A DNA stretch of 64,000 nucleotides from Klebsiella pneumoniae (GCA_945862145.1 CAMAXE010000001.1:388295-452294); one strand, 5' to 3'. Counted from the first letter of the stretch, positions 1 to 64,000 are shown. Notes: generated from the letters alone by a model not told the origin. Numbers and translations are program-made.

Positions 1-331
1 CCGCGCGTTGCCGCCACCCGCGGGCGCCACGCACCGCTCAGTGCGCTCAACATCGCGCTCGCTGGCACCTCGCTGGTCACGGGCGGATTGGTCGACACCC
101 CGTACGCTGCGCGCTTTGCTGTGGCCGGGCGCCTTAGAGGCGGCCGCTCCATGCAATGGCCGCGTATTTATGCGTGCTCTGTTCCATGTGCCAGGTGCAA
201 TGTGCCAGGGGCCAGGTGCCGGGCGTCGCACCTCAGGCGCTGATTGCTCCGGGCGGCGCCACCCTGCTAGCATCAGGATCACCTGACCCGTGACGGTCAG
301 GAATATAGATAACGTCAACAGGAGACTTGCC

Positions 332-2911
332 ATGCGCCATACAACATCCTTGTCCCTTGCCCGCTTCCGTCTGCTGCCTCTGGTGCTTGCCGTTGCGGCA
401 GGCAGCGTGTCTGCGCAGGAAAAACTCATTCTTGAAGAAATCGTCGTCACCGCGCAGAAGCGCGAGCAGCAAATTCAGGACGTGCCGATATCGATGACGG
501 TGGACACGGCGGAGCTGCTCGAGAAAAAAGGCATCACCACCCTCGAGGGCCTCTCCAACCAGACTCCTAGCCTGTTCATCCAGGATGGCGGACGCGTTTC
601 CTCCGTGGCCATTCGCGGCCTCGGCAGCCCGGGTCTGGACACGGTCGAGAGTTCGGTGGGCATCTACGTCGATGAAATCTACTTCGGGCGCAGCCGCCTT
701 TCGCGCAACCCCCTGTTCGACATGGATAGGATCGAGGTACTGCGTGGCCCGCAAGGCACGCTTTACGGCCGCAACACGATCGCCGGCGCGATCAGCATGG
801 TCACCGCGCGCCCCACCGACGAGTTCCAGGGCCGCGTGCTCGCCGAGACCGGCAACATCGACTCCTACAAGTACGAGGGTTATCTCTCCGGCCCGCTGGC
901 CGACAACGTGTCCGGACGGGTAGCGGCCATGGCCTCGCACCGCGGCGCCTATCTCGAAAACAGTGAGGGGCCGGACGGCGGCGGTCAGGACACCGAGGCC
1001 TTCCGCGCCTCGCTTGCCTGGGATCCGGGCGAGTCCTTCTCCGTATTCGCCAAGTACGACCACATGAACCACCGTAACACCGGCATTTACGACCAGTTGA
1101 TCGCAGATCCCTTCGGCGTGTGGGCCAACTATCCCGGTATCGACCTGAAGGCAGACGACAAGCAGCAAGTGGGTGGCGTCGGTATCCAGAACATCGCCGA
1201 CAGCGTCGGTGGGTATTATGTTTCCGATGTAATGGCGGTGCACATGAACTGGGACATGGATAGCGGCTACTCGCTGAAGTCCATCACCGGCCTGAACAAA
1301 TACGACGCCCGCTCCAAGGACTACATCACAGCCAGCCCGGTCGATTCGCTCACCATCAACGGCTTGACCGAGCAGACCAAATACTGGAGCCAGGAACTGC
1401 GGCTGGAGTCGCCCACGGACAAGCCCTTCCGTTTCATCGCCGGACTCTTCGGTGACAGCTACAAGATGGGCACCCTGCCCCGCGACGGGCAATACGCGGC
1501 ACTCAATCTTGGCGGGGCAGTATTGCCCAACTTCGTGAACAGCCTCGCCACCACGCCGAATCTCGCTTTCCTGAACCTGCCCCAGTTCGGCGGCCCGGGC
1601 ACCCAAGCCAAGGTGGCCCAGGGTTTTGCCAATGGCACTCAGGAAAGCTTCCGCCTGATCACGCCAGCAGGCTCGCCTGATGGCCAGAACAGCAATCTGG
1701 ACCAGAACATCCAGACTTGGTCGGCGTATTTCGAGGGCACCTATGAATTCAACGAGCAATGGCAACTGACCCTCGGCGCCCGCTACACCGACGAGACCAA
1801 CAAAATCAAAATGGCCAAGGGTACCTACTACGTGAATGGCGATGATCTGCCATGGGGCGCCTTCCCGACCGGCGCACAGATCGCGGCAACGGCCATAGCG
1901 GCAGACCCCACGCTCTCGTCTGTTGGTGCGGGCTTGCTGGGGGTAATCTACGGCGGCACTTCAAATGCTCCGATCGGCGGTGGATTGCAGGTAAATGACC
2001 TGCCGCTGGTTATTGCAGCCCCCGGCGGCACACCGATCGCCAAGGACGAGATCTCCAAGGACCAGGTGATCCCCTCGGCCAAGCTGCAGTACTTCATGGA
2101 CGACAGCACGATGTTCTACCTGACGGTAGCCTCGGGCTTCAAGGCCGGCGGCTTCAACAGCTCAAACATCAATGTCTACAGCCGTGCAACCGACAGCTTC
2201 GACAGCGAAGATGCGCTCGCCATCGAGATCGGCGGTAAGTTCACATTGCTCGACGGTGCTGCTCAGTTGAATGTGGCGATCTTCCGCACCGAGTTTGATG
2301 AGCTTCAGGTATCCACCATCACGGCGCAGGGAGCGGCCACCGTCATCAACGCGGCGGGGGCTACCACCCAGGGACTTGAGCTCGACGGCAGCTGGCGGGC
2401 CAGCGAGACTGTCACCCTGGGGGCGTCCTATGCGTATCTCGACGCCAAGTACACCGACTCGATTCCGCTCACCTGCGGTGGTTACCAGAAGAAGATCCGC
2501 GAGCAGGGCGGTGAGGTATTCTCGGCAAGCAGCCCCTGCACCTTCTTGCTCGACGATCAGCCGAGCGGCGACGAATCCATGCAGCGGGCGCCCGAGAACA
2601 CGGTCACTATCTGGGGCGAGTACTACGCTCCGGTCAGCGGCGACTGGGATCTGCAGCTCTACGGCGCGCTCAACTACCGCGAAAAGTCCTCCACCTCGCT
2701 GGAGAACTATTTCTACGCCGACGACCTGACGCTGCTCAGCGGGCGGATCGCGCTGATGAACGAGTCCTCGGGCTGGGGCATCGCCCTGTTCGGCAACAAC
2801 CTGCTGGACGATGACGGCATTGTTCTGTCGCAGGACAACAGCGGCGGCGCCGTGAAGGGCATCATCACCACTCCGCGTACCTACGGACTGCAGCTCTCCA
2901 AGAGTCTCTAG
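332..2911 (+). CDS. TonB-dependent outer-membrane receptor
   Basis: ORF 290..2911. The ATG at 332 lies 6 nt after GGAGA (321-325) and yields a signal peptide (MRHTTSLSLARFRLLPLVLAVAAGSVSAQE). The plug-domain strings IVVTAQKREQQIQDVPISMTV and RIEVLRGPQGTLYGRNTIAGAI are typical of TonB-dependent receptors, and a long barrel-like C-terminal region follows. Confidence 0.9.
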   Translation: MRHTTSLSLARFRLLPLVLAVAAGSVSAQEKLILEEIVVTAQKREQQIQDVPISMTVDTAELLEKKGITTLEGLSNQTPSLFIQDGGRVSSVAIRGLGSPGLDTVESSVGIYVDEIYFGRSRLSRNPLFDMDRIEVLRGPQGTLYGRNTIAGAISMVTARPTDEFQGRVLAETGNIDSYKYEGYLSGPLADNVSGRVAAMASHRGAYLENSEGPDGGGQDTEAFRASLAWDPGESFSVFAKYDHMNHRNTGIYDQLIADPFGVWANYPGIDLKADDKQQVGGVGIQNIADSVGGYYVSDVMAVHMNWDMDSGYSLKSITGLNKYDARSKDYITASPVDSLTINGLTEQTKYWSQELRLESPTDKPFRFIAGLFGDSYKMGTLPRDGQYAALNLGGAVLPNFVNSLATTPNLAFLNLPQFGGPGTQAKVAQGFANGTQESFRLITPAGSPDGQNSNLDQNIQTWSAYFEGTYEFNEQWQLTLGARYTDETNKIKMAKGTYYVNGDDLPWGAFPTGAQIAATAIAADPTLSSVGAGLLGVIYGGTSNAPIGGGLQVNDLPLVIAAPGGTPIAKDEISKDQVIPSAKLQYFMDDSTMFYLTVASGFKAGGFNSSNINVYSRATDSFDSEDALAIEIGGKFTLLDGAAQLNVAIFRTEFDELQVSTITAQGAATVINAAGATTQGLELDGSWRASETVTLGASYAYLDAKYTDSIPLTCGGYQKKIREQGGEVFSASSPCTFLLDDQPSGDESMQRAPENTVTIWGEYYAPVSGDWDLQLYGALNYREKSSTSLENYFYADDLTLLSGRIALMNESSGWGIALFGNNLLDDDGIVLSQDNSGGAVKGIITTPRTYGLQLSKSL

Positions 2912-2929
2912 CGCGCATTGACCAGCTGT

Positions 2930-2962
2930 CACGCGGCGCAGTCACACCCACTGCGCCGCGTG
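2930..2962 (+). terminator. GC-rich hairpin downstream of the receptor gene (candidate intrinsic terminator)
   Basis: Perfect 13-bp inverted repeat CACGCGGCGCAGT (2930-2942) / ACTGCGCCGCGTG (2950-2962) with a 7-nt loop, about 18 nt after the stop codon. It is followed by CTTCTAT rather than a long T-tract. Confidence 0.55.
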
Positions 2963-3004
2963 CTTCTATAATCCGGGCGCACACCTGAAGGCCCGGAGGC
3001 CCGC

Positions 3005-4717
3005 GTGGATCAGATCAAGCAACGCTTCGATGAAGCCTACCGTCAGATCACGGCGGCAGGTTCTCCCTGGGAGATCGCTGAGACCTCGCTCGAGGGACAC
3101 CGCTACCGCGCCTTCACCAAGGCCCCGCGGAATCTGCGCGAGGTGTTCGCGCCCGCGCGTGTGCATGGCGACAAGGAATTCGTGGTCTACGATGGCGAAC
3201 GCTGGAGTTTCGCGCGCCTCATGCGCCTTGCCGACGAGATCGGCCACGCCCTGCTGACAGGCGCAGGCATCGGACGCGGCGAGCGCGTGGCTATTGCGAT
3301 GCGTAACTACCCCGAGTGGCTGGCGGCGTTCATCGCCATCACCAGTGTGGGCGCAGTTGCGGTACCCCTGAACAGCTGGGGGCGCGCCGAAGAGCTTGAG
3401 TACGCGCTGACGGATGCCGGCGCCCACCTGGTCTTCTGCGACCAGCAGCGGCTCGAGTATCTGGCCCCGCGCTTGGGCGCTCTTGGCATCAGCGCGGTTC
3501 TGGTCCGTGGCGCCGGTGCCCCGCTGCCCGCGGGAGTGCGATCGCTGGATGATTTCCTGTCGATGTCCGCCGGAGCATCGCTGCCGGAGGTGGATATCGA
3601 GCCTCAGGACTTGGCAATGATGCTCTATACCTCGGGCACCACCGGCAAGCCCAAGGGAGCGGCTTCGACCCACCTTGCGGTATGTCAGGCGGTGACCTGC
3701 TTCGAGTGCTCTGGCGCGGCCGCGGGAATGGCTAACCCCGAGGCCATCGGCGCCATGATGCAGTCTGGCTTCGCACCCACCGTGATGCTGGCGTATCCGC
3801 TGTTCCATGTGAGCGGGCTGTATGCGGTTTTCCTGCTCTCGCTGCGCGCCGGACGCAGGATCGTGATGATGTACAAATGGGACGTGCAACGGGCGCTGGA
3901 GTATATCGAGTCCGAAAAAGTGACGATGTTGACGGGCGCGCCCTCGATGCTGCTCGAGCTGCTGGAGTCCCCGGCGTTCGCCCGTCATGACACCAGCAGC
4001 CTCATGAGCCTCGGTGCAGGCGGTGCGGCTACGCCGGTCAAACTCGGCAAGCTGATGTTCGAGCGGGTGCGCAACCCCTTTCCGGGCGCCGGCTGGGGCA
4101 TGACCGAAACCAATGCGCTGGGCAGTTCGTTCACCGGACAGGCGTTCGGGGAGCGCATGGGCAGTTCGGGCTTCGTACAGCCGATCATCGATCTGCGTTT
4201 TCTGGATGAGGAAGGCGAGGAGCTGCCGTCAGGCGTACCCGGCCACATCTGGGTGAAAAGCATCACGCTGATCCAGGGCTACTGGAATCGCCCGGATGCC
4301 AATGCCAAGGAATTCCGCGATGGCTGGTTCAACACCGGAGACATCGGCTACCTCGATGCGGACGGCTATCTTTTTATCTCCGACCGGGCGAAGGACATGG
4401 TGATACGCGGCGGGGAGAACGTGTATCCGCTGGAGATCGAGTCGACGCTGATGAACCGCCCCGATGTGATCGAAGTGGTGGCCTTCGGGGTGCCCGATGA
4501 ACAAATGGGCGAAGAAGTCGCCATGGTGGTGCGTGCCGCGCACGGTGCGCCGCTGGATGCCGCGACCATACGCGCGTGGCTGGGCGAGCGACTGGCGGCG
4601 TTCAAGATCCCCCGCTACATCGAGTTCACCACGGATCCCCTGCCCCGCAACGCCATGCAGAAAATCTTGAAAAGAGACATACGCGCTGCGTTCATCGAAG
4701 GCAAGGCAGGCACCTAG
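3005..4717 (+). CDS. AMP-dependent acyl-CoA synthetase/ligase
   Basis: 570-aa ORF with a GTG start. It carries the AMP-binding signature MLYTSGTTGKPKGA and the downstream motifs GWFNTGDIGYLDADGYLFISDRAKDMVIRGGENVYP and IPRYIEF..LPRNAMQKILKR. Confidence 0.9.
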   Translation: MDQIKQRFDEAYRQITAAGSPWEIAETSLEGHRYRAFTKAPRNLREVFAPARVHGDKEFVVYDGERWSFARLMRLADEIGHALLTGAGIGRGERVAIAMRNYPEWLAAFIAITSVGAVAVPLNSWGRAEELEYALTDAGAHLVFCDQQRLEYLAPRLGALGISAVLVRGAGAPLPAGVRSLDDFLSMSAGASLPEVDIEPQDLAMMLYTSGTTGKPKGAASTHLAVCQAVTCFECSGAAAGMANPEAIGAMMQSGFAPTVMLAYPLFHVSGLYAVFLLSLRAGRRIVMMYKWDVQRALEYIESEKVTMLTGAPSMLLELLESPAFARHDTSSLMSLGAGGAATPVKLGKLMFERVRNPFPGAGWGMTETNALGSSFTGQAFGERMGSSGFVQPIIDLRFLDEEGEELPSGVPGHIWVKSITLIQGYWNRPDANAKEFRDGWFNTGDIGYLDADGYLFISDRAKDMVIRGGENVYPLEIESTLMNRPDVIEVVAFGVPDEQMGEEVAMVVRAAHGAPLDAATIRAWLGERLAAFKIPRYIEFTTDPLPRNAMQKILKRDIRAAFIEGKAGT

Positions 4718-4720
4718 GCA

Positions 4721-6250
4721 ATGCACGAAGGCAGCGTGCCACCGGATTGGGAACCGCTATTGCAGGAGCTTGCCGAGCGGCGTGATGCCGCGCGCGCGAT
4801 GGGTGGTTCGGAACGCCTTGCCCGACTTTCGCAAGCAGGGCGCCTCAATGCACGCCAGCAACTCGAGGCGCTCTGCGATGCCGGGTCCTTCCGGGAGATC
4901 GGCACCCTGGCCGGTTCCGAACCCGCAGCGGGGCTACCACCTGCGCCCGCCGATGCGCTCGTAGGAGGACTCGCGCGTATCGACGGACGTCCCGTAGTGG
5001 TCGGTGCCGAGGACTTCAGCGTGCAGGGTGGCTCGATTGGTTTCGCCACCGCCGCGAAACGCCTGCGACTCGCGCGGCTCGCGCGCCAGGAGCGCACACC
5101 GCTGGTGATGTTGCTGGACGGCGCCGGCGAGCGCGCCTCGAACGCGCTGCAACGCTACCCCTACGCGCCGAACGACATGCAGGAGATGGCTGCTCTCTCC
5201 GGCCTGGTACCTACGGTGGCAATCGTCACGGGCTCCTCGGCGGGCCACGGCGCGGTGACGGCTCTGCTCAGCGATCTTGTCATCATGCTGGAGAAATCCT
5301 CTCTCTTCGCCGCAGGACCCGCACTGGTGGCCGCCGCCACGGGTGAGGCTGTCAGCAAGGAGGAACTGGGCGGTGCCTCGATTCATGCCGCGCACAGTGG
5401 GGTTGCCCACAATCTGGTGGCAGACGAGCAGCAGGCCTTCGCGCTGCTGCGGCGCTACCTCGCGTTACTGCCGCGAAACGCCTGGGCGTGGCCCCCGCGG
5501 GGAGCGGGTCCGGATCAGGGCCCCCGACGGCTCGATGCCCTGCTCTCGCTAGTCCCGCGGGACCCGCAGCGCCCCTACGATATGCGCACGGTTATACGGG
5601 AGTTGCTGGACGGCAGCGAGATGCTGGAACTGCAGCCCCTGTTCGGCCGCTCGATGCTCACCGTGCTGGGACGACTTGGCGGCGAGTCCGTGGCGGTGGT
5701 CGCGAACCAGCCAACCACGCTCGCAGGGGCCATTGATCGCGATGCCGCCGACAAGAGCGCACGGTTCCTCCAGATCGCCGACAGCTTTCACCTGCCGGTG
5801 ATTTTCCTGGCCGATAACCCGGGCGTACTCTCGGGCAGCAAGGCGGAGCGCGCGGGAACGCTGCGTGCCGCGGCGCGTCTTTATATGGCGCAGGCGCGCC
5901 TCAGGGTGCCGAAACTCCACGTGACGCTTCGCAAGGCCTATGGCTTTGGCAGTTCGGTGATGGGCATGAACCCGTTCGATGGCCAGACGCTCACGCTGGC
6001 ATTCCCCGGTGTGAGTCTCGGGGGCCTGCCCGCCGCAGGTGCCGCCGTAGCGGGCTACGACGAGGCCGGACGCCAGCGCATGGCCGAGCGTCAGTCTGAG
6101 GGCGCCTGGAGCGCCGGTGACACGCTCGCCTACGACGAGATCATCGACCCGCGCGAATTGCGCGACGTGCTGCTGGCCGGGCTGGAACTGGCCCGCGGAC
6201 GCCGTGATGCGGCGTCGGAGCCTGCGCGTCATACCGGTATCTGGCCCTGA
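4721..6250 (+). CDS. acyl-CoA carboxylase carboxyltransferase (beta) subunit family protein
   Basis: 509-aa ORF starting 4 nt after the ligase stop. Carboxyl-transferase domain strings are present (GRPVVVGAEDFSVQGGSIGFATAAKRLRLARLA, VPTVAIVTGSSAGHGA, ANQPTTLAGAIDRDAADKSARFLQIADSFHLPVIFLADNPG). Confidence 0.85.
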   Translation: MHEGSVPPDWEPLLQELAERRDAARAMGGSERLARLSQAGRLNARQQLEALCDAGSFREIGTLAGSEPAAGLPPAPADALVGGLARIDGRPVVVGAEDFSVQGGSIGFATAAKRLRLARLARQERTPLVMLLDGAGERASNALQRYPYAPNDMQEMAALSGLVPTVAIVTGSSAGHGAVTALLSDLVIMLEKSSLFAAGPALVAAATGEAVSKEELGGASIHAAHSGVAHNLVADEQQAFALLRRYLALLPRNAWAWPPRGAGPDQGPRRLDALLSLVPRDPQRPYDMRTVIRELLDGSEMLELQPLFGRSMLTVLGRLGGESVAVVANQPTTLAGAIDRDAADKSARFLQIADSFHLPVIFLADNPGVLSGSKAERAGTLRAAARLYMAQARLRVPKLHVTLRKAYGFGSSVMGMNPFDGQTLTLAFPGVSLGGLPAAGAAVAGYDEAGRQRMAERQSEGAWSAGDTLAYDEIIDPRELRDVLLAGLELARGRRDAASEPARHTGIWP

Positions 6251-6289
6251 GATCGAGACGCCGACACATCCGCAACGGGAGACACATCG

Positions 6290-6700
6290 ATGCCATCACC
6301 CACCAGCTTCGCCATTCTCGGACTGGCCACATGGCTGATCGTGACCGTGTTGGGGGTCGCGGGGTTTCGCCTCTATCGCACGCTCGCCTCCGGCAAGGCC
6401 GCCAACACATTCCGGGCCGACGGCACCGACCTCCCCGGGCTCGGCGAGCGGCTGGTGAGGGTGCATGCGAACTGCGTCGAGAACATCCCGCTCTACATCG
6501 CGGTCATGCTCTTTGCGATGGCAAGCGGGCAGACCGCGATCACTGATGCCGGTGCTGGCATGCTGCTCTACGCGCGTATGGCCCAAAGCATTGTGCATGC
6601 AGCCTCGAGCAGCGTACCTGCGGTACTCCTGCGATTCGGCTTCTACGCACTGCAGACCGGGCTCATCCTCTGGTGGCTGTGGCAGATGATCTCTGCCTGA
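6290..6700 (+). CDS. MAPEG-family membrane protein
   Basis: 136-aa ORF with four hydrophobic segments. The string RVHANCVENIPLYIAVMLFA matches the conserved R-x-H-x-N-x-x-E-N-x-P region of MAPEG/glutathione-transferase-like membrane proteins. Confidence 0.7.
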   Translation: MPSPTSFAILGLATWLIVTVLGVAGFRLYRTLASGKAANTFRADGTDLPGLGERLVRVHANCVENIPLYIAVMLFAMASGQTAITDAGAGMLLYARMAQSIVHAASSSVPAVLLRFGFYALQTGLILWWLWQMISA

Positions 6701-7483
6701 TCAGCCGGCCGGCTCCGACAGGAAGTTGAGCGGCAGGCCGATGTGCTCCCTGAACATCATGTCGCGGTGCTCGATCAGCAGCGGATCCAGCGCGGCGGCG
6801 ATCACGGGGCCGATGTCCGTGTAGGGCACACGCATATAGGCAGGCATCGGGCAGAGCTCCGGCGGAAGCGGCTGGAGCATGTTGGCAAAGCTCGCCCAGT
6901 ACAGATCGAGTGCACTCACCGCGTCCCCAAAAAAATACGGCACTCCACGGGCGTGCTGGAGACGCAGGGTGCGCGCAAGTTCCTCAAGGATTGCCGCCAC
7001 TTTGGCGGGTGCCGCCGCGGCAAGCCCGGGGCGACAACCGTAGCGCTCAGCGAGCCGCAGGATGTTCGGGGGCGCATCGGGCGCGCTCATCAAAGGCTCG
7101 ATCATCATGATGCGGCGCTCCCAGCCGATGCCACGGCGCCCTATCACCTCACGGATCAGGCCGAACATACGGACCCGCTCGGTGACGTCCTCAGGAATGA
7201 GCCGTGGCTCGGGCGCAAGGCGTTCTGCGAGAAACAGGATATCGAGCGAGTCGCTGCGCGGTGGCTCGTCGTTCCACACCGCAACTGGTGCGCCTGCCTG
7301 CCCGGTCCACGCCTGCAGTTCCGCGTTCTCGCCGCCGCCCTGCTGCGCCACGGCCAGGTACGACAGACCCTTGAAGGCGAGGATGTATTTGGCGGCTTCG
7401 CCCCACGGGCCGGGAACGTCGGCCGTCAGCACCAGGCGCAAACCCGTGGCAGCCCGTCCCTGCGCAACGCTTGCATAATGCAT
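6701..7483 (-). CDS. glutathione S-transferase-like protein
   Basis: 260-aa ORF with good high-GC third-position codon bias. The N-terminal thioredoxin-like region (LVLTADVPGPWGEAAKYILAFKGLSY...APVAVWNDEPPRSDSLDILFLAE) resembles a GST N-domain. The family call is tentative. Confidence 0.55.
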   Translation of the reverse strand: MHYASVAQGRAATGLRLVLTADVPGPWGEAAKYILAFKGLSYLAVAQQGGGENAELQAWTGQAGAPVAVWNDEPPRSDSLDILFLAERLAPEPRLIPEDVTERVRMFGLIREVIGRRGIGWERRIMMIEPLMSAPDAPPNILRLAERYGCRPGLAAAAPAKVAAILEELARTLRLQHARGVPYFFGDAVSALDLYWASFANMLQPLPPELCPMPAYMRVPYTDIGPVIAAALDPLLIEHRDMMFREHIGLPLNFLSEPAG

Positions 7484-7500
7484 CGGAGTTTCCTTTCGAA

Positions 7501-8376
7501 TCAGAGTTTGAAAACGCGGATTGCGTTGTCACGCAGAAACAGCGGCCAGACTTCATCGCGGAGCGCCACACCAGGCATCTCGCGGAATATGCGCTCCAGC
7601 GAGAGCCCCATGGGGAAGTAGCCGGCATAGAGGATCTTGCCCGCCCCCCGGGTGTTGGCAAAATCGATGATGTCCTTCGGGTAATAACGCGGGGCGAACG
7701 CGCTCGTCATGTAATGCAGGTTGGGGTATTTCAGCATCAGCTTCACAGCGAGCTCGGTCCAGGGCTCGCAGCCGTGCCGCGTCACGATCCGCAGTTCCGG
7801 AAAAAACCAGCACACCTCATCGAGCAGTTCGACGCGCTGCGGGTCCATCGGCAGGCGCGGGCCCGGCACGCCCATGCACGGACAAAACGGCAGATCGAGA
7901 TCAATCAGCGCTGCATAGATCGGGTACCAGCGCTTATCGTTCACCGGCACCTGCGGACACAGACCTGAAGGGAATGCCGTTACCGCCTTGATGTCGTAGT
8001 CGCGGTGCAGCCGGCGGATCTTGCGCACCTCGTCCATGGCATTGTTCGGGTTTGCCTCGTAGCTGCAGAAAAAACGTGCGGGAAACCGACGCAAGGCCTC
8101 CTTGGTTACCTCGTTGGTATCGTCGATGCCGAGCATCGCCCGCGCGATGCCGAAGCGGTCCATCTGCGAGACGGTCCAGGCAATGTAGTCCTCCTTGCCC
8201 TCGACCGTCGGGATGTCCTTGAACATGTACTGCGCGGGCATGCTGAACTGCTCGCGGCTCTCCTGATCGAGTAGCAGGGGTTTCATGAAGTCGTACCAGT
8301 GCGTGTTGTCCGCCCCTGGAATGTTCATCATCAGATCGATAACGCCTGTGCCTTCTGGCATACCCATGCGTTGCAA
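7501..8376 (-). CDS. amidohydrolase-2 (ACMSD-like) family metal-dependent hydrolase
   Basis: 291-aa ORF. VIDLMMNIP at the N-terminus, an internal TIM-barrel-like pattern (IKAVTAFPSGL, DLPFCPCMG, LRIVTRHGCEPW) and the C-terminal NAIRVFKL are typical of the amidohydrolase-2 family. Confidence 0.75.
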   Translation of the reverse strand: MQRMGMPEGTGVIDLMMNIPGADNTHWYDFMKPLLLDQESREQFSMPAQYMFKDIPTVEGKEDYIAWTVSQMDRFGIARAMLGIDDTNEVTKEALRRFPARFFCSYEANPNNAMDEVRKIRRLHRDYDIKAVTAFPSGLCPQVPVNDKRWYPIYAALIDLDLPFCPCMGVPGPRLPMDPQRVELLDEVCWFFPELRIVTRHGCEPWTELAVKLMLKYPNLHYMTSAFAPRYYPKDIIDFANTRGAGKILYAGYFPMGLSLERIFREMPGVALRDEVWPLFLRDNAIRVFKL

Positions 8377-8382
8377 CTCTCC

Positions 8383-9000
8383 TCAGCGTGGTCGAATGAA
8401 AAGGGCTTCCGCCGAGGCGCAGAGTGCTCCGCCGGCGCTGATCGTCCCGCGGCTACGGACCTTGCGGCCGTCTACCGATACCGTCTCGCCAGAGAGTTCG
8501 AGTTCCTGCTCGATCGGCGTCGGACGGTGGAAACGCACCGTCATCTCACCGGTGAAGGAGCCCGCTCCGTTCAGAAAATTGGTGAGACCCATGATCTCAT
8601 CGAGCGCGGCGGCGACGATGCCTCCGTGTACCGTCTGCGGCGCACCAACGAAGCGCACCGGTATGCTTCCCCTGCCCCGCAGGACCGGCCCGTCGACGCG
8701 GAACTCGAGTCGTGGCGATACCGGGTTGCGTCGACCGATGATCGGGCTCCACGGCATCAGTTCGTGGGGAGCAAGCGCACGCAGATCCTGCGGGAGTCGG
8801 GGATCAAGGCCGCGGGCCGACTGCGAGTGCGGGCCTGCGTGCGCATGCGGCGCGAGCAATGCGAGGGCCTGCTCGAGCCGCGCACGCACGGCCTCGAGGA
8901 CATCCTCGGGGGCATCAGCAATGCGCAGGGCATCCAGCAGGTGCCCGCAACAGGCGCTGGTCTCCTCGACTGCAACGGGATCAGCGCGCAATTCCGACAT
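8383..9000 (-). CDS. PaaI/hotdog-fold thioesterase family protein
   Basis: 205-aa ORF. The C-terminal half contains the hotdog-fold signature TVHGGIVAAALDEIMG followed by beta-rich sequence. Confidence 0.7.
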   Translation of the reverse strand: MSELRADPVAVEETSACCGHLLDALRIADAPEDVLEAVRARLEQALALLAPHAHAGPHSQSARGLDPRLPQDLRALAPHELMPWSPIIGRRNPVSPRLEFRVDGPVLRGRGSIPVRFVGAPQTVHGGIVAAALDEIMGLTNFLNGAGSFTGEMTVRFHRPTPIEQELELSGETVSVDGRKVRSRGTISAGGALCASAEALFIRPR

Positions 9001-9056
9001 TCACAACTCCTTGGAGGCTCGGGCGTGCAGCGTGGCAGCGTTTGCGCCAGCGTTGT

Positions 9057-10004
9057 TTACTGCGCAACCGGTCCGCGCGCGAAGCGCCGCAGGCGCGAGC
9101 CTGCCAGGACACAGGCAAGAACCACCGCACCCGTGAGGGTACCGACCGCAGCGTCGAAGAGGAGTGGAATCAGAGCGGCCCCCGGGATTGCACCCACGGC
9201 GCCCGCAAGGTGGTGCGAGAACTCCGCCAGCGGGGCGAAACCGTGGACCACGATTCCGCCGCCAACCAAAAACATCGCCAGCGTTCCCACCACCGACAGC
9301 AGCCTGAGCATCCGCGGCGCCACCGCGAGGAGCGCCCTGCCAACAGCCCGCCGCAGCAGGCGCGTCACACCGGTACCGGGATTTCGTAAAAGCCAGAGCC
9401 CTACGTCGTCCATCTTGACGATCATCGCCACCAGCCCATACACGCCGACGGTCATAAACACGGCGATCACCGACAGCGTGACGATGCGCAGCTCAAGCGG
9501 CTGGGACTGGATGGTTCCCAATGCGATCACGATGATCTCGGCCGAGAGGATGAAATCGGTGCGTATCGCGCCGGCTACGCGGAGCCGCTCGAAGTCGACA
9601 AGATCCTGCACGGAGGGGGCGAATTCGCTGCGGCCCGCGTGATGTTCTGAATGTTCAATTGCCGCCGGGTGCAACCAGCGGTGGGCGATTTTCTCGACGC
9701 CCTCAAAACACAGATAGGCACCACCGGCAACAAGCAGCCACGCAATCGCCTTCGGCGCAAAGGCGCTCAAGACCAAGGCGACCGGCACGAGGATGAACTT
9801 GTTGCGCATGGAGCCCACGGCAACGGCCCACACCACCGGCAACTCCCGGGAAGCGCTGACGCCCGATATCTGCTGCGCGTTCAGCGCCAGATCATCGCCC
9901 AGCACACCGGCGGTCTTCCTGACGGCAACCTTGGTCAAGGCGGCAACGTCATCGAGGACCGACGCGATGTCGTCCAGCAGTGTGAGCAGGCTTGCTCCAG
10001 GCAT
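9057..10004 (-). CDS. DUF808 (YedI-like) inner-membrane protein
   Basis: 315-aa ORF. The N-terminal LLTLLDDIASVLDDVAALTKVAVRKTAGVLGDDLALNAQQ is characteristic of DUF808, and multiple TM segments follow. Confidence 0.8.
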   Translation of the reverse strand: MPGASLLTLLDDIASVLDDVAALTKVAVRKTAGVLGDDLALNAQQISGVSASRELPVVWAVAVGSMRNKFILVPVALVLSAFAPKAIAWLLVAGGAYLCFEGVEKIAHRWLHPAAIEHSEHHAGRSEFAPSVQDLVDFERLRVAGAIRTDFILSAEIIVIALGTIQSQPLELRIVTLSVIAVFMTVGVYGLVAMIVKMDDVGLWLLRNPGTGVTRLLRRAVGRALLAVAPRMLRLLSVVGTLAMFLVGGGIVVHGFAPLAEFSHHLAGAVGAIPGAALIPLLFDAAVGTLTGAVVLACVLAGSRLRRFARGPVAQ

Positions 10005-10019
10005 TGGGTCCGCCCGCGG

Positions 10020-10661
10020 CTAGGCTATCAGGGCCCAGGCCAGCAGGCCTGAAACGACACCTACCGCAGCGCTGCGGTAGAGCACGTCGCGGTCGATCTT
10101 GCTCAGTTCCGCGAGCGGATTGCCGCTCACGCGGGTGCGCGACAGGACGGGCCACTCGATGGTGCCCGCGAAAAAGAAGGCGCCGATGGCAGCAGCCACG
10201 ATCATGGCCCGCCCGGCCGTATCGAGAGGGAGCGCCCACCACAGGAGCACCACCGCCAGCGCCCCGCCGATCTGCCCGCCCCAACTCATCGTGAAGAACT
10301 GCGACACGCTGTTGGCGCCAAAATCGTAATTGAAGACGAACAATCCGAGCTGATCGGGAACCGTGTAGCGCGCGCCGGCGAGACGCGCCCCTGCAAAGTG
10401 CCCCCATTCATGGACCAGTGTCCCGAAAACCACACCCGCGGGGATTGCCGCAAGCACCGACAGCCGCGCGGCGGCGCGGAGTCCCGTGACTGCCTGCCAG
10501 GCGTCCGTGGCGGCCCACAGGGACAGCAGTGCCACGCCGGTGAGCACATGTGCGGCAACGAGTTTGATACGGCGGTCGAGGTCGACTGCAGAGGACGTTT
10601 GAGCCGACGCCGCAGAGGTGTCTCCCGTGTGATCGCTGGCAGTTCGCTCGTCTGCGCTCAT
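10020..10661 (-). CDS. small polytopic membrane protein with HExxH motif (M50/site-2-protease-like)
   Basis: The ATG at 10661 (MSADERT...) is preferred over the longest ORF start at 10718. The protein has 5-6 hydrophobic segments, with LVHEWGHFAGARLAG embedded in one TM segment. Confidence 0.6.
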   Translation of the reverse strand: MSADERTASDHTGDTSAASAQTSSAVDLDRRIKLVAAHVLTGVALLSLWAATDAWQAVTGLRAAARLSVLAAIPAGVVFGTLVHEWGHFAGARLAGARYTVPDQLGLFVFNYDFGANSVSQFFTMSWGGQIGGALAVVLLWWALPLDTAGRAMIVAAAIGAFFFAGTIEWPVLSRTRVSGNPLAELSKIDRDVLYRSAAVGVVSGLLAWALIA

Positions 10662-10863
10662 GCATTGACCTCGCTCGCTCGTTAGCCACGACCGCGCACT
10701 GCAGCCGGGACGCCGCACGGTAATATGTTGTTGCCCCTACTGACAACTGCCATCTGTTAACCGCCAACTGCCCGCGCTCGATCAAGGGTTATCCAGAACG
10801 CAGCAGGGGCTATACTTTGGGGCAACCACAAAACGATGAGTGCGAGGGGGGGGGTTGATAGTG

Positions 10864-11691
10864 ATGCGCGGGTGTTGTGTGAGCATCGTGCTCGGCGCGT
10901 TGATGGCGTCCGTGTCCTTCGGCGCTCTGGCGCAGACGAGCCCGGCGCGCAGCCCGTCGGACGCCTATGTGGTATTGCAACGGCTCGGGCTTCTCGAACG
11001 CCCGTCCGCACAACCTGCACCAAGCGCCTCGAGCACTCCCGCACTCGGCATTGAACAGGCCGCCAACGCACCCCTCGTTTCCCGCCCGCTCGAGCCCGTG
11101 CTCGAATCAGCCAGGGCCGCTCCCGTATCCGAGGCGGCCAGCGCGGCCGAGTTGCCCTCAGCCCTCTCCCGGGCCTATGACATGCTGCGCGCCAAGGGGC
11201 TGTTGCCAAGTATTCCCGGCGCGCCCCCGATCCGGAGCACCACGGCACACAAGGGAGCCACGGTCCAGAGCGTGTTGGTCGACAAGTCGGACCGCAAGCT
11301 CTACCTGCTCCGGGACGGCAAGATCTACCGTCAATACGCAATTTCGCTGGGAGCCATGCCGCGTGGAGCCAAACAGCGGGTCGGCGATCTCAAAACCCCG
11401 GAAGGGAACTACACGCTCGATTGGCGCAACCCCAACAGCCGCTTCTACAAATCCATCCATATCTCCTACCCCAACGAGCAAGACCGCCTGCAGGCCGCGC
11501 AGAAGGGCGTCGATCCGGGTGGCGACATCATGATCCACGGCGAGCACTACCTACCGGCACTGAAGCGAGTATTCCGGCGCGCACGCAACAACAGGGACTG
11601 GACCGAGGGCTGCATCGCGCTCAACAACGAATACATTGACGAGATCTGGCGCGAAGTCGCTGACGGCACGCCGATCGAAATACGTCCCTGA
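10864..11691 (+). CDS. L,D-transpeptidase (YkuD-domain) protein
   Basis: The ATG at 10864 gives a signal peptide (MRGCCVSIVLGALMASVSFGALAQ). The C-terminal YkuD domain reads VLVDKSDRKLYLLRDGK...IMIHGE...TEGCIALNN, with the catalytic His and Cys in the expected context. Confidence 0.85.
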   Translation: MRGCCVSIVLGALMASVSFGALAQTSPARSPSDAYVVLQRLGLLERPSAQPAPSASSTPALGIEQAANAPLVSRPLEPVLESARAAPVSEAASAAELPSALSRAYDMLRAKGLLPSIPGAPPIRSTTAHKGATVQSVLVDKSDRKLYLLRDGKIYRQYAISLGAMPRGAKQRVGDLKTPEGNYTLDWRNPNSRFYKSIHISYPNEQDRLQAAQKGVDPGGDIMIHGEHYLPALKRVFRRARNNRDWTEGCIALNNEYIDEIWREVADGTPIEIRP

Positions 11692-11720
11692 GAAACACCA
11701 CCGCGCATCAGGAATATCCC

Positions 11721-13328
11721 ATGGCACAGAGTAACAACACCCCGGTGCCGCGCGGGTTGGCGCGACTGTTTATCCGCAAGTCGGTGGAGCAGATGCACGC
11801 CGAGCATGCCGCCAGCACCCTCAAGCGCAGCTTGGGCGCACTGAATCTGGTGTCGTTGGGCATAGGCTGCGTGATCGGCACCGGCATCTTCGTGCTCACC
11901 GGCCGTGCGGCCGCGGAGTACGCCGGCCCGGCGATCGTGTTGTCCTTCATCATCACGGGCCTGCTCTGCACTTTGGTGGCGCTGTGCTACGCCGAGCTTG
12001 CCGCGATGCTGCCAGTCTCCGGTTCCGCCTACTCCTACTCCTACGCATCCATGGGCGAGATCGTCGCCTGGGTGATGGGGCTGCTGCTGGTGCTGGAATA
12101 CGGGCTCGCCGCCTCCACCGTAGCGGTAGGCTGGTCGAGCTACGTGGTGAGTCTGATGAAAGACATCGGGGTCCATATCCCACCGGCACTGACGGCCGCA
12201 CCGGGCGTGCCAGTGCGTGAGGGCGCCGAGATCGTTGCCATCGGCATCGCCAATGTGCCGGCGATCCTCGCCATCTGTGCGGTCACCGCGCTTCTGGTAC
12301 TGGGCATCCAGGAGTCGGCGACGGCCAACAACATCGTGGTGGTGATCAAGCTGACGGTTGTGATCGCCTTCATCGTGGTCGGCGCGTTCTTCGTCAACAC
12401 CGCCAACTGGAGTCCGTTCATTCCGGCCCAGGTGCCACCGCCACCGGCGGGGCAGACCGGTGGCCTCTGGAGCGAGATCGGGCACGCGCTGATCGACGTG
12501 ATGACCGGGCAAAACACCTCGCGCTACGGCATCGGCGGGATCATCACCGCGGCGGCCACGATCTTTTTTGCCTACCTGGGCTTTGAGGCGGTATCCACTG
12601 CAGGCGCCGAATCGCGCAATCCCTCGCGCGACATGCCCATCGGCATCCTCGGATCGCTGTTCATATGCACCCTGCTCTACATCCTGACCTCGGCGGTGCT
12701 GGTGGGTATCGTGCCTTACACGGAACTCGATACGCCTGCGCCCATTGCGGTGGCCGTCAATGCCATGGGCATGCCGTGGTTTGCCGTAGCGGTCAAAATC
12801 GGTGCGATCGCGGGCATCTCCTCCGTGATGCTGGTGCTGCTCTACGGACAGACGCGCATTTTCTACACGATGTCGCGAGATGGGCTGCTGCCACCGGCGT
12901 TTTCAGTGGTGCACCGGAAATTCCGTACGCCCTGGATCGACACGCTGATCGTTGGCTTCATCGCCTCCTGTTTTGCGGGGTTCATGCCGCTCGACTCACT
13001 CGCCAAGCTCACCAACGTGGGCTCACTGACGGCATTTGCGGTCGTTTGCATCACCGTGCTTTATCTCCGCGTGACCTCGCCAGAACTCAAGCGCCCCTTC
13101 CGCGCACCCTTGTTCCCCCTGGTTCCGCTTGCCGGGGCGGCAATGTGCCTGCTGCTGGTGATGTCGCTGATGGCCCACGAGGCGACACGGAACTTCTTCC
13201 TGATCTACCTCGGTGGCGGCACGCTGGTGTATTTCCTCTACGGCATCCGCAATTCGCGCCTCGGCAAGGGCGAGTTGGCGATCGGGGCCGAGCCGACAAT
13301 GGATCCGCCGCAGCGTCTCAAGGACTGA
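11721..13328 (+). CDS. APC-superfamily amino acid permease (cationic amino acid transporter-like)
   Basis: 535-aa ORF with 12-14 TM segments. The N-terminal LKRSLGALNLVSLGIGCVIGTGIFVLTG is the amino acid permease signature region. Confidence 0.9.
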   Translation: MAQSNNTPVPRGLARLFIRKSVEQMHAEHAASTLKRSLGALNLVSLGIGCVIGTGIFVLTGRAAAEYAGPAIVLSFIITGLLCTLVALCYAELAAMLPVSGSAYSYSYASMGEIVAWVMGLLLVLEYGLAASTVAVGWSSYVVSLMKDIGVHIPPALTAAPGVPVREGAEIVAIGIANVPAILAICAVTALLVLGIQESATANNIVVVIKLTVVIAFIVVGAFFVNTANWSPFIPAQVPPPPAGQTGGLWSEIGHALIDVMTGQNTSRYGIGGIITAAATIFFAYLGFEAVSTAGAESRNPSRDMPIGILGSLFICTLLYILTSAVLVGIVPYTELDTPAPIAVAVNAMGMPWFAVAVKIGAIAGISSVMLVLLYGQTRIFYTMSRDGLLPPAFSVVHRKFRTPWIDTLIVGFIASCFAGFMPLDSLAKLTNVGSLTAFAVVCITVLYLRVTSPELKRPFRAPLFPLVPLAGAAMCLLLVMSLMAHEATRNFFLIYLGGGTLVYFLYGIRNSRLGKGELAIGAEPTMDPPQRLKD

Positions 13329-13377
13329 CACCACCGGCCCACGGGGTCCGCTGGCGGCATGACGCGAAGGGCCCGTA

Positions 13378-13397
13378 TACTGTTTGCATATACAGTA
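13378..13397. promoter_or_regulatory. LexA (SOS) operator
   Basis: TACTGTTTGCATATACAGTA matches the gammaproteobacterial consensus TACTGT-N8-ACAGTA exactly in both arms. It lies in the 82-bp gap between the permease stop (13328) and the probable dnaE2 start (13411). Confidence 0.8.
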
Positions 13398-13410
13398 TGC
13401 GACCCCTATC

Positions 13411-16400
13411 GTGGACTATGCCGAACTCCACTGCATCAGCAACCTGAGCTTCCTGCGAGGCGCCTCGCACCCGTCCGAGCTGGTGGTACGCGCCGCCGCA
13501 CTGGGCTACCGGGGGCTCGCGCTTACCGATGAATGCTCGCTGGCGGGCATCGTCCGCGCCCATGTCGCGGCCCGTGACGCGGGCCTCAAACTCATCATCG
13601 GTGCCGAGTTCCGGCTACCCGGCGAGATCCTGCTGGTCCTGCTGGCCCCGGACCGGCCCGCCTATGCCAGCCTCTCGGGCCTGATCACGCTGGGCCGACG
13701 ACGCGCTCCCAAAGGTGAATACGCACTCCGGCTCGAGGATCTGCCCATCAACGCCCGCGGCTGCCTGGCCATCTGGGTGCCGGCAGCGGACGCGACGGAC
13801 ACGGTGCTGGACACGCAGGCAGCGGCACTTGCGGAGATTTTCGGTGATCGGCTGTGGCTTGGCATCGAACTGCACCGCGGGCCAGGCGAGCAGCAGCGCT
13901 ACCTGCAACTCCACGCGCTCGCCTGCAGACACGCCGTCGCCATGGTTGCCTGTGGCGGCGTGGCGATGCACGAGGCCTCGCGCAAACCCCTTGCCGATGT
14001 GCTCGCGGCCATACGCCTGGGGCTCCCGGTACAGCAACTGGGTACGCGGATCGCGCCCAATGCAGAGGCGCACCTTCGACCGCGCACCACACTGGCACGC
14101 CTGTATCCGCCCGCACTGCTGGCCGAGAGCGTACGCATCGCCGAGCGCTGCCATTTTTCCCTCGAGGAACTGCGCTATGAATACCCGCAGGAGGTCGTGC
14201 CCGCTGGCCGCAGCGCCTCGGCGTGGCTGCGCGAACTCGTGCTCGCCGGTGCCACGCGGCGCTGGCCCAAGGGCGTGGCGCCACGGGTAGCCAGCCTTAT
14301 CGAGAAAGAGCTCGGACTGATCCACGAGCTTGCCTACGAGTACTACTTCCTCACGGTGCATGACATCGTCACCTTCGCCCGCACTGCGGGAATTCTCTGC
14401 CAGGGACGGGGTTCAGCCGCCAACTCGGTGGTCTGCTACTGCCTGTTCATCACCGAGGTCGATCCCGACCGCGTCGAGATGCTCTTCGAGCGCTTTATCT
14501 CGAAGGAGCGTAACGAGCCGCCCGATATCGACGTCGATTTCGAGCACGAGCGGCGCGAGGAGGTGATCCAGTACATCTACCGCAAGTACGGCCGTGATCG
14601 CGCGGCGCTCGCGGCCAGCCTGATCACCTACCGACCACGCAGCGCGGTACGCGATGTCGGCAAGGCACTGGGACTCGATCCGCCCTTCATCGATGAACTG
14701 GCCAATTCGCTTGCCTGGTGGGACCGCCCGGCCGACCTCGAGCAACGCTTCGCGGCGGAACGGCTCGCACGCGCCAGCAGCATGGCTACGCACTTCGTGA
14801 AATTGGTGAAGGCCATCCTCGGTTTCCCGCGTCACCTGTCGCAGCACACCGGCGGTTTCGTCATCACGCGCAATCCCATCTCGGCTCTGGTGCCGGTGGA
14901 AAACGCGGCGATGCCCGAGCGCACGGTGATCCAGTGGGACAAGGACGATATCGAAGCGCTCGGTCTGCTGAAAGTCGACATCCTTGCTCTCGGCATGCTG
15001 AGCGCGATCCGGCGTACCTTTGCTCTGGTGCACACGGCGCACGGCGTGGCGCTCGACCTCTCCCGCATCCCTTCCGAGGACGAGACCACCTACGCCATGC
15101 TCTGCGAGGGCGACAGCGTCGGCGTATTTCAGGTCGAGTCGCGGGCGCAGATAGCCATGCTGCCGCGGCTGCGGCCACGCACCTTCTACGACTTGGTCAT
15201 ACAGATCGCGATTGTCCGTCCGGGTCCCATACAGGGCGATATGGTCCACCCTTATCTGCGCCGTCGGCAGGGGCTGGAGCCTGTGGACTACCCGAGTCCG
15301 GAGATCCGCGGCGTGCTCGAACGCACCCTGGGAGTGCCCATCTTCCAGGAACAGGTGATCAAGCTGGCGATGGTCGCAGCCGGCTTCAGCGGTGGCGAAG
15401 CCGACCAGTTGCGTCGCGCGATGGCCGCCTGGAGCCGTAACGGCACCCTTGAGGCCTTTCATGACAAGGTCGTGGGCGGCATGCTCGCCCGTGGTCATCC
15501 TGCGGCCTTCGCCGAGCGCCTCTTCAACCAAATGAAAGGGTTCGGCGACTACGGCTTCCCGGAGTCGCACGCGGCGAGCTTTGCCCTGCTCGCCTACGCC
15601 TCGGCGTGGCTGAAGCGCCACTATCCGGCCGCCTTCTGCTGCGCACTGCTGAACAGCCAGCCGATGGGCTTCTACTCAGCGTCCCAGTTGGTACAGGACC
15701 TGCGCCGCCACGGGGTGGACGTGCTGCCGGTAGACGTGACCCACAGCGGCTGGGAGTCCTCACTGGAGGTGCTGCCCGGCGGCGCGAGGGATTCCCCCGC
15801 CTTGCGGCTTGGCCTGCAGCAACTCAAGGGCTTCAACATGGCCGCCGCAGGGCGCATCGTCGCCGCCCGAGCCGAGACGTGCTTCCAGGGCGTCTCCGAT
15901 ATGTCCGCCCGCGCGGGTCTCGACCGGGGGGAGCTCGATCTGCTGGCAGGTGGGGGCGCTCTGGCCGCTCTCGCGGGGCATCGTCATCAGGCACATTGGC
16001 GCTCGCGAGCCATCGAAGCACCACGCCCGCTGTTAGCCACTGCGGCTCACGACATCGACCCGGATGACGGGGTAAACCTGCCTGCACCGGCAGAGGCCGC
16101 GGATATGGCCGAGGACTACCGCAGCCTCGGGCTGACACTGGGGCAGCATCCGGTTGCGCTGCTGCGCGAACGCGGCGTGTTGTTGCGCTGTCGCCGGGCC
16201 GGAGAGCTGCCACAGTGCCCCAGCGGACGTTTCGTGCGGGTGGCCGGGCTGGTCACCTGCAGACAGCGTCCGGGCACGGCAAGCGGCGTGCTATTCCTGA
16301 CACTCGAGGACGAGACCGGCAACATCAACGTGGTGGTGTGGCGGGACCGCCAGGAACGCTTCCGCAGGGCGCTGGTCTCGGGGCGGTTGCTGCTGGTGAA

Positions 16401-16509
16401 AGGCATCGTGGAAAATCGCGATGCCGTGGTCCACGTGATCGCCGGCGAGATCCTCGATCACAGCGAGGCTCTGGGAGAACTCGCCTCACACTCCCGGGAT
16501 TTCCGGTGA
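13411..16509 (+). CDS. dnaE2: error-prone DNA polymerase III alpha-like subunit DnaE2 (ImuC)
   Basis: Long ORF 13384..16509. The GTG at 13411 gives (M)DYAELHCISNLSFLRGASHPSELV, the canonical DnaE2 N-terminus with a PHP domain. Pol III alpha core motifs are present (FERFISKERNEPPDIDVDFEH, KVDILALGMLS), and the C-terminus is OB-fold-like. The TTG at 13384 lies inside the LexA box, so I do not use it. Confidence 0.9.
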   Translation: MDYAELHCISNLSFLRGASHPSELVVRAAALGYRGLALTDECSLAGIVRAHVAARDAGLKLIIGAEFRLPGEILLVLLAPDRPAYASLSGLITLGRRRAPKGEYALRLEDLPINARGCLAIWVPAADATDTVLDTQAAALAEIFGDRLWLGIELHRGPGEQQRYLQLHALACRHAVAMVACGGVAMHEASRKPLADVLAAIRLGLPVQQLGTRIAPNAEAHLRPRTTLARLYPPALLAESVRIAERCHFSLEELRYEYPQEVVPAGRSASAWLRELVLAGATRRWPKGVAPRVASLIEKELGLIHELAYEYYFLTVHDIVTFARTAGILCQGRGSAANSVVCYCLFITEVDPDRVEMLFERFISKERNEPPDIDVDFEHERREEVIQYIYRKYGRDRAALAASLITYRPRSAVRDVGKALGLDPPFIDELANSLAWWDRPADLEQRFAAERLARASSMATHFVKLVKAILGFPRHLSQHTGGFVITRNPISALVPVENAAMPERTVIQWDKDDIEALGLLKVDILALGMLSAIRRTFALVHTAHGVALDLSRIPSEDETTYAMLCEGDSVGVFQVESRAQIAMLPRLRPRTFYDLVIQIAIVRPGPIQGDMVHPYLRRRQGLEPVDYPSPEIRGVLERTLGVPIFQEQVIKLAMVAAGFSGGEADQLRRAMAAWSRNGTLEAFHDKVVGGMLARGHPAAFAERLFNQMKGFGDYGFPESHAASFALLAYASAWLKRHYPAAFCCALLNSQPMGFYSASQLVQDLRRHGVDVLPVDVTHSGWESSLEVLPGGARDSPALRLGLQQLKGFNMAAAGRIVAARAETCFQGVSDMSARAGLDRGELDLLAGGGALAALAGHRHQAHWRSRAIEAPRPLLATAAHDIDPDDGVNLPAPAEAADMAEDYRSLGLTLGQHPVALLRERGVLLRCRRAGELPQCPSGRFVRVAGLVTCRQRPGTASGVLFLTLEDETGNINVVVWRDRQERFRRALVSGRLLLVKGIVENRDAVVHVIAGEILDHSEALGELASHSRDFR

Positions 16510-16523
16510 ACCCGGCCGCAGAC

Positions 16524-17297
16524 TCAGTCCGGCAAGACCCCGGGCGCGCCGAGGCGGAAATCCCCCATCAGCCCGGCATGATCCGAGAGGCTTCGCCACT
16601 CGCCCTGCGCCAGTACCTCACAGCCCAGCGGGACCATACCCCGGTAATAGATGCGGTCCATGGCCAGAAGCGGCTGCCAGATCGGATAACTGCGTGCGTG
16701 CCTCCCCTCGAGCTCGGTGAACAGCTCGTCAACCGCCAGGCTCTGGTGCAGGTGGCGCTCGGCGCGCCGTCGCCAATCATTGAAATCGCCCGCGAGGATA
16801 AGCGGCTCGTCGGCGGGGATCCGCGAGCGGATCCGCTCGCTCAGGATACGCAGCTGGCCGCGGCGCTCGGCCTCGAGGAGCCCGAGATGCACGCACAAAA
16901 GATGCAGCGGCCGGTCGGTGCCCGGCAGTTCGATGACCCCGTGCAGGATGCTGCGGCTCGACCGGGGAAAGAGCGCGATGTTGATGTTCTCCCAATAGGA
17001 GAACGGGAATTTGCTCAGGATGGCGTTGCCGTGGTCACCCTCGCGATAGATCGCGTTGCGGCCGTAGGCGCAGTGGGGCCAGGTCGTGTCCGCCACGTAC
17101 TCGAAATGCGGCTGCTCGGGATAACGCCCCGTATCGCGCTTGCCCGGGGTCTTGCGGCCGTGGATTTCCTGCAGGAACACGATGTCCGCGCCAGTGTCCG
17201 TGATGAGCCGGCGCATGGCCTCGAGCACGAAGCGGCGATTGCCGCTGCAATAGCCCTTGTGGATGTTGTAAGTGAGTACGCGAAGCGCCTTGCCCAT
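16524..17297 (-). CDS. endonuclease/exonuclease/phosphatase (EEP) family protein
   Basis: 257-aa ORF. LRVLTYNIHKG...ADIVFLQE at the N-terminus and LILAGDFN...LSDHAGL at the C-terminus are the EEP catalytic motifs. Confidence 0.85.
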   Translation of the reverse strand: MGKALRVLTYNIHKGYCSGNRRFVLEAMRRLITDTGADIVFLQEIHGRKTPGKRDTGRYPEQPHFEYVADTTWPHCAYGRNAIYREGDHGNAILSKFPFSYWENINIALFPRSSRSILHGVIELPGTDRPLHLLCVHLGLLEAERRGQLRILSERIRSRIPADEPLILAGDFNDWRRRAERHLHQSLAVDELFTELEGRHARSYPIWQPLLAMDRIYYRGMVPLGCEVLAQGEWRSLSDHAGLMGDFRLGAPGVLPD

Positions 17298-17383
17298 GAA
17301 CTCCAGGGTCCCTGAAAAGGGGGCGCGGGGATGCTACCGGATTTAGCAAAGACTTTGCCAAAAGCGTCCCGATAAAAACTTTG

Positions 17384-17432
17384 CCACTACATGTTGTGTT
17401 TTGGGGCTTCGTGATTACACTGTATGTTGAGT
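17384..17432 (+). promoter_or_regulatory. tandem NrdR-box-like operators upstream of nrdJ
   Basis: Two 16-mers, CCACTACATGTTGTGT (17384-17399) and ACACTGTATGTTGAGT (17417-17432), each resemble the NrdR box consensus acaCwAtATaTwGtgt. Their starts are 33 bp apart (about 3 helical turns), and they lie 110-160 bp upstream of the nrdJa ATG. Confidence 0.6.
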
Positions 17433-17542
17433 TTTGATTCCTACCTCTGCGGCTCTTGCCGGTATCGGCGAGTGGGAATTTTGCGCTCTGAGGCCATCTA
17501 ATGGCCCCGAATACAAACGGTCAATAACCAACAGAGGCATCC

Positions 17543-19702
17543 ATGTCCACCGAAGCACGGAAGATCATGCCGTTCACCCGCAGTGCCGAGCCAGGCACCA
17601 CATTGCAGCCGGCCTCGGAAGATATCTGGGATCGCAAATACCGTCTCAAGGACAAATCCGGCAACCCGCTGGACGACAGCATCGACGGCACTTACCGCCG
17701 CGTGGCCCGCGCCTTGGCCGCGGTGGAAACCGAAGACCGGCGAGAGCATTGGTACGAGCGCTTTGTGTGGGCCCTGCGTAACGGTGCCATTCCCGCCGGC
17801 CGCATCATCTCCAATGCCGGAGCGCAGGAGCACAAGCCCGCCACCTCCACCATCAACTGCACGGTCTCGGGCACCGTCGAGGATTCGATGCTGGGGATCC
17901 TCGAGAAGAACCTCGAGGCCGGCCTCACCCTGAAGGCAGGCTGCGGCATAGGTTATGAGTTCTCGACCCTGCGCCCCCGCGGGGCCTACGTGTCGGGGGC
18001 CGGTGCCTATACCAGTGGCCCACTCTCCTTCATGGATATCTTCGACAAGATGTGTTTCACCGTCTCCTCGGCTGGCGGCCGCCGCGGGGCGCAGATGGGC
18101 ACCTTCGACATCAGCCACCCCGACGTGGTGGATTTCATCCGTGCCAAGCGGGAGAACGGCCGCCTGCGTCAGTTCAACCTGTCGCTGCTGGTGACCGAGG
18201 AGTTCATGAAAGCCGTCAAGAGCGACGGCGACTGGACCCTGTCATTCCCGATCACCGCCAAGGAAGTCGAGGGCGGCGGCTTCGATTTAGCCAACCCGGA
18301 GGAGATCCTCTGGCGTCACTTCCCGACCACCCGGGGCTATGTTTCTGACGCTGAAGGTCGGGTTGCATGCCGGGTCTACAAGACGGTCAAGGCGCGCAAG
18401 CTCTGGAACGTCATCATGATTTCCACCTATGACTTCGCCGAGCCAGGCTTCATCCTGATCGACAAAGTCAATGAACTGAACAACAACTGGTTCTGCGAGA
18501 ACATCCGCGCCACCAACCCCTGCGGTGAGCAACCCCTGCCCGCTTATGGCAGCTGCCTGCTCGGCTCGATCAACCTGACCCGCTTCGTACAGTCGCCCTT
18601 CCGCGAGGAGGCACGCTTCGACTGGCAGGCCTTCCGCGAAGTGGTCGGTGTGTTCACCCGCATGCTCGACAACGTGGTCGAAATGAGCGGCCTCCCGCTC
18701 GAACAGCAACGCCATGAGATCGAGTACAAGCGCCGTCATGGCATGGGCTTCCTCGGTCTGGGCTCCGCGCTCACCATGCTCCGCATGAAGTACGGTAGCC
18801 CGGAAAGCGTGGAATTCACCGACCGCGTGTCGCGTGAACTCGCCGTGACGGGTTGGCGCAGTGGCCTTGAGCTGTCCCGCGAGAAGGGTTCGGCGCCGAT
18901 CATGGAAGACGAGTTTGTCGTGGACGCCGAGATGCTCGCTCGCCGCCCCGAGATGAGCGCTGATGGCTACCGCGCCGGCGACCGCGTGAAGGGCCGTGTG
19001 CTGCACGCCCGTTACAGCCGCTACATGCAGCGCATCGCGGAGATCGAGCCCGAACTGGTCGAGGCGCTGGCTACAGAGGGCTGTCGCTTCACACACCATT
19101 CATCCATCGCGCCAACCGGCACGATCTCGCTGTCGCTCGCCAATAATGCCTCGAACGGTATCGAGCCGAGCTTCGCGCACCAGTACTCGCGCAATGTGAT
19201 CCGCGAAGGCAAGAAATCGAAAGAAAAAGTCGACGTGCTGTCCTGCGAGCTACTTGCTTTCCGCGAGCTCGTGAATCCGCGCGCAACGCCCTACTCCACC
19301 GACCCCGACGAGCAACTGCCCGAGTACTTCGTGACCAGCGACGAGATCCTGCCGCGCCAGCATGTCGACATCCAGGCCGCCTCGCAGAAGTGGGTGGACT
19401 CCTCGATTTCGAAAACCATCAACGTGCCCACTGATCTGCCCTTCGACGAGTTCAAGGGCATCTATCTCTACGCCTACGAGAAAGGACTGAAAGGCTGCAC
19501 CACTTTCCGCTTCAACCCAGAGGCCTTTCAGGGCGTTCTGGTGAAGGAGGCGGATCTCGAGAAAACGATCTACCAGTTCAAGCTCGAGGACGGCACGACG
19601 GTCGAACTGAAAGGCAACGAAGAGGTCGAGTACGACGGCGAGATGCACACTGCCGCCAATCTCTTCGATGCAATGAAAGAAGGCTACTACGGCAAATTCT
19701 GA
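17543..19702 (+). CDS. nrdJ: class II (adenosylcobalamin-dependent) ribonucleotide reductase, large N-terminal fragment NrdJa
   Basis: 719-aa ORF. RNR catalytic-core strings are present (RIISNAGA, GGRRGAQMGTFDISHPDVVDFI, ATNPCGEQPLPAYGSCLLGSINL, SSIAPTGTISL). The protein ends before the usual C-terminal region, which is supplied by the next ORF. Confidence 0.9.
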   Translation: MSTEARKIMPFTRSAEPGTTLQPASEDIWDRKYRLKDKSGNPLDDSIDGTYRRVARALAAVETEDRREHWYERFVWALRNGAIPAGRIISNAGAQEHKPATSTINCTVSGTVEDSMLGILEKNLEAGLTLKAGCGIGYEFSTLRPRGAYVSGAGAYTSGPLSFMDIFDKMCFTVSSAGGRRGAQMGTFDISHPDVVDFIRAKRENGRLRQFNLSLLVTEEFMKAVKSDGDWTLSFPITAKEVEGGGFDLANPEEILWRHFPTTRGYVSDAEGRVACRVYKTVKARKLWNVIMISTYDFAEPGFILIDKVNELNNNWFCENIRATNPCGEQPLPAYGSCLLGSINLTRFVQSPFREEARFDWQAFREVVGVFTRMLDNVVEMSGLPLEQQRHEIEYKRRHGMGFLGLGSALTMLRMKYGSPESVEFTDRVSRELAVTGWRSGLELSREKGSAPIMEDEFVVDAEMLARRPEMSADGYRAGDRVKGRVLHARYSRYMQRIAEIEPELVEALATEGCRFTHHSSIAPTGTISLSLANNASNGIEPSFAHQYSRNVIREGKKSKEKVDVLSCELLAFRELVNPRATPYSTDPDEQLPEYFVTSDEILPRQHVDIQAASQKWVDSSISKTINVPTDLPFDEFKGIYLYAYEKGLKGCTTFRFNPEAFQGVLVKEADLEKTIYQFKLEDGTTVELKGNEEVEYDGEMHTAANLFDAMKEGYYGKF

Positions 19703-19715
19703 GAGGACCCCTGCA

Positions 19716-20405
19716 ATGGCTGTCAAGATCGCCAAGCGAATCATCTCCTACAAGGTCATGGAGCCCGTGGCCGACAAGCCACAGGCTGCCGAGGAACTCG
19801 AGCGCGCCATCGAAAAGATGAGCGAGAGTGTCTCGCGTCCCGAGACCCTCCGCGGCTCGACCTACAAGATCAAGACGCCGCTGTCCGAGCACGCGCTCTA
19901 CATCACGATCAACGACATCGTGCTGAACGAGGGCACCCCGCACGAGCAGCGTCGGCCTTACGAGGTTTTCATCAACTCCAAGAACATGGATCATTTCCAG
20001 TGGGTGCTCGCGCTGACGCGCGTGGTATCCGCCGTGTTCCGCAAGGGTGGTGACTGCACCTTCCTGGTCGAGGAGCTGAAAGCCGTGTTCGATCCCAAGG
20101 GCGGCTATTTCAAGAAAGGCGGGCGCTTCATGCCGTCCCTTGTGGCCGAGATCGGCGACTGCATCGAGAAACACCTGATCGACATCGGTATGCTGCGCAC
20201 CGAGGAGCTCGAAGATCACCAGCGCAAATTGATCGACGAGAAGCGGGCCCAGATCGAGTCGAGCAGCGCGCGCTCCGCACAGCCCGAAGAAAAAAGCGGT
20301 TATCCCCCTGGTGCACAGCTCTGCAGCAAGTGCATGACAAAGGCCACCGTCATGATGGATGGCTGCATGACCTGCCTCAGCTGCGGCGACTCCAAGTGCG
20401 GCTGA
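19716..20405 (+). CDS. nrdJ: class II ribonucleotide reductase C-terminal fragment NrdJb
   Basis: 229-aa ORF starting 13 nt after nrdJa. It contains the B12-RNR C-terminal region (GSTYKIKTPLSEHALYITIND..., PYEVFINSKN) and a Cys-rich tail, CSKCMTKATVMMDGCMTCLSCGDSKCG. The split arrangement is known from Pseudomonas aeruginosa nrdJab. Confidence 0.8.
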   Translation: MAVKIAKRIISYKVMEPVADKPQAAEELERAIEKMSESVSRPETLRGSTYKIKTPLSEHALYITINDIVLNEGTPHEQRRPYEVFINSKNMDHFQWVLALTRVVSAVFRKGGDCTFLVEELKAVFDPKGGYFKKGGRFMPSLVAEIGDCIEKHLIDIGMLRTEELEDHQRKLIDEKRAQIESSSARSAQPEEKSGYPPGAQLCSKCMTKATVMMDGCMTCLSCGDSKCG

Positions 20406-20444
20406 GAAGTCGCACTGCCAGCACCGGCTGCTGAGCGGGCCCGG

Positions 20445-21800
20445 ATGGCCCCGATGACTGCACGGCGGCAGGTCGGCGCCCTCGCACTGGTTCTTCTTGC
20501 GGGCGCCCTGCAGTCTGAGGTGTCCTTGGGTGGGGAAGCAGCGGTCGATCCAGAACCGGCGCCATCGGCGGCCACCAGTGCTTCCGTCAGCGCGGCACCC
20601 GTGCGCAGGGCGCGAACCGTCGACCTCGATGCACCGGTCGACACAGCGGCATCAGGCGATGAGCAAGGCGGCGAACCAGAGCCATCGGCGCAACTGCGCG
20701 ATCAATCCTTGCGCGACATCGGCAGCCTGACGCCAGACGCACAACAGCCGCCGATCAACACGCCGTTCGTGATGTTGGGCGCAGAAGTCCCGCCAGCGAC
20801 CGCCTCACGCCTGGCATGGCAGCCGGGCGAGTCCTTTGCCGGCATAGCAGCACCCACGCCGGTGCTGGTAGTGCACGGCGCCTCCAGTGGTCCGGTGGTC
20901 TGCCTCACGGCCGCAGTCCACGGCGACGAACTGAACGGCATCGAGATGGTTCGTCGCGTGCTCTACGAGCTCGATCCGGCACAACTCAAGGGAACCGTGG
21001 TTGGGGTGCCGATCGTGAACCTGCTCGGATTCAAGCGCAGCTCGCGTTACCTGCCCGACCGGCGCGACTTGAATCGCCACTTCCCCGGCAACCCGAACGG
21101 CAGCTCCGCCTCACGGATCGCCTACTCGTTCTTCAATGAGATCGTCAAACACTGCAACGTCCTGGTGGATTTGCACACCGGCAGTTTCTACCGCAGCAAC
21201 CTGCCGCAACTGCGCGCCGATCTACGCCGGCCGGAGGTGGCCGCAGTGGCCGCGAGTTTCGCCGCGACGGCAATCGTCCAGAGCACGGGGGCGGACGGCA
21301 GCCTGCGCCGGGCCGCGGTGGATGCCGGTGTCGCAACGGTCACGCTGGAGGCCGGCGAACCCATGCGGCTGCAGGCGAGCGAGGTCGACCACGGCGTGCA
21401 GGGGATCTTCGCGCTGATCGACCAACTTGGCATGTACCGCAAGCTGCGTGTCTGGGGAAACCCTGCTCCCGTCCACTATGAGTCACGCTGGGTGCGCGCT
21501 GACAACGGCGGCATCCTGTTCGGCAAGGTGAGCCTCGGCGACGGGGTTCGTCGCGGCGAATTGCTGGGAACGGTCACCGACCCGATAACCAACGTGCGTG
21601 CAGACATCCTCTCGCCCTATGACGGCCGGGTCATAGGACTCGCCGTCGACCAGGTCGTGCTTCCGGGGTTCGCGGCTTTCCATATCGGGATCCAGCCACA
21701 GGCCGACGCTGCGCCGGGAGGCATTCCACTGCCCGAAGGTACCGAGCCCGCTGGCGCCCCCGATGACCCGGGGGCACGCGACAATCCGGAAGACTCCTGA
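20445..21800 (+). CDS. succinylglutamate desuccinylase/aspartoacylase (AstE/AspA, M14-like) family protein with signal peptide
   Basis: 451-aa ORF with the N-terminal signal-like LALVLLAGALQ and then an Ala/Pro/Ser/Glu-rich linker. The catalytic domain strings VCLTAAVHGDELNG, NRHFPGNPNGS and VLVDLHTGS are characteristic of the AstE_AspA family. Confidence 0.8.
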   Translation: MAPMTARRQVGALALVLLAGALQSEVSLGGEAAVDPEPAPSAATSASVSAAPVRRARTVDLDAPVDTAASGDEQGGEPEPSAQLRDQSLRDIGSLTPDAQQPPINTPFVMLGAEVPPATASRLAWQPGESFAGIAAPTPVLVVHGASSGPVVCLTAAVHGDELNGIEMVRRVLYELDPAQLKGTVVGVPIVNLLGFKRSSRYLPDRRDLNRHFPGNPNGSSASRIAYSFFNEIVKHCNVLVDLHTGSFYRSNLPQLRADLRRPEVAAVAASFAATAIVQSTGADGSLRRAAVDAGVATVTLEAGEPMRLQASEVDHGVQGIFALIDQLGMYRKLRVWGNPAPVHYESRWVRADNGGILFGKVSLGDGVRRGELLGTVTDPITNVRADILSPYDGRVIGLAVDQVVLPGFAAFHIGIQPQADAAPGGIPLPEGTEPAGAPDDPGARDNPEDS

Positions 21801-21893
21801 AGCCCGGGCGTTGCTGGCAGGCTGCACCTATAATCCATTAGTAACTGACATGACGGGGCCGACGATGGTGAACGCGCGCACCGCAGGACAGCG

Positions 21894-24062
21894 ATGACAA
21901 AGACTCCCGCAGACCCAGCAGGCGAACCCGGACCGCTCAACGCTTCCACCGATGAACCGGCGGCAGACGCATTGCTCGAGTGCCTGGTGTTCGTCGCCCG
22001 CAGCCACGGCAAACAGGTATCGCGCGACGCCCTGCGCGCAGGGCTCCCGCTGGAAGGGGGGCGCCTGATGCCATCACTGCTGGCCCGGGCTGCCGAGCGA
22101 GCCGCGCTGCAGAGCAGGCTGGTCGAGTGTGCCCTGCCCTCTCTTGAGGCCCCGGTCCTTCCCGCCATACTGCTACTCGAAGAAAGCGCCGCCTGCGTGC
22201 TCATACGGCGCGAGAGCGAGATGTTGGTCATCCACGAACCCGGCAAAGCCGAGAGCCGCTGCACGGCGGCCGCGCTGGCACCTCGCTACAGTGGTACGGC
22301 GGTCCTGCTTGATGCGAGCTTCGAGTTCGACGCCCGCGCTCCGGAAATCCTGCGCAGCCGGGAGCAGCACTGGTTTTGGGGCGCGATGATCGAGAACCTG
22401 CCGCTTTACCGCGATGTGCTCGCCGCGGCGGTCATGATCAACCTGCTGGCCTTGGGGATGCCGATTTTTACCATGAACGTATACGACCGCGTGGTTCCCA
22501 ACCATGCGGTCGAGACGCTCTGGATGCTCGCCGCAGGCTTGGTGATCGTGCTCTGCGCGGATTTTGTCCTGCGTACGATGCGTGCCTTCTTCCTCGATCT
22601 TGCCAGCAAGCGCGTGGATCTTCGCGTGTCGTCGCTGATCATGGAGCGGGTGTTGGGAATGCGCCTCGAAGGGCGCCCGGCATCAGCGGGTTCCTTTGCC
22701 GCGAACCTGCGTTCCTTTGAATCCGTGCGTGACTTCATCACCTCGGCGTCGGTTACCACGCTGGTAGACCTGCCCTTCTCCTTGCTGTTTCTGGTCGTGA
22801 TCGGCTGGATTGCGCCGCTTATGGTGATTCCCGTTCTGGTGGCAACCGCCATCGCAGCAGGCTTCGCAGCCGCATTGGGCGCCAGGATGCACGCCCTGTC
22901 AGAAACGACATACCGCGCAGGCTCCATGCGCAATGCCACGTTAATCGAGAGTCTGGTAGGCCTGGAGACCGTGAAGGCACTGGGTGCAGAGGGCGTTATG
23001 CAGGCGCGCTGGGAGCGCTCGGCGGCCTTCATGGCCCAGACCGGAGCGCGACTGCGGCTCCTCGGCGCCAGCACACTCCACACCGCAATGCTCGCGCAGC
23101 AACTCACAGCCGTTGCCGTGATAATCCTCGGCGTCTACCTCATCACCGACGCCAAACTCTCGCTTGGCGGACTGATCGCCTGCTCAATGCTCGCCGCGCG
23201 GGCAATGGCGCCCATGGGACAGATCGCCGGTCTGATGACCCAGTACCACAATGCGGTCACCGCGATGGCGGCACTCGAGCAGATTGTGTCGCGCCCGGTG
23301 GAACGCCCTGCGGGCGCTCATTTCCTGAGCCGCCAGAGTTTCCGTGGCGACATCGAATTCCGGGATGTGGGATTTTCCTATCCCGGCACGGAGATGAACG
23401 CGCTGCGCGGCGTGAGCCTTCGCATTGCCGCCGGTGACAAGGTGGCGATACTCGGGCGCACCGGCTCTGGCAAGAGCACGCTCCTGCGCCTGATTCTCGG
23501 GCTGTACCGGCCCATCTCGGGCGCCGTGCTGGTCGATGGCATCGATCTGCGACAGCTCGATCCCGCGGAACTCCGTCGCAGCATCGGCTACGTCCCGCAG
23601 GACGTGAACCTGTTCTACGGCACGCTGAGGGATAACGTGAGCCTCGGGACGCCGCAGGTCGAAGACACGGAGATTATCCAGGCACTGCAGGTGGCGAACC
23701 TGACAGATTTCGTGAACCAGCACCCGCGCGGAATCGACATGCCGGTGGGCGAGCGTGGTGAATCACTCTCCGGTGGACAGCGCGAGGGCATCGCCATCGC
23801 CCGCGCAGTGATCAATTCGCCACCGATACTCCTGATGGACGAGCCCACAGGCTCCATGGATCACTCGAGCGAGGAGGCGGTGAAAGTACAGCTGCGCGAG
23901 TACTCCAAGGGGCGCACGGTGGTCATCGTGACGCACCGGACTTCGCTGCTCGATATGGTCGACCGGATCATCGTCGTGGACGCCGGAAAAATAGTGGCGG
24001 ACGGACCCAAAGCAACCGTGGTGGAAGCCTTGCGCCAAGGGCGCATCGGGAAGGGCGTGTGA
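21894..24062 (+). CDS. lapB: type I secretion system ABC transporter (LapB/HlyB-type, N-terminal C39-like domain)
   Basis: 722-aa ORF with an N-terminal C39-like region (LLECLVFVARSHGKQVS), six TM segments, Walker A GRTGSGKST, signature LSGGQREGIAIARA and Walker B ILLMDEPT. Confidence 0.9.
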   Translation: MTKTPADPAGEPGPLNASTDEPAADALLECLVFVARSHGKQVSRDALRAGLPLEGGRLMPSLLARAAERAALQSRLVECALPSLEAPVLPAILLLEESAACVLIRRESEMLVIHEPGKAESRCTAAALAPRYSGTAVLLDASFEFDARAPEILRSREQHWFWGAMIENLPLYRDVLAAAVMINLLALGMPIFTMNVYDRVVPNHAVETLWMLAAGLVIVLCADFVLRTMRAFFLDLASKRVDLRVSSLIMERVLGMRLEGRPASAGSFAANLRSFESVRDFITSASVTTLVDLPFSLLFLVVIGWIAPLMVIPVLVATAIAAGFAAALGARMHALSETTYRAGSMRNATLIESLVGLETVKALGAEGVMQARWERSAAFMAQTGARLRLLGASTLHTAMLAQQLTAVAVIILGVYLITDAKLSLGGLIACSMLAARAMAPMGQIAGLMTQYHNAVTAMAALEQIVSRPVERPAGAHFLSRQSFRGDIEFRDVGFSYPGTEMNALRGVSLRIAAGDKVAILGRTGSGKSTLLRLILGLYRPISGAVLVDGIDLRQLDPAELRRSIGYVPQDVNLFYGTLRDNVSLGTPQVEDTEIIQALQVANLTDFVNQHPRGIDMPVGERGESLSGGQREGIAIARAVINSPPILLMDEPTGSMDHSSEEAVKVQLREYSKGRTVVIVTHRTSLLDMVDRIIVVDAGKIVADGPKATVVEALRQGRIGKGV

Positions 24063-25483
24063 GCGACACCAAGGCGGGCCTTGCGACGCCCCTGATGCGT
24101 CTGCGTTCAGTGTGGAACTGGTGGGTGCGCCTTTGTTCCAGTGTGGTTGGGTGGTTCCTCGGGCCATGGATGGAGCCGGCAAGCGAGCTGCCGCCAGGCT
24201 GGACTACGGATGCCACGATCGCGCGACTCGCCCAGGAGCCGTTGCGGGCTCGAAAGCTGCTGCATGTAACCCTGCTCGTCACGCTGCTCCTTATTCTGTG
24301 GGCAGCGCTCGCGCGCCTCGATGAAGTCACACGCGGCGAGGCGAAAGTGGTCCCTTCACGGCAGATCCAGGTGATCCAGTCGCTCGACGGCGGAATCGTC
24401 TCGAGGATCCACGTGCACGAGGGCGCAATCGTGGAGACCGGGCAGTTGCTGGTGAGCATCGACGCCACGCGCTTCGTGTCCTCGCTGGCCGAAAACCGCG
24501 CCCAGTACCTTTCCCTGCTCGTCAAGACAGAAAGGCTCGCAGCCATCGCCGAAGGCAAGGAGTTCGTGGTTCCCCCCGAGGTGAGCGCCGAGGCGCCGGA
24601 GATCGCAGCCGCAGAAACACGACTTTTCCGCAGCAGCAGCGATGAACTCCAGAGCCAGATCGCCATTGCCACCCAGCAACTGACCCAACGCGAGCAGGAA
24701 CTGCGCGAGGCCAATGCCTTTCTTCAGCAATCGACCCGCAGCCACGACCTCGCGCGGCAGGAACTGCAGCAGACCGAACCGCTGGTCGAATCAGGCGCAG
24801 TCTCCGAGGTCGAGATCCTGCGGCTGAAGCGCGATGTTTCCCGTATGCGCGGCGATCTGGAACAGGCGAGCGCACAAGTCACACGGACACGCTCGGCCAT
24901 CGAGGAAGCGCAACGCAAGCGCGAGCAGGTCGAACTCGACTTCCGCAACGGCATCCGGCGCGAACTCGGCGAAGCCACCTCGCTACTGAACAGCCTTGCC
25001 GCAGGCAGCAGCGGACTGGCCGATCGCGTCCGGCAGGCCGAGGTCCGCTCGCCGGTACGCGGTACGGTGAAGCGGCTGCTCGTTAACACCGAGGGCGGCG
25101 TGGTGCTGCCGGGGCGCGACATCATCGAGATCGTACCCCTTGACGACACCTTGCTCCTCGAGGCCAAGATCGCCCCTCGGGACATCGCTTTCCTGCGGCC
25201 GGGCCAGCCGGCGCTGGTGAAATTCACCGCCTATGACTTCATGATTTACGGCGGCCTGGAGGCAGAACTCGAGAGTATCGGAGCCGATACCATCGCCGAT
25301 GAAGACGGCAACGCCTTCTATCTGGTGCGGGTGCGGACACACCAGCCGACACTCGGCAAGGACCGACCGATCATCCCCGGCATGGTTGCCGAGGTGGACA
25401 TCCTGACCGGTGAAAAAAGCGTGCTAAGCTACCTTATGAAGCCTGTCCTGCGGGCACGGCAGTACGCACTAACAGAGCGATGA
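24059..25483 (+). CDS. lapC: HlyD-family type I secretion membrane fusion protein
   Basis: 474-aa ORF whose GTG start overlaps the lapB stop (GTGA). It has one TM segment, a long coiled-coil middle and the HlyD C-terminal signature (PGMVAEVDILTGEKSVLSYLMKPV). Confidence 0.9.
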   Translation: MSDTKAGLATPLMRLRSVWNWWVRLCSSVVGWFLGPWMEPASELPPGWTTDATIARLAQEPLRARKLLHVTLLVTLLLILWAALARLDEVTRGEAKVVPSRQIQVIQSLDGGIVSRIHVHEGAIVETGQLLVSIDATRFVSSLAENRAQYLSLLVKTERLAAIAEGKEFVVPPEVSAEAPEIAAAETRLFRSSSDELQSQIAIATQQLTQREQELREANAFLQQSTRSHDLARQELQQTEPLVESGAVSEVEILRLKRDVSRMRGDLEQASAQVTRTRSAIEEAQRKREQVELDFRNGIRRELGEATSLLNSLAAGSSGLADRVRQAEVRSPVRGTVKRLLVNTEGGVVLPGRDIIEIVPLDDTLLLEAKIAPRDIAFLRPGQPALVKFTAYDFMIYGGLEAELESIGADTIADEDGNAFYLVRVRTHQPTLGKDRPIIPGMVAEVDILTGEKSVLSYLMKPVLRARQYALTER

Positions 25484-26097
25484 TCCACTCAATATTGATC
25501 GCCACCGACACCGAAGTGCGACAGCGCTGGGAGAAAGCCTTTCCAGGGGCGCCGGTGCACGCAAGCCCCGCCGCCGTTCCGGATCGCGTTGGGCCTGACA
25601 CCGTTGCGTGGCTTCACGTGGGGGCCGACCATGAGGCGGCACGAAGACTCGTTGCGGAGACCTTGGCGGCGATCGGCCCCTGTTCTGTTGTAGCTCTTTC
25701 TGATATTCCCTCTGACGATCAGGCTCTCGAACTGATGGAGCGCGGCGTGGTTGGCTACTGCCACGCCTATGCCGGACCGGCCATGCTGCAACAGGTGAGC
25801 ACGGTGGTTGCTCACCAAGGGCTTTGGGTGGGGCCTGATCTTATGCAGCGTCTGATCCGCGCAGCCGGCGCCAATGTGGCTGTTGACCCGTCATCGAGCA
25901 AGGCACTGGAGACGCTCTCCGGGCGGGAACTGGAGGTCGCGCGCCACGTGGGGACAGGCTCCAGCAACAAAGAGGTTGCCCGTTCGCTCGACATCACCGA
26001 GCGTACGGTCAAGGCGCATCTCAGCTCGATCTTCACCAAACTGGGCGTGCGCGACCGGCTGCATCTGGCGCTGTTCATGCGCTCACAGGGATTCTGA
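25480..26097 (+). CDS. LuxR/CsgD/VpsT-type regulator with atypical receiver-like N-domain
   Basis: 205-aa ORF whose ATG overlaps the lapC stop (ATGA). The C-terminal HTH reads LSGRELEVARHVGTGSSNKEVARSLDITERTVKAHLSSIFTKLGVRDRLHLALF. The N-terminal about 130 aa is receiver-like, but I see no obvious DD...D...K phospho-acceptor pattern. Confidence 0.8.
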   Translation: MIHSILIATDTEVRQRWEKAFPGAPVHASPAAVPDRVGPDTVAWLHVGADHEAARRLVAETLAAIGPCSVVALSDIPSDDQALELMERGVVGYCHAYAGPAMLQQVSTVVAHQGLWVGPDLMQRLIRAAGANVAVDPSSSKALETLSGRELEVARHVGTGSSNKEVARSLDITERTVKAHLSSIFTKLGVRDRLHLALFMRSQGF

Positions 26098-26137
26098 AAC
26101 GGCGCGTTCGCCCGCAACAGGTTTCAGACCGCAACGT

Positions 26138-28360
26138 CTAATGGGGCCTACGCCAAGGGCCCATGTTTTTTATGGCTCCTCCCACATGTATCGGTCGCGG
26201 CAGTCGGTACGCTTCAGGGAAATCCTTGGACCCGTGAACACGATAGTGGCTGTCGTGAATGAGGACGTGGTCTTTTATGAGAGGCCACACGAACTGCATC
26301 AAAAATGCCTGATCACCAAAGCGGTTTCTTGAATAGACATCCTCTCTCAGGATGGCTTCGCGCACATTGGGCAGGACCCCTGCTACGCCACCCCACATTC
26401 CCGCCAGAATGAGCTCCATATGGTAGATGTGATCACGCATGACGTGGAAAGCCTTGCCCGATCGAATCCACTCCTCTACGGCAAGCAGTTCTTGGGCATT
26501 CACGCGGGAATCCGTATCCCGACACACGAACCAGTCGACCTCAGGATCGTCCGACACAAGGAATCGCCATAGGTGGCGCACGGGAAGAAGCCGCGGATCA
26601 TCAACCATAACAACCTGCGCACCGTTGTACCTCAGCTCCTCCAGTGCATCTGCGGGGACCGACGAGTCACAATAAAAACGCGTTGTCCACCCGTAATACA
26701 TATTCGCGGCGAGCCGAGCATTGACGATGGCGCCATGAACATAGACCGGATCCTGCCCCCAGAGGCTGAAGGAGATGATGTTGCGAGCGGGCTGGAGGTA
26801 GTCGAATGCTCGCGGCTGCGGATCGGGAACCCTCAAGGTGCAGGATGACTTCGCGAAGGCATCACAGGCTATTTTGTCCTTGTGAGCCAATAGGCGGACT
26901 CCCTCTTCGATCGCGAGATCTCTAGTCCCGGATTCCTCCAGAGCAATAACCAACAGGTTATGGGTGGGAATGTCCTCACAGATAGCTAACGAAGCTCGCA
27001 GCGCTTCTATGGCTTCCCTGAAACGACCCAATTCTTTCAGCAGGACGCCGTATAGGCTCCAACCATTGGCAAAGTTGGGCCATGCATCAAGGAGGCGCTG
27101 ATATGCGGCAATTGCAGCGTCGGGTTGATTGGCCTCTTTCAGGGCGACCGCGGCCATGAACACCCCGTCTTGCCGCAGTGGATCCGAGGCCTCGGCCTTC
27201 AGGTATGCATCCGCTGCGCCGGTGAAGTCCTTTAGTGCCCGAAGCGACTGCCCCAACAGATACCATGATTCAAATCCCTGCTGCCCCGCTGCTATTGCCG
27301 TCCTCAGGACCTCTGATGCGCCATGCCAGTCACGGTCGTTACTCCTTTGACGGGCAAGCTGGAGCAGATCGGGAGAAGACGTCAGAGTCGCGTCGACGGC
27401 ATTGTCCGATGGACCTTTCGCGGCCGCTCTTGCTGTGTCTTCAGCGGGAGTCGCCGTCACTGCTGCGGGTACGTCGATCTCGCGGGTGTAACCCAGTTTG
27501 GCGAGGAGATCGCCTGCCTCCGCGTCAAACATGGCACGCGTGTCGGCATCAAAATGATTACGCCAGTCACCGACGATGCCCTTGCGAAAATGGGACTCCA
27601 GACTCTCCTGCCCTCGCTCGCGTCCGCCTGCCAGCGCGCCGAAATTACAGGCAGCCAGACAGTCCTCCACGATATCAATGGAGGAATCCAGACCGAGAAA
27701 ATCAAACACTCGCACCAGTTCAGGTGCAGGGTTCTGGTGGAGATCCTCGTAGCGCAAATGAACGCAAGCCCCGGGATTGCCGGCTGAAAAAGCCATTGCC
27801 CGTTCATAATCCTGCCGCCAAATACTGGCGATGCGCTTGGCATAAGCTGGAAGTGGCTCGGCTTTCTCTGCGCCGTACTGGCGCTTCAGGTGGTACCAGC
27901 CCGACACCGCAATGTCCCGTCCATCGCGACAGATGAACACAAACCTGGCATTTGGAAACAACGTCCTCAGACGCTGGAGCGTACGCAAATGCCCCGGCGT
28001 CTTCTCACCAACGGCCAGCAAGCTGGCATCGTCACCGTACTCGCTAAGAAGCAACATTGCGGCGAAGGCCTGAATAGCCCTGATCGATTCTTCCCGAAAC
28101 GGGGGAAAATGCTCGATCTCGCTGAAAACGTTCTGGTTCAACCCGGATACGAATGCGGAGTAGTCATCGAGCGCCCGACGCAGTTCGGGCCAGAGCTTGG
28201 TCGCGATCTGACCCTCCCCGCGGCAACGGGCTTGAGGGTGATGGTCAAGCAACATCTGCAGCCAAGTGGTCCCGGACTTCTCAGTGCCGGCGACAAAAAA
28301 AATGGTCTTGCCGTCGACCCGGCGGATCTTGTCGAGATACGTTTGGAGCGATGAATTCAT
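26138..28360 (-). CDS. three-module protein: PAPS-dependent sulfotransferase domain + TPR repeats + C-terminal DxD-motif (glycosyltransferase-like) domain
   Basis: 740-aa ORF with no signal peptide. The 5'-PSB loop EKSGTTW (res 27-33) and the 3'-PB motif RDGRDIAVS (res 145-153) are present. TPR-like helical repeats occupy about res 330-500. The C-terminal domain carries DWFVCRDTDSR (D615/D617 = nt 26510-26518) and ILAGMWGG. Confidence 0.85.
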   Translation of the reverse strand: MNSSLQTYLDKIRRVDGKTIFFVAGTEKSGTTWLQMLLDHHPQARCRGEGQIATKLWPELRRALDDYSAFVSGLNQNVFSEIEHFPPFREESIRAIQAFAAMLLLSEYGDDASLLAVGEKTPGHLRTLQRLRTLFPNARFVFICRDGRDIAVSGWYHLKRQYGAEKAEPLPAYAKRIASIWRQDYERAMAFSAGNPGACVHLRYEDLHQNPAPELVRVFDFLGLDSSIDIVEDCLAACNFGALAGGRERGQESLESHFRKGIVGDWRNHFDADTRAMFDAEAGDLLAKLGYTREIDVPAAVTATPAEDTARAAAKGPSDNAVDATLTSSPDLLQLARQRSNDRDWHGASEVLRTAIAAGQQGFESWYLLGQSLRALKDFTGAADAYLKAEASDPLRQDGVFMAAVALKEANQPDAAIAAYQRLLDAWPNFANGWSLYGVLLKELGRFREAIEALRASLAICEDIPTHNLLVIALEESGTRDLAIEEGVRLLAHKDKIACDAFAKSSCTLRVPDPQPRAFDYLQPARNIISFSLWGQDPVYVHGAIVNARLAANMYYGWTTRFYCDSSVPADALEELRYNGAQVVMVDDPRLLPVRHLWRFLVSDDPEVDWFVCRDTDSRVNAQELLAVEEWIRSGKAFHVMRDHIYHMELILAGMWGGVAGVLPNVREAILREDVYSRNRFGDQAFLMQFVWPLIKDHVLIHDSHYRVHGSKDFPEAYRLPRPIHVGGAIKNMGPWRRPH

Positions 28361-28508
28361 TGAGCTCCGCTCAAAGGCTGCAGCAAGGAGCGACGATGAT
28401 ACCTTCCTTACTGAGGGATTGATCGTCCTTCAGTACAGTACATCGCGCGCCGAAGCCCAACTAGACTTCGCCTGAGCCAAATATCCGCCACAGCCGCGGC
28501 AGAGGGTT
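28361..28508. promoter_or_regulatory. shared divergent promoter region (modifying-enzyme gene / adhesin gene)
   Basis: 148-bp gap between two divergent start codons, relatively AT-rich for this window (for example CTTCCTTACTGAGGGATTGATCGTCCTTCAGTACAGTACATC). I could not confidently assign a specific -35/-10 pair. Confidence 0.4.
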
Positions 28509-31145
<2,637 letters not shown>

Positions 31146-31151
31146 ACCTCG

Positions 31152-31180
31152 CCCCCGCCCCGCTCTTGCGGGTGCGGGGG
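31152..31180 (+). terminator. GC-rich hairpin after the adhesin gene (candidate terminator)
   Basis: CCCCCGCCCCGC-TCTT-GCGGGTGCGGGGG forms 12 bp with one bulged T, starting 7 nt after the TAA stop. It is followed by ACTTGCTTCC, so there is no strong U-tract. Confidence 0.5.
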
Positions 31181-31204
31181 ACTTGCTTCCATCGGAGTCT
31201 GCTG

Positions 31205-31534
31205 ATGAGCCGTTACGTGAAGCGCGATGCACAGGGCCTGGTCATCGCCGTCAGCGTGGAACCGCTTGAGGGATTCGAACCGGCGCAGGGTTCCGGCTCG
31301 CAACTCGCCGATGAGATGGAAGCGCGCAGGGGGCAACCCCAGAACCGCCTCGAGGAGTCCGACCGCGACGTGGTACGAGTTCTCGATGACCTGATCAACC
31401 TGCTGGTCGAAACCAACGCGATCCGATTCACGGATCTGCCTGAGCCCGCTCAACGCAAATTGATGGAGCGCAAAGGCCTGCGCCGCACCGGAACCCACCT
31501 CGGACTGCTGGGCGATGAGTCCTCGCTGATCTGA
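31205..31534 (+). CDS. small acidic hypothetical protein (109 aa)
   Basis: The ATG at 31205 (MSRYVKRDAQGLVIAV...) is chosen because the longer TTG start at 31166 lies inside the terminator hairpin. Codon usage is coding-like. I cannot name a recognisable family. Confidence 0.5.
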   Translation: MSRYVKRDAQGLVIAVSVEPLEGFEPAQGSGSQLADEMEARRGQPQNRLEESDRDVVRVLDDLINLLVETNAIRFTDLPEPAQRKLMERKGLRRTGTHLGLLGDESSLI

Positions 31535-31561
31535 AGCTCTAAGCCCCTGCCTCTCGCACCC

Positions 31562-33505
31562 TCAGCCTGTCTGCTCCGGTCGTTGGGTAACCGCCGGACC
31601 GGTAACGCCGTCAAAGCCGAGTTCCAACAGCGCCGCGATTTCCGCCTCGGAACGCGCGCCCTCGCCAATGGCGCTCAAGCCGATCGAATGGGCAATGATC
31701 GCAAGCCCGCGCAGGAAGACCTGGTTTGAGGGATTCTGCTCGAGGTCGTGTACGAAGGAGGCATCGATCTTCATGTAGTCGAGCCCGAGATCGTGGAGTT
31801 GCCCGATTCGCGAGACCTGATGCCCTACGTGCTCGATGCCCAGCTTGCAACCTGCCGGTTTCAACAGCGCGCAGAGGATGCGGAATTGCTCGAGATTCTG
31901 GAATACGCCGTGCTCCGGAACCTCCATCCACAAACGCTGCGAGAGCTGCGGCTCGGCCGCGAGGCGCAGTGCGATTCGGTGCAGCAGCATAGGGTCGTTC
32001 ATGGCTTGAGCGGAGAGGTTCACACAAAGCGCATCCGCGCCATGGCGCATACGCTCCAACGCAAGGTCAATGACGATTTCGTCGAGTCGCGGACCATAAC
32101 CCAGTCGCGAAACCCATGGCATGAACTCCCCCGCTGCGAGCCAGTCTCCATCCGGGCGCAGCCGCAGCCGTGCAACGCATTCCGCATGCAGAACGGCGCC
32201 CTTGGCATCGATGACCGGATAGCTCTGGAGCTTGACCCATCCTGACGCCAATGCCTCATCGAGTTGCCGGCCCCACGTCGCGAGGTCGGCCGCCTTCAAT
32301 GCCCCGAGCACTCCGGACTGGTCGCCCGTTGCTACCTGGACAGGATCAGCATTCTCGGCGCATGCCGACGCCAGAGCGGCATCAACGCGCGCCAGCACGG
32401 CGCCTAATTTTTCATCGAAGCGGTAGGCCGTCGCCGCGGTCGGCATCCGGCATACCTCATCGAGATTCAATTCACGCGTCAGCATGAGCATGGCATCGTG
32501 TACGCTCCGGGCCAGAGCCAGCGCATCGTCGCCAGCAGGCACCAATACAGCAAAGTCAGAGCCGTTCAGTCTGCCGAGGACCCATTCAGACCCCTCCGGC
32601 GACATCGCACGCAGGGCCTCGGCGAAGCGCTTGATGAAGGTATCGATCACCGCCCACCCTTGCGTGCGGTTAAGTTCGTTCAGATCCAGCAGCCGGGCGA
32701 TCACCACGACACCGTGCGCGCTCTCGTCGTCACGCTCCAGAAGGGCTTGGAGGCGTGCGATGAAGTGGCTGCGATTCAGCAGCCCCGACACGCGATCGTA
32801 GTGCGCCTCCCGGCGTAGCATATCCAGCCGCAGCGACTCCTCCTCCAACATATGGCGCACACGCTTGGCCAGCGTGTTCATGGATCGCACCACCGCCTGG
32901 AACTCACGGGTGCCCGGCTCTCGCGTGGTGATGAATCGCCGCGCACCGATCGCCTCGGCCTGCGTCACCACGTCATCGAGGGGGCGCAGGATCACCCGCA
33001 GCAACAACGTCCCCGCAAGCCCCGCCAGCAACGAGACGCCGAGGAACCAGCCCAACAGACGGATGCTGCCGGCCCACAGCGAGGTGTAGGCAAAGCGCGT
33101 GTGGCTGGCGAGTTCGAGGGTGCCGTATTGTTTCCACCCGTCCTGAACCTGCGCGACGCCCGGCGCAACGTCTATGCGCAGCATGCGGCGAAACCAGTCG
33201 GGAGCACCGAGTTCCCGGTTGTCGCTTCTCTGCTCCGCGATCACGGCGCCGCGCGGATCGCTAAGTCGGATGTACTCGTAATTCCCCAGATCGAACTGCG
33301 AGGACACCAGCAAACCGACCTCAACGGGATCCTTGGACATCTGCCCGAGTACGGAGGCGAGCGAGTTAGCGTTGTCGAGGTTCTTCAGGGCAAGCTGTTC
33401 CTCGAGGTAGTTCTTAGCCGAGAGGCTGCTGACCAGAAAGCTACCGCCAAAACCGATCACCATCAGAAGCGCGATCGCCAGCCACAGTTGCCGTATCAGT
33501 GACAT
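31562..33505 (-). CDS. lapD: LapD-type inner-membrane c-di-GMP receptor (LapD_MoxY_N periplasmic domain, HAMP, degenerate GGDEF and EAL)
   Basis: The ATG at 33505 gives MSLIRQLWLAIALLMVIGFGGSFLVSSLSAKNYLEEQLALKNLDNANSLA, the typical LapD N-terminus. The periplasmic loop reads QVQDGWKQYG. The GGDEF position reads RLNGSDF (degenerate) and the EAL position reads ECV (degenerate). Confidence 0.9.
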   Translation of the reverse strand: MSLIRQLWLAIALLMVIGFGGSFLVSSLSAKNYLEEQLALKNLDNANSLASVLGQMSKDPVEVGLLVSSQFDLGNYEYIRLSDPRGAVIAEQRSDNRELGAPDWFRRMLRIDVAPGVAQVQDGWKQYGTLELASHTRFAYTSLWAGSIRLLGWFLGVSLLAGLAGTLLLRVILRPLDDVVTQAEAIGARRFITTREPGTREFQAVVRSMNTLAKRVRHMLEEESLRLDMLRREAHYDRVSGLLNRSHFIARLQALLERDDESAHGVVVIARLLDLNELNRTQGWAVIDTFIKRFAEALRAMSPEGSEWVLGRLNGSDFAVLVPAGDDALALARSVHDAMLMLTRELNLDEVCRMPTAATAYRFDEKLGAVLARVDAALASACAENADPVQVATGDQSGVLGALKAADLATWGRQLDEALASGWVKLQSYPVIDAKGAVLHAECVARLRLRPDGDWLAAGEFMPWVSRLGYGPRLDEIVIDLALERMRHGADALCVNLSAQAMNDPMLLHRIALRLAAEPQLSQRLWMEVPEHGVFQNLEQFRILCALLKPAGCKLGIEHVGHQVSRIGQLHDLGLDYMKIDASFVHDLEQNPSNQVFLRGLAIIAHSIGLSAIGEGARSEAEIAALLELGFDGVTGPAVTQRPEQTG

Positions 33506-33543
33506 CCCGTCGTCCTCCGTTAGGATCAGGCTTGTGCCGTGCA

Positions 33544-34254
33544 TCAGTTTAGGCCGTCCGCGGACATACGGCTAAGTAGATCGCGCCAGCGCGAAAGTCG
33601 CGCCGTGGGGGCTGCAACGGAAGGCCCCCGATTACCGGCAACCCACAACCCCTCGCTGTTAAAGCCGAACACCGGGCGAAGATCAGGGCGGCGCGATGCC
33701 GGCCGAAGCGCGCTCACGAGGTTGTCCAGCACCAAGGGTTCAGCGTCCGGGGTCGCGTAGTAGGCAAGCACCATATGGGCCTGACTGATGCCGCTGCCGG
33801 CCCTGCCAAGTTCTGCCCGCACATAGGTAATACGAAGCCGCTCGATCGGCACACCCAGCATGCCGAGCGAGACGTACTTGCCTATGCTGTAATCCTCGCA
33901 GTCGCCTTCACCGCGCCCCAGCGTCTCCAGCGGGGTTGCCCAGTAATCGGGCAGATTCCAGACGACCTGATCGTCTTCAAACGCCACGCGGCTATTAAAA
34001 AACGCATTTACGAGTTGGAGTTTTTCGGGTTCGGACAGCGACTTGCCGGTCTCGAGCATGCTGCGCCAGGCACGGAGGGTTTCTTCGCCCTGTGCGCCGT
34101 AGCGCTCCTGCGCAAGGCGCACGATGTGATCGAAGTCCGGAGCAGCCGCCGCCGCGACGACGAACACCAGCCCCACGCAGGTTGCAGAGACGAATGCCTT
34201 CACACGGAGCACCCGTGGAAGCACCCATGCTGCAAAGCGACGGGAATGGGCCAT
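33544..34254 (-). CDS. lapG: LapG-type periplasmic transglutaminase-like cysteine protease (BTLCP/DUF920)
   Basis: The ATG at 34254 gives a signal peptide (MAHSRRFAAWVLPRVLRVKAFVSATCVGLVFVVAAAAAP). GEGDCEDYSIGKY carries the catalytic Cys, and downstream HMVLAYY...VLDNL supplies the His/Asp context typical of LapG. Confidence 0.9.
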   Translation of the reverse strand: MAHSRRFAAWVLPRVLRVKAFVSATCVGLVFVVAAAAAPDFDHIVRLAQERYGAQGEETLRAWRSMLETGKSLSEPEKLQLVNAFFNSRVAFEDDQVVWNLPDYWATPLETLGRGEGDCEDYSIGKYVSLGMLGVPIERLRITYVRAELGRAGSGISQAHMVLAYYATPDAEPLVLDNLVSALRPASRRPDLRPVFGFNSEGLWVAGNRGPSVAAPTARLSRWRDLLSRMSADGLN

Positions 34255-34394
34255 ACTCAATATGATGATTCGCGTGTACGGCTTCGTTGCATGCGTCGGG
34301 ACCGGCTGGCTAACACCCTGAGGGGAATATATAGTTGCTGGATCTCGACGACGTGTCGGAGAACTTGTTGGCAAGTATCGGGGACCGTTTGCTG

Positions 34395-35963
34395 ATGATC
34401 AAGAAAACCCTGTGCAAGGCCAGTGCGGCTCTGGTGGTCTGTGCGGTGGCGCAGGCTGCTCCTGTGCCGGGCGTCCAAGGCACTTTGAAGGATGCTGCGC
34501 GCCAAGCCGTGATGGAGAATCCCGAGGTCCTGGGCGCATGGCATGAGTACGAGGCCGCCACGGAGCAAACGCAAGTCGCAAAGGGTGGTTATCTGCCAAC
34601 GGTGGATCTCGAGGCAGGCATCGGCGAAGAGCGCATCGATGACCCCCGCTTTGCCCAGAACACATTTAACCGTGACCGCGTCTCGGTCTCGCTTAGTCAG
34701 ATGCTGTTTGACGGGTTTCGCACCCGCAACGAAGTTCGCCGCCTTAACCATGCTGCCCGCACCCGCTACTACGAAGTGCTGGAGGCATCCGAGCAGGCGG
34801 CTGCCGAAACCGCCCGCGCCTACATTGATGTCCTGCGCCATCGCGGCTTGGTCGAGCTATCCGAGGAAAACTACGCAACCCACCGCCTGATCTACGACCA
34901 GATCGAGCGCCGGGTCCGGGCCGGGGTCAGCCGCCGTGTGGATCTTGAGCAGGCCTCCGGGCGTCTCGCACTCTCGGAGTCTAACCTGCTTACCGACGTG
35001 ACCAATCTGCATGACGTCAGCATGCGCTACCAGCGCGTGGTTGGGGAAATACCCGCAACCGGTCTGGAAGAGCCGAAAATCGCTGCGGGCTTGGTGCCCG
35101 GGAACATCAAGGACACCCTGCTCGCCGCCTACACAAACAGCCCCCTCATGAACGCGGCAATCGCAAACATGTGGTCGGCCGAAGCGGCAACCGACGTTGC
35201 CAAGGCGGCTTTCGTGCCGCGCTTTGATTTCCAGGCACGCCAGGACGTCTGGCACGACAGATACGATCTCGACGGCCGCTACGAGGAAGGCGTGATCGAA
35301 CTCGTGATGCGCTACAACCTGTTCAATGGCGGCTCCGACTCCGCCGAGAAACGTCGTCTGATCGAGAAGACCTACCAGTCCCTCGATATCCGCGACAAGA
35401 CCTGCCGGGACATCCGCCAGGAGGTGAGCATCGCGTGGAACAACACGCGACGCCTCGAGGAGCAGAAAAGCTATCTTGACCGCCATCAACTCGCCATCGA
35501 AAAGGCGCGCGAGGCCTACAAACGCCAGTTCGATATTGGCCAGCGTACCCTGCTCGATATTCTCGACACCGAGAACGAGTACTACGAGGCGCGGCGCGCG
35601 TACCTGGACGCCGACCGCGACCACACCATCTCCTACGCCAGGACCCTGGCGGGGAGCGGCAAGCTGGTTGCCGCCCTTGAGCTCGGCCCAGAACTGCACG
35701 TCATGGAACTGCCACCCGGCTACGACAAGCAGAATCCGGATATGTACGCGGTCTGCCCTCAAGAGAGCGACGCGGCGATGTCGATCGACAAGGAAAAGGT
35801 GTTCCGGGACGCGATGCAGAAGCGCGGCTATATGCAGGCCCCGACGCCGGGTCCTGCAGGACCGGAGCCGTACATGAAAGGCGGCCCGGCGCCGGACGCT
35901 ATCGGCACGCCAAAGACGGAAACACCGGCAACCGAAGAGCCGCCTGTTCCCCCCAAGTGGTGA
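34395..35963 (+). CDS. lapE: TolC-family type I secretion outer-membrane protein
   Basis: The ATG at 34395 gives a signal peptide (MIKKTLCKASAALVVCAVAQA). Two TolC repeat halves are present (GGYLPTVDLEAGIG..., PRFDFQARQD...), and there is a Pro-rich C-terminal tail. The gene is divergent from lapG. Confidence 0.9.
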   Translation: MIKKTLCKASAALVVCAVAQAAPVPGVQGTLKDAARQAVMENPEVLGAWHEYEAATEQTQVAKGGYLPTVDLEAGIGEERIDDPRFAQNTFNRDRVSVSLSQMLFDGFRTRNEVRRLNHAARTRYYEVLEASEQAAAETARAYIDVLRHRGLVELSEENYATHRLIYDQIERRVRAGVSRRVDLEQASGRLALSESNLLTDVTNLHDVSMRYQRVVGEIPATGLEEPKIAAGLVPGNIKDTLLAAYTNSPLMNAAIANMWSAEAATDVAKAAFVPRFDFQARQDVWHDRYDLDGRYEEGVIELVMRYNLFNGGSDSAEKRRLIEKTYQSLDIRDKTCRDIRQEVSIAWNNTRRLEEQKSYLDRHQLAIEKAREAYKRQFDIGQRTLLDILDTENEYYEARRAYLDADRDHTISYARTLAGSGKLVAALELGPELHVMELPPGYDKQNPDMYAVCPQESDAAMSIDKEKVFRDAMQKRGYMQAPTPGPAGPEPYMKGGPAPDAIGTPKTETPATEEPPVPPKW

Positions 35964-35988
35964 AGCCGGCGCCGTCTACCTCAAACGA

Positions 35989-36972
35989 TCAGGGAATCAG
36001 CACTATCTTGCCGATGTGAGTGCTGGACTCCATCAGGCGATGGGCCTCGGCGGCATCTGCCAGCTTGAAGCGCTTGGCGAGCACTACCTTCACCCGGCCT
36101 GCCTCTATCAGCGGCCATACGTTCTGCTCCACCGCGGTGGCCAGCGCCGCCTTGAAACTCTCCGGCCGCGCCCGTAGCGTCGAGCCGGTAAGCGTAAGAC
36201 GCTTCAGCATCAACGGCATCAGATTCAGTGACACTGCGGAGCCCTGCAGGAAGGCGATCTGCACGATCCTGCCATCCTCAGCCGCACACTGGATGTTTCT
36301 CTGGATGTAATCGCCGCCAACCATGTCGAGGATCAGGTCGGAGCCGCGTCCAGCGCTGAAGTCGCGCACGGCCGCCACAAAGTCTGCGTCCCGGTAGTTC
36401 ACGCAGACCTCTGCACCCAGCGCTACACAGGCTTCGCATTTCTCCGCGCTTCCCGCCGTGGCGATGACGCGCGCACCCAGCGCCCTTCCCAGCTGAATGG
36501 CCAATGTGCCAATGCCGCTACTTCCACCGTGGACCAGCATCACCTCGCCGGCCGTGAGTCCACCGCGCTGAAACACGTTGCTCCAGACCGTAAAGGCCGT
36601 CTCAGGCAGCGCCGCCGCCTCCTCGATGGAGAGACCACGCGGCACCGGCAGGGCTTGTCGCGCGGGCACATTCACGTATTCCGCATAGCCACCACCGGAG
36701 ACCAGCGCACAGACCTGATCACCCAGGTGCCAGCGCGCAACGCCCTCGCACATCGCCACGATCTCACCGGCCACTTCGAGCCCGGGGATCGCAGAGGCGC
36801 CGGGAGGTGGTGCGTAAAAGCCCTGACGCTGGACTACATCAGGCCGGTTGACCCCGGCGGCACGCACGCGAATCAGCAATTCGCCGGGGCCTGCGACCGG
36901 CGCGGGCCCGCGCGTCTCGCGCAGGACCTCAGGGCCACCGTAGGTACTGATTTCGACGTGGCGCATATCCAT
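35989..36972 (-). CDS. qor: NAD(P)H:quinone oxidoreductase (medium-chain dehydrogenase/reductase, PIG3/Qor type)
   Basis: 327-aa ORF. GELLIRVRAAGVNRPD, GLEVAGEIVA and the nucleotide-binding VMLVHGGSSGIGTLAIQL are typical of zeta-crystallin-like quinone reductases. Confidence 0.85.
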   Translation of the reverse strand: MDMRHVEISTYGGPEVLRETRGPAPVAGPGELLIRVRAAGVNRPDVVQRQGFYAPPPGASAIPGLEVAGEIVAMCEGVARWHLGDQVCALVSGGGYAEYVNVPARQALPVPRGLSIEEAAALPETAFTVWSNVFQRGGLTAGEVMLVHGGSSGIGTLAIQLGRALGARVIATAGSAEKCEACVALGAEVCVNYRDADFVAAVRDFSAGRGSDLILDMVGGDYIQRNIQCAAEDGRIVQIAFLQGSAVSLNLMPLMLKRLTLTGSTLRARPESFKAALATAVEQNVWPLIEAGRVKVVLAKRFKLADAAEAHRLMESSTHIGKIVLIP

Positions 36973-37499
36973 CAGCGTGCTCCCGCCCGCGCCCGGTACA
37001 CGGCCTTGGCGGGCCGACCGCGACGCTCCAGGATGCAGGCCAGCACCGGATCAGCAATCTCCTCGGCACTGGACATTGATTGCGAGAAAACGAGATCCGG
37101 CACCTGATCGATGAAGTCCATGATGAATCCCGTGTCGATGGGGCCGGGCGACACCACCGAGGCGGTGATATCGCTGCCGGCACGTTCCTCGGCTGGTGCA
37201 AGCGTGAAACCAACGCCGGCGGAATCACCGGTCATGAGTGCTGTGTGTCCGGCAATCGCACGCATGTGTTCTGGCTCCCTGAAGGACCTGACGATTGTGG
37301 CACACCCGAACGGTTTCTCTGGTGTTGCAGCGCTCGGAGCGCGACACGCGCATGAACACCCCAGCGGGGGCTTACTCGGGACCGCGTTGCCCCAAACCCC
37401 GCGCCTCAGGTAGCCTTGCCACGCCGCATGTGGACAACGGTGTCGATCTACGCCTCGCGCGCCTGCGCGCAGGGCGCAGGTAGCCACTGCAGTAGTCAA
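36972..37499 (-). pseudogene. possible decayed short-chain dehydrogenase/reductase remnant
   Basis: Only the C-terminal about 90 codons look SDR-like (ITASVVSPGPIDTGFI...SAEEIADPVLACILE), and the stop overlaps the qor start (ATGA). The N-terminal half is Arg/Cys/Trp-rich and not protein-like. No Rossmann TGxxxGxG or YxxxK motif is found, and the room before the next gene is too small for a full SDR. Confidence 0.3.
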
Positions 37500-37524
37500 A
37501 CTACGGGCGCCACGGGAGCAAAAA

Positions 37525-39189
37525 ATGTCTGATGAGAACGCCAGCTGGAAACAGCGCTACGAGTTTGCACTCGAGGCGATAGAGCGCAATGCCAAGGACC
37601 ACCGTGACTTCACGCAGGAACTCGTCCGGGCATTGAACCGACTCTCGCTCGCCGCCGAGGGTCAGGATCCAGAGCTCGACCACGAGCTACGTGACTTGCG
37701 CGCCTTCCTGCGCCTGAAGACCCTCTCGCGCGACGTGCTGGCGAGCAAGCTGGACGTTCTGGAGGAGCAACTGCGCACGGTGGCGCGCCGCGACCACGCT
37801 ATCGACAAGCGGGTCGCGACGGCCATCAATAGCCTGCTCGGCCAGGTGGAAGCAGTCAGACCGGGCCGCGAAACCCTGCGCGCCGCACAACTCCTGCGCC
37901 GCGAGATGCGCACGCTGGATCCCCTCGACGTGCTGGCGCGTGCCGTCGCCCTGCAAGCCGGGATCAAGCCGTCGCGCGAGACCGCTGATGCTGCTCATGC
38001 GCCCGGGTTGCTCGACCGGCTGTTCCGACAACACGCCATCGTGGCCGCGGCCACCCCACCCGCCGCCAACGGCGCAGTGGCACAGAGTGCACTCAGTGAA
38101 GCAGACGAGGCTGCAGCGGATGCGTCCCTTGGTGAGGCCGCCATCACGACCCTGCGCGTTCTGCTCGAGGCGCTTGCTCCACAGAAAAGCAATCCCCGCC
38201 TGCACGCCGCTTATGTGTCTGCCACGGAGCGGATCTCAAGCGAGGTGACGCTGGCGAAAATGGGATCGCTGCTCGACGAGCTCCTGCTGCTCTCGCGGGG
38301 TGCACTCCAGCAGTGTCGGCAGGAGTTTTCGGATTTCCTCGAGCAGCTGAGTTCACGTCTGGTTACGGCGGCTGAGGGCATCGCCGAGGGTGGAGATCTT
38401 GATGCCGAGCGCCGCAGCAACAGCGAAGCGCTGAATGACGCGATGCGCGCCGGGATCGATCACATTCACCGTGAGATATCTGGCTCCCGTGACCTGCAGG
38501 TCTTGAAGCAGGAGGTGAACACCCGGCTCGAGGGCATCGGAGAGGCCTTCCAGTCGTTCCGCCAGCAAGAGGAACGCATCGGCGCCCAGACCGCCAGCGG
38601 GGCGCGGGCACTGGCCGAGCGCGTGATCGAACTGCAGCAGAAAACTCGCTCTGCAGAGCTCGTTATCGAGGAGCAGCGCCGGCTCGCGAACACGGACACT
38701 CTCACCCGGCTTCCCAACCGCGAGGCATGGGCTGTGCGCCTGCAGCAGGAGCACGAGCGCTCCCAGCGTTACCGGCGGCCGCTGGCCATGGCCATTTGCG
38801 ATATTGATCGATTCAAGGACGTCAACGATCGTTTCGGCCATGCCGTTGGTGATGGCGTGCTGCGTGCGGTGAGTGATTGCCTGGCCCATGCGCTGCGCAA
38901 AACGGATTTCGTGGCCCGATTCGGCGGCGAGGAATTCGTATTCCTGCTCCCGGAGACGACCCCCGAGCAGGCTGCGGCAGCACTCGAAAAAGTGCGCATG
39001 GCAATTGCTGCGCTGTCGATGGATATCGGCGCCCGTAAGGGCATCACGGTAACTGCATCCTTTGGCGTCGCCGGATTCACCGAGGAGGATGCACCGGACC
39101 GGGTGTTCAGCCGCGCCGACGCTGCTCTTTACCAGGCAAAAGATGCCGGCCGGGATAAGGTGGTTGTGTACTCCGCAGCGACGCTCTGA
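37525..39189 (+). CDS. diguanylate cyclase (GGEEF) with long N-terminal helical/coiled-coil region
   Basis: 554-aa ORF. The active site GGEEF lies at nt 38923-38937 and the I-site RKTD sits five residues upstream (38896-38907). GGDEF-domain strings DTLTRLPNREAW and DIDRFKDVNDRFGH are present. I see no TM segments in the first about 380 aa. Confidence 0.9.
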   Translation: MSDENASWKQRYEFALEAIERNAKDHRDFTQELVRALNRLSLAAEGQDPELDHELRDLRAFLRLKTLSRDVLASKLDVLEEQLRTVARRDHAIDKRVATAINSLLGQVEAVRPGRETLRAAQLLRREMRTLDPLDVLARAVALQAGIKPSRETADAAHAPGLLDRLFRQHAIVAAATPPAANGAVAQSALSEADEAAADASLGEAAITTLRVLLEALAPQKSNPRLHAAYVSATERISSEVTLAKMGSLLDELLLLSRGALQQCRQEFSDFLEQLSSRLVTAAEGIAEGGDLDAERRSNSEALNDAMRAGIDHIHREISGSRDLQVLKQEVNTRLEGIGEAFQSFRQQEERIGAQTASGARALAERVIELQQKTRSAELVIEEQRRLANTDTLTRLPNREAWAVRLQQEHERSQRYRRPLAMAICDIDRFKDVNDRFGHAVGDGVLRAVSDCLAHALRKTDFVARFGGEEFVFLLPETTPEQAAAALEKVRMAIAALSMDIGARKGITVTASFGVAGFTEEDAPDRVFSRADAALYQAKDAGRDKVVVYSAATL

Positions 39190-39218
39190 CCGGGGGCGAA
39201 CTCATCCTGCACGTCGGG

Positions 39219-40127
39219 ATGCACAAGACCGGCAGTTCGTCGATCCAGAACACGCTCCACGCCACGCGACGGCGCCACAACTGGCGGTACGTGGACCTCG
39301 GCGCGCCAAACGCCAGCGCGGCGATCATTACCGCCTTCAGCGAGACGCCCGAGCGGCAGAACGCTAATCGCAAAGCAGGGCTCACACGCCAGGAACTCGT
39401 GCCTGTTGCGCGCAAGATACGGTACCGACTGGCACGCCTTCTGCAGCAGGCCGGAGCAATACGACACCCGGTGATCCTGTCAAGAGAACACATCCCGCTC
39501 CTCAGGGAGCACGAGCTGGCTGCATTCCTGAGGTTCATCCGCGAGCATCATGGTGGCCCCATTCGCACCGTTTGTTATATCCGTGCACCCCGAGCCTACA
39601 TGGAAAGCGTGTTCCAGCAGCACATACAGGGCGGGCAATCGGGCTTCCGGCTCGAACGGCAGTTTCCGCGCTACCACCAGAGATACTCTCGTCTCGAGCG
39701 CGCACTGCAGGGTGCGCGCGTAGAGTATTGGCCGTTTGAGCCTGCTGCCATGCCGGAAGGGTGCGTGGTGCGCGACTTCTGTCGCCGGCTCAACCTCAGT
39801 ATCGATCCATCCGAGGTCCAGCGCGCAAATGAATCTCTATCCTTGCCTGCAATCAGGCTTCTCTACGCTCACCGTTTGTACAGCCGTGCGACTGACACGG
39901 GGGACGCATCCATCGATTTCACATCACTCCTTGCCGCGGCGCTCGGAGAGCTCTCAGGTCCCCGGCTCAGGCTGCACGAAATTCCACCCGATCCACGCGC
40001 GGTGGCTGCTGCGGTCGAGATATTGCGGCTGAAACTGGCGCGCGAACGGCGCCGTGGCATCAGGCAGATGCTGCTCCGGTTAGTGCGGTGTTTTCCGTGG
40101 ACATCCACCGCCCGGAGGAGCGACTGA
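39219..40127 (+). CDS. sulfotransferase-fold (P-loop-like) hypothetical protein
   Basis: The 302-aa ORF begins at MHKTGSSSIQ, but the same frame is open upstream and encodes ...TGGELILHVG, a typical beta1 strand before the PSB-like loop. IRAPRAYMES resembles the 3'-PB motif. The true start is probably non-canonical (CTG at 39186 overlapping the cyclase TGA). Confidence 0.6.
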   Translation: MHKTGSSSIQNTLHATRRRHNWRYVDLGAPNASAAIITAFSETPERQNANRKAGLTRQELVPVARKIRYRLARLLQQAGAIRHPVILSREHIPLLREHELAAFLRFIREHHGGPIRTVCYIRAPRAYMESVFQQHIQGGQSGFRLERQFPRYHQRYSRLERALQGARVEYWPFEPAAMPEGCVVRDFCRRLNLSIDPSEVQRANESLSLPAIRLLYAHRLYSRATDTGDASIDFTSLLAAALGELSGPRLRLHEIPPDPRAVAAAVEILRLKLARERRRGIRQMLLRLVRCFPWTSTARRSD

Positions 40128-41145
40128 GCACTGTCACCAGCGCCAACACGATGAGCGCAGCGCAACCCTGGTGCATCACTGCCGGCACCAGCGGCACGAC
40201 ATTTACCAGCGTGTAGATGCCCAGCGCGTATTGCGTGAGAACCAGACCAAACAACAGATCGAGACCATGTCGCTGAACACGGTCACGGGCGCTGTTGCGG
40301 TACCGCAGCCATATGGCGCCCACGGCGAACACCAGCAGCGTGCCGAGCAGGCGGTGCATGAACTGCACGGTGGCATGATCCTCCAGCAGATTGAGCCACC
40401 ACGGGTCCATCGCCATCACCGCCTCTGCCACCCAGCGATCCCCCATCCGCGGGAAGGTGTTGTAACCCCACCCCGCGCGCAGGCCCGCAACGAAAGCGCC
40501 ATAGACAATCTGCACCGCTACCAGGGCCGTGAGCAGGCGCAGCAGCGACCGCGGGATACCCGTGCGAGCTGTATCCATGGCGATTGCGTGTGGTCGCAAC
40601 GACAACAGGACCCAACCCAGATACGCAATGATCGTGAGTGCCAGACCCAGGTGCGCGGCGAGCCGGAAGTGACTGACGCGCGGCTCATCGACCAGGCCGC
40701 TCTTCACCATCAGCCAGCCGACAAAGCCCTGCAGCCCGCCGAGCAGAAGCGCTATGCCAAGCCGGAATGCGAGGGGGCGTGCGAAGGTTCCACGCGCAAG
40801 AAACCAGAAAAATGGCAGGGCGAAAGCCATGCCAATGCTGCGTCCGAGTACCCGGTGTACGTACTCCCAGAAGAAAATTCCCTGGAACCCGGCCAGATCC
40901 ATGTCAGGGTGCGTCAGCCGGTACTGCGGATACTGCTTGTAGGCCTCGAAAGCCGCGGTCCAGTCGGCATCCGAAAGCGGCGGAATCACACCCATGATGG
41001 GCTCCCACTCCACCATAGACAGGCCAGAACCTGTCAGGCGGGTAATACCGCCGACCACCACCATGCCAAAGACCATGGCGATGACCACCGCCAGCCAGAG
41101 CCGGACCGCCTTGGCTGAATGCAGGAGTTCAGGGTGTGGTGTCAT
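40060..41145 (-). CDS. ctaA: heme A synthase (COX15/CtaA family)
   Basis: The ATG at 41145 (MTPHPELLHSAKAVRLWLAVVIAMVFGMVVVGGITRLTGSGLSMVEW) matches the COX15 N-terminus. There are 8 TM segments with conserved His residues (EYVHRVLGR, FMHRLLG, VMHQGCA). The longest-ORF extension to 41358 overlaps the upstream gene and is Arg/Pro-rich. Confidence 0.85.
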   Translation of the reverse strand: MTPHPELLHSAKAVRLWLAVVIAMVFGMVVVGGITRLTGSGLSMVEWEPIMGVIPPLSDADWTAAFEAYKQYPQYRLTHPDMDLAGFQGIFFWEYVHRVLGRSIGMAFALPFFWFLARGTFARPLAFRLGIALLLGGLQGFVGWLMVKSGLVDEPRVSHFRLAAHLGLALTIIAYLGWVLLSLRPHAIAMDTARTGIPRSLLRLLTALVAVQIVYGAFVAGLRAGWGYNTFPRMGDRWVAEAVMAMDPWWLNLLEDHATVQFMHRLLGTLLVFAVGAIWLRYRNSARDRVQRHGLDLLFGLVLTQYALGIYTLVNVVPLVPAVMHQGCAALIVLALVTVLSRSSGRWMSTENTALTGAASA

Positions 41146-42244
41146 CGGCCTTGCCCGCCTCGGCTTTCTCTGCCTCCGTGTACTCCTTGAGAGGCTTCGC
41201 CAGTTCACCGTAAATGTAATCGGACACCTTGAAAGCCCACCCCTCGATGCGGGCATTGATGGCGCTGGCCTGCGCTGCAGGAGCCGTCGGTGGCAGTGCT
41301 GCCTGTGCCGCAGCGGCGCTTTCGGCCGCGGCTGTTGGGGCGGCGGAGGCCATGACACGAATCCAGTTGCCGTCGGTCGCTTTCACGGCATCGATATCGA
41401 GCACGAGGCCATCAAAAAAACGGATCCGGTTTCCGGCGAGCGCCGGACCGCTGAATAACCCCGTATCGGCCTTGCGCACATCCTCGGCTTCCGCAGTAAG
41501 CACGGCACGCGCCGCGGCATCGAAAACCGAGTCATAACGTGGTTTTGCTCCCTTTGGCAGGGAGGCAACACTAAGGCTTGGCTGATCCTTGGCCGAGCGC
41601 GCCGCCTCGAAACCGCTCCCGTCCGCAAGGGTTCTGATCACGCGCTCCACACCATCGAACTCGAGATTGAGTATCCGGCGGTCGATCCAGTCAGTGGGTT
41701 CGGCGAAGGCCTGCGGAGAGCGGTCCACAAGCCAGGTCTCGTTACTGTCGGCGAGCCGGAGGTAGCGCCCTCCCCGTCCCTCGGCGGCGTTTCCGATCAG
41801 CACACGCCACGCGGGCGCGTCAGCGTCACGCCAGATCTCTACCAGCACCGCCGTACTGCCTTCCTTGTCCGCATCCCGAAGGCCAAGACGTGCGAAGAAC
41901 TCTGGCTTCGAGGTCTTCTGCTCCACCGCCCGCGCCGCGGCGAGCTCTTTCAGCAGATCGCCGAGCCGCTCCCTGTCGACGCCATAGCCCCCCCGTTCGG
42001 AGACACCCCAGTTCTCGCCTTGCCGGACCAGAGTGGAGACTGACTTCCCCTGGCTGAAGCGGAGTCGCGTGATAGTACCGAGATCAGCCTTGAGGCCCGC
42101 AAGCCACGGCGTGCTCGCGCCGGCTGCGGTCTCTGGCTTGCCTTGCTCGCCGAAGATCACGGCGAGCAGCCCCATCAGGACCACGCCCGCGGCCGCGAGT
42201 ACCAGACGCTGTTGCTGACTCATGATTCGTGTCCCCAGGGTCAC
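41129..42244 (-). CDS. DUF4340-like protein of the GldG/ABC cluster
   Basis: 371-aa ORF with an N-terminal TM anchor (LVLAAAGVVLMGLLAVIF) and a beta-rich periplasmic body. Its position directly after a GldG-like gene matches the common ABC / ABC-2 / GldG / DUF4340 arrangement. Confidence 0.7.
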   Translation of the reverse strand: MTLGTRIMSQQQRLVLAAAGVVLMGLLAVIFGEQGKPETAAGASTPWLAGLKADLGTITRLRFSQGKSVSTLVRQGENWGVSERGGYGVDRERLGDLLKELAAARAVEQKTSKPEFFARLGLRDADKEGSTAVLVEIWRDADAPAWRVLIGNAAEGRGGRYLRLADSNETWLVDRSPQAFAEPTDWIDRRILNLEFDGVERVIRTLADGSGFEAARSAKDQPSLSVASLPKGAKPRYDSVFDAAARAVLTAEAEDVRKADTGLFSGPALAGNRIRFFDGLVLDIDAVKATDGNWIRVMASAAPTAAAESAAAAQAALPPTAPAAQASAINARIEGWAFKVSDYIYGELAKPLKEYTEAEKAEAGKADDTTP

Positions 42245-44109
42245 GCGTGCGTCGCGTCGTGGCGTTGGCGACGCCTCAGCCGCAGGCGATGCACAGCAAA
42301 GAGCGCAAGCGTAAGCAACAGCGGCGCCACCACGATATTCAACAGCTTGAGCAGGCTTCCGAGCTGCTCGATGTCGCCATCCATGCGATGGCGCACATCG
42401 CGCAACTCTTTACGGATGCGCAGTTTCTGGTCCTGGAAGTCCGTAAGTGCGGCCTCCTGCTCCGGTGAGAGCACGAGTTGCTTGGCGTCCTGTTTGCCGG
42501 ACTGCAATTCCTCGAGTCGCTTTTCAGTCTCGTCGAGGCGCTTCTGCAATTCATCAGCACTGCTTTGATAGCGGGCCTCGGCCCCCAGCCGGATCGACTG
42601 GACGCGATCGAAGGGTCGCGAGAAACGCCCGCGCCCACGCACCTGGATCAATGCCGCATTACCGCTCAGGTTCTCGATGGCGTTCTGGAGAAAGGCCGCG
42701 TTGTCGGCCCAGGCCGTGGCAAGACGCTGGCCAAAGAAGTCCTGTACCTGCACCCAGAAGCGGTCGGCCAGCATGTCTGCATCAGCCACGATCACCACGT
42801 TGATGTCCTTGGCCTCGGAGATAAAAGCCGCGCCCTCTTTCTGCGGCCCCTTGAAGGCGGATTTCGCCGGGCCACTGATGCGAGCGGCCAGCGTGTAGCG
42901 CTGCGCACCCGGCGTGAACCCCTGCATCAGGATCGCGGGATCCCGCGCTGTCTGCATGCGCATGCTGTCCATAAGACCCGCCTTGTCCGAGCTCTGGAGC
43001 AGCGGCTCGAAGCGGGTGGTGGCGCCCTTGGCAGGCGCTAGCGCACCGCTGAAACCGAGGTTAAGGCCCTCGAGTCGGGCGGTGATCACGTCGCCGCGGG
43101 CGGCGTTGTCGGGTCCGAGCCCGAGGAAGCCCGGATGTGCCATCGGCGGCGCGTCCGCTGCAAAACTGATCTGCAGCGCCGTGCCCGGATCGGCCACCAA
43201 CTTGTCCATGGCGTAGTCGATACCCCAGGCACTGAACAGCGGACCGAGCGATGAGGCCGTAGCCGAGGGCTCCTGCGGCATCATCGGATTGGGGGCCGTG
43301 CGGGCCGATTCGCAATACGGGTCTACAAACACGAGTGCCTTGCCGCCGTTCAGGACGAACTGGTCGACCGCATACTGCATCGCCGGACTGAGCGCTGCAG
43401 GATGCACCAGCAGGAGCGTGGTGACATCGGCGTCAATGCTATCGGCCTGCGGGCCGATCGTGCGTAGCTCGAAACCTTCGCGCAGCTGGTCGATGACCAT
43501 CCACGCGGGCGTGGGCTGCGATGTCATCATGTCAAAGCCACCGCCGATCTGCAGGCCAGAGACAAGCCCGATAACGGGCTTCTTGCTGGCGGTCAGGGCG
43601 GACACCAGCTTGCTCAACTCGTACTCGAGGAACTCCTCCCGCTCGGGCTGGAAAAACGCGATGGCCTGCTTGTCGCCATAGGCATTCGTGGCGGCGAGCC
43701 CGAGGTACACCGTGTCACCACCGGCATCCAGCGGAACCGCCTGCAACCCGAACTCGGCAGCCTGGTCTTCGGCCTCGGAAAAGGGCTCCGGATCCACCAC
43801 GTGCAGCCTGATGCGACCATCGGCCTCGTGGGCATATTCCTCGAGCAACTCCCGCACACGGCGCGCATAGACACGCAGCGGCGCCGCCTCGCGCGTTGCC
43901 TTGTCGGAGAAGAAGAAATACACATCGATGGGCTCGCCGATACCGGCGATGATCTCGCGGGTGCCTTCAGAGATCGTGTAGAGCCCGCCCTGCGTGAAGT
44001 CGACGCGCAGGCGGCCGAACAGCAGCGTGTTCAGCGCGCTGAATGTCACGAAGCCCAGCACGAGCAGCAGCAGCGCCACCCGGGGATAGATCTTGCGGTT
44101 AGTGTTCAT
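42241..44109 (-). CDS. GldG-family ABC-transport auxiliary protein
   Basis: 622-aa ORF with N- and C-terminal TM anchors. The N-terminal FTQGGLYTISEGTREIIAGIGEPIDVYFFFS is typical of the ABC-type uncharacterised transport system (GldG) family, and a C-terminal coiled-coil is present. Confidence 0.8.
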   Translation of the reverse strand: MNTNRKIYPRVALLLLVLGFVTFSALNTLLFGRLRVDFTQGGLYTISEGTREIIAGIGEPIDVYFFFSDKATREAAPLRVYARRVRELLEEYAHEADGRIRLHVVDPEPFSEAEDQAAEFGLQAVPLDAGGDTVYLGLAATNAYGDKQAIAFFQPEREEFLEYELSKLVSALTASKKPVIGLVSGLQIGGGFDMMTSQPTPAWMVIDQLREGFELRTIGPQADSIDADVTTLLLVHPAALSPAMQYAVDQFVLNGGKALVFVDPYCESARTAPNPMMPQEPSATASSLGPLFSAWGIDYAMDKLVADPGTALQISFAADAPPMAHPGFLGLGPDNAARGDVITARLEGLNLGFSGALAPAKGATTRFEPLLQSSDKAGLMDSMRMQTARDPAILMQGFTPGAQRYTLAARISGPAKSAFKGPQKEGAAFISEAKDINVVIVADADMLADRFWVQVQDFFGQRLATAWADNAAFLQNAIENLSGNAALIQVRGRGRFSRPFDRVQSIRLGAEARYQSSADELQKRLDETEKRLEELQSGKQDAKQLVLSPEQEAALTDFQDQKLRIRKELRDVRHRMDGDIEQLGSLLKLLNIVVAPLLLTLALFAVHRLRLRRRQRHDATHA

Positions 44110-44112
44110 GAT

Positions 44113-44847
44113 TCAGTCCGCCTGCTTTAACTCGATCACCACAGCAGTGGCAGCCAGCCACACCGCGGTGAGCGAGACGAAGAACAGCAGATCACGCAGG
44201 CCGATAACGCCCTTCGAGACCGCGGTGAAGTGCGTAAGGAAACTCATCGACGCGATAGCGTCGATCAGCAACTGCGGCGCCCATCCGCTCAGGGCATCGA
44301 GCACCAGCGGAAAACCGCTCAGGATGAACAGGAAGCACACCACCGCGGTGGTGATGAAGGCGACCACCTGGTTGCGATTGAGCGCCGACATGCAGGAGCC
44401 GATGGCAAGGAAACTTCCTGCCATCAGCCAGCTGCCAAGATAGCTGGCAACGATAACCCCGTTGTCAGGCGCGCCGAGGAAATTCACGGTGATCCACAGC
44501 GGGAAACTGAGCACGAGCGCAAGGCCGGTAAAGAGCCATGCCGCGAGGAACTTGCCGAGTACCGCCTGCATCCGCGTGAGCGGCAGTGTCAGCAGCAGTT
44601 CGATGGTGCCGCTCTTGCGCTCCTCCGACCAGAGCCGCATCGATATCGCGGGAACCAGAAAGAGGTAAAGCCAGGGATGAAAGCTGAAAAACGGCGCGAG
44701 ATCGGCTTGCCCGCGCTCGTAGAACCCGCCGATGTAAAACGTGAAGACGCCGCTCAGCACGAGGAAAATCAGCACGAAAACGTAAGCCAGCGGAGTCGCG
44801 AAATAGGCGGCGAGTTCGCGGCGCGCAATCAGCATGGCCATGTTCAT
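44113..44847 (-). CDS. ABC-2 type transporter permease
   Basis: 244-aa ORF with six hydrophobic segments. The N-terminal IARRELAAYFATPLAYVFVLIFL is typical of ABC-2 permeases. Confidence 0.8.
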   Translation of the reverse strand: MNMAMLIARRELAAYFATPLAYVFVLIFLVLSGVFTFYIGGFYERGQADLAPFFSFHPWLYLFLVPAISMRLWSEERKSGTIELLLTLPLTRMQAVLGKFLAAWLFTGLALVLSFPLWITVNFLGAPDNGVIVASYLGSWLMAGSFLAIGSCMSALNRNQVVAFITTAVVCFLFILSGFPLVLDALSGWAPQLLIDAIASMSFLTHFTAVSKGVIGLRDLLFFVSLTAVWLAATAVVIELKQAD

Positions 44848-45773
44848 CAGGCAGCCTCCCTCGTGATGCTGCGGAAGACCTCATCGAGTCGGCCGCGTTC
44901 GACGTGGAGTTCATCGGCCACCCAGCCGTTGTCGTGCACCAGGCGCGCGACCGCGGCAAGCGGACTGGCCTCCGGCTGCGGCAGTATCAGCAGCCTGCGC
45001 CCGGCGTCATCTGCACGCACTTCGCGCACACCCTCCACCGCACGCAACGCGACCACCGCTCCCGGATAGGCCTGCGCAAGATGCAGGTGTATCGCCCGGT
45101 GAGTAGGCGAGCGCGCCTCGAGTTCCCCCGGCGTGCCATCGGCAACGAGACTGCCGCCGGCGATGATGATGGCGCGGTTACAGACTGCGTGAACTTCTTC
45201 GAGGATATGCGTGGAGATGACCACGATCTTGTCTGCGGAAAGCCCGCGGATCAGTTCGCGCACCTGGTGTTTCTGGTTGGGATCGAGGCCGTCGGTGGGC
45301 TCGTCGAGAATGAGGACCTGCGGGTCGTGCACTATGGCCTGCGCCAGACCCACGCGCCGCTTGAAGCCCTTGGAGAGCGTCTCGATGCGCTGTTCAAGGA
45401 CCCCACCAAGGTCCATGCGCGAGGCAACCGACCGGACACGCTCCTCGAGTTGGCCGCCGCTGAAACCGCGCACCTGCCCGATGAAGCGCAGGAACTCGAT
45501 AACGCGCATGTCCTCGTAACACGGCGCGCCCTCCGGCAGATACCCGATCAGCGCGCGCGCCTCGAGGGTCTGCTGCTGCACATCATGGCCGAAGATCCGC
45601 ACCTCACCCTCGCTGGGCGCGATGAACCCGGCGATCATTTTCATGGTGGTGGACTTTCCGGCACCGTTTGGCCCGAGAAAGCCGAGCACCTCGCCCGGCC
45701 GGACCGTGAAACTGAGGTCGTCGACAGCGCGCAGGGTGCCGAAACGTCGACCAAGGTGGCTCACTTCTATCAT
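44847..45773 (-). CDS. ABC transporter ATP-binding protein
   Basis: The ATG at 45773 gives MIEVSHLGRRFG. Walker A GPNGAGKST, signature LSKGFKRRVGLA and Walker B LILDEPTDGLD are present. Confidence 0.9.
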   Translation of the reverse strand: MIEVSHLGRRFGTLRAVDDLSFTVRPGEVLGFLGPNGAGKSTTMKMIAGFIAPSEGEVRIFGHDVQQQTLEARALIGYLPEGAPCYEDMRVIEFLRFIGQVRGFSGGQLEERVRSVASRMDLGGVLEQRIETLSKGFKRRVGLAQAIVHDPQVLILDEPTDGLDPNQKHQVRELIRGLSADKIVVISTHILEEVHAVCNRAIIIAGGSLVADGTPGELEARSPTHRAIHLHLAQAYPGAVVALRAVEGVREVRADDAGRRLLILPQPEASPLAAVARLVHDNGWVADELHVERGRLDEVFRSITREAA

Positions 45774-45977
45774 GCGTACTCCGTGCAAGAGACAACGCGA
45801 ACCGGGGAACGACTATAGCCACGCTTCCGAAGCGCGGCAACGGGCGGAAGCAGGGACCCTTGCGCGCTGAATCCCTAGCGTGGATATCGACATTGAACCC
45901 TGCGTGATGCAATGTCGATCGCCGCCGTGCAGACGTCGCGCAACGGGCCTGTGACAGGCAAGGGAGGAGGAAGTTTC

Positions 45978-47192
45978 ATGCGTGGTCGCCGCTGGGGATT
46001 TTTACTGCTGCTGGTTCTGCTGCTGCCGGCTTCGTTGCAGGCAGCACCCGCGGGCGCTCCAATCACGCGCGATCACTACGGCGTGCTGTTCACCGCCTGG
46101 GTCCGCGCGGGGGATCCACTCGCAACCGTGCGGATACGCCTGACGCAGAACCCGAGCGCGGTGCGCTGGATGCGGCTCTCGGCGCCAGCCGCGAAATACA
46201 CGGCCATCAAGGGCAGCGGCAGCATCACCCGCGAGGGCGACTGGGTCATCTGGCGGCCAGCCGGCGCCAAACCCTGGCTGCAGTACGTGGTGAACCTCGA
46301 GAGCAAGCGCGAGTCCGGGCGTTTCGACGGGGTGGTCACGCCTGACTTTGCAATTTTTCGTGGCGATGACCTGGTGCCCCCGGTGCACCTCGACATGGCC
46401 GACAACACGCAATCCGAGTCCAAACTCGCGCTGAACCTGCCCTATGGCTGGAGGGCAGTTACGCCCTTTCCAGCCTACAAAAGCGGCCGGCTCCAGGTGC
46501 AGAATCCGCAACGGCTCTTCGACCGCCCCACGGGCTGGTTCGCGCTCGGCAAACTCGGCGTGCGACGTGAGCGGATCGGCGAGACCCGGCTCACTATCGC
46601 CGCGCCCACCGGCCAGGGCGTTCACCGGATGGACATGCTGGCGTTCTTCCGCTGGACACTGCCCACGATGCAGCGGATCTTTCCCTCCTTTCCGCCACGC
46701 TTGGTGGTAGTGAGCGCCGGCGACCCCATGTGGCGCGGTGCGCTGTCGGGCCCGGACAGTCTCTTTGTCCATGCCGATCGCCCGCTGATCAGCGAGAACG
46801 GGACCAGCACATTCCTTCACGAGCTCGTACACGTGGCGATGCGCGCCCGCAGCCGCCCGGACTCGGACTGGATCGTCGAGGGTCTCGCCGAGTACTACTC
46901 GCTGGAGGTGCTGCACCGCGCCGGGGCGCTTGACGACGCGCGCGTCGAGAAAGCCCACGCCGCGCTCGCACTGTGGGGCAAGGATGCGCCCATTCTGGAG
47001 ACACCCCACGCCACGGGTCCGGTAACGGCAAAGGCCGTCGGGGTGCTGCGGCAGATGGACCGCGACATACGCCAGGCGAGCGGCGGCAAGCGGAGCCTGG
47101 ACGACGTGGCCCGCGCGCTGGCCGCAGAGGATTCGGCCATCACCCGTGCTCGCTTCGATGCGCTGGTCAGCAGCGCCAAAAAAGGCCACTAA
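45978..47192 (+). CDS. putative secreted zinc metalloprotease (HExxH...E, gluzincin-like)
   Basis: The ATG at 45978 is preceded by AGGGAGGAGG. The signal peptide is MRGRRWGFLLLLVLLLPASLQA. FLHELVHVAM is followed 16 residues later by EGLAEYY. The family assignment is tentative. Confidence 0.55.
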   Translation: MRGRRWGFLLLLVLLLPASLQAAPAGAPITRDHYGVLFTAWVRAGDPLATVRIRLTQNPSAVRWMRLSAPAAKYTAIKGSGSITREGDWVIWRPAGAKPWLQYVVNLESKRESGRFDGVVTPDFAIFRGDDLVPPVHLDMADNTQSESKLALNLPYGWRAVTPFPAYKSGRLQVQNPQRLFDRPTGWFALGKLGVRRERIGETRLTIAAPTGQGVHRMDMLAFFRWTLPTMQRIFPSFPPRLVVVSAGDPMWRGALSGPDSLFVHADRPLISENGTSTFLHELVHVAMRARSRPDSDWIVEGLAEYYSLEVLHRAGALDDARVEKAHAALALWGKDAPILETPHATGPVTAKAVGVLRQMDRDIRQASGGKRSLDDVARALAAEDSAITRARFDALVSSAKKGH

Positions 47193-48367
47193 TCAAGGCC
47201 GAGTTCCCGCAGTATCTCGGCCGTGTGCTGGCCCGGCGCAGGCGCGGGACCGGCGGCGCGCTTGGGCGCGCCCGCCATGAAGATCGGGCTGTTCACGGTG
47301 TGCGTGGCGCGCCCCAGAGGTTGCTCCAGCGGCAGCAGGCCCTCGTTCAGCAATACCTGCGGGTCCGTGATGACCTCGTCCAGCGTGCTCACTGAAATCA
47401 GGTCAATACCGCGCTCCAGCATCACCGCCTGCCAGTGGGCCCAGTCCTGCGTCACGATCTCCGTGTCGAGTAAGGCAATGAGCGCAGCGGCATTGGCGCG
47501 ACGATCCGCAGTCAGCATGAACCGGGGATCCTCGCCAAGCACGTCCAGCCCTACTGCACGCGCGAAGCGGAGCCAGTCTCGCTCCTCGTCGAAAAGCCAG
47601 GGATAAAACCAGTGCCCATCGCGGGTTTCGTAGGGAATGGCGAGCGCGTTGTCCATAGCATGACGCGGCGTCTCGAGCGTCACCTCGGCACCCGCGAGCC
47701 GCGCCGCCAGCGGGATCGCGTTCGCCCACAGGCCATTGGCCAGCAGCGAACTGTGGACCTTGCCACCCTGCCCGGTCCGCTCGCGGTTATACAGGCCGAG
47801 CATCACGGCGCCGAACATCGACATCGAACTCGCGTGATCACCCCAGCCGAGGATGCCGCCGGCGGGCGGCGCGTCCCGGTAGCGCATGCGGTCCATCATC
47901 CCCGAGCGCGCCCACCAACCCGTGCGGTCGAACGCAGCGAGATTGGCGTGGGGACCCTGCTCGCCATAACCGCTGAGCTGCCCGTAGACCAGCCGCGGGT
48001 TGTGGATCGAGAGGTCCTCCCAGCGCAGCCGGAGTTTCGCCAGCACGGCAGGCGGGAAATTGGTCAGGAAAACGTCGGCTGTGCGCACCAGGGCCACGAG
48101 CGCTTGGTAGGCCTCTTCGTCTTTGAGGTCGAGCATCACGCTTTTCTTGTTGCGCGCCGTGAGCTGCCAGGGGTAGTTCTCGGAGGACTGCGGGAATCCC
48201 GGCACGAACTGCGCGCACCAGCGGTAGGTGTCACCACCGGGTGGCGGTTCGATCTTGATCACCTCGGCACCGAAATCACCGAGCACGGTTGCCGCCGCCG
48301 GCGCCGCGACCCAGGACCCGCAATCGATAACGCGCATTCCCTCGAGCAGCATCCCCATGCCCTCCAC
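47189..48367 (-). CDS. CaiB/BaiF family (class III) CoA-transferase
   Basis: 392-aa ORF. LEGMRVIDCGSWVAAPAAATVLGDFGAEVIKIEPP is the canonical family III CoA-transferase N-terminus. Confidence 0.85.
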   Translation of the reverse strand: MEGMGMLLEGMRVIDCGSWVAAPAAATVLGDFGAEVIKIEPPPGGDTYRWCAQFVPGFPQSSENYPWQLTARNKKSVMLDLKDEEAYQALVALVRTADVFLTNFPPAVLAKLRLRWEDLSIHNPRLVYGQLSGYGEQGPHANLAAFDRTGWWARSGMMDRMRYRDAPPAGGILGWGDHASSMSMFGAVMLGLYNRERTGQGGKVHSSLLANGLWANAIPLAARLAGAEVTLETPRHAMDNALAIPYETRDGHWFYPWLFDEERDWLRFARAVGLDVLGEDPRFMLTADRRANAAALIALLDTEIVTQDWAHWQAVMLERGIDLISVSTLDEVITDPQVLLNEGLLPLEQPLGRATHTVNSPIFMAGAPKRAAGPAPAPGQHTAEILRELGLD

Positions 48368-48494
48368 TCCGGCAGGAACCTCGACCGGCTCATCATAGCC
48401 AGGAACCCCACGAGGCCGCTTAACAAAGGTTAATGGCGGGCAGATGGAGCACGTCGCGTGACTTGCCCCAGAATGGCAAACCTTTCGACACCCG

Positions 48495-50123
48495 GTGCTC
48501 CGCGTGCCCGTTGATCCGCGCGACCCTGCCGATGAATACGACTACGTGATCGTGGGCGCTGGCTCCGCGGGCTGTGCGCTCGCAGCGCGCCTGACACGCG
48601 AGGCGAGCCGGCGCGTGCTGCTCCTCGAGGCCGGCGGCATGGACCGCCACCCGATGATCCATGTGCCACTCGGCTTTGCCTTCCTCATGAAGGACAAGAA
48701 CGTCAACTGGTGCTATCGGACCGAGCCCGAAGCTGAACTCAACTACCGCCGCATCGACTGGCCGCGCGGCAAGGTGGTCGGCGGCAGCAGCGCCATCAAC
48801 GGCATGGTCTATATCCGTGGCCAACGCGAGGACTATGCGGCGTGGGCCGCGGCGGGGAATCCGGGCTGGTCCTTCGCCGAACTGCTGCCCTATTTCATCC
48901 GCACCGAGCACAACACCCGCGGCGAGAGCGAACTGCACGGCACGGGTGGCGGCGTCTGGGTCGATGAGGTAGGGCCTCATCTCGAGGCCACCGACCTCTT
49001 CATCCAGGCCGGCGTTAGCGCAGGCCTCCCGCATAATCCCGATTTCAACGGGCCCACGCAGGAGGGCATCGGGCGTTACCAGGTAAACGTGCGACGTGGC
49101 ATGCGCCAGACCGCTGCAACGCATTTCCTGAAGCCCGCACTCAGACGGGCCAACCTGCATCTGGTGACGCGTGCACTCGTGCAGGGGCTGGACCTCGACG
49201 GCCACCGTGTAACGGGGCTCCGGTACCAGCGCGGCAAGGAACTGCGCACGGTGCGTGCGAGGGGCGCGGTGGTGCTGTGCGGCGGCACGATCAACTCCCC
49301 GCAGCTGCTGGAGCTCTCGGGCATAGGTCGACCAGCGGTGCTCGAGCCCCTGGGGGTCGGCGTGCGCCATGCACTGCCGGGTGTGGGCGAAAACCTGCAG
49401 GACCACCTCACGGTGCACGTGCAGCAGGGGCTGCGCCATGCGCGAACCTTCTTTGAGGAGGCAGCACCGCTCGCACTGCTCGGCAATGTCCTGCGCTGGG
49501 CGATCCGCCGCGAGGGCCTGCTGGTACACCCGGCCTGTCAGGGCGGTGCGTTTTTCCGCTCTTCACCCGAGGCGAGCCGTCCGGATTCGCAGATCCACTT
49601 CACGCCCGCTGCTGGACGCACCGACGCCAAGGGCAACATGGTCACGGCACCCGGCGCCACTGCCACGGTCTGCCACCTGCGCCCTGAAAGTCGCGGCAGC
49701 GTGCACATCCGGTCAGTGCAACCGGACTATGCGCCCACGATCCGCGCCAACTACCTGAGCAGTGCAGCCGATCGCCGCGCCACCATCGACGCCGTACGCT
49801 GGGTCCGCGAACTCTTCGCCTCTCCGGTCTTCGACCATTTCCGCGACGCTGAAATCCGCCCGGGCCGGCACTGCCAGACGGACGCCGAGGTGCTCGAATT
49901 CATCCGCCAGGAAGCGCAGTCTGTGTACCATCCGGTTGGCACCTGCGCCATGGGGCACGACGAGCATTCCGTGGTTGACCATCGCCTGCGGGTGCACGGG
50001 CTCGAAGGCCTGCGGATCGCGGATGCCTCGATAATCCCCGCGATCATCAGCGGCAACACCCACGCACTGTGCTGCGTGATCGGCGACAAGGCCGCCGACA
50101 TGCTCGTCGAAGACGAGGCCTGA
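48495..50123 (+). CDS. GMC-family FAD oxidoreductase (choline dehydrogenase-like)
   Basis: 542-aa ORF with a GTG start. The FAD-binding YDYVIVGAGSAGCALAARLT, GMC signature 1 GKVVGGSSAINGMVYIRG and the C-terminal HPVGTCAMG are present. Confidence 0.9.
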   Translation: MLRVPVDPRDPADEYDYVIVGAGSAGCALAARLTREASRRVLLLEAGGMDRHPMIHVPLGFAFLMKDKNVNWCYRTEPEAELNYRRIDWPRGKVVGGSSAINGMVYIRGQREDYAAWAAAGNPGWSFAELLPYFIRTEHNTRGESELHGTGGGVWVDEVGPHLEATDLFIQAGVSAGLPHNPDFNGPTQEGIGRYQVNVRRGMRQTAATHFLKPALRRANLHLVTRALVQGLDLDGHRVTGLRYQRGKELRTVRARGAVVLCGGTINSPQLLELSGIGRPAVLEPLGVGVRHALPGVGENLQDHLTVHVQQGLRHARTFFEEAAPLALLGNVLRWAIRREGLLVHPACQGGAFFRSSPEASRPDSQIHFTPAAGRTDAKGNMVTAPGATATVCHLRPESRGSVHIRSVQPDYAPTIRANYLSSAADRRATIDAVRWVRELFASPVFDHFRDAEIRPGRHCQTDAEVLEFIRQEAQSVYHPVGTCAMGHDEHSVVDHRLRVHGLEGLRIADASIIPAIISGNTHALCCVIGDKAADMLVEDEA

Positions 50124-50218
50124 GGGATCAGCAGCAGCCAGTAACGCGGCATCCCCTGCCCCGCGCACCGATCGACCCCGAGCGATTTAACAGACAGCAC
50201 GACGCCCCGGAGACAGAC

Positions 50219-51679
50219 ATGACAACAGCCGCCGACCACGCTAGCGCAACCGCCACCGCGAGGCAGGAAATGCTCGCGCTGCTCGAACTGCAGCGCCGCG
50301 CCTTCCAGCTTGAGGGGCACGTCGAATACGGCACCCGCATCGACCGCCTGGACCGCGCCATAGCGCTGCTGGTCGACAACCAGCCCGCGATCTGCGCGGC
50401 GTTGACAGCAGATTACGGCTGCCGCTCGCCCTATATGACCCGTATGTCCGAGCTCATGACCTCGGTGGGCAACCTGAAGTACGTGAAAAAACACTTGAAG
50501 GCGTGGATGAAGCCCGAGAAGCGCTCCGCGCCCGTGCCGATGAACCTCTTCGGCGCCCGCGCGCAGGTCTATTACCAACCCAAAGGCGTGGTGGGCAACA
50601 TGACGCCCTGGAATATCCCCGTGGGCATGGTGTTCAGCCCCCTTGCTGACATGCTCGGGGCGGGCAATCGGGTGATGGTGAAGCCATCGGAGTTCACCCC
50701 GGTCACATCAGCGCTCACCGAGGAGCTGATCACGCGGTACTTCGACCGCACCGAGGTGGGCGTCGTCACCGGTGGCCCGGAAACCGGCGCCGCCTTCGCC
50801 TCACTGCCCTTCGATCACCTGCTCTTCACCGGCGCCACCTCGATCGGCCGCATGGTCATGCGGGCCGCGGCGGAGAACCTGACGCCGGTCACGCTGGAAC
50901 TCGGTGGCAAGTCGCCGGTGTTTGTGGGCATCAGCGCGGACATCGCCGAGGCGGCAGACAAGATCATCTCTGGCAAGGCACAGAACTCAGGCCAGCTTTG
51001 CATATCGCCCGATTACGCCTTCGTGCCGGAAGCCCGGATGGAGGCCTTCCTCGAGGCTGCCCGCCGCGTTTTCACGGCGCAGTTTCCTACCGTAATGCTC
51101 AACCCGGACTACAACTCGATGATCAACGCGCGCCACTACGAGCGCGTGCTTAGCGCCATCGAGGAAGCGCGCGGGGCCGGGGCGCGCGTGATCGAACTGA
51201 ACCCCACGCAGGAGGACTGGTCGGATCGCGCCACCCGCAAGATCCCCCTGCACATCGTGATAGATCCGCCCGAGGATTGCCGCCTGATGCAGGAGGAGAT
51301 CTTTGGGCCGGTGCTGGTCGTGCGCGGCTACCGCGACATCGAACGCAGCATCGCGTACGTGAACGCCCGCCCACGCCCCCTCGCCCTGTACTACTTCGGG
51401 CGCGACGAGGCCGAGCGCGAGCGCGTCCTGCGCCAGACGATCTCGGGCGGTGCGGCGGTGAACAACGTGCTGATGCACTTTGCCTGCGACGATCTGCCCT
51501 TCGGCGGGGTTGGCGCCAGCGGCAGCGGGCACTATCACGGCTTCGATGGCTTCCGGACCTTCAGCCACGCCAAGGCGGTCTACCGGGAAGGCTACGTCAA
51601 CTTGCCCAAGCTCGCCGGTACGCTGCCACCCTTCGGCCCCAAGCTCGCAAAAATGCTGGATTCGCAGATCAAGCGCTAG
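50219..51679 (+). CDS. NAD(P)-dependent aldehyde dehydrogenase (coniferyl-aldehyde dehydrogenase-like)
   Basis: The ATG at 50219 lies after GGAGA. LELGGKSP and the catalytic Cys context NSGQLCISPDY are present, and EEIFGPVL lies near the C-terminus. The longest-ORF start at 50069 overlaps the GMC gene and is Arg-rich. Confidence 0.9.
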   Translation: MTTAADHASATATARQEMLALLELQRRAFQLEGHVEYGTRIDRLDRAIALLVDNQPAICAALTADYGCRSPYMTRMSELMTSVGNLKYVKKHLKAWMKPEKRSAPVPMNLFGARAQVYYQPKGVVGNMTPWNIPVGMVFSPLADMLGAGNRVMVKPSEFTPVTSALTEELITRYFDRTEVGVVTGGPETGAAFASLPFDHLLFTGATSIGRMVMRAAAENLTPVTLELGGKSPVFVGISADIAEAADKIISGKAQNSGQLCISPDYAFVPEARMEAFLEAARRVFTAQFPTVMLNPDYNSMINARHYERVLSAIEEARGAGARVIELNPTQEDWSDRATRKIPLHIVIDPPEDCRLMQEEIFGPVLVVRGYRDIERSIAYVNARPRPLALYYFGRDEAERERVLRQTISGGAAVNNVLMHFACDDLPFGGVGASGSGHYHGFDGFRTFSHAKAVYREGYVNLPKLAGTLPPFGPKLAKMLDSQIKR

Positions 51680-52484
51680 CGTCGTCACCGAGCAGGAAAT
51701 TCCGCGCGAGCGGGATGAATATCTCGGGTCGCTCGGCGTGCAGCCAGTGGCCCGCGGCGGGGACGCTCTCAATGCGTGCCGTGGGGAACAGCGCCTGGAT
51801 CGGCCTGGCATGCTCTGGCAGCACATACTCCGATCGCTCACCACGCAGGAACAGTACAGGGCCCTCCCAGCGCAAATGCCCGGGGCTCGGCTGCGGCGCT
51901 GCCAGGATGTCGCCATAGCCCGCCTCGATATGCTCGCGTCCGAGCCGCCAAGCCCAAGCGCCATCGGGCAGAGGCTCGCGGTGCATGAGCAGCAGGGCCA
52001 CCAGTGCGGGATCATGAATCCGCTCCTCCAGCAAACGGGCGGTTTCACGGCGATCGGCATTGGGTCGGTCCGCCACTGCCCTGAGTGCTGCAAAAATTTC
52101 TGCGTGATGCGACGGATAAATCACGGGCGCGATGTCGGCCACCAACAGCCGGGTACAACGTGCCGGGTAGGACAGCGCAAATTGCATCGCCACCTTGCCG
52201 CCCATCGAATGCCCGAGCAGGGAAACGCTCCCGATCCCGGCGGCATCGAGCGTTGAGGCAAGATCATCGGCAAGTTCGGGGTAAGACATGCCTGCCGCAC
52301 GAAATGAGCGGCCATGGTTGCGCAAATCAGGCACGATGACGCGGCACTGCACGGCGAGCGCGCGCGCGATGGTGCCGAGGTTGCTGCCCAAGCCGAGCAA
52401 CCCGTGCAGCAGCACTACGGTATGCTCTGCGTTGCCGAAAATCCGGGTGTGGAGTGACTGGTTCACAACCCGGGATGGAATCAC
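51669..52484 (-). CDS. alpha/beta-fold hydrolase
   Basis: 271-aa ORF with the HG oxyanion region VVLLHGLLG, the nucleophile elbow GHSMGG and a C-terminal GHW catalytic His context. Confidence 0.8.
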   Translation of the reverse strand: MIPSRVVNQSLHTRIFGNAEHTVVLLHGLLGLGSNLGTIARALAVQCRVIVPDLRNHGRSFRAAGMSYPELADDLASTLDAAGIGSVSLLGHSMGGKVAMQFALSYPARCTRLLVADIAPVIYPSHHAEIFAALRAVADRPNADRRETARLLEERIHDPALVALLLMHREPLPDGAWAWRLGREHIEAGYGDILAAPQPSPGHLRWEGPVLFLRGERSEYVLPEHARPIQALFPTARIESVPAAGHWLHAERPEIFIPLARNFLLGDDASA

Positions 52485-52546
52485 GCCCCGTTCTCAGGGG
52501 CAAGCGGCATTGCTATGATCGCGCCGCACCCACAGGAAGCCTCCCC

Positions 52547-53308
52547 ATGCGAGCCTCGGTACTTATCCTTTCGCTGCTCCTCGTCCTGACCGGCTGCTCC
52601 AGTGGCGGCGGTGCGGAGGGCGGCAGCGGCGCCACGCGCGTAAAGGCTGAGTACGATCCGCGATTGGCCGACAAGGCCCAGTTCGGCAGGCTGCTGATCG
52701 CGCATGTGAACCTCGGCAAGCCGAGCCGCACCTATCTCGCTGAGCATGAGGAAAAAATCGACGCGCTGGTCGTGGAGCGTCTGCGGCAAGCCGGCTACGA
52801 GATCGAGCCCACTTCGGAGTTCGAGCAAGCCTGGCGTGAAGGCGTCCGCAAATGGGGTGAGCCCTACAACCCCACCACCGGAAAATTGAACGTCCAGGCC
52901 CTGCAGTACGTGCTGGCCGAGGCCGTGACCTGGTTGGCGGCGAATACGCAGGCCAAGGCCGTGGTGTTCACCAATCTCGAGGAGCAACAGGTCTACTTCA
53001 ACCCCTCGGGCAACCACATGGCCTACTTCATGGGCGTTGGCCGCAAACCCGCCACGCGCGGCGGCGAAGGGATCTCCGGCGACTTCAACTGGGTACAGGG
53101 TGTGGATGCCGTGAGCATCAACATCAAGGTGCTCGATCTGAAACTGCAGCAGCTCTTCAGTGGTGCCGGCGGTATCGAAGTGACCGAGACCCTGGATCTC
53201 AAGGGCTCGACCCCGCGTTGGATGCGCTCGAAGAAAATCCTGGATAGCGACAGTTTCATCGAGGAGGGCATCAATCTTGCCCTCGACCCCTGGATCAAGC
53301 CCGACTGA
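52547..53308 (+). CDS. hypothetical lipoprotein
   Basis: The ATG at 52547 lies after AGGAAG. The lipobox reads LLLVLTGC followed by a Gly/Ser-rich linker. I do not recognise a family. Confidence 0.65.
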   Translation: MRASVLILSLLLVLTGCSSGGGAEGGSGATRVKAEYDPRLADKAQFGRLLIAHVNLGKPSRTYLAEHEEKIDALVVERLRQAGYEIEPTSEFEQAWREGVRKWGEPYNPTTGKLNVQALQYVLAEAVTWLAANTQAKAVVFTNLEEQQVYFNPSGNHMAYFMGVGRKPATRGGEGISGDFNWVQGVDAVSINIKVLDLKLQQLFSGAGGIEVTETLDLKGSTPRWMRSKKILDSDSFIEEGINLALDPWIKPD

Positions 53309-53339
53309 GGCTCCGCGACCACGCCCGGGCGCGGAGCCT
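53308..53339. terminator. hairpin between convergent genes (candidate bidirectional terminator)
   Basis: 10-bp perfect inverted repeat AGGCTCCGCG (53308-53317) / CGCGGAGCCT (53330-53339) with a 12-nt loop, in the 42-bp gap between two convergent stop codons. Confidence 0.45.
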
Positions 53340-53350
53340 GCTGCCGCGCC

Positions 53351-54226
53351 TCAGAGCCGGACGATGAGTTCGGCGTACTCGTCTATCATCGGCATGACGG
53401 CCTCGGGCTTGTCCCAGAGGTCAACTGACACGCCCACGTTCACACGGTGTATACCGGCATCGCGGTAGCGCTTGAGGTCGTCGAGACCGGGGTGAGCCAT
53501 CGCCTGGATAGTGATCTTGACGGCGTCCGGATCGCGTCCGAAATCGGCGACCTGTTGGCGGAATGCCGTGACGGCAGCGCCCACATCCGGCAGCACGAAA
53601 TCAACCGGAAACCAGCCATCGGCCCACTGCGCTGCGTGACGCGTGCCCATCGGGCCCATGGCACCAAAGATAATCGGCGGACCGCCCGCCTGTAGCGGTT
53701 GCGGCTGGCACCAGACCGGATCGAAGTTCAGGTAGTCACCGTGGAACTCCGCGCGCTCATCGCTCCACAGCGCCCGCGTCGCGGCAACCGTCTCCCGCAG
53801 CAGTGCATAGCGCTTGGCCCACGGCGCGCGGTTCACATTGGCGAACTCTTCCTCGTTCCAGCCCACACCCACGCCGATTTCAACACGGCCACCCGAGAGC
53901 TGGTCGAGGGTGGCGATGGTCTTGGCCTGCGAGAACACATCGCGCTCCATCACGAGCGCGATCCCGGTACCCAGACGAAGCCGCGTGGTGGCTGCGGCCG
54001 CCGCCATCAGCGACACATAGGGATCCATCATGAACTTGTAGGGCTCGGGCAGTGTTCCGCCCCCTGGATACGGCGTCTTCATGGCACAGGGAATATGGCT
54101 GTGCTCGCCGTACCATAGCGATTCGAAACCGCGATCCTCCAGCGCACGCGCAAGCAGCGCCGGCGAGGGATCGAGCAGTGTGTTCATGGAACTGAAGCCG
54201 ATATGCATCTCGAAGTTCTCCAGCAA
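53351..54226 (-). CDS. luciferase-like monooxygenase (LLM) class oxidoreductase
   Basis: 291-aa ORF. FESLWYGEHSHIP and the LSGGRVEIGVGVGWNEEEF strings are typical of the LLM / F420-dependent oxidoreductase family. The start could instead be the Met six codons in (MHIGFSS). Confidence 0.8.
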   Translation of the reverse strand: MLENFEMHIGFSSMNTLLDPSPALLARALEDRGFESLWYGEHSHIPCAMKTPYPGGGTLPEPYKFMMDPYVSLMAAAAATTRLRLGTGIALVMERDVFSQAKTIATLDQLSGGRVEIGVGVGWNEEEFANVNRAPWAKRYALLRETVAATRALWSDERAEFHGDYLNFDPVWCQPQPLQAGGPPIIFGAMGPMGTRHAAQWADGWFPVDFVLPDVGAAVTAFRQQVADFGRDPDAVKITIQAMAHPGLDDLKRYRDAGIHRVNVGVSVDLWDKPEAVMPMIDEYAELIVRL

Positions 54227-54305
54227 CGGGTAATAGCCGCGGGATCATACGCGAGGCGACGGGCCGCAGGACTCGTCCGGACGCAGGAGAGCGCCCGGCG
54301 CAGCG

Positions 54306-54524
54306 TCAGCCGATCAGTGCCACCACGCGCAAGCCGGACTCCGAGGGTGTCGCACGGCCCGCGGCAACGGCCTCGCACACCATGCTCCGCATGACAGGGG
54401 TCCAGAACCGCTTGATGTGCGCCGCCACAGCGGCTGCGGCCGAAGCACGGTCCTCTTCCCAGGCGAAATTGGCGCAGATCTGCTCGAGCATCTGCAAGGC
54501 GTGGTCGAGTTCATGAGTGCTCAT
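54306..54524 (-). CDS. fdsD: formate dehydrogenase delta subunit (FdsD-like)
   Basis: Only the last 72 codons of the 232-aa track ORF are used (MSTHELDHALQMLEQICANFAWEEDR...HIKRFWTPVM). The size, the position after fdhD and the sequence pattern fit FdsD. The upstream part of that ORF overlaps fdhD out of frame. Confidence 0.7.
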   Translation of the reverse strand: MSTHELDHALQMLEQICANFAWEEDRASAAAAVAAHIKRFWTPVMRSMVCEAVAAGRATPSESGLRVVALIG

Positions 54525-54538
54525 CGGTCGGATCCCAT

Positions 54539-55420
54539 TCAGCAGACGAGGCGCTCTGGCGCCGAATATACGGACAATCTCCCCGGCCGCGCGAAGGCAA
54601 CAAGGGTAAGACCCGCCTCCTCGGCAAGCCGGACCGCAAGCGAGGTGGGGGCTGACACTGCCACCAGCATGCCTACGCCCGCGCGCGCGGCCTTGGTGAC
54701 CATCTCGAAACTCGCGCGGCTCGAGACCAGTACAAATCCCCCCGCAGTCGGGATTGCGCCCCGGGCGAGGGCACCGATCAGTTTGTCGAGCGCGTTGTGA
54801 CGCCCGACGTCCTCGCGGGCGATCAACAAGCGCCCATCCAGCCCAAACCAGGCCGCACCGTGTGCGCCACCCGTGCGTTCGGATAAAGGCTGCGATGCCG
54901 ACAGTAGTGCCAGCGCTCGCTCGACTGCCGCAGCCTCGACGCGGGTGCCAGCTGCCACTCGATCGACCGGGCGTATGGCCTGCTCCAGCGACTCGGCGCC
55001 ACACAGCCCGCAGCCGGTGCGCCCCGTAAGATTACGGCGCATGCTCTTCAGCGCATGCTCACGCTCTGGCGGCAGCGTCACGGCGAGTTCGAGTCCGCGT
55101 TCGCGCGGTATCAGCTCGACGTCCCGGATCTCGCTCACCGCGGCGACGATGCCCTCCGAGAGGCTGAATCCCACCGCAAAGTCCTCGAGGTCCGCCGGCG
55201 TCATCATCATCACGACATGCGAGATGCCGTTGTAGCTCACGGCAACAGGTGCTTCCTCGGCAACCGCATCGGCGCCCTCCTGCCAGGGCGCAGCACCGGG
55301 TTCCGGCCGCCCGAACAACGCAGGGAGCACCTCGGACGCTGCACCCGGCGACACCGCCGCGCTCCAGCGCCACACCGCCAGCTCGCGGGCGCAGTCGCCC
55401 GCCGCGCGCGGCTCACTCAA
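54539..55420 (-). CDS. fdhD: formate dehydrogenase accessory sulfurtransferase FdhD
   Basis: 293-aa ORF. EAPVAVSYNGISHVVMMMTPADLEDFAVGFSLSEGIV and GCGLCG are FdhD hallmarks. Confidence 0.9.
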   Translation of the reverse strand: MSEPRAAGDCARELAVWRWSAAVSPGAASEVLPALFGRPEPGAAPWQEGADAVAEEAPVAVSYNGISHVVMMMTPADLEDFAVGFSLSEGIVAAVSEIRDVELIPRERGLELAVTLPPEREHALKSMRRNLTGRTGCGLCGAESLEQAIRPVDRVAAGTRVEAAAVERALALLSASQPLSERTGGAHGAAWFGLDGRLLIAREDVGRHNALDKLIGALARGAIPTAGGFVLVSSRASFEMVTKAARAGVGMLVAVSAPTSLAVRLAEEAGLTLVAFARPGRLSVYSAPERLVC

Positions 55421-58383
55421 GTGCCGGCACCGACATCCGCTGTGGCGTGCTCGAGGAGTTCCTGCTGCCGGGTCGTGAAGGCCTTCTGCCGCTTCTGCCA
55501 GTCAGATGGCGCGTGCACCTTGGATGCCTGCACGGCGGTTACCTTGTACTCCGGGCAGTTCGTTGCCCAATCGGAGTTGTCGGTAGTCACCACGTTCGCG
55601 CCGCTCACCGGGTGATGGAAGGTGGTGTAGAGAACCCCGGCCTGCACGCGGTCGGTCACCTCCGCCCGCAGCACCGTATCACCTGCCCTGCTCACCAACC
55701 CCACCCAGTCACCGCTCTGGATGCCGCGCTCCTCGGCGTCATGCGGGTGGATCTCGAGCAGGTCCTCGGAGTGGAACTGCAGGTTCTCGGTGCGACGTGT
55801 CTGCGCGCCGACGTTGTACTGCGAGAGTATGCGTCCGGTGGTGAGCAGCAGCGGAAGCCGGCGGCTGGCGCGCTCCTCGGTAGGCACAAACGGCGTGATG
55901 GCAAAATAACCCTTGCCCCGCACGAAGGTGTCCACGTGCATGGTGGGCGTGCCCTCCGGCGCCGCCTCGTTGCAGGGCCACTGGATGCTGCCCAGTTCGT
56001 CGAGGCGGGCGTAGCTCACGCCGGTGAAGGTGGGCGTGAGCCGCGCGATTTCATCCATGATCTCGCCAGCTGCCCCGTAATGCATCGCATAGCCGAGCGC
56101 GTTGGCGAGCTTCTGGGTGATCTCCCAATCCTCGAGTCCGGCGATGGGGCTCATGGCACGGCGCACGCGCGAAATGCGTCGCTCTGCGTTGGTGAAGGTG
56201 CCGTCTTTCTCGAGGAAGGTGGCACCCGGCAGGAACACGTGAGCGAACTTCGCCGTCTCGTTCAGGAAGATATCCTGCACCACGAGGCACTCGAGCTGGC
56301 GCAGCGCCTCCTCGACGTGCTGGGTATTGGGATCCGACTGCGCCAGATCCTCCCCCTGCACGTACATGCCACGGAAACGCCCGTCGAGTGCGGCGTCAAA
56401 CATGTTGGTGATACGCATGCCGGGTTCGTCATCGAGTTCGACGCCCCAGGCTGATTCGAAGCTCGCACGCACGCCCGGATCCGACACGTGTCGGTAGCCG
56501 GGGAACTCGTGCGGAAACGAGCCCATGTCGCAGGCGCCCTGCACGTTGTTCTGTCCACGCAGCGGATTCACCCCCACGCCGCGGCGCCCGAGGTTGCCAG
56601 TGGCCATGGCGATATTGGCGATGCCCATTACGGTGGTGGAACCCTGGCTGTGCTCGGTGACGCCCAGGCCGTAGTAGATCGCACCATTGCGTGCGCCCGC
56701 GAACAGACGCGCTGCAGCACGCAGTTCGGCCGCCGGAATGCCGGTGACGTCTGCTGTAGCTTCCGGCGCGTGCTCGGGACGCGACACAAACGCACGCCAG
56801 CGCTCAAATTGCTCGGGTTCGCAGCGCTCGGCGATGAAATCACGTTGCTCGAGGCCTTCGGTGACAATCACGTGGGCCATCGCGTTCACGAAGGCCACGT
56901 TGGTTCCGGGGCGCAGCTGCAGGTGATGATCGGCCTGGACGTGGGGGCTGGAGACCAGCGCGATACGGCGCGGGTCGACCACGATCAGTCGGGCCCCCTC
57001 GCGCAGGCGCTTCTTGAGGCGTGAGGCAAACACCGGGTGCGCCTCGGTGGGGTTCGCACCCATCACAATGATCACATCGGACTCTGCCACCGAATTGAAC
57101 GCCTGCGTCCCGGCGGATTCGCCGATCGTGGTCTTCAATCCATAACCCGTGGGCGAGTGGCAAACCCGGGCGCAGGTATCGACATTGTTGTTGCCAAACC
57201 CGGCGCGGACCAGCTTCTGGACCAGCCAAGTCTCCTCGTTGGTGCAACGCGAGGAGGTGATGGCGCCAACGCTGTTGCGTCCGTATTTCTGCTGTATCGC
57301 CTTGAACCTGGCGGCGGCAAAGCCGAACGCCTCGTCCCAGCTGACTTCGCGCCAGGGCGAGTCGATGCTGTCGCGGATCATGGGGTGGCGGATGCGATCC
57401 TTGTGGGTCGCGTAGCCGAAGGCAAAGCGCCCCTTGACGCAGGAGTGGCCTTCGTTCGCCTGGCCGTCCTTGTTGGGGACCATACGCACTACGGTGTCAC
57501 CGCGCATTTCAGCGCGGAAGGAACAACCGACGCCGCAATAGGCGCAGGTGGTAAGCACGCTGTGCTCGGGCACGCCCATCTCGATCACGCTCTTTTCCTG
57601 CAGCGTGGCGGTCGGGCAGGCCTGCACGCAGGCACCGCAGGACACGCAGTCGGACTCCATGAAGGAGCTGCCCTGCCCGGCGGCGATCTTGGAATCGAAT
57701 CCGCGGCCCTGCACGGTCAGCGCGAAGGTGCCCTGTACTTCCTCACAGGCGCGCACGCAGCGGGAGCAGACGATGCATTTGGAGGGATCGAAGCTGAAGT
57801 ACGGGTTGCTCTCGTCCTTGACGGCGCCCAGATGGTTCGCGCCCTCAAAGCCGTAACGCACTTTGCGCAGGCCAACCTGGCCTGCTACATCCTGCAACTC
57901 GCAGTCACCGTTGGCGCTGCAGGTAAGGCAGTCGAGGGGATGGTCCGAGATATACAGTTCGAGAACATTACGACGCAGGCCCGCGAGCGCGGTGGTCTGC
58001 GTGCGCACCACCATGCCGGGCTCGACCGGCGTGGTGCAGGATGCGGGATAGCCCTTGCGCCCCTGGATCTCGACCAGACACACGCGGCAGGAGCCAAAGG
58101 CCTCGACCGAATCGGTGGCGCAGAGTTTAGGCACCTTGATGCCGGCGATGGCAGCGGCGCGCATCACCGAGGTGCCTTCCGGAACGCTCACCTCGAAGCC
58201 GTCGATGGTGAGCGCAACCAGCGTTGCGCTCAGGCGCTCCGGAGTGCCCAGATCCCGTTGCGGTTCGTAGTACTGCAGCATCTCGATATCCTCCGCTGGC
58301 GAGACAACACTCGCCTGTTCAGTCGCTTCGCCGGGCGGGATTGCAACGCCACCGGCACCAGATTTCCCATCAGCCTGCGGCAA
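55417..58383 (-). CDS. fdsA: NAD-dependent formate dehydrogenase alpha subunit (molybdopterin, Fe-S)
   Basis: 988-aa ORF. It has an N-terminal 2Fe-2S and 4Fe-4S cysteine clusters (CRVCLVEI, CLTCSANGDCELQ, CIVCSRCVRAC, CVSCGACVQACP), the molybdopterin oxidoreductase 4Fe-4S CAYCGVGC, and an active-site Cys context (CARVCHSP) with no in-frame TGA. Confidence 0.9.
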   Translation of the reverse strand: MPQADGKSGAGGVAIPPGEATEQASVVSPAEDIEMLQYYEPQRDLGTPERLSATLVALTIDGFEVSVPEGTSVMRAAAIAGIKVPKLCATDSVEAFGSCRVCLVEIQGRKGYPASCTTPVEPGMVVRTQTTALAGLRRNVLELYISDHPLDCLTCSANGDCELQDVAGQVGLRKVRYGFEGANHLGAVKDESNPYFSFDPSKCIVCSRCVRACEEVQGTFALTVQGRGFDSKIAAGQGSSFMESDCVSCGACVQACPTATLQEKSVIEMGVPEHSVLTTCAYCGVGCSFRAEMRGDTVVRMVPNKDGQANEGHSCVKGRFAFGYATHKDRIRHPMIRDSIDSPWREVSWDEAFGFAAARFKAIQQKYGRNSVGAITSSRCTNEETWLVQKLVRAGFGNNNVDTCARVCHSPTGYGLKTTIGESAGTQAFNSVAESDVIIVMGANPTEAHPVFASRLKKRLREGARLIVVDPRRIALVSSPHVQADHHLQLRPGTNVAFVNAMAHVIVTEGLEQRDFIAERCEPEQFERWRAFVSRPEHAPEATADVTGIPAAELRAAARLFAGARNGAIYYGLGVTEHSQGSTTVMGIANIAMATGNLGRRGVGVNPLRGQNNVQGACDMGSFPHEFPGYRHVSDPGVRASFESAWGVELDDEPGMRITNMFDAALDGRFRGMYVQGEDLAQSDPNTQHVEEALRQLECLVVQDIFLNETAKFAHVFLPGATFLEKDGTFTNAERRISRVRRAMSPIAGLEDWEITQKLANALGYAMHYGAAGEIMDEIARLTPTFTGVSYARLDELGSIQWPCNEAAPEGTPTMHVDTFVRGKGYFAITPFVPTEERASRRLPLLLTTGRILSQYNVGAQTRRTENLQFHSEDLLEIHPHDAEERGIQSGDWVGLVSRAGDTVLRAEVTDRVQAGVLYTTFHHPVSGANVVTTDNSDWATNCPEYKVTAVQASKVHAPSDWQKRQKAFTTRQQELLEHATADVGAGT

Positions 58384-60400
58384 AATCCTCGGGCCAGTGC
58401 CGGATCGCGCTCATCACCGGAAGTGGCGTCAGGCTGCCCAGGGCGCACAGCGAGGCGTTCGTCAACGTACCGCAGAGATCCTCGAGCAACGCCATGTTGG
58501 CAGCCCGGTCATCATCGGCGGAAATCTTGTCGAGCAATTCCACCCCGCGGGTGGAGCCAATGCGGCAGGGAGTGCACTTGCCGCAGGACTCGAGCGCGCA
58601 AAACTCCATCGCAAAGCGCGCCTGCGCGCGCATATCCACGGTATCGTCGAATACGACCACGCCGCCGTGTCCGACCAGTGCGCCAAGCGCTGCAAAGGCC
58701 TCATAGTCGAGCGGTGTATCCCATTGCGAGGCGGGCAAATAGGCACCAAGCGGCCCACCCACCTGAATCGCGCGCATCGGGCGACCGCTGCGGGTACCTG
58801 CACCGAAGTCCTCGACCAGCTGGCGCAAGGTCGTGCCGAACGGCACCTCGACCAATCCGCCGCGCTTGATGTTCCCGCCCAGCTGCACGGCCAGCGTGCC
58901 ACGCGAGCGAGCTATGCCGACGCCCCAATAGGCCTCCGGTCCCTCGGCGAGGACGCTGGTGACGGCGACCAGGCTGAGCACGTTGTGGATAAGCGTCGGC
59001 TTGCCGAAGAGACCCTTGATGGCAGGCAGGGGCGGCTTCGCGCGTACGGTGCCACGCCGCCCTTCGAGGATCTCCAGCAGCGAGGTCTCTTCGCCGCAGA
59101 CGTAGGCACCAGCGCCGATACGCAGTTCGATATCGAAGGCGCGACCACTGCCCAGCACATCCGCACCGAGCCAGCCGTCGGCCCGCGCACGTTCGAGGGC
59201 CTGGCTCATCACGCCAGCGGCACGCGGATACTCGACACGGAGACCGATGAAGCCCTTGTCGGCGCCCACCGCGAGTCCTGCGATAACCATCCCCTCAAGC
59301 AGTTGATAGGGATCGGCCTCGACCACCAGACGATCGGCAAAGGTGCCGGAGTCGCCCTCCTCGGCGTTGCAGACCACGAACTTCTGCGCCGACGGGGTAT
59401 CGAGAACCGTCTGCCACTTGATGCCCGACGGGAACGCCGCACCACCGCGACCGCGTAGGCCCGACGCCTTGAGGGCATCAACGATCTGCTGCTGTGACAA
59501 TGTGAGCGCATGCTGCAGCGCAACCAGCCCGCCCTCGCGGCGGTAGTCAGCGAGCGACAGGGGATCGGTGCGACCGATGCGACGGAAGGTGGTGCGCTGC
59601 TGGCGCAGGAGCCACGGCAAGGACTCCACCGGGCCAACACAGCGCGGGTGCGTGGCAGCAAACCCATCATCGAGCAGCGACTCGACGTCTACCGCGGTGA
59701 CATTGGCGAAGCCGATCCGCTGGCCGTCACGCTCGATCTCAAGCAGGGGCTCGAGCCACGCCGCGCCGCGTGAGCCATTACGCACGAGATCAAGCGCAAA
59801 CCCGCGCGAGGCGGCGGCCCGCAGCAGCGTCTGCGCAACGGTGTCAGCGCCTACCGCGCCAGCGGTGGTGTCGGAGGGCACGAACACGCGAATCGTTGCG
59901 CCGCCCGCCGGCGCGGTAGCGATGCCGAGATTCACAACCGACACATCGCTGCGCGCGCTCTCGAGCAAGGCGGCAAGGCGAGTGGCATCGACCGCGCCAT
60001 GCACGGTGTCATCGATGCACACACTCGGACCGCAGGCGCAGTTGCCAAGGCAGTAAACGGCATCGAGCGTGATCGAGCCATCGGCACTCGTCTCGCCGAA
60101 ATCAAGCCCGGTCAGCTGGCGGGCGGCGGCCGCAAGATCACGGCCACCCACCGACTGGCAGGCTTCGGCACGGCAGACCTGGAGCCGTGTACGACCACCC
60201 GGCTCGATGCGCAGATCATGGAAAAACGTGATCAGCCCGTGGACTTCTGCGCGGGAGACACGCAGCGACTCTGCAATGCGTGCCACGGACTCGGGTGGCA
60301 CGTGGCCAAAGGCTCCCTGCACGGCATGGAGCACGGGGAGCAACGCACCGATGGTGTTTGCGTGACGCTCGAGAATGGAGGAGAGCACGTCTTGGTTCAC
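58370..60400 (-). CDS. fused formate dehydrogenase gamma-beta subunit (NuoE-like + NuoF-like)
   Basis: 676-aa ORF. Residues 1-150 are NuoE/FdsG-like (ALLPVLHAVQ..., CRAEACQSVG..., CLGNCACGPS). The remainder is NuoF/FdsB-like (GRGGAAFPSGIKW, GAGAYVCGEETSLLE, ESCGKCTPCR). Confidence 0.85.
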   Translation of the reverse strand: MNQDVLSSILERHANTIGALLPVLHAVQGAFGHVPPESVARIAESLRVSRAEVHGLITFFHDLRIEPGGRTRLQVCRAEACQSVGGRDLAAAARQLTGLDFGETSADGSITLDAVYCLGNCACGPSVCIDDTVHGAVDATRLAALLESARSDVSVVNLGIATAPAGGATIRVFVPSDTTAGAVGADTVAQTLLRAAASRGFALDLVRNGSRGAAWLEPLLEIERDGQRIGFANVTAVDVESLLDDGFAATHPRCVGPVESLPWLLRQQRTTFRRIGRTDPLSLADYRREGGLVALQHALTLSQQQIVDALKASGLRGRGGAAFPSGIKWQTVLDTPSAQKFVVCNAEEGDSGTFADRLVVEADPYQLLEGMVIAGLAVGADKGFIGLRVEYPRAAGVMSQALERARADGWLGADVLGSGRAFDIELRIGAGAYVCGEETSLLEILEGRRGTVRAKPPLPAIKGLFGKPTLIHNVLSLVAVTSVLAEGPEAYWGVGIARSRGTLAVQLGGNIKRGGLVEVPFGTTLRQLVEDFGAGTRSGRPMRAIQVGGPLGAYLPASQWDTPLDYEAFAALGALVGHGGVVVFDDTVDMRAQARFAMEFCALESCGKCTPCRIGSTRGVELLDKISADDDRAANMALLEDLCGTLTNASLCALGSLTPLPVMSAIRHWPEDFAAG

Positions 60401-60463
60401 ACGAAGATTCCGGTTGGGGCACGCGCTGCGGCCAGGGGTGATGCGGGAGTCCGGAGCATGGAG

Positions 60464-61309
60464 TCAGCCATACAGGTGCTTCGCATGAAAGGCGATGTGC
60501 TCGCCGATGAAGGTGCCTATGAACAAATAGCCGTGATCGTAGCCAGGCTGCAGCCTGAGCTGCAGGGGATAGTTCGCACTCTCCGCTGCGCGCTGCAAGC
60601 GCTCTGGTCGCAGCTGCAGTGCAAGGAAGGGATCCGCGTCGCCTTGGTCGATAAGCACAGGCAGACGCTCGCCAGCCTGCCCGAGCAGGAGGCTTGCGTC
60701 GTACGCAGCCCACGCTGCGCGATCGGGTCCGAGGTAATTGCCGAACGCTTTCTCGCCCCACGGGCAGTCCGAGGGCGCGCTGATCGGAGCGAAGGCACTC
60801 ACCGAACGGAAACGACCGGGGTTGCGCAGGGCCACCGTGAGCGCGCCGTGTCCGCCCATCGAGTGCCCGCTGATCGACTGGCGTTGCATGTCGAGCGCGG
60901 GATCCGCCGCGACGAGTGCGGGCAGTTCGGTGCAGACGTAATCGTACATCCGGTAGTGACGGCTCCAGGGCGTCTGCGTGGCGTTGACGTAGAAACCCGC
61001 CCCGAGGCCGAAATCCCAGCTGCCCTCGGGATCGCCCGGGACCCCCTCGCCGCGCGGACTGGTGTCCGGCGCAAGCAGCGCGATCCCATGCTCGGCGGCA
61101 TAGCGCTGTGCACCTGCCTTGATCACGAAGTTCTCGTCGGTGCAGCTCAGTCCGGAGAGCCAGCACAGCACGGGCACGGCGCGCCGCTCGGCCTGCGGCG
61201 GCAGATACAGTGAGAACACCATGTCGCAGCCGAGCACGGTCGAGCTGTGGCGATAGCGTTTTTGCCAGCCACCGACGCAGCGGACTGAGCCGATCTCTGT
61301 GGCGTCCAC
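60464..61309 (-). CDS. fghA: S-formylglutathione hydrolase (esterase D family)
   Basis: The GTG at 61309, 2 nt after the adhC stop, gives (M)DATEIGSVRCVGGWQKRYRHSSTVLGCDMVFSLYLPP, the canonical FghA N-terminus. The nucleophile motif is GHSMGGHGAL. The longest-ORF extension overlaps adhC. Confidence 0.85.
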   Translation of the reverse strand: MDATEIGSVRCVGGWQKRYRHSSTVLGCDMVFSLYLPPQAERRAVPVLCWLSGLSCTDENFVIKAGAQRYAAEHGIALLAPDTSPRGEGVPGDPEGSWDFGLGAGFYVNATQTPWSRHYRMYDYVCTELPALVAADPALDMQRQSISGHSMGGHGALTVALRNPGRFRSVSAFAPISAPSDCPWGEKAFGNYLGPDRAAWAAYDASLLLGQAGERLPVLIDQGDADPFLALQLRPERLQRAAESANYPLQLRLQPGYDHGYLFIGTFIGEHIAFHAKHLYG

Positions 61310-61311
61310 GC

Positions 61312-62418
61312 TCAGTACAACACCACGGAGCGGATGCTTTTGCCTTCGTGCATCAGGTCGAAGGCATCGTTGATCTGCTCGAGCGGCATGGTGTGGGTGA
61401 TCAGGGGATCGATCTTCACCCGACCTTCCATGTACCAGTCCACGATTTTCGGCACATCGCTGCGCCCGCGCGCCCCACCAAAGGCGGTGCCGCGCCAGCC
61501 GCGCCCGGTGACCAACTGGAAGGGGCGGGTCGAGATCTCCTGGCCCGCGCCAGCTACGCCGATGATGCAGCTCTGCCCCCAGCCCTTGTGACAACACTCC
61601 AGCGCCTGGCGCATGGTCTTCACGTTGCCGATGCACTCGAAGCTGTAATCGACTCCGCCGCCGGTCATGTCGATGATCGCCTGCGTTACGTTGTCGTGGT
61701 CGCGCGGATTCACGAAGTCAGTCATGCCGAAGCGCGTGGCAAGCTCCACACGCGCCGGGTTCAGATCAACCCCGATGATCCGGCTGGCGCCCGCCATCGC
61801 GGCACCCTGGATCACATTCAGACCGATGCCGCCCAACCCGAACACTGCCACCGTCGAGCCGAACTCGACTTTCATGGTGAACAGCACGGCGCCAACACCC
61901 GTGGTCACGCCGCAACCGATGTAACACACCTTGTCGAAGGGCGCGTCGCTGCGGATCTTGGCGAGCGCGATTTCCGGCAGCACGGTGTAATTCGAGAAGG
62001 TGGAACAACCCATGTAGTGCAGCACTTTCCTCCCCTCGAAAGAGAAGCGGCTGGTGCCATCGGGCATGACGCCCTGCCCCTGCGTGGAGCGGATCGCCTG
62101 ACAGAGGTTGGTTTTTGGATGCAGACAGTAATCGCACTCGCGGCACTCGGGCGTGTAGAGCGGGATCACGTGATCGCCGACCTTGAGCGACTTCACGCCG
62201 GGGCCGACCTCGACCACCACGCCCGCGCCTTCGTGACCGAGAATCGCCGGAAACGCGCCCTCGGGATCATCGCCGGAGAGCGTGAAAGCATCGGTGTGGC
62301 ACACACCGCTAGCCTTGATCTCCACCAGGACCTCTCCGGCACGTGGACCCTCGAGGTCTACCTCGACGATTTCAAGCGGCTTGCCGGCGGCGAAAGCGAC
62401 TGCTGCGCGTGACTTCAT
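61312..62418 (-). CDS. adhC: S-(hydroxymethyl)glutathione dehydrogenase / class III alcohol dehydrogenase
   Basis: The ATG at 62418 gives [43 protein letters not shown]. The zinc-ADH signature and [13 protein letters not shown] nucleotide-binding motifs are present, and the C-terminus KSIRSVVLY is typical. Confidence 0.9.
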
Positions 62419-62517
62419 GGCGGCCCATCTCCAAGCGTCCGGGTGACCTAGAAAGTGTAAACCCGTGGACCTCGCCCGCACACCTCGCGTAAGCGGAAAT
62501 GCTACCCCTCGAATACG

Positions 62518-62548
62518 AAAAAAACGCTGACCAGCGATCAATTTTTTT
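62518..62548 (-). terminator. A-tract / short hairpin / T-tract element after the thioesterase gene
   Basis: The minus strand reads TGA-AAAAAAT-TGAT-CGCTGGTCAGCG-TTTTTTT. A7 and T7 runs are conspicuous in this GC-rich window, but the hairpin stem is only 4-5 bp, so this is a weak call. Confidence 0.4.
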
Positions 62549-63363
62549 CATCCTTCGACGTGCGGAACCAGCGCGAGCTGGCGCGACTGCGCAACAAGGC
62601 GGTTTTTGCAGTCCCAGATCTCGCCGTCCTCCTCGAGGAAGCCTACGCTCACGAAACGCGTCGTGAAACACGCACGCAACCAGCCGGGAGCCGGGCGTGC
62701 ACGCAGATGAACCGTGAGTTCAAGCGTTGGCGTCCAGGCCACCGGGAGACACCCATTGAAAACCGCGGGCGGGAATGCATCCACCGCAAGCAGCAATGCC
62801 AATGCGTCCATGGGCTCATCATCAAGCAGACGAAACCAGCCGCGGGTAAGCAGCAGTCCACTGGGATCGCCATGCTTGAAGCCCGCATCGGCCGGGTGGA
62901 GCCGCAGATCAATGGACCCGTAAAGGCGCGGCGCACCGTCGCCGGGATCATGTCGCACGCAGCTCTCCGGTGTGGGCAGATCGGGCGGCGCGGCGTCAAT
63001 GCGCTCCACGACGCCCGCACTCGCGCCGAGTCCACCGAAGGTGCCCAGCACCTGGATCAGCGGCTTGCCAGAGGCCGTTAGCGATGCCGTGGCCACAGCG
63101 AACCGACGCCCGCGTCTGACCGTCTGAACCGCTGCCTCGACAGGGCCAACCTTGCCGGGGCTGAGATAATGCGCGGTGATAGTGACAGGATCGGGAAGCC
63201 CAGTTTCCGCGACCATCGCCCGTGCGGCGAGAGCAAGCAGATAGCCCCCGTTGGCGTTGCCACCGATGTCCCAGTTCTTGCAAATGGCGCCGGCGTAGCG
63301 CCCCGACCCGATCTGGCTGATTGCCGTGTCGCGGGCAAATACGCCCGGCGTCACGAATTGCAT
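62548..63363 (-). CDS. acyl-CoA thioesterase-like (double hotdog, TesB-like) protein
   Basis: 271-aa ORF. GGNANGGYLLALAARA and ITAHYLSPG...VRRGRRFAVATASL match the thioesterase-like superfamily pattern. Confidence 0.65.
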   Translation of the reverse strand: MQFVTPGVFARDTAISQIGSGRYAGAICKNWDIGGNANGGYLLALAARAMVAETGLPDPVTITAHYLSPGKVGPVEAAVQTVRRGRRFAVATASLTASGKPLIQVLGTFGGLGASAGVVERIDAAPPDLPTPESCVRHDPGDGAPRLYGSIDLRLHPADAGFKHGDPSGLLLTRGWFRLLDDEPMDALALLLAVDAFPPAVFNGCLPVAWTPTLELTVHLRARPAPGWLRACFTTRFVSVGFLEEDGEIWDCKNRLVAQSRQLALVPHVEG

Positions 63364-64000
63364 CCGACCAGCTTCAATTCCTGGCGCGGGCGGATCAGGT
63401 AACGAGGCGCCGCAATGTTATTCGCGCGCGCCAAAGCCTGCGCACTGGAGCAACCCTGACGCTTGGCGATACTGGCGAGCGTGTCGCCGGCGCGCACGAT
63501 GTACGTGCGTCCGCCTCCGTAGGCAACACTGCCCGGGACCCGGGCGTTCTGCAGTTCCGCGGCGAGCGTAACCATGCGGCCCTCCACACATTGCGCCGCG
63601 AACACCGGCACCAGCGCGCCAGGCAGTGCGACGGTCGTGCCCACCGCGATCCGCCGGTTGGGATCGACCCGGGGGTTGAGGTTGCGCAGCGCCCGGAACC
63701 AGCCGTCCCGGCTGCCCGCCTGACCCAGACAGACCGTGATCTCGCTCAAAGTCATGGCGTGGCTGATGCGCACCGAGCCGGGTGCGCCGTCGATGCGGGG
63801 GAACTCGAGTCCGTACTCCTCCGGATGCAGGAACAACCAGGCCGCAGCAAGCACATAGGGCACGTACTCCTGCGTCTCACGCGGCAACTGCGCCATGACC
63901 TCGGCGGACCAGAAGGACTTGTTACGAGAGCCTTTGACGATGCGCCGCATACGCCCTTCCCCACCGTTGTAGGCGGCCAGCGCGAACTCCAGGTTGTTAT
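63351..64000 (-). CDS. lytic transglycosylase (SLT domain) with C-terminal LysM domain, 5' end outside the window
   Basis: The frame stays open to the window edge. Nt 63951-64000 encode ...NNLEFALAAYNGGEGR (the SLT AYNxG motif) upstream of the track Met. The C-terminal LysM reads YIVRAGDTLASIAKRQGCSSAQALARANNI. Confidence 0.75.
   Translation of the reverse strand, partial: NNLEFALAAYNGGEGRMRRIVKGSRNKSFWSAEVMAQLPRETQEYVPYVLAAAWLFLHPEEYGLEFPRIDGAPGSVRISHAMTLSEITVCLGQAGSRDGWFRALRNLNPRVDPNRRIAVGTTVALPGALVPVFAAQCVEGRMVTLAAELQNARVPGSVAYGGGRTYIVRAGDTLASIAKRQGCSSAQALARANNIAAPRYLIRPRQELKLVGCNS

Follow-up and report, generated by a model that had tools for sequence, protein, structure and literature searches.

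A fused sulfotransferase, TPR and GT-A-like enzyme encoded beside a LapA-type adhesin probably glycosylates and sulfates the adhesin's threonine tract

The gene that we studied lies in a window of 64,000 nucleotides (the whole stretch of DNA that was analysed), which is deposited as Klebsiella pneumoniae (GCA_945862145.1). It sits within a cluster of genes for a type I secretion system (T1SS) with its adhesin:

21894..24062, + strand: LapB-like T1SS ABC transporter with an N-terminal C39-like domain (Pfam ABC_tran, ABC_membrane, Peptidase_C39)
24059..25483, + strand: LapC-like membrane fusion protein, HlyD family (Pfam HlyD_3)
25480..26097, + strand: LuxR/GerE-family regulator, convergent with the enzyme gene (Pfam GerE)
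26138..28360, - strand: fusion enzyme gene (ORF, Pfam, and a full-length AF2 model with pLDDT 89.1)
28361..28508, no strand: divergent spacer of 148 bp that separates the enzyme gene from the adhesin gene (adhesin ATG at 28509)
28509..31145, + strand: LapA-type T1SS adhesin, 878 aa, the presumed substrate (NCBIfam)
31562..33544, - strand: LapD c-di-GMP receptor (Pfam LapD_MoxY_N, HAMP, GGDEF, EAL)
33544..34374, - strand: LapG periplasmic cysteine protease (Pfam Peptidase_C93)
34335..35963, + strand: LapE, TolC-family outer-membrane channel (TIGR01844, 263 bits)

This is a Lap-type T1SS adhesin system, with a retention module and a T1SS C-terminal signal on the adhesin, an ABC transporter with a C39-like domain, a membrane fusion protein, a TolC-like outer-membrane protein, LapD, and LapG. 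The true start of LapG is probably downstream of the listed TTG; in L001, the gene is called as 236 aa.

Three features of the adhesin matter here:

28533..28946, + strand: N-terminal retention module, residues 9-146 (NF033682, E = 7.5e-36)
29004..29417, + strand: (TTP)x46 tract, residues 166-303, presumably the part that is modified (sequence)
30840..31136, + strand: T1SS C-terminal secretion domain, residues 778-876 (TIGR03661, E = 3e-14)

The match to the LapA retention module scores 123.5 bits (the cut-off is 50), and the module contains a TAAG, which is a candidate for the di-alanine site of LapG and is followed by a poly-Gly linker. The initial annotation, which was made from the sequence of the window, described an adhesin with 92 threonines in a TTP tract. 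The tract is indeed exactly 46 repeats of TTP (138 residues, 92 of them Thr). It is built of 7 different 9-nt units, which are all synonymous. The repeat has 84% matches in the DNA and 100% identity in the peptide, so it is the peptide that is conserved and not the DNA repeat. The 148-bp divergent spacer that the two genes were said to share is also as described. A block within it is conserved in a sister locus with 74% identity, and a promoter scan of the spacer found no sigma-70 consensus.

The enzyme gene encodes 740 aa from ATG to stop, with these parts:

27476..28360, - strand: sulfotransferase domain, residues 1-295 (Pfam, TPST2 alignment, Foldseek)
28262-28282, - strand: 5'-PSB motif EKSGTTW, residues 27-33
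27902-27928, - strand: 3'-PB motif RDGRDIAVS, residues 145-153
27377..27469, - strand: disordered inter-domain linker, residues 298-328 (pLDDT <50)
26849..27367, - strand: TPR block, residues 332-504, ten helices and about 5 TPR motifs (Pfam, AF2, PDB)
26141..26848, - strand: GT-A-fold domain, residues 505-740, with its core at 527-740 (AF2, Foldseek, invariant residues)
26510-26518, - strand: DxD motif D615-T-D617, within RDTDSR, which starts at residue 614

The inter-domain arrangement in the full-length model is not confident (pTM 0.58). The protein has neither a signal peptide nor a transmembrane segment (the Kyte-Doolittle mean over 19 residues peaks at 1.35), which indicates a cytoplasmic enzyme. 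PAPS and nucleotide sugars are also cytoplasmic. The initial annotation's outline of this protein holds throughout: 740 residues without a signal peptide, both hallmarks of PAPS-dependent sulfotransferases at the residues that it gave, a central TPR-like block (the two repeat strings that it quoted start at residues 366 and 433), and a third domain with RDTDSR as a GT-A style DxD motif, which proves to be invariant.

The N-terminal domain belongs to the PAPS-dependent sulfotransferase superfamily by both profile and motifs. Within residues 21-285, it matches Sulfotransfer_3 (PF13469, E = 3e-31, 109.7 bits with a cut-off of 27) and Sulfotransfer_1 (PF00685, E = 3e-26, 92.6 bits with a cut-off of 22). 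The PAPS-binding and catalytic residues (K28, E49, K120, R145, and both motifs) are invariant in 15 fused homologues, and E49 is the putative catalytic base. By both sequence and fold, the closest solved relatives are tyrosylprotein sulfotransferases (TPSTs). TPST2 aligns over residues 19-293, which is the full domain (E = 1.2e-14), and K28, E49, K120, and R145 fall on what we take to be R78, E99, K158, and R183 of TPST2, so that the catalytic Glu is aligned. The top Foldseek matches are also TPSTs (8w5z, 5wri, and 3ap1; TMt 0.56-0.67). Because of this relationship, the polypeptide rather than a sugar could be the acceptor of the sulfate. However, TPSTs and RaxST act on Tyr in an acidic context, and the 138-residue tract has no Tyr; the first Tyr after it is residue 306, in TTYPPT, without acidic flanks. 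A tblastn search of the window with L005's APS kinase as the query found no PAPS-synthesis genes, so the cysC function must lie elsewhere in the genome.

Several Pfam TPR families match residues ~331-490 of the enzyme, and the TPRs of OGT and SPY match this block in comparisons to the PDB, including with Foldseek. The C-terminal domain (residues 495-740) has no match in Pfam (to E = 1), NCBIfam, or the sequences in the PDB, and when we searched the PDB with a profile of the family, only the TPR columns matched. We used AF2 to model these residues (pLDDT 95.1, pTM 0.93). The model is a single Rossmann-like alpha/beta/alpha domain, and the DTD comes directly after beta-strand 610-613, which fits the place of the DxD in GT-A enzymes, at the end of a core strand. 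The best fold matches in the PDB are GT-A enzymes, namely glycogenin (E = 7e-6, TM ~0.5), Skp1 alpha-galactosyltransferase, the catalytic domain of UGGT, and GpgS (Foldseek probability 1.00). There were 115 matches in the PDB with E <= 1e-3, and the best 50 of the 115 are nearly all GT-A (GT8, GT24, or GT81, with TM ~0.5). D615 and D617 are invariant in 83 homologues and likewise in a set of 41 sequences; other invariant positions in this domain include R614, H639, R642, and D703. The model thus shows the GT-A fold that had been suspected from the motif.

Sequence profiles do not place the domain in GT8, as there is no match to Pfam's Glyco_transf_8 at E <= 1, and alignment of the family's profile by hhalign to WaaJ and WaaO from E. 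coli gave probabilities of 0.35% and 0.12% (a weak test, as these were single sequences and not a profile of GT8). It does not belong to GT41 (OGT, SPY, HMW1C), since the catalytic domain is GT-A and not GT-B and since the resemblance to OGT and SPY is confined to the TPR part. The searches place the GT domain outside any described GT family at the sequence level, and, as a point against the proposed activity, fold-level likeness in the model (TM ~0.5) is its only tie to known GTs. The family of this domain is large (~4,900 clusters at 50% identity) and consists mostly of TPR+GT proteins. TPR plus GT is a common, widespread, and ancestral module, to which the sulfotransferase was added in a subset.

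The invariant residues bear on whether the protein is an enzyme at all. TPR proteins serve as secretion chaperones in other systems, and there is a weak match to TIGR02552 (LcrH/SycD), so one could imagine a catalytically silent chaperone or secretion adaptor whose TPRs and degenerate enzyme domains keep the tract unfolded for the T1SS. But the residues of the DxD and of the PAPS motifs are strictly invariant in homologues down to 40-45% identity, as are the catalytic Glu and Lys and several His and Asp residues, and we consider a silent role very improbable.

The initial annotation tied the enzyme to the Thr-rich adhesin, and in the homologous loci this architecture travels with Thr-tract T1SS substrates rather than with polysaccharide loci. 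The flanks of the fused gene can be read in six independent lineages, and in each of the six the locus also holds T1SS genes and an ORF whose product has a TTP or PTV tract (the lineage of the window, L004/L009, L005/L010, L006/L007, L008, and L088). The fused homologues (57-74% identity) are from MAGs of Methylococcaceae, Methyloversatilis, and Gallionella and from two metagenome lineages; in each, the T1SS and the tract ORF adjoin the enzyme. In L088, the adhesin has the same retention module as in the window, but its tract is (PTV)n. As an aside, MAGs of Gallionella, Methylococcaceae, and Methyloversatilis are the closest relatives of the window's lineage, and the window itself is matched by the MAG GCA_947446145.1.

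TPR-GT proteins that lack the sulfotransferase also adjoin tract proteins, in Roseovarius, Paracoccaceae, many Rhodospirillales, and Rhodospirillum. Their tracts (PTD x88, TDA x30, PTDATT x21, TQATDP, ATQATE, EPTDPA, and PSD) lie at about residues 120-400, and the neighbours have BapA prefix domains, Cadherin/Big_9 arrays, RTX repeats, or the T1SS C-terminal target domain. In Verrucomicrobiales, TPR-GT genes directly follow ORFs for giant cadherin/Big_9 adhesins, beside genes for a T1SS ABC transporter and HlyD; no tract is readable there, as the loci as fetched exclude the N-termini of the adhesins. By a strict criterion, tracts were found in 15 of 80 GT loci and 0 of 78 control loci, or 15/74 and 0/32 if only loci of at least 8 kb are considered (p = 0.005, Fisher's test). 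The N-termini and the adhesive domains of the substrates are unrelated across alpha-, beta-, and gammaproteobacteria, and the tract is their sole common feature.

Not every locus fits. About half of the 80 genomic TPR-GT loci have no tract or adhesin within 10 kb, which counts against a dedicated adhesin-modifying enzyme; examples are L170 from Gemmobacter and L024, which has a split sulfotransferase and GT and no tract. Another point against is that the tract protein of the Tabrizicola type begins with what looks like a Sec signal peptide. The loci without adhesins could instead fit an enzyme that builds or decorates a sulfated glycan (for instance LPS, an exopolysaccharide, or a small glycoconjugate) and has no link to the adhesin other than shared regulation as biofilms form. 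GT-A folds and Sulfotransfer_3 are common in polysaccharide and lipo-oligosaccharide pathways, the enzyme has a weak NoeE-like match in NCBIfam (E = 1.6e-4), and some homologous loci include an extra GT2 (one has both an APS kinase and a GT2). However, the window has no polysaccharide genes near the enzyme, and neither it nor the loci of the fused homologues encodes a polymerase or an exporter for polysaccharides, so gene content gives this role no support. The TPR block is a protein-binding module, and proteins with Thr tracts recur as the neighbours across three classes of proteobacteria with nothing else in common. We therefore view a glycan-tailoring role as improbable.

If the sulfotransferase acts on the tract, what does it sulfate? 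It occurs with the GT in three arrangements: ST-TPR-GT, TPR-GT-ST, or as a separate gene directly upstream of TPR-GT. Asp and Glu make up 1-5% of three of the four tracts beside fused enzymes and 12% of the tract in L008, which has a (DS)23 run after its (TPT)48 stretch. (This run matches models for SdrC and SdrD.) Beside sulfotransferase-less enzymes, the tracts are 8-31% Asp plus Glu; this comparison covers few lineages and is uncorrected for phylogeny. TTP has two threonines where the PTD of sulfotransferase-less systems has a Thr and an Asp, so sulfo-Thr could replace Asp. In that case, both catalytic domains would act on the polypeptide: the GT on some threonines, and the TPST-like domain on other threonines or on Tyr 306. 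Besides the similarity to TPSTs, it fits with this idea that proteins with TPRs and a sulfotransferase but no GT are common. On the other hand, the fused enzyme of the sister locus L088 pairs with (PTV)n, which has just one hydroxyl per repeat, and we downgraded direct sulfation of the second Thr for this reason. This clade of sulfotransferases is repeatedly fused or adjacent to GTs, including an unrelated GT of PF11397 in P0028, and elsewhere the GT domain is joined to FkbM methyltransferase, GT2, or GT9 domains, all of which tailor glycans. The lack of Tyr in the tract does not help either, and we know of no dedicated enzyme for O-sulfation of Thr. Overall, sulfation of the polypeptide seems unlikely.

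Because the same enzyme lies beside Thr-tract adhesins in many bacterial groups, it probably converts the tract to a sulfated, mucin-like stalk before export. Specifically, we propose a bifunctional cytoplasmic enzyme, dedicated to the neighbouring LapA-type adhesin, that O-glycosylates the tract and then sulfates it before export by LapBCE. Comparative genomics and structure models thus support the initial annotation's suggestion of sulfation and/or glycosylation in the cytoplasm. The TPR block would hold the unfolded N-terminal region of the adhesin. The GT-A domain would then O-glycosylate the threonines of (TTP)46, using a nucleotide sugar and a metal bound by the DxD; the fold (from the model) and the invariant DxD (from the alignment) are the parts of this step that were observed, and the conserved neighbourhood points to the acceptor. 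We guess that the linkage is alpha, as the closest folds are the retaining GT8 enzymes glycogenin and Skp1 galactosyltransferase. The PAPS-dependent sulfotransferase, whose motifs are present, would then add sulfate, most likely on the new sugar. T1SS substrates exit C-terminus first, so a tract near the N-terminus should remain in the cytoplasm the longest and be open to modification before export. This would yield a mucin-like stalk, stiff and polyanionic, immediately distal to the retention module; the stalk would push the adhesive part of the protein beyond the envelope. More broadly, TPR+GT would be the core module for Thr-tract adhesins, and the sulfotransferase would be an accessory part, present where a tract has no Asp or Glu of its own to provide negative charge. 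As a point against this scheme, we are aware of no case in which a T1SS was shown to let through a chain with dense glycosylation. In the literature that we searched, there was no report of glycosylated or sulfated Lap, RTX, or BapA adhesins, nor of such an enzyme.

A wider reading, to which we give slightly less than an even chance, is that the TPR+GT-A family glycosylates Thr tracts of giant T1SS adhesins, and that in the window the tract is sulfated as well. Unrecognised cytoplasmic enzymes, which have no Pfam model, would write a bacterial "mucin code" on period-3 Thr tracts near the N-termini of adhesins from alpha-, beta-, and gammaproteobacteria and Verrucomicrobia. In the subset that includes the window, the fused TPST-like sulfotransferase would turn a neutral (TTP)n into a sulfated glycopeptide brush. 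If so, this adhesin would be the first sulfated glycoprotein among bacterial adhesins, and its export would be the first evidence that a T1SS handles a densely glycosylated, sulfated polypeptide, which raises the question of what kinds of cargo fit through a type I secretion channel. It would also add a post-translational layer to the Lap, RTX, and BapA adhesins, which are central to biofilm formation and which, in the systems studied so far, have been treated as unmodified proteins. A very large unannotated family of GT-A proteins would gain a function, as would the common but unexplained Thr/Pro/Asp tracts of giant adhesins, and glyco-engineering could make use of a bacterial analogue of mucin O-glycosylation and sulfation that resides on a single polypeptide. 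There is a use in annotation as well: Thr tracts break short-read assemblies, and the adjoining enzymes are now mislabelled as "TPR protein" or "OGT-like."

Several adhesins are known to be glycosylated by soluble cytoplasmic enzymes that are encoded beside their substrate and act before export: HMW1C-HMW1 from Haemophilus, TibC-TibA, Aah-AIDA-I, and EtpC-EtpA. These enzymes belong to GT41 (N-glycosylation of Asn) or are GT9-like heptosyltransferases, and the substrates in all of these systems are two-partner-secretion or autotransporter proteins, which cross the inner membrane by Sec. The locus in the window is similar in that the gene for a soluble GT lies beside an adhesin that it is proposed to modify before export. 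It differs in the GT-A-fold family, which is undescribed, in the T1SS/Lap adhesin, in the period-3 Thr tract, and in the fused sulfotransferase. GtfA/GtfB (for serine-rich repeat proteins) and SdgA/SdgB (for the Ser-Asp repeats of ClfA and Sdr) are also locus-encoded and O-glycosylate in the cytoplasm before export. These share with our system a low-complexity Ser/Thr stalk in the adhesin (and the SdrC/SdrD-like run in L008), but they are Gram-positive GT-B enzymes (GT4-type) with export by the accessory Sec or Sec system, without TPRs and without sulfation.

Among enzymes with a TPR superhelix N-terminal to a catalytic GT domain, OGT, SPINDLY (both GT41), and FlmG from Caulobacter modify Ser and Thr of proteins in the cytoplasm. 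Unlike the enzyme described here, OGT and SPY have GT-B catalytic domains, OGT is a general regulator and is not dedicated to a locus, and none of the three has a sulfotransferase.

RaxST is a PAPS-dependent protein sulfotransferase (PMC4216712, PMC4892823). RaxST-RaxX-RaxABC and HlyC-HlyA resemble the window in that T1SS genes are accompanied by one for a cytoplasmic modifying enzyme, and modification of the substrate comes before its export. However, the target of RaxST is just one Tyr in a small peptide, instead of a 138-residue Thr tract of an adhesin, and HlyC acylates Lys, whereas we propose sulfation that is coupled to glycosylation.

The secretion locus itself corresponds to LapA/LapBCE/LapD/LapG from Pseudomonas fluorescens, from the retention module and di-alanine region through the C39-like ABC transporter, membrane fusion protein, and TolC-like protein to LapD and LapG. 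It departs from that system in the modifying enzyme and the Thr tract, neither of which we found for LapA or MapA in the literature that we searched.

The proposed chemistry is most like that of ppGalNAc-T (GT27) and the Golgi sulfotransferases, in which retaining-type GT-A enzymes O-glycosylate Pro/Thr-rich tandem repeats at high density and PAPS-dependent sulfation then yields an extended polyanionic brush. The mucin pathway is luminal (Golgi) and uses separate membrane enzymes, and the homology is only in fold class; here, all of the steps would take place in the bacterial cytoplasm and on one polypeptide.

The 740-aa ORF that the initial annotation described as a sulfotransferase-TPR-DxD fusion is real, and its motifs lie where they had been placed: EKSGTTW at residues 27-33, RDGRDIAVS at 145-153, and RDTDSR from residue 614. 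Both quoted TPR strings are present, starting at residues 366 and 433. Pfam assigns residues 21-285 to Sulfotransfer_3 (E = 3e-31) and Sulfotransfer_1 (E = 3e-26), many TPR families match residues ~331-490, and nothing is assigned to the last ~240 residues. The enzyme had been said to lack a signal peptide, and its sequence contains neither a signal peptide nor any hydrophobic segment. The 148-bp divergent pairing with the adhesin gene is also as described. The enzyme gene sits within a complete lap locus.

Enzyme gene and lap locus
26138..28360, minus strand: enzyme ORF (740 aa)
28509..31145, divergent from the enzyme gene across a 148-bp spacer: adhesin ORF (878 aa)
Upstream in the locus: lapB (C39-like ABC), lapC, luxR
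Downstream in the locus: the adhesin gene, lapD, lapG, and the TolC-family lapE

Besides a LapA retention module and a T1SS C-terminal target domain, the adhesin contains a TAAG/poly-Gly region. A perfect (TTP)x46 spans its residues 166-303 and is encoded by seven different 9-nt units, every one of them synonymous. Because the repeat is 84% matching in DNA but perfect in the peptide, the peptide sequence is what is maintained.

Several other features of the region can be described briefly. At 57.1% G+C and 63% GC3, the enzyme gene is the least GC-rich gene of the locus (neighbors: 61-66% and GC3 66-81%), a hint that it arose separately, possibly by horizontal transfer. Between the convergent luxR and enzyme genes lies a GC-rich hairpin with a T-run behind it (26144-26162); it overlaps the last codons of the enzyme gene and may be a terminator of the luxR/lapBC transcript. 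The spacer (28361-28508) has mostly diverged from that of L088 (651-778), a sister locus with 74% identity. Both spacers keep a block, GTACTGTAC..AAGG.CGATCAATC..CCT.AG, and a box, AGTCTAGT. The conserved block may be a regulator site, for instance for the adjacent LuxR-family protein; a scan of the spacer for the sigma-70 consensus gave no match. Two genes past lapE, a diguanylate cyclase (DGCcoil + GGDEF, 37525-39189) may be a source of c-di-GMP for LapD. The far end of the window (53351-62541) encodes subunits of an NAD-dependent formate dehydrogenase (FdsD-like, molybdopterin alpha, and Nuo51-like beta) and a zinc ADH and esterase pair reminiscent of formaldehyde detoxification. Such gene content fits a C1-utilizing beta- or gammaproteobacterium.

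The closest solved relatives of the sulfotransferase domain, both by sequence (E of about 1e-14 over the whole domain) and by fold, are tyrosylprotein sulfotransferases. The PAPS-binding motifs and K28, E49, K120, and R145 are invariant in 15 fused homologs. These four residues align with R78, E99, K158, and R183 of TPST2, whose roles follow from its published structure. On these features the domain should be a competent PAPS enzyme, and enzymes of its class can act on polypeptides. Kinship with TPST does not settle whether the sulfate acceptor would be a polypeptide or a sugar.

Residues 495-740 have no match in Pfam (even at E ≤ 1), in NCBIfam, or among PDB sequences. Yet this domain has 763 word-indexed homologs, and it matches 4,928 representatives of 50%-identity clusters at E ≤ 1e-3 (835 at E ≤ 1e-30). 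Most family members are proteins of 380-430 aa with a short TPR block and the GT-A-like domain; some sources label them "OGT-like," evidently owing to the TPRs. In an alignment of 83 sequences, R614, D615, D617, H639, R642, D643, H647, D683, Q684, H702, D703, H725, and G727 (full-length numbering) are invariant. The AlphaFold2 model built from this alignment has a pLDDT of 95.1 and a pTM of 0.93. When compared to the PDB with Foldseek, the model matches glycogenin (E = 7e-6, TM about 0.5), Skp1 alpha-galactosyltransferase, UGGT catalytic domains, and GpgS. Every one is a GT-A enzyme, and most are retaining. GT-A enzymes place the DxD right after a core beta-strand, and in the predicted structure, DTD directly follows such a strand. 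The GT-A fold that had been proposed for this domain is therefore supported. Comparing profiles with WaaJ and WaaO, the GT8 enzymes of E. coli, gave a negative result, so we do not claim membership in GT8. As modeled, the domain is a GT8-like GT-A-fold domain of an undescribed family.

Fusion partners were examined in 38 long family members: TPRs (30/38), FkbM-type methyltransferases (4), sulfotransferases (3), GT9 (2), and GT2 (1). These are typical of glycan building or tailoring, which gives independent support for a putative glycosyltransferase role. P0201, P0203, P0204, P0206, P0207, and P0231 include proteins with two copies of the GT-A-like domain or with fusions to FkbM methyltransferase, GT2, or GT9.

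We consider the gene surroundings in other genomes to be the decisive evidence for the predicted pairing of enzyme and tract. Full-length homologs with the sulfotransferase-TPR-GT order (57-74% identity) are found in one MAG each of Methylococcaceae, Methyloversatilis, and Gallionella, and on several metagenome contigs. In every lineage with readable flanks, the fused enzyme shares its locus with T1SS genes and a Thr-tract ORF, as expected if the architecture co-varies with such substrates. This neighborhood is conserved.

Loci of fused homologs
L004/L009: (PTT)17+, running to the contig end; double ABC, HlyD, OEP
L005/L010: (TTP)8+ at the contig end; APS kinase and GT2 adjoining
L006/L007: LapG, LapD, enzyme, then a convergent ORF ending ...TPTTPTTPTEPN...; T1SS C-terminal target domain
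L008: (TPT)48, then a (DS)23 tract
L088: HlyD and ABC 87% and 79% identical to the window's; divergent layout and retention module as in the window; tract (PTV)14+

Contigs frequently stop inside the tract, as expected of short-read assemblies. Assemblies of one gene differ in TTP copies: 46 in the window (29004-29417), 25 in L001 (9133-9357), at least 36 in L002 (5-328), and 19 in L003 (23-193). Either the lengths truly vary or the assemblies have collapsed the repeat. In Gallionella (L008, 3-1118), the (DS)23 directly after (TPT)48 weakly matches SdrC/SdrD/ClfA models; it is like the Ser-Asp repeats of staphylococcal Sdr/Clf adhesins, which are glycosylated by SdgA/SdgB.

Relatives without the sulfotransferase have the same habit of adjoining Thr-tract or adhesin genes. 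We surveyed 80 GTDB genome loci, out of 437 genomic relatives found.

Loci of TPR-GT relatives without the sulfotransferase
Roseovarius: (PTD)x31-88 in BapA-prefix proteins
Paracoccaceae: PTDPT-type tracts
Roseinatronobacter: (EPTDPA)24
Rhodospirillum: (PSD)17, adjoining HlyD and ABC
Many Rhodospirillales: giant (>3,000 aa) Cadherin/Big_9 adhesins directly downstream of TPR-GT, with TDA, PTDATT, TVPTDA, PTDPTT, TQATDP, or ATQATE tracts at residues about 170-400
Verrucomicrobiales: giant adhesin, GT, ABC, HlyD, in that order

Requiring at least 6 perfect copies, a tract is present in 15/80 of these loci versus 0/78 control loci (stand-alone sulfotransferase relatives, 0.61 Mb). Restricted to loci of at least 8 kb, the counts are 15/74 and 0/32 (Fisher p = 0.005). 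By manual inspection, about 35/80 carry either a tract or a giant adhesin. The association has exceptions: roughly half of the TPR-GT genes have no obvious adjacent substrate, and at some loci, such as L170 of Gemmobacter, we found nothing relevant nearby. At least three unrelated kinds of N-terminus occur among the substrates: the LapA retention module, the BapA prefix, and an acidic leader containing ILD[DE]L[TS]. The adhesive parts of the substrates likewise differ. The sole constant is the Thr tract.

The strongly acidic leader, MAE[ED]D[IV]N.N...EEDEEDNE...[QR][RK]ILD[DE]L[TS]QF, occupies the first ~40 residues of tract ORFs in L004/L009, L005, most of L027-L057, and L090 (Rhodospirillales, Methylococcaceae, and Methyloversatilis). 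It bears no relation to the retention module or the BapA prefix and may serve in docking or secretion. In Verrucomicrobiales (L087, 1-8022; also L066, L069, L074, L079, L081, and L085), the ORF of a giant Big_9/Cadherin/VWA adhesin runs stop-free in its frame into the TPR-GT region, followed by T1SS ABC and HlyD genes. Either adhesin and enzyme are truly fused there or their genes are closely packed. Some Rhodobacterales, as in Tabrizicola sp. TH137 (L169, 270-11245) and similarly in L014 and L052, have three genes of interest within 10 kb of TPR-GT. One encodes a LapG-like protease, another a separate TPR-sulfotransferase with only 24% identity to the sulfotransferase of the window, and the third a Pro/Thr/Ser-tract protein of 499 aa with an N-terminus resembling a Sec signal peptide. 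An RND efflux operon is inserted between these genes.

Within its clade, the sulfotransferase is N-terminal to TPR-GT (the window), C-terminal to it (proteins P0021, P0022, and P0027), or encoded immediately upstream (L024, L041, L042, and L090). At three of the four split-gene loci, the gene for a giant PTDPTT, PTVPTD, or PTVPTT protein follows downstream. One further clade member is fused to an unrelated GT, PF11397. Sulfotransferase relatives at 45% identity or below stand alone, with no tract nearby. Because the fusion recurs in both orders, these arrangements argue that the two predicted activities serve one pathway. The tracts of the fused enzymes have almost no acidic residues, at 1%, 1%, about 5%, and 12% (the last in L008, from its (DS)23 run); the share (Asp+Glu) is 8-31% in tracts of sulfotransferase-less enzymes and intermediate, at 13-14%, in split-sulfotransferase loci. 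The inverse pattern of tract acidity and sulfotransferase, drawn from a small number of lineages and uncorrected for phylogeny, is suggestive only.

The enzyme, a protein of the cytoplasm, thus combines an intact PAPS-sulfotransferase domain with five TPRs and a GT-A-fold domain whose DxD is invariant. In the full-length model (pLDDT 89, pTM 0.58), the linker at 298-328 is disordered and the relative position of the sulfotransferase is not fixed. We propose that the TPR block would bind the unfolded substrate, that the GT domain would O-glycosylate Thr in [P/A]-T-x triplets, and that the sulfotransferase would then sulfate the product. We favor the sugar over the polypeptide as the likely sulfate acceptor because the (PTV)n of L088 offers no second hydroxyl, because the sulfotransferase always travels with a GT, and because other fusion partners of the GT domain tailor glycans. 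One turn of a polyproline-II helix takes three residues, so a period-3 tract would align Thr side chains, and hence glycans, along the faces of the helix. Work on HlyA and LapA/MpIBP describes T1SS substrates as exported unfolded, C-terminus first, with the LapA retention module staying on the periplasmic side of the outer-membrane channel. All substrates seen have the tract close to the N-terminus; the tract would therefore have the longest cytoplasmic dwell time of the adhesin chain. Once exported, it would lie just distal to the retention module and project outward, forming a stalk with a length of about 40 nm by our own estimate (138 residues x about 0.31 nm). Sulfate would give the negative charge that Asp/Glu give in the sulfotransferase-less systems.

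Adhesin modification, as the initial annotation read it, remains a prediction, supported by the two computational tests that the annotation had put forward (the modeled GT-A fold and co-variation with Thr-tract substrates). It extends to a far larger family than could be seen from the one sequence. The literature we searched, mostly without subscription-journal papers, contained no report of glycosylated or sulfated Lap, RTX, or BapA adhesins. SwmA, an RTX-containing glycoprotein of marine Synechococcus that is exported through a T1SS-like transporter, would be a precedent for T1SS cargo that carries glycans, although one with neither a defined enzyme nor a defined tract. The enzyme's GT is not GT41 or GT4, and membership in GT8 is not demonstrable. 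We predict that this is a dedicated adhesin-modifying enzyme, which is a class already known. In function it is like the dedicated adhesin glycosyltransferases (HMW1C, TibC/Aah, and EtpC), GtfA/B of serine-rich repeat proteins, SdgA/B of SD repeats, the TPR-GTs OGT, SPY, and FlmG, and the T1SS-linked modifying enzymes RaxST and HlyC; by chemistry, it resembles the O-glycosylation and sulfation of eukaryotic mucins.
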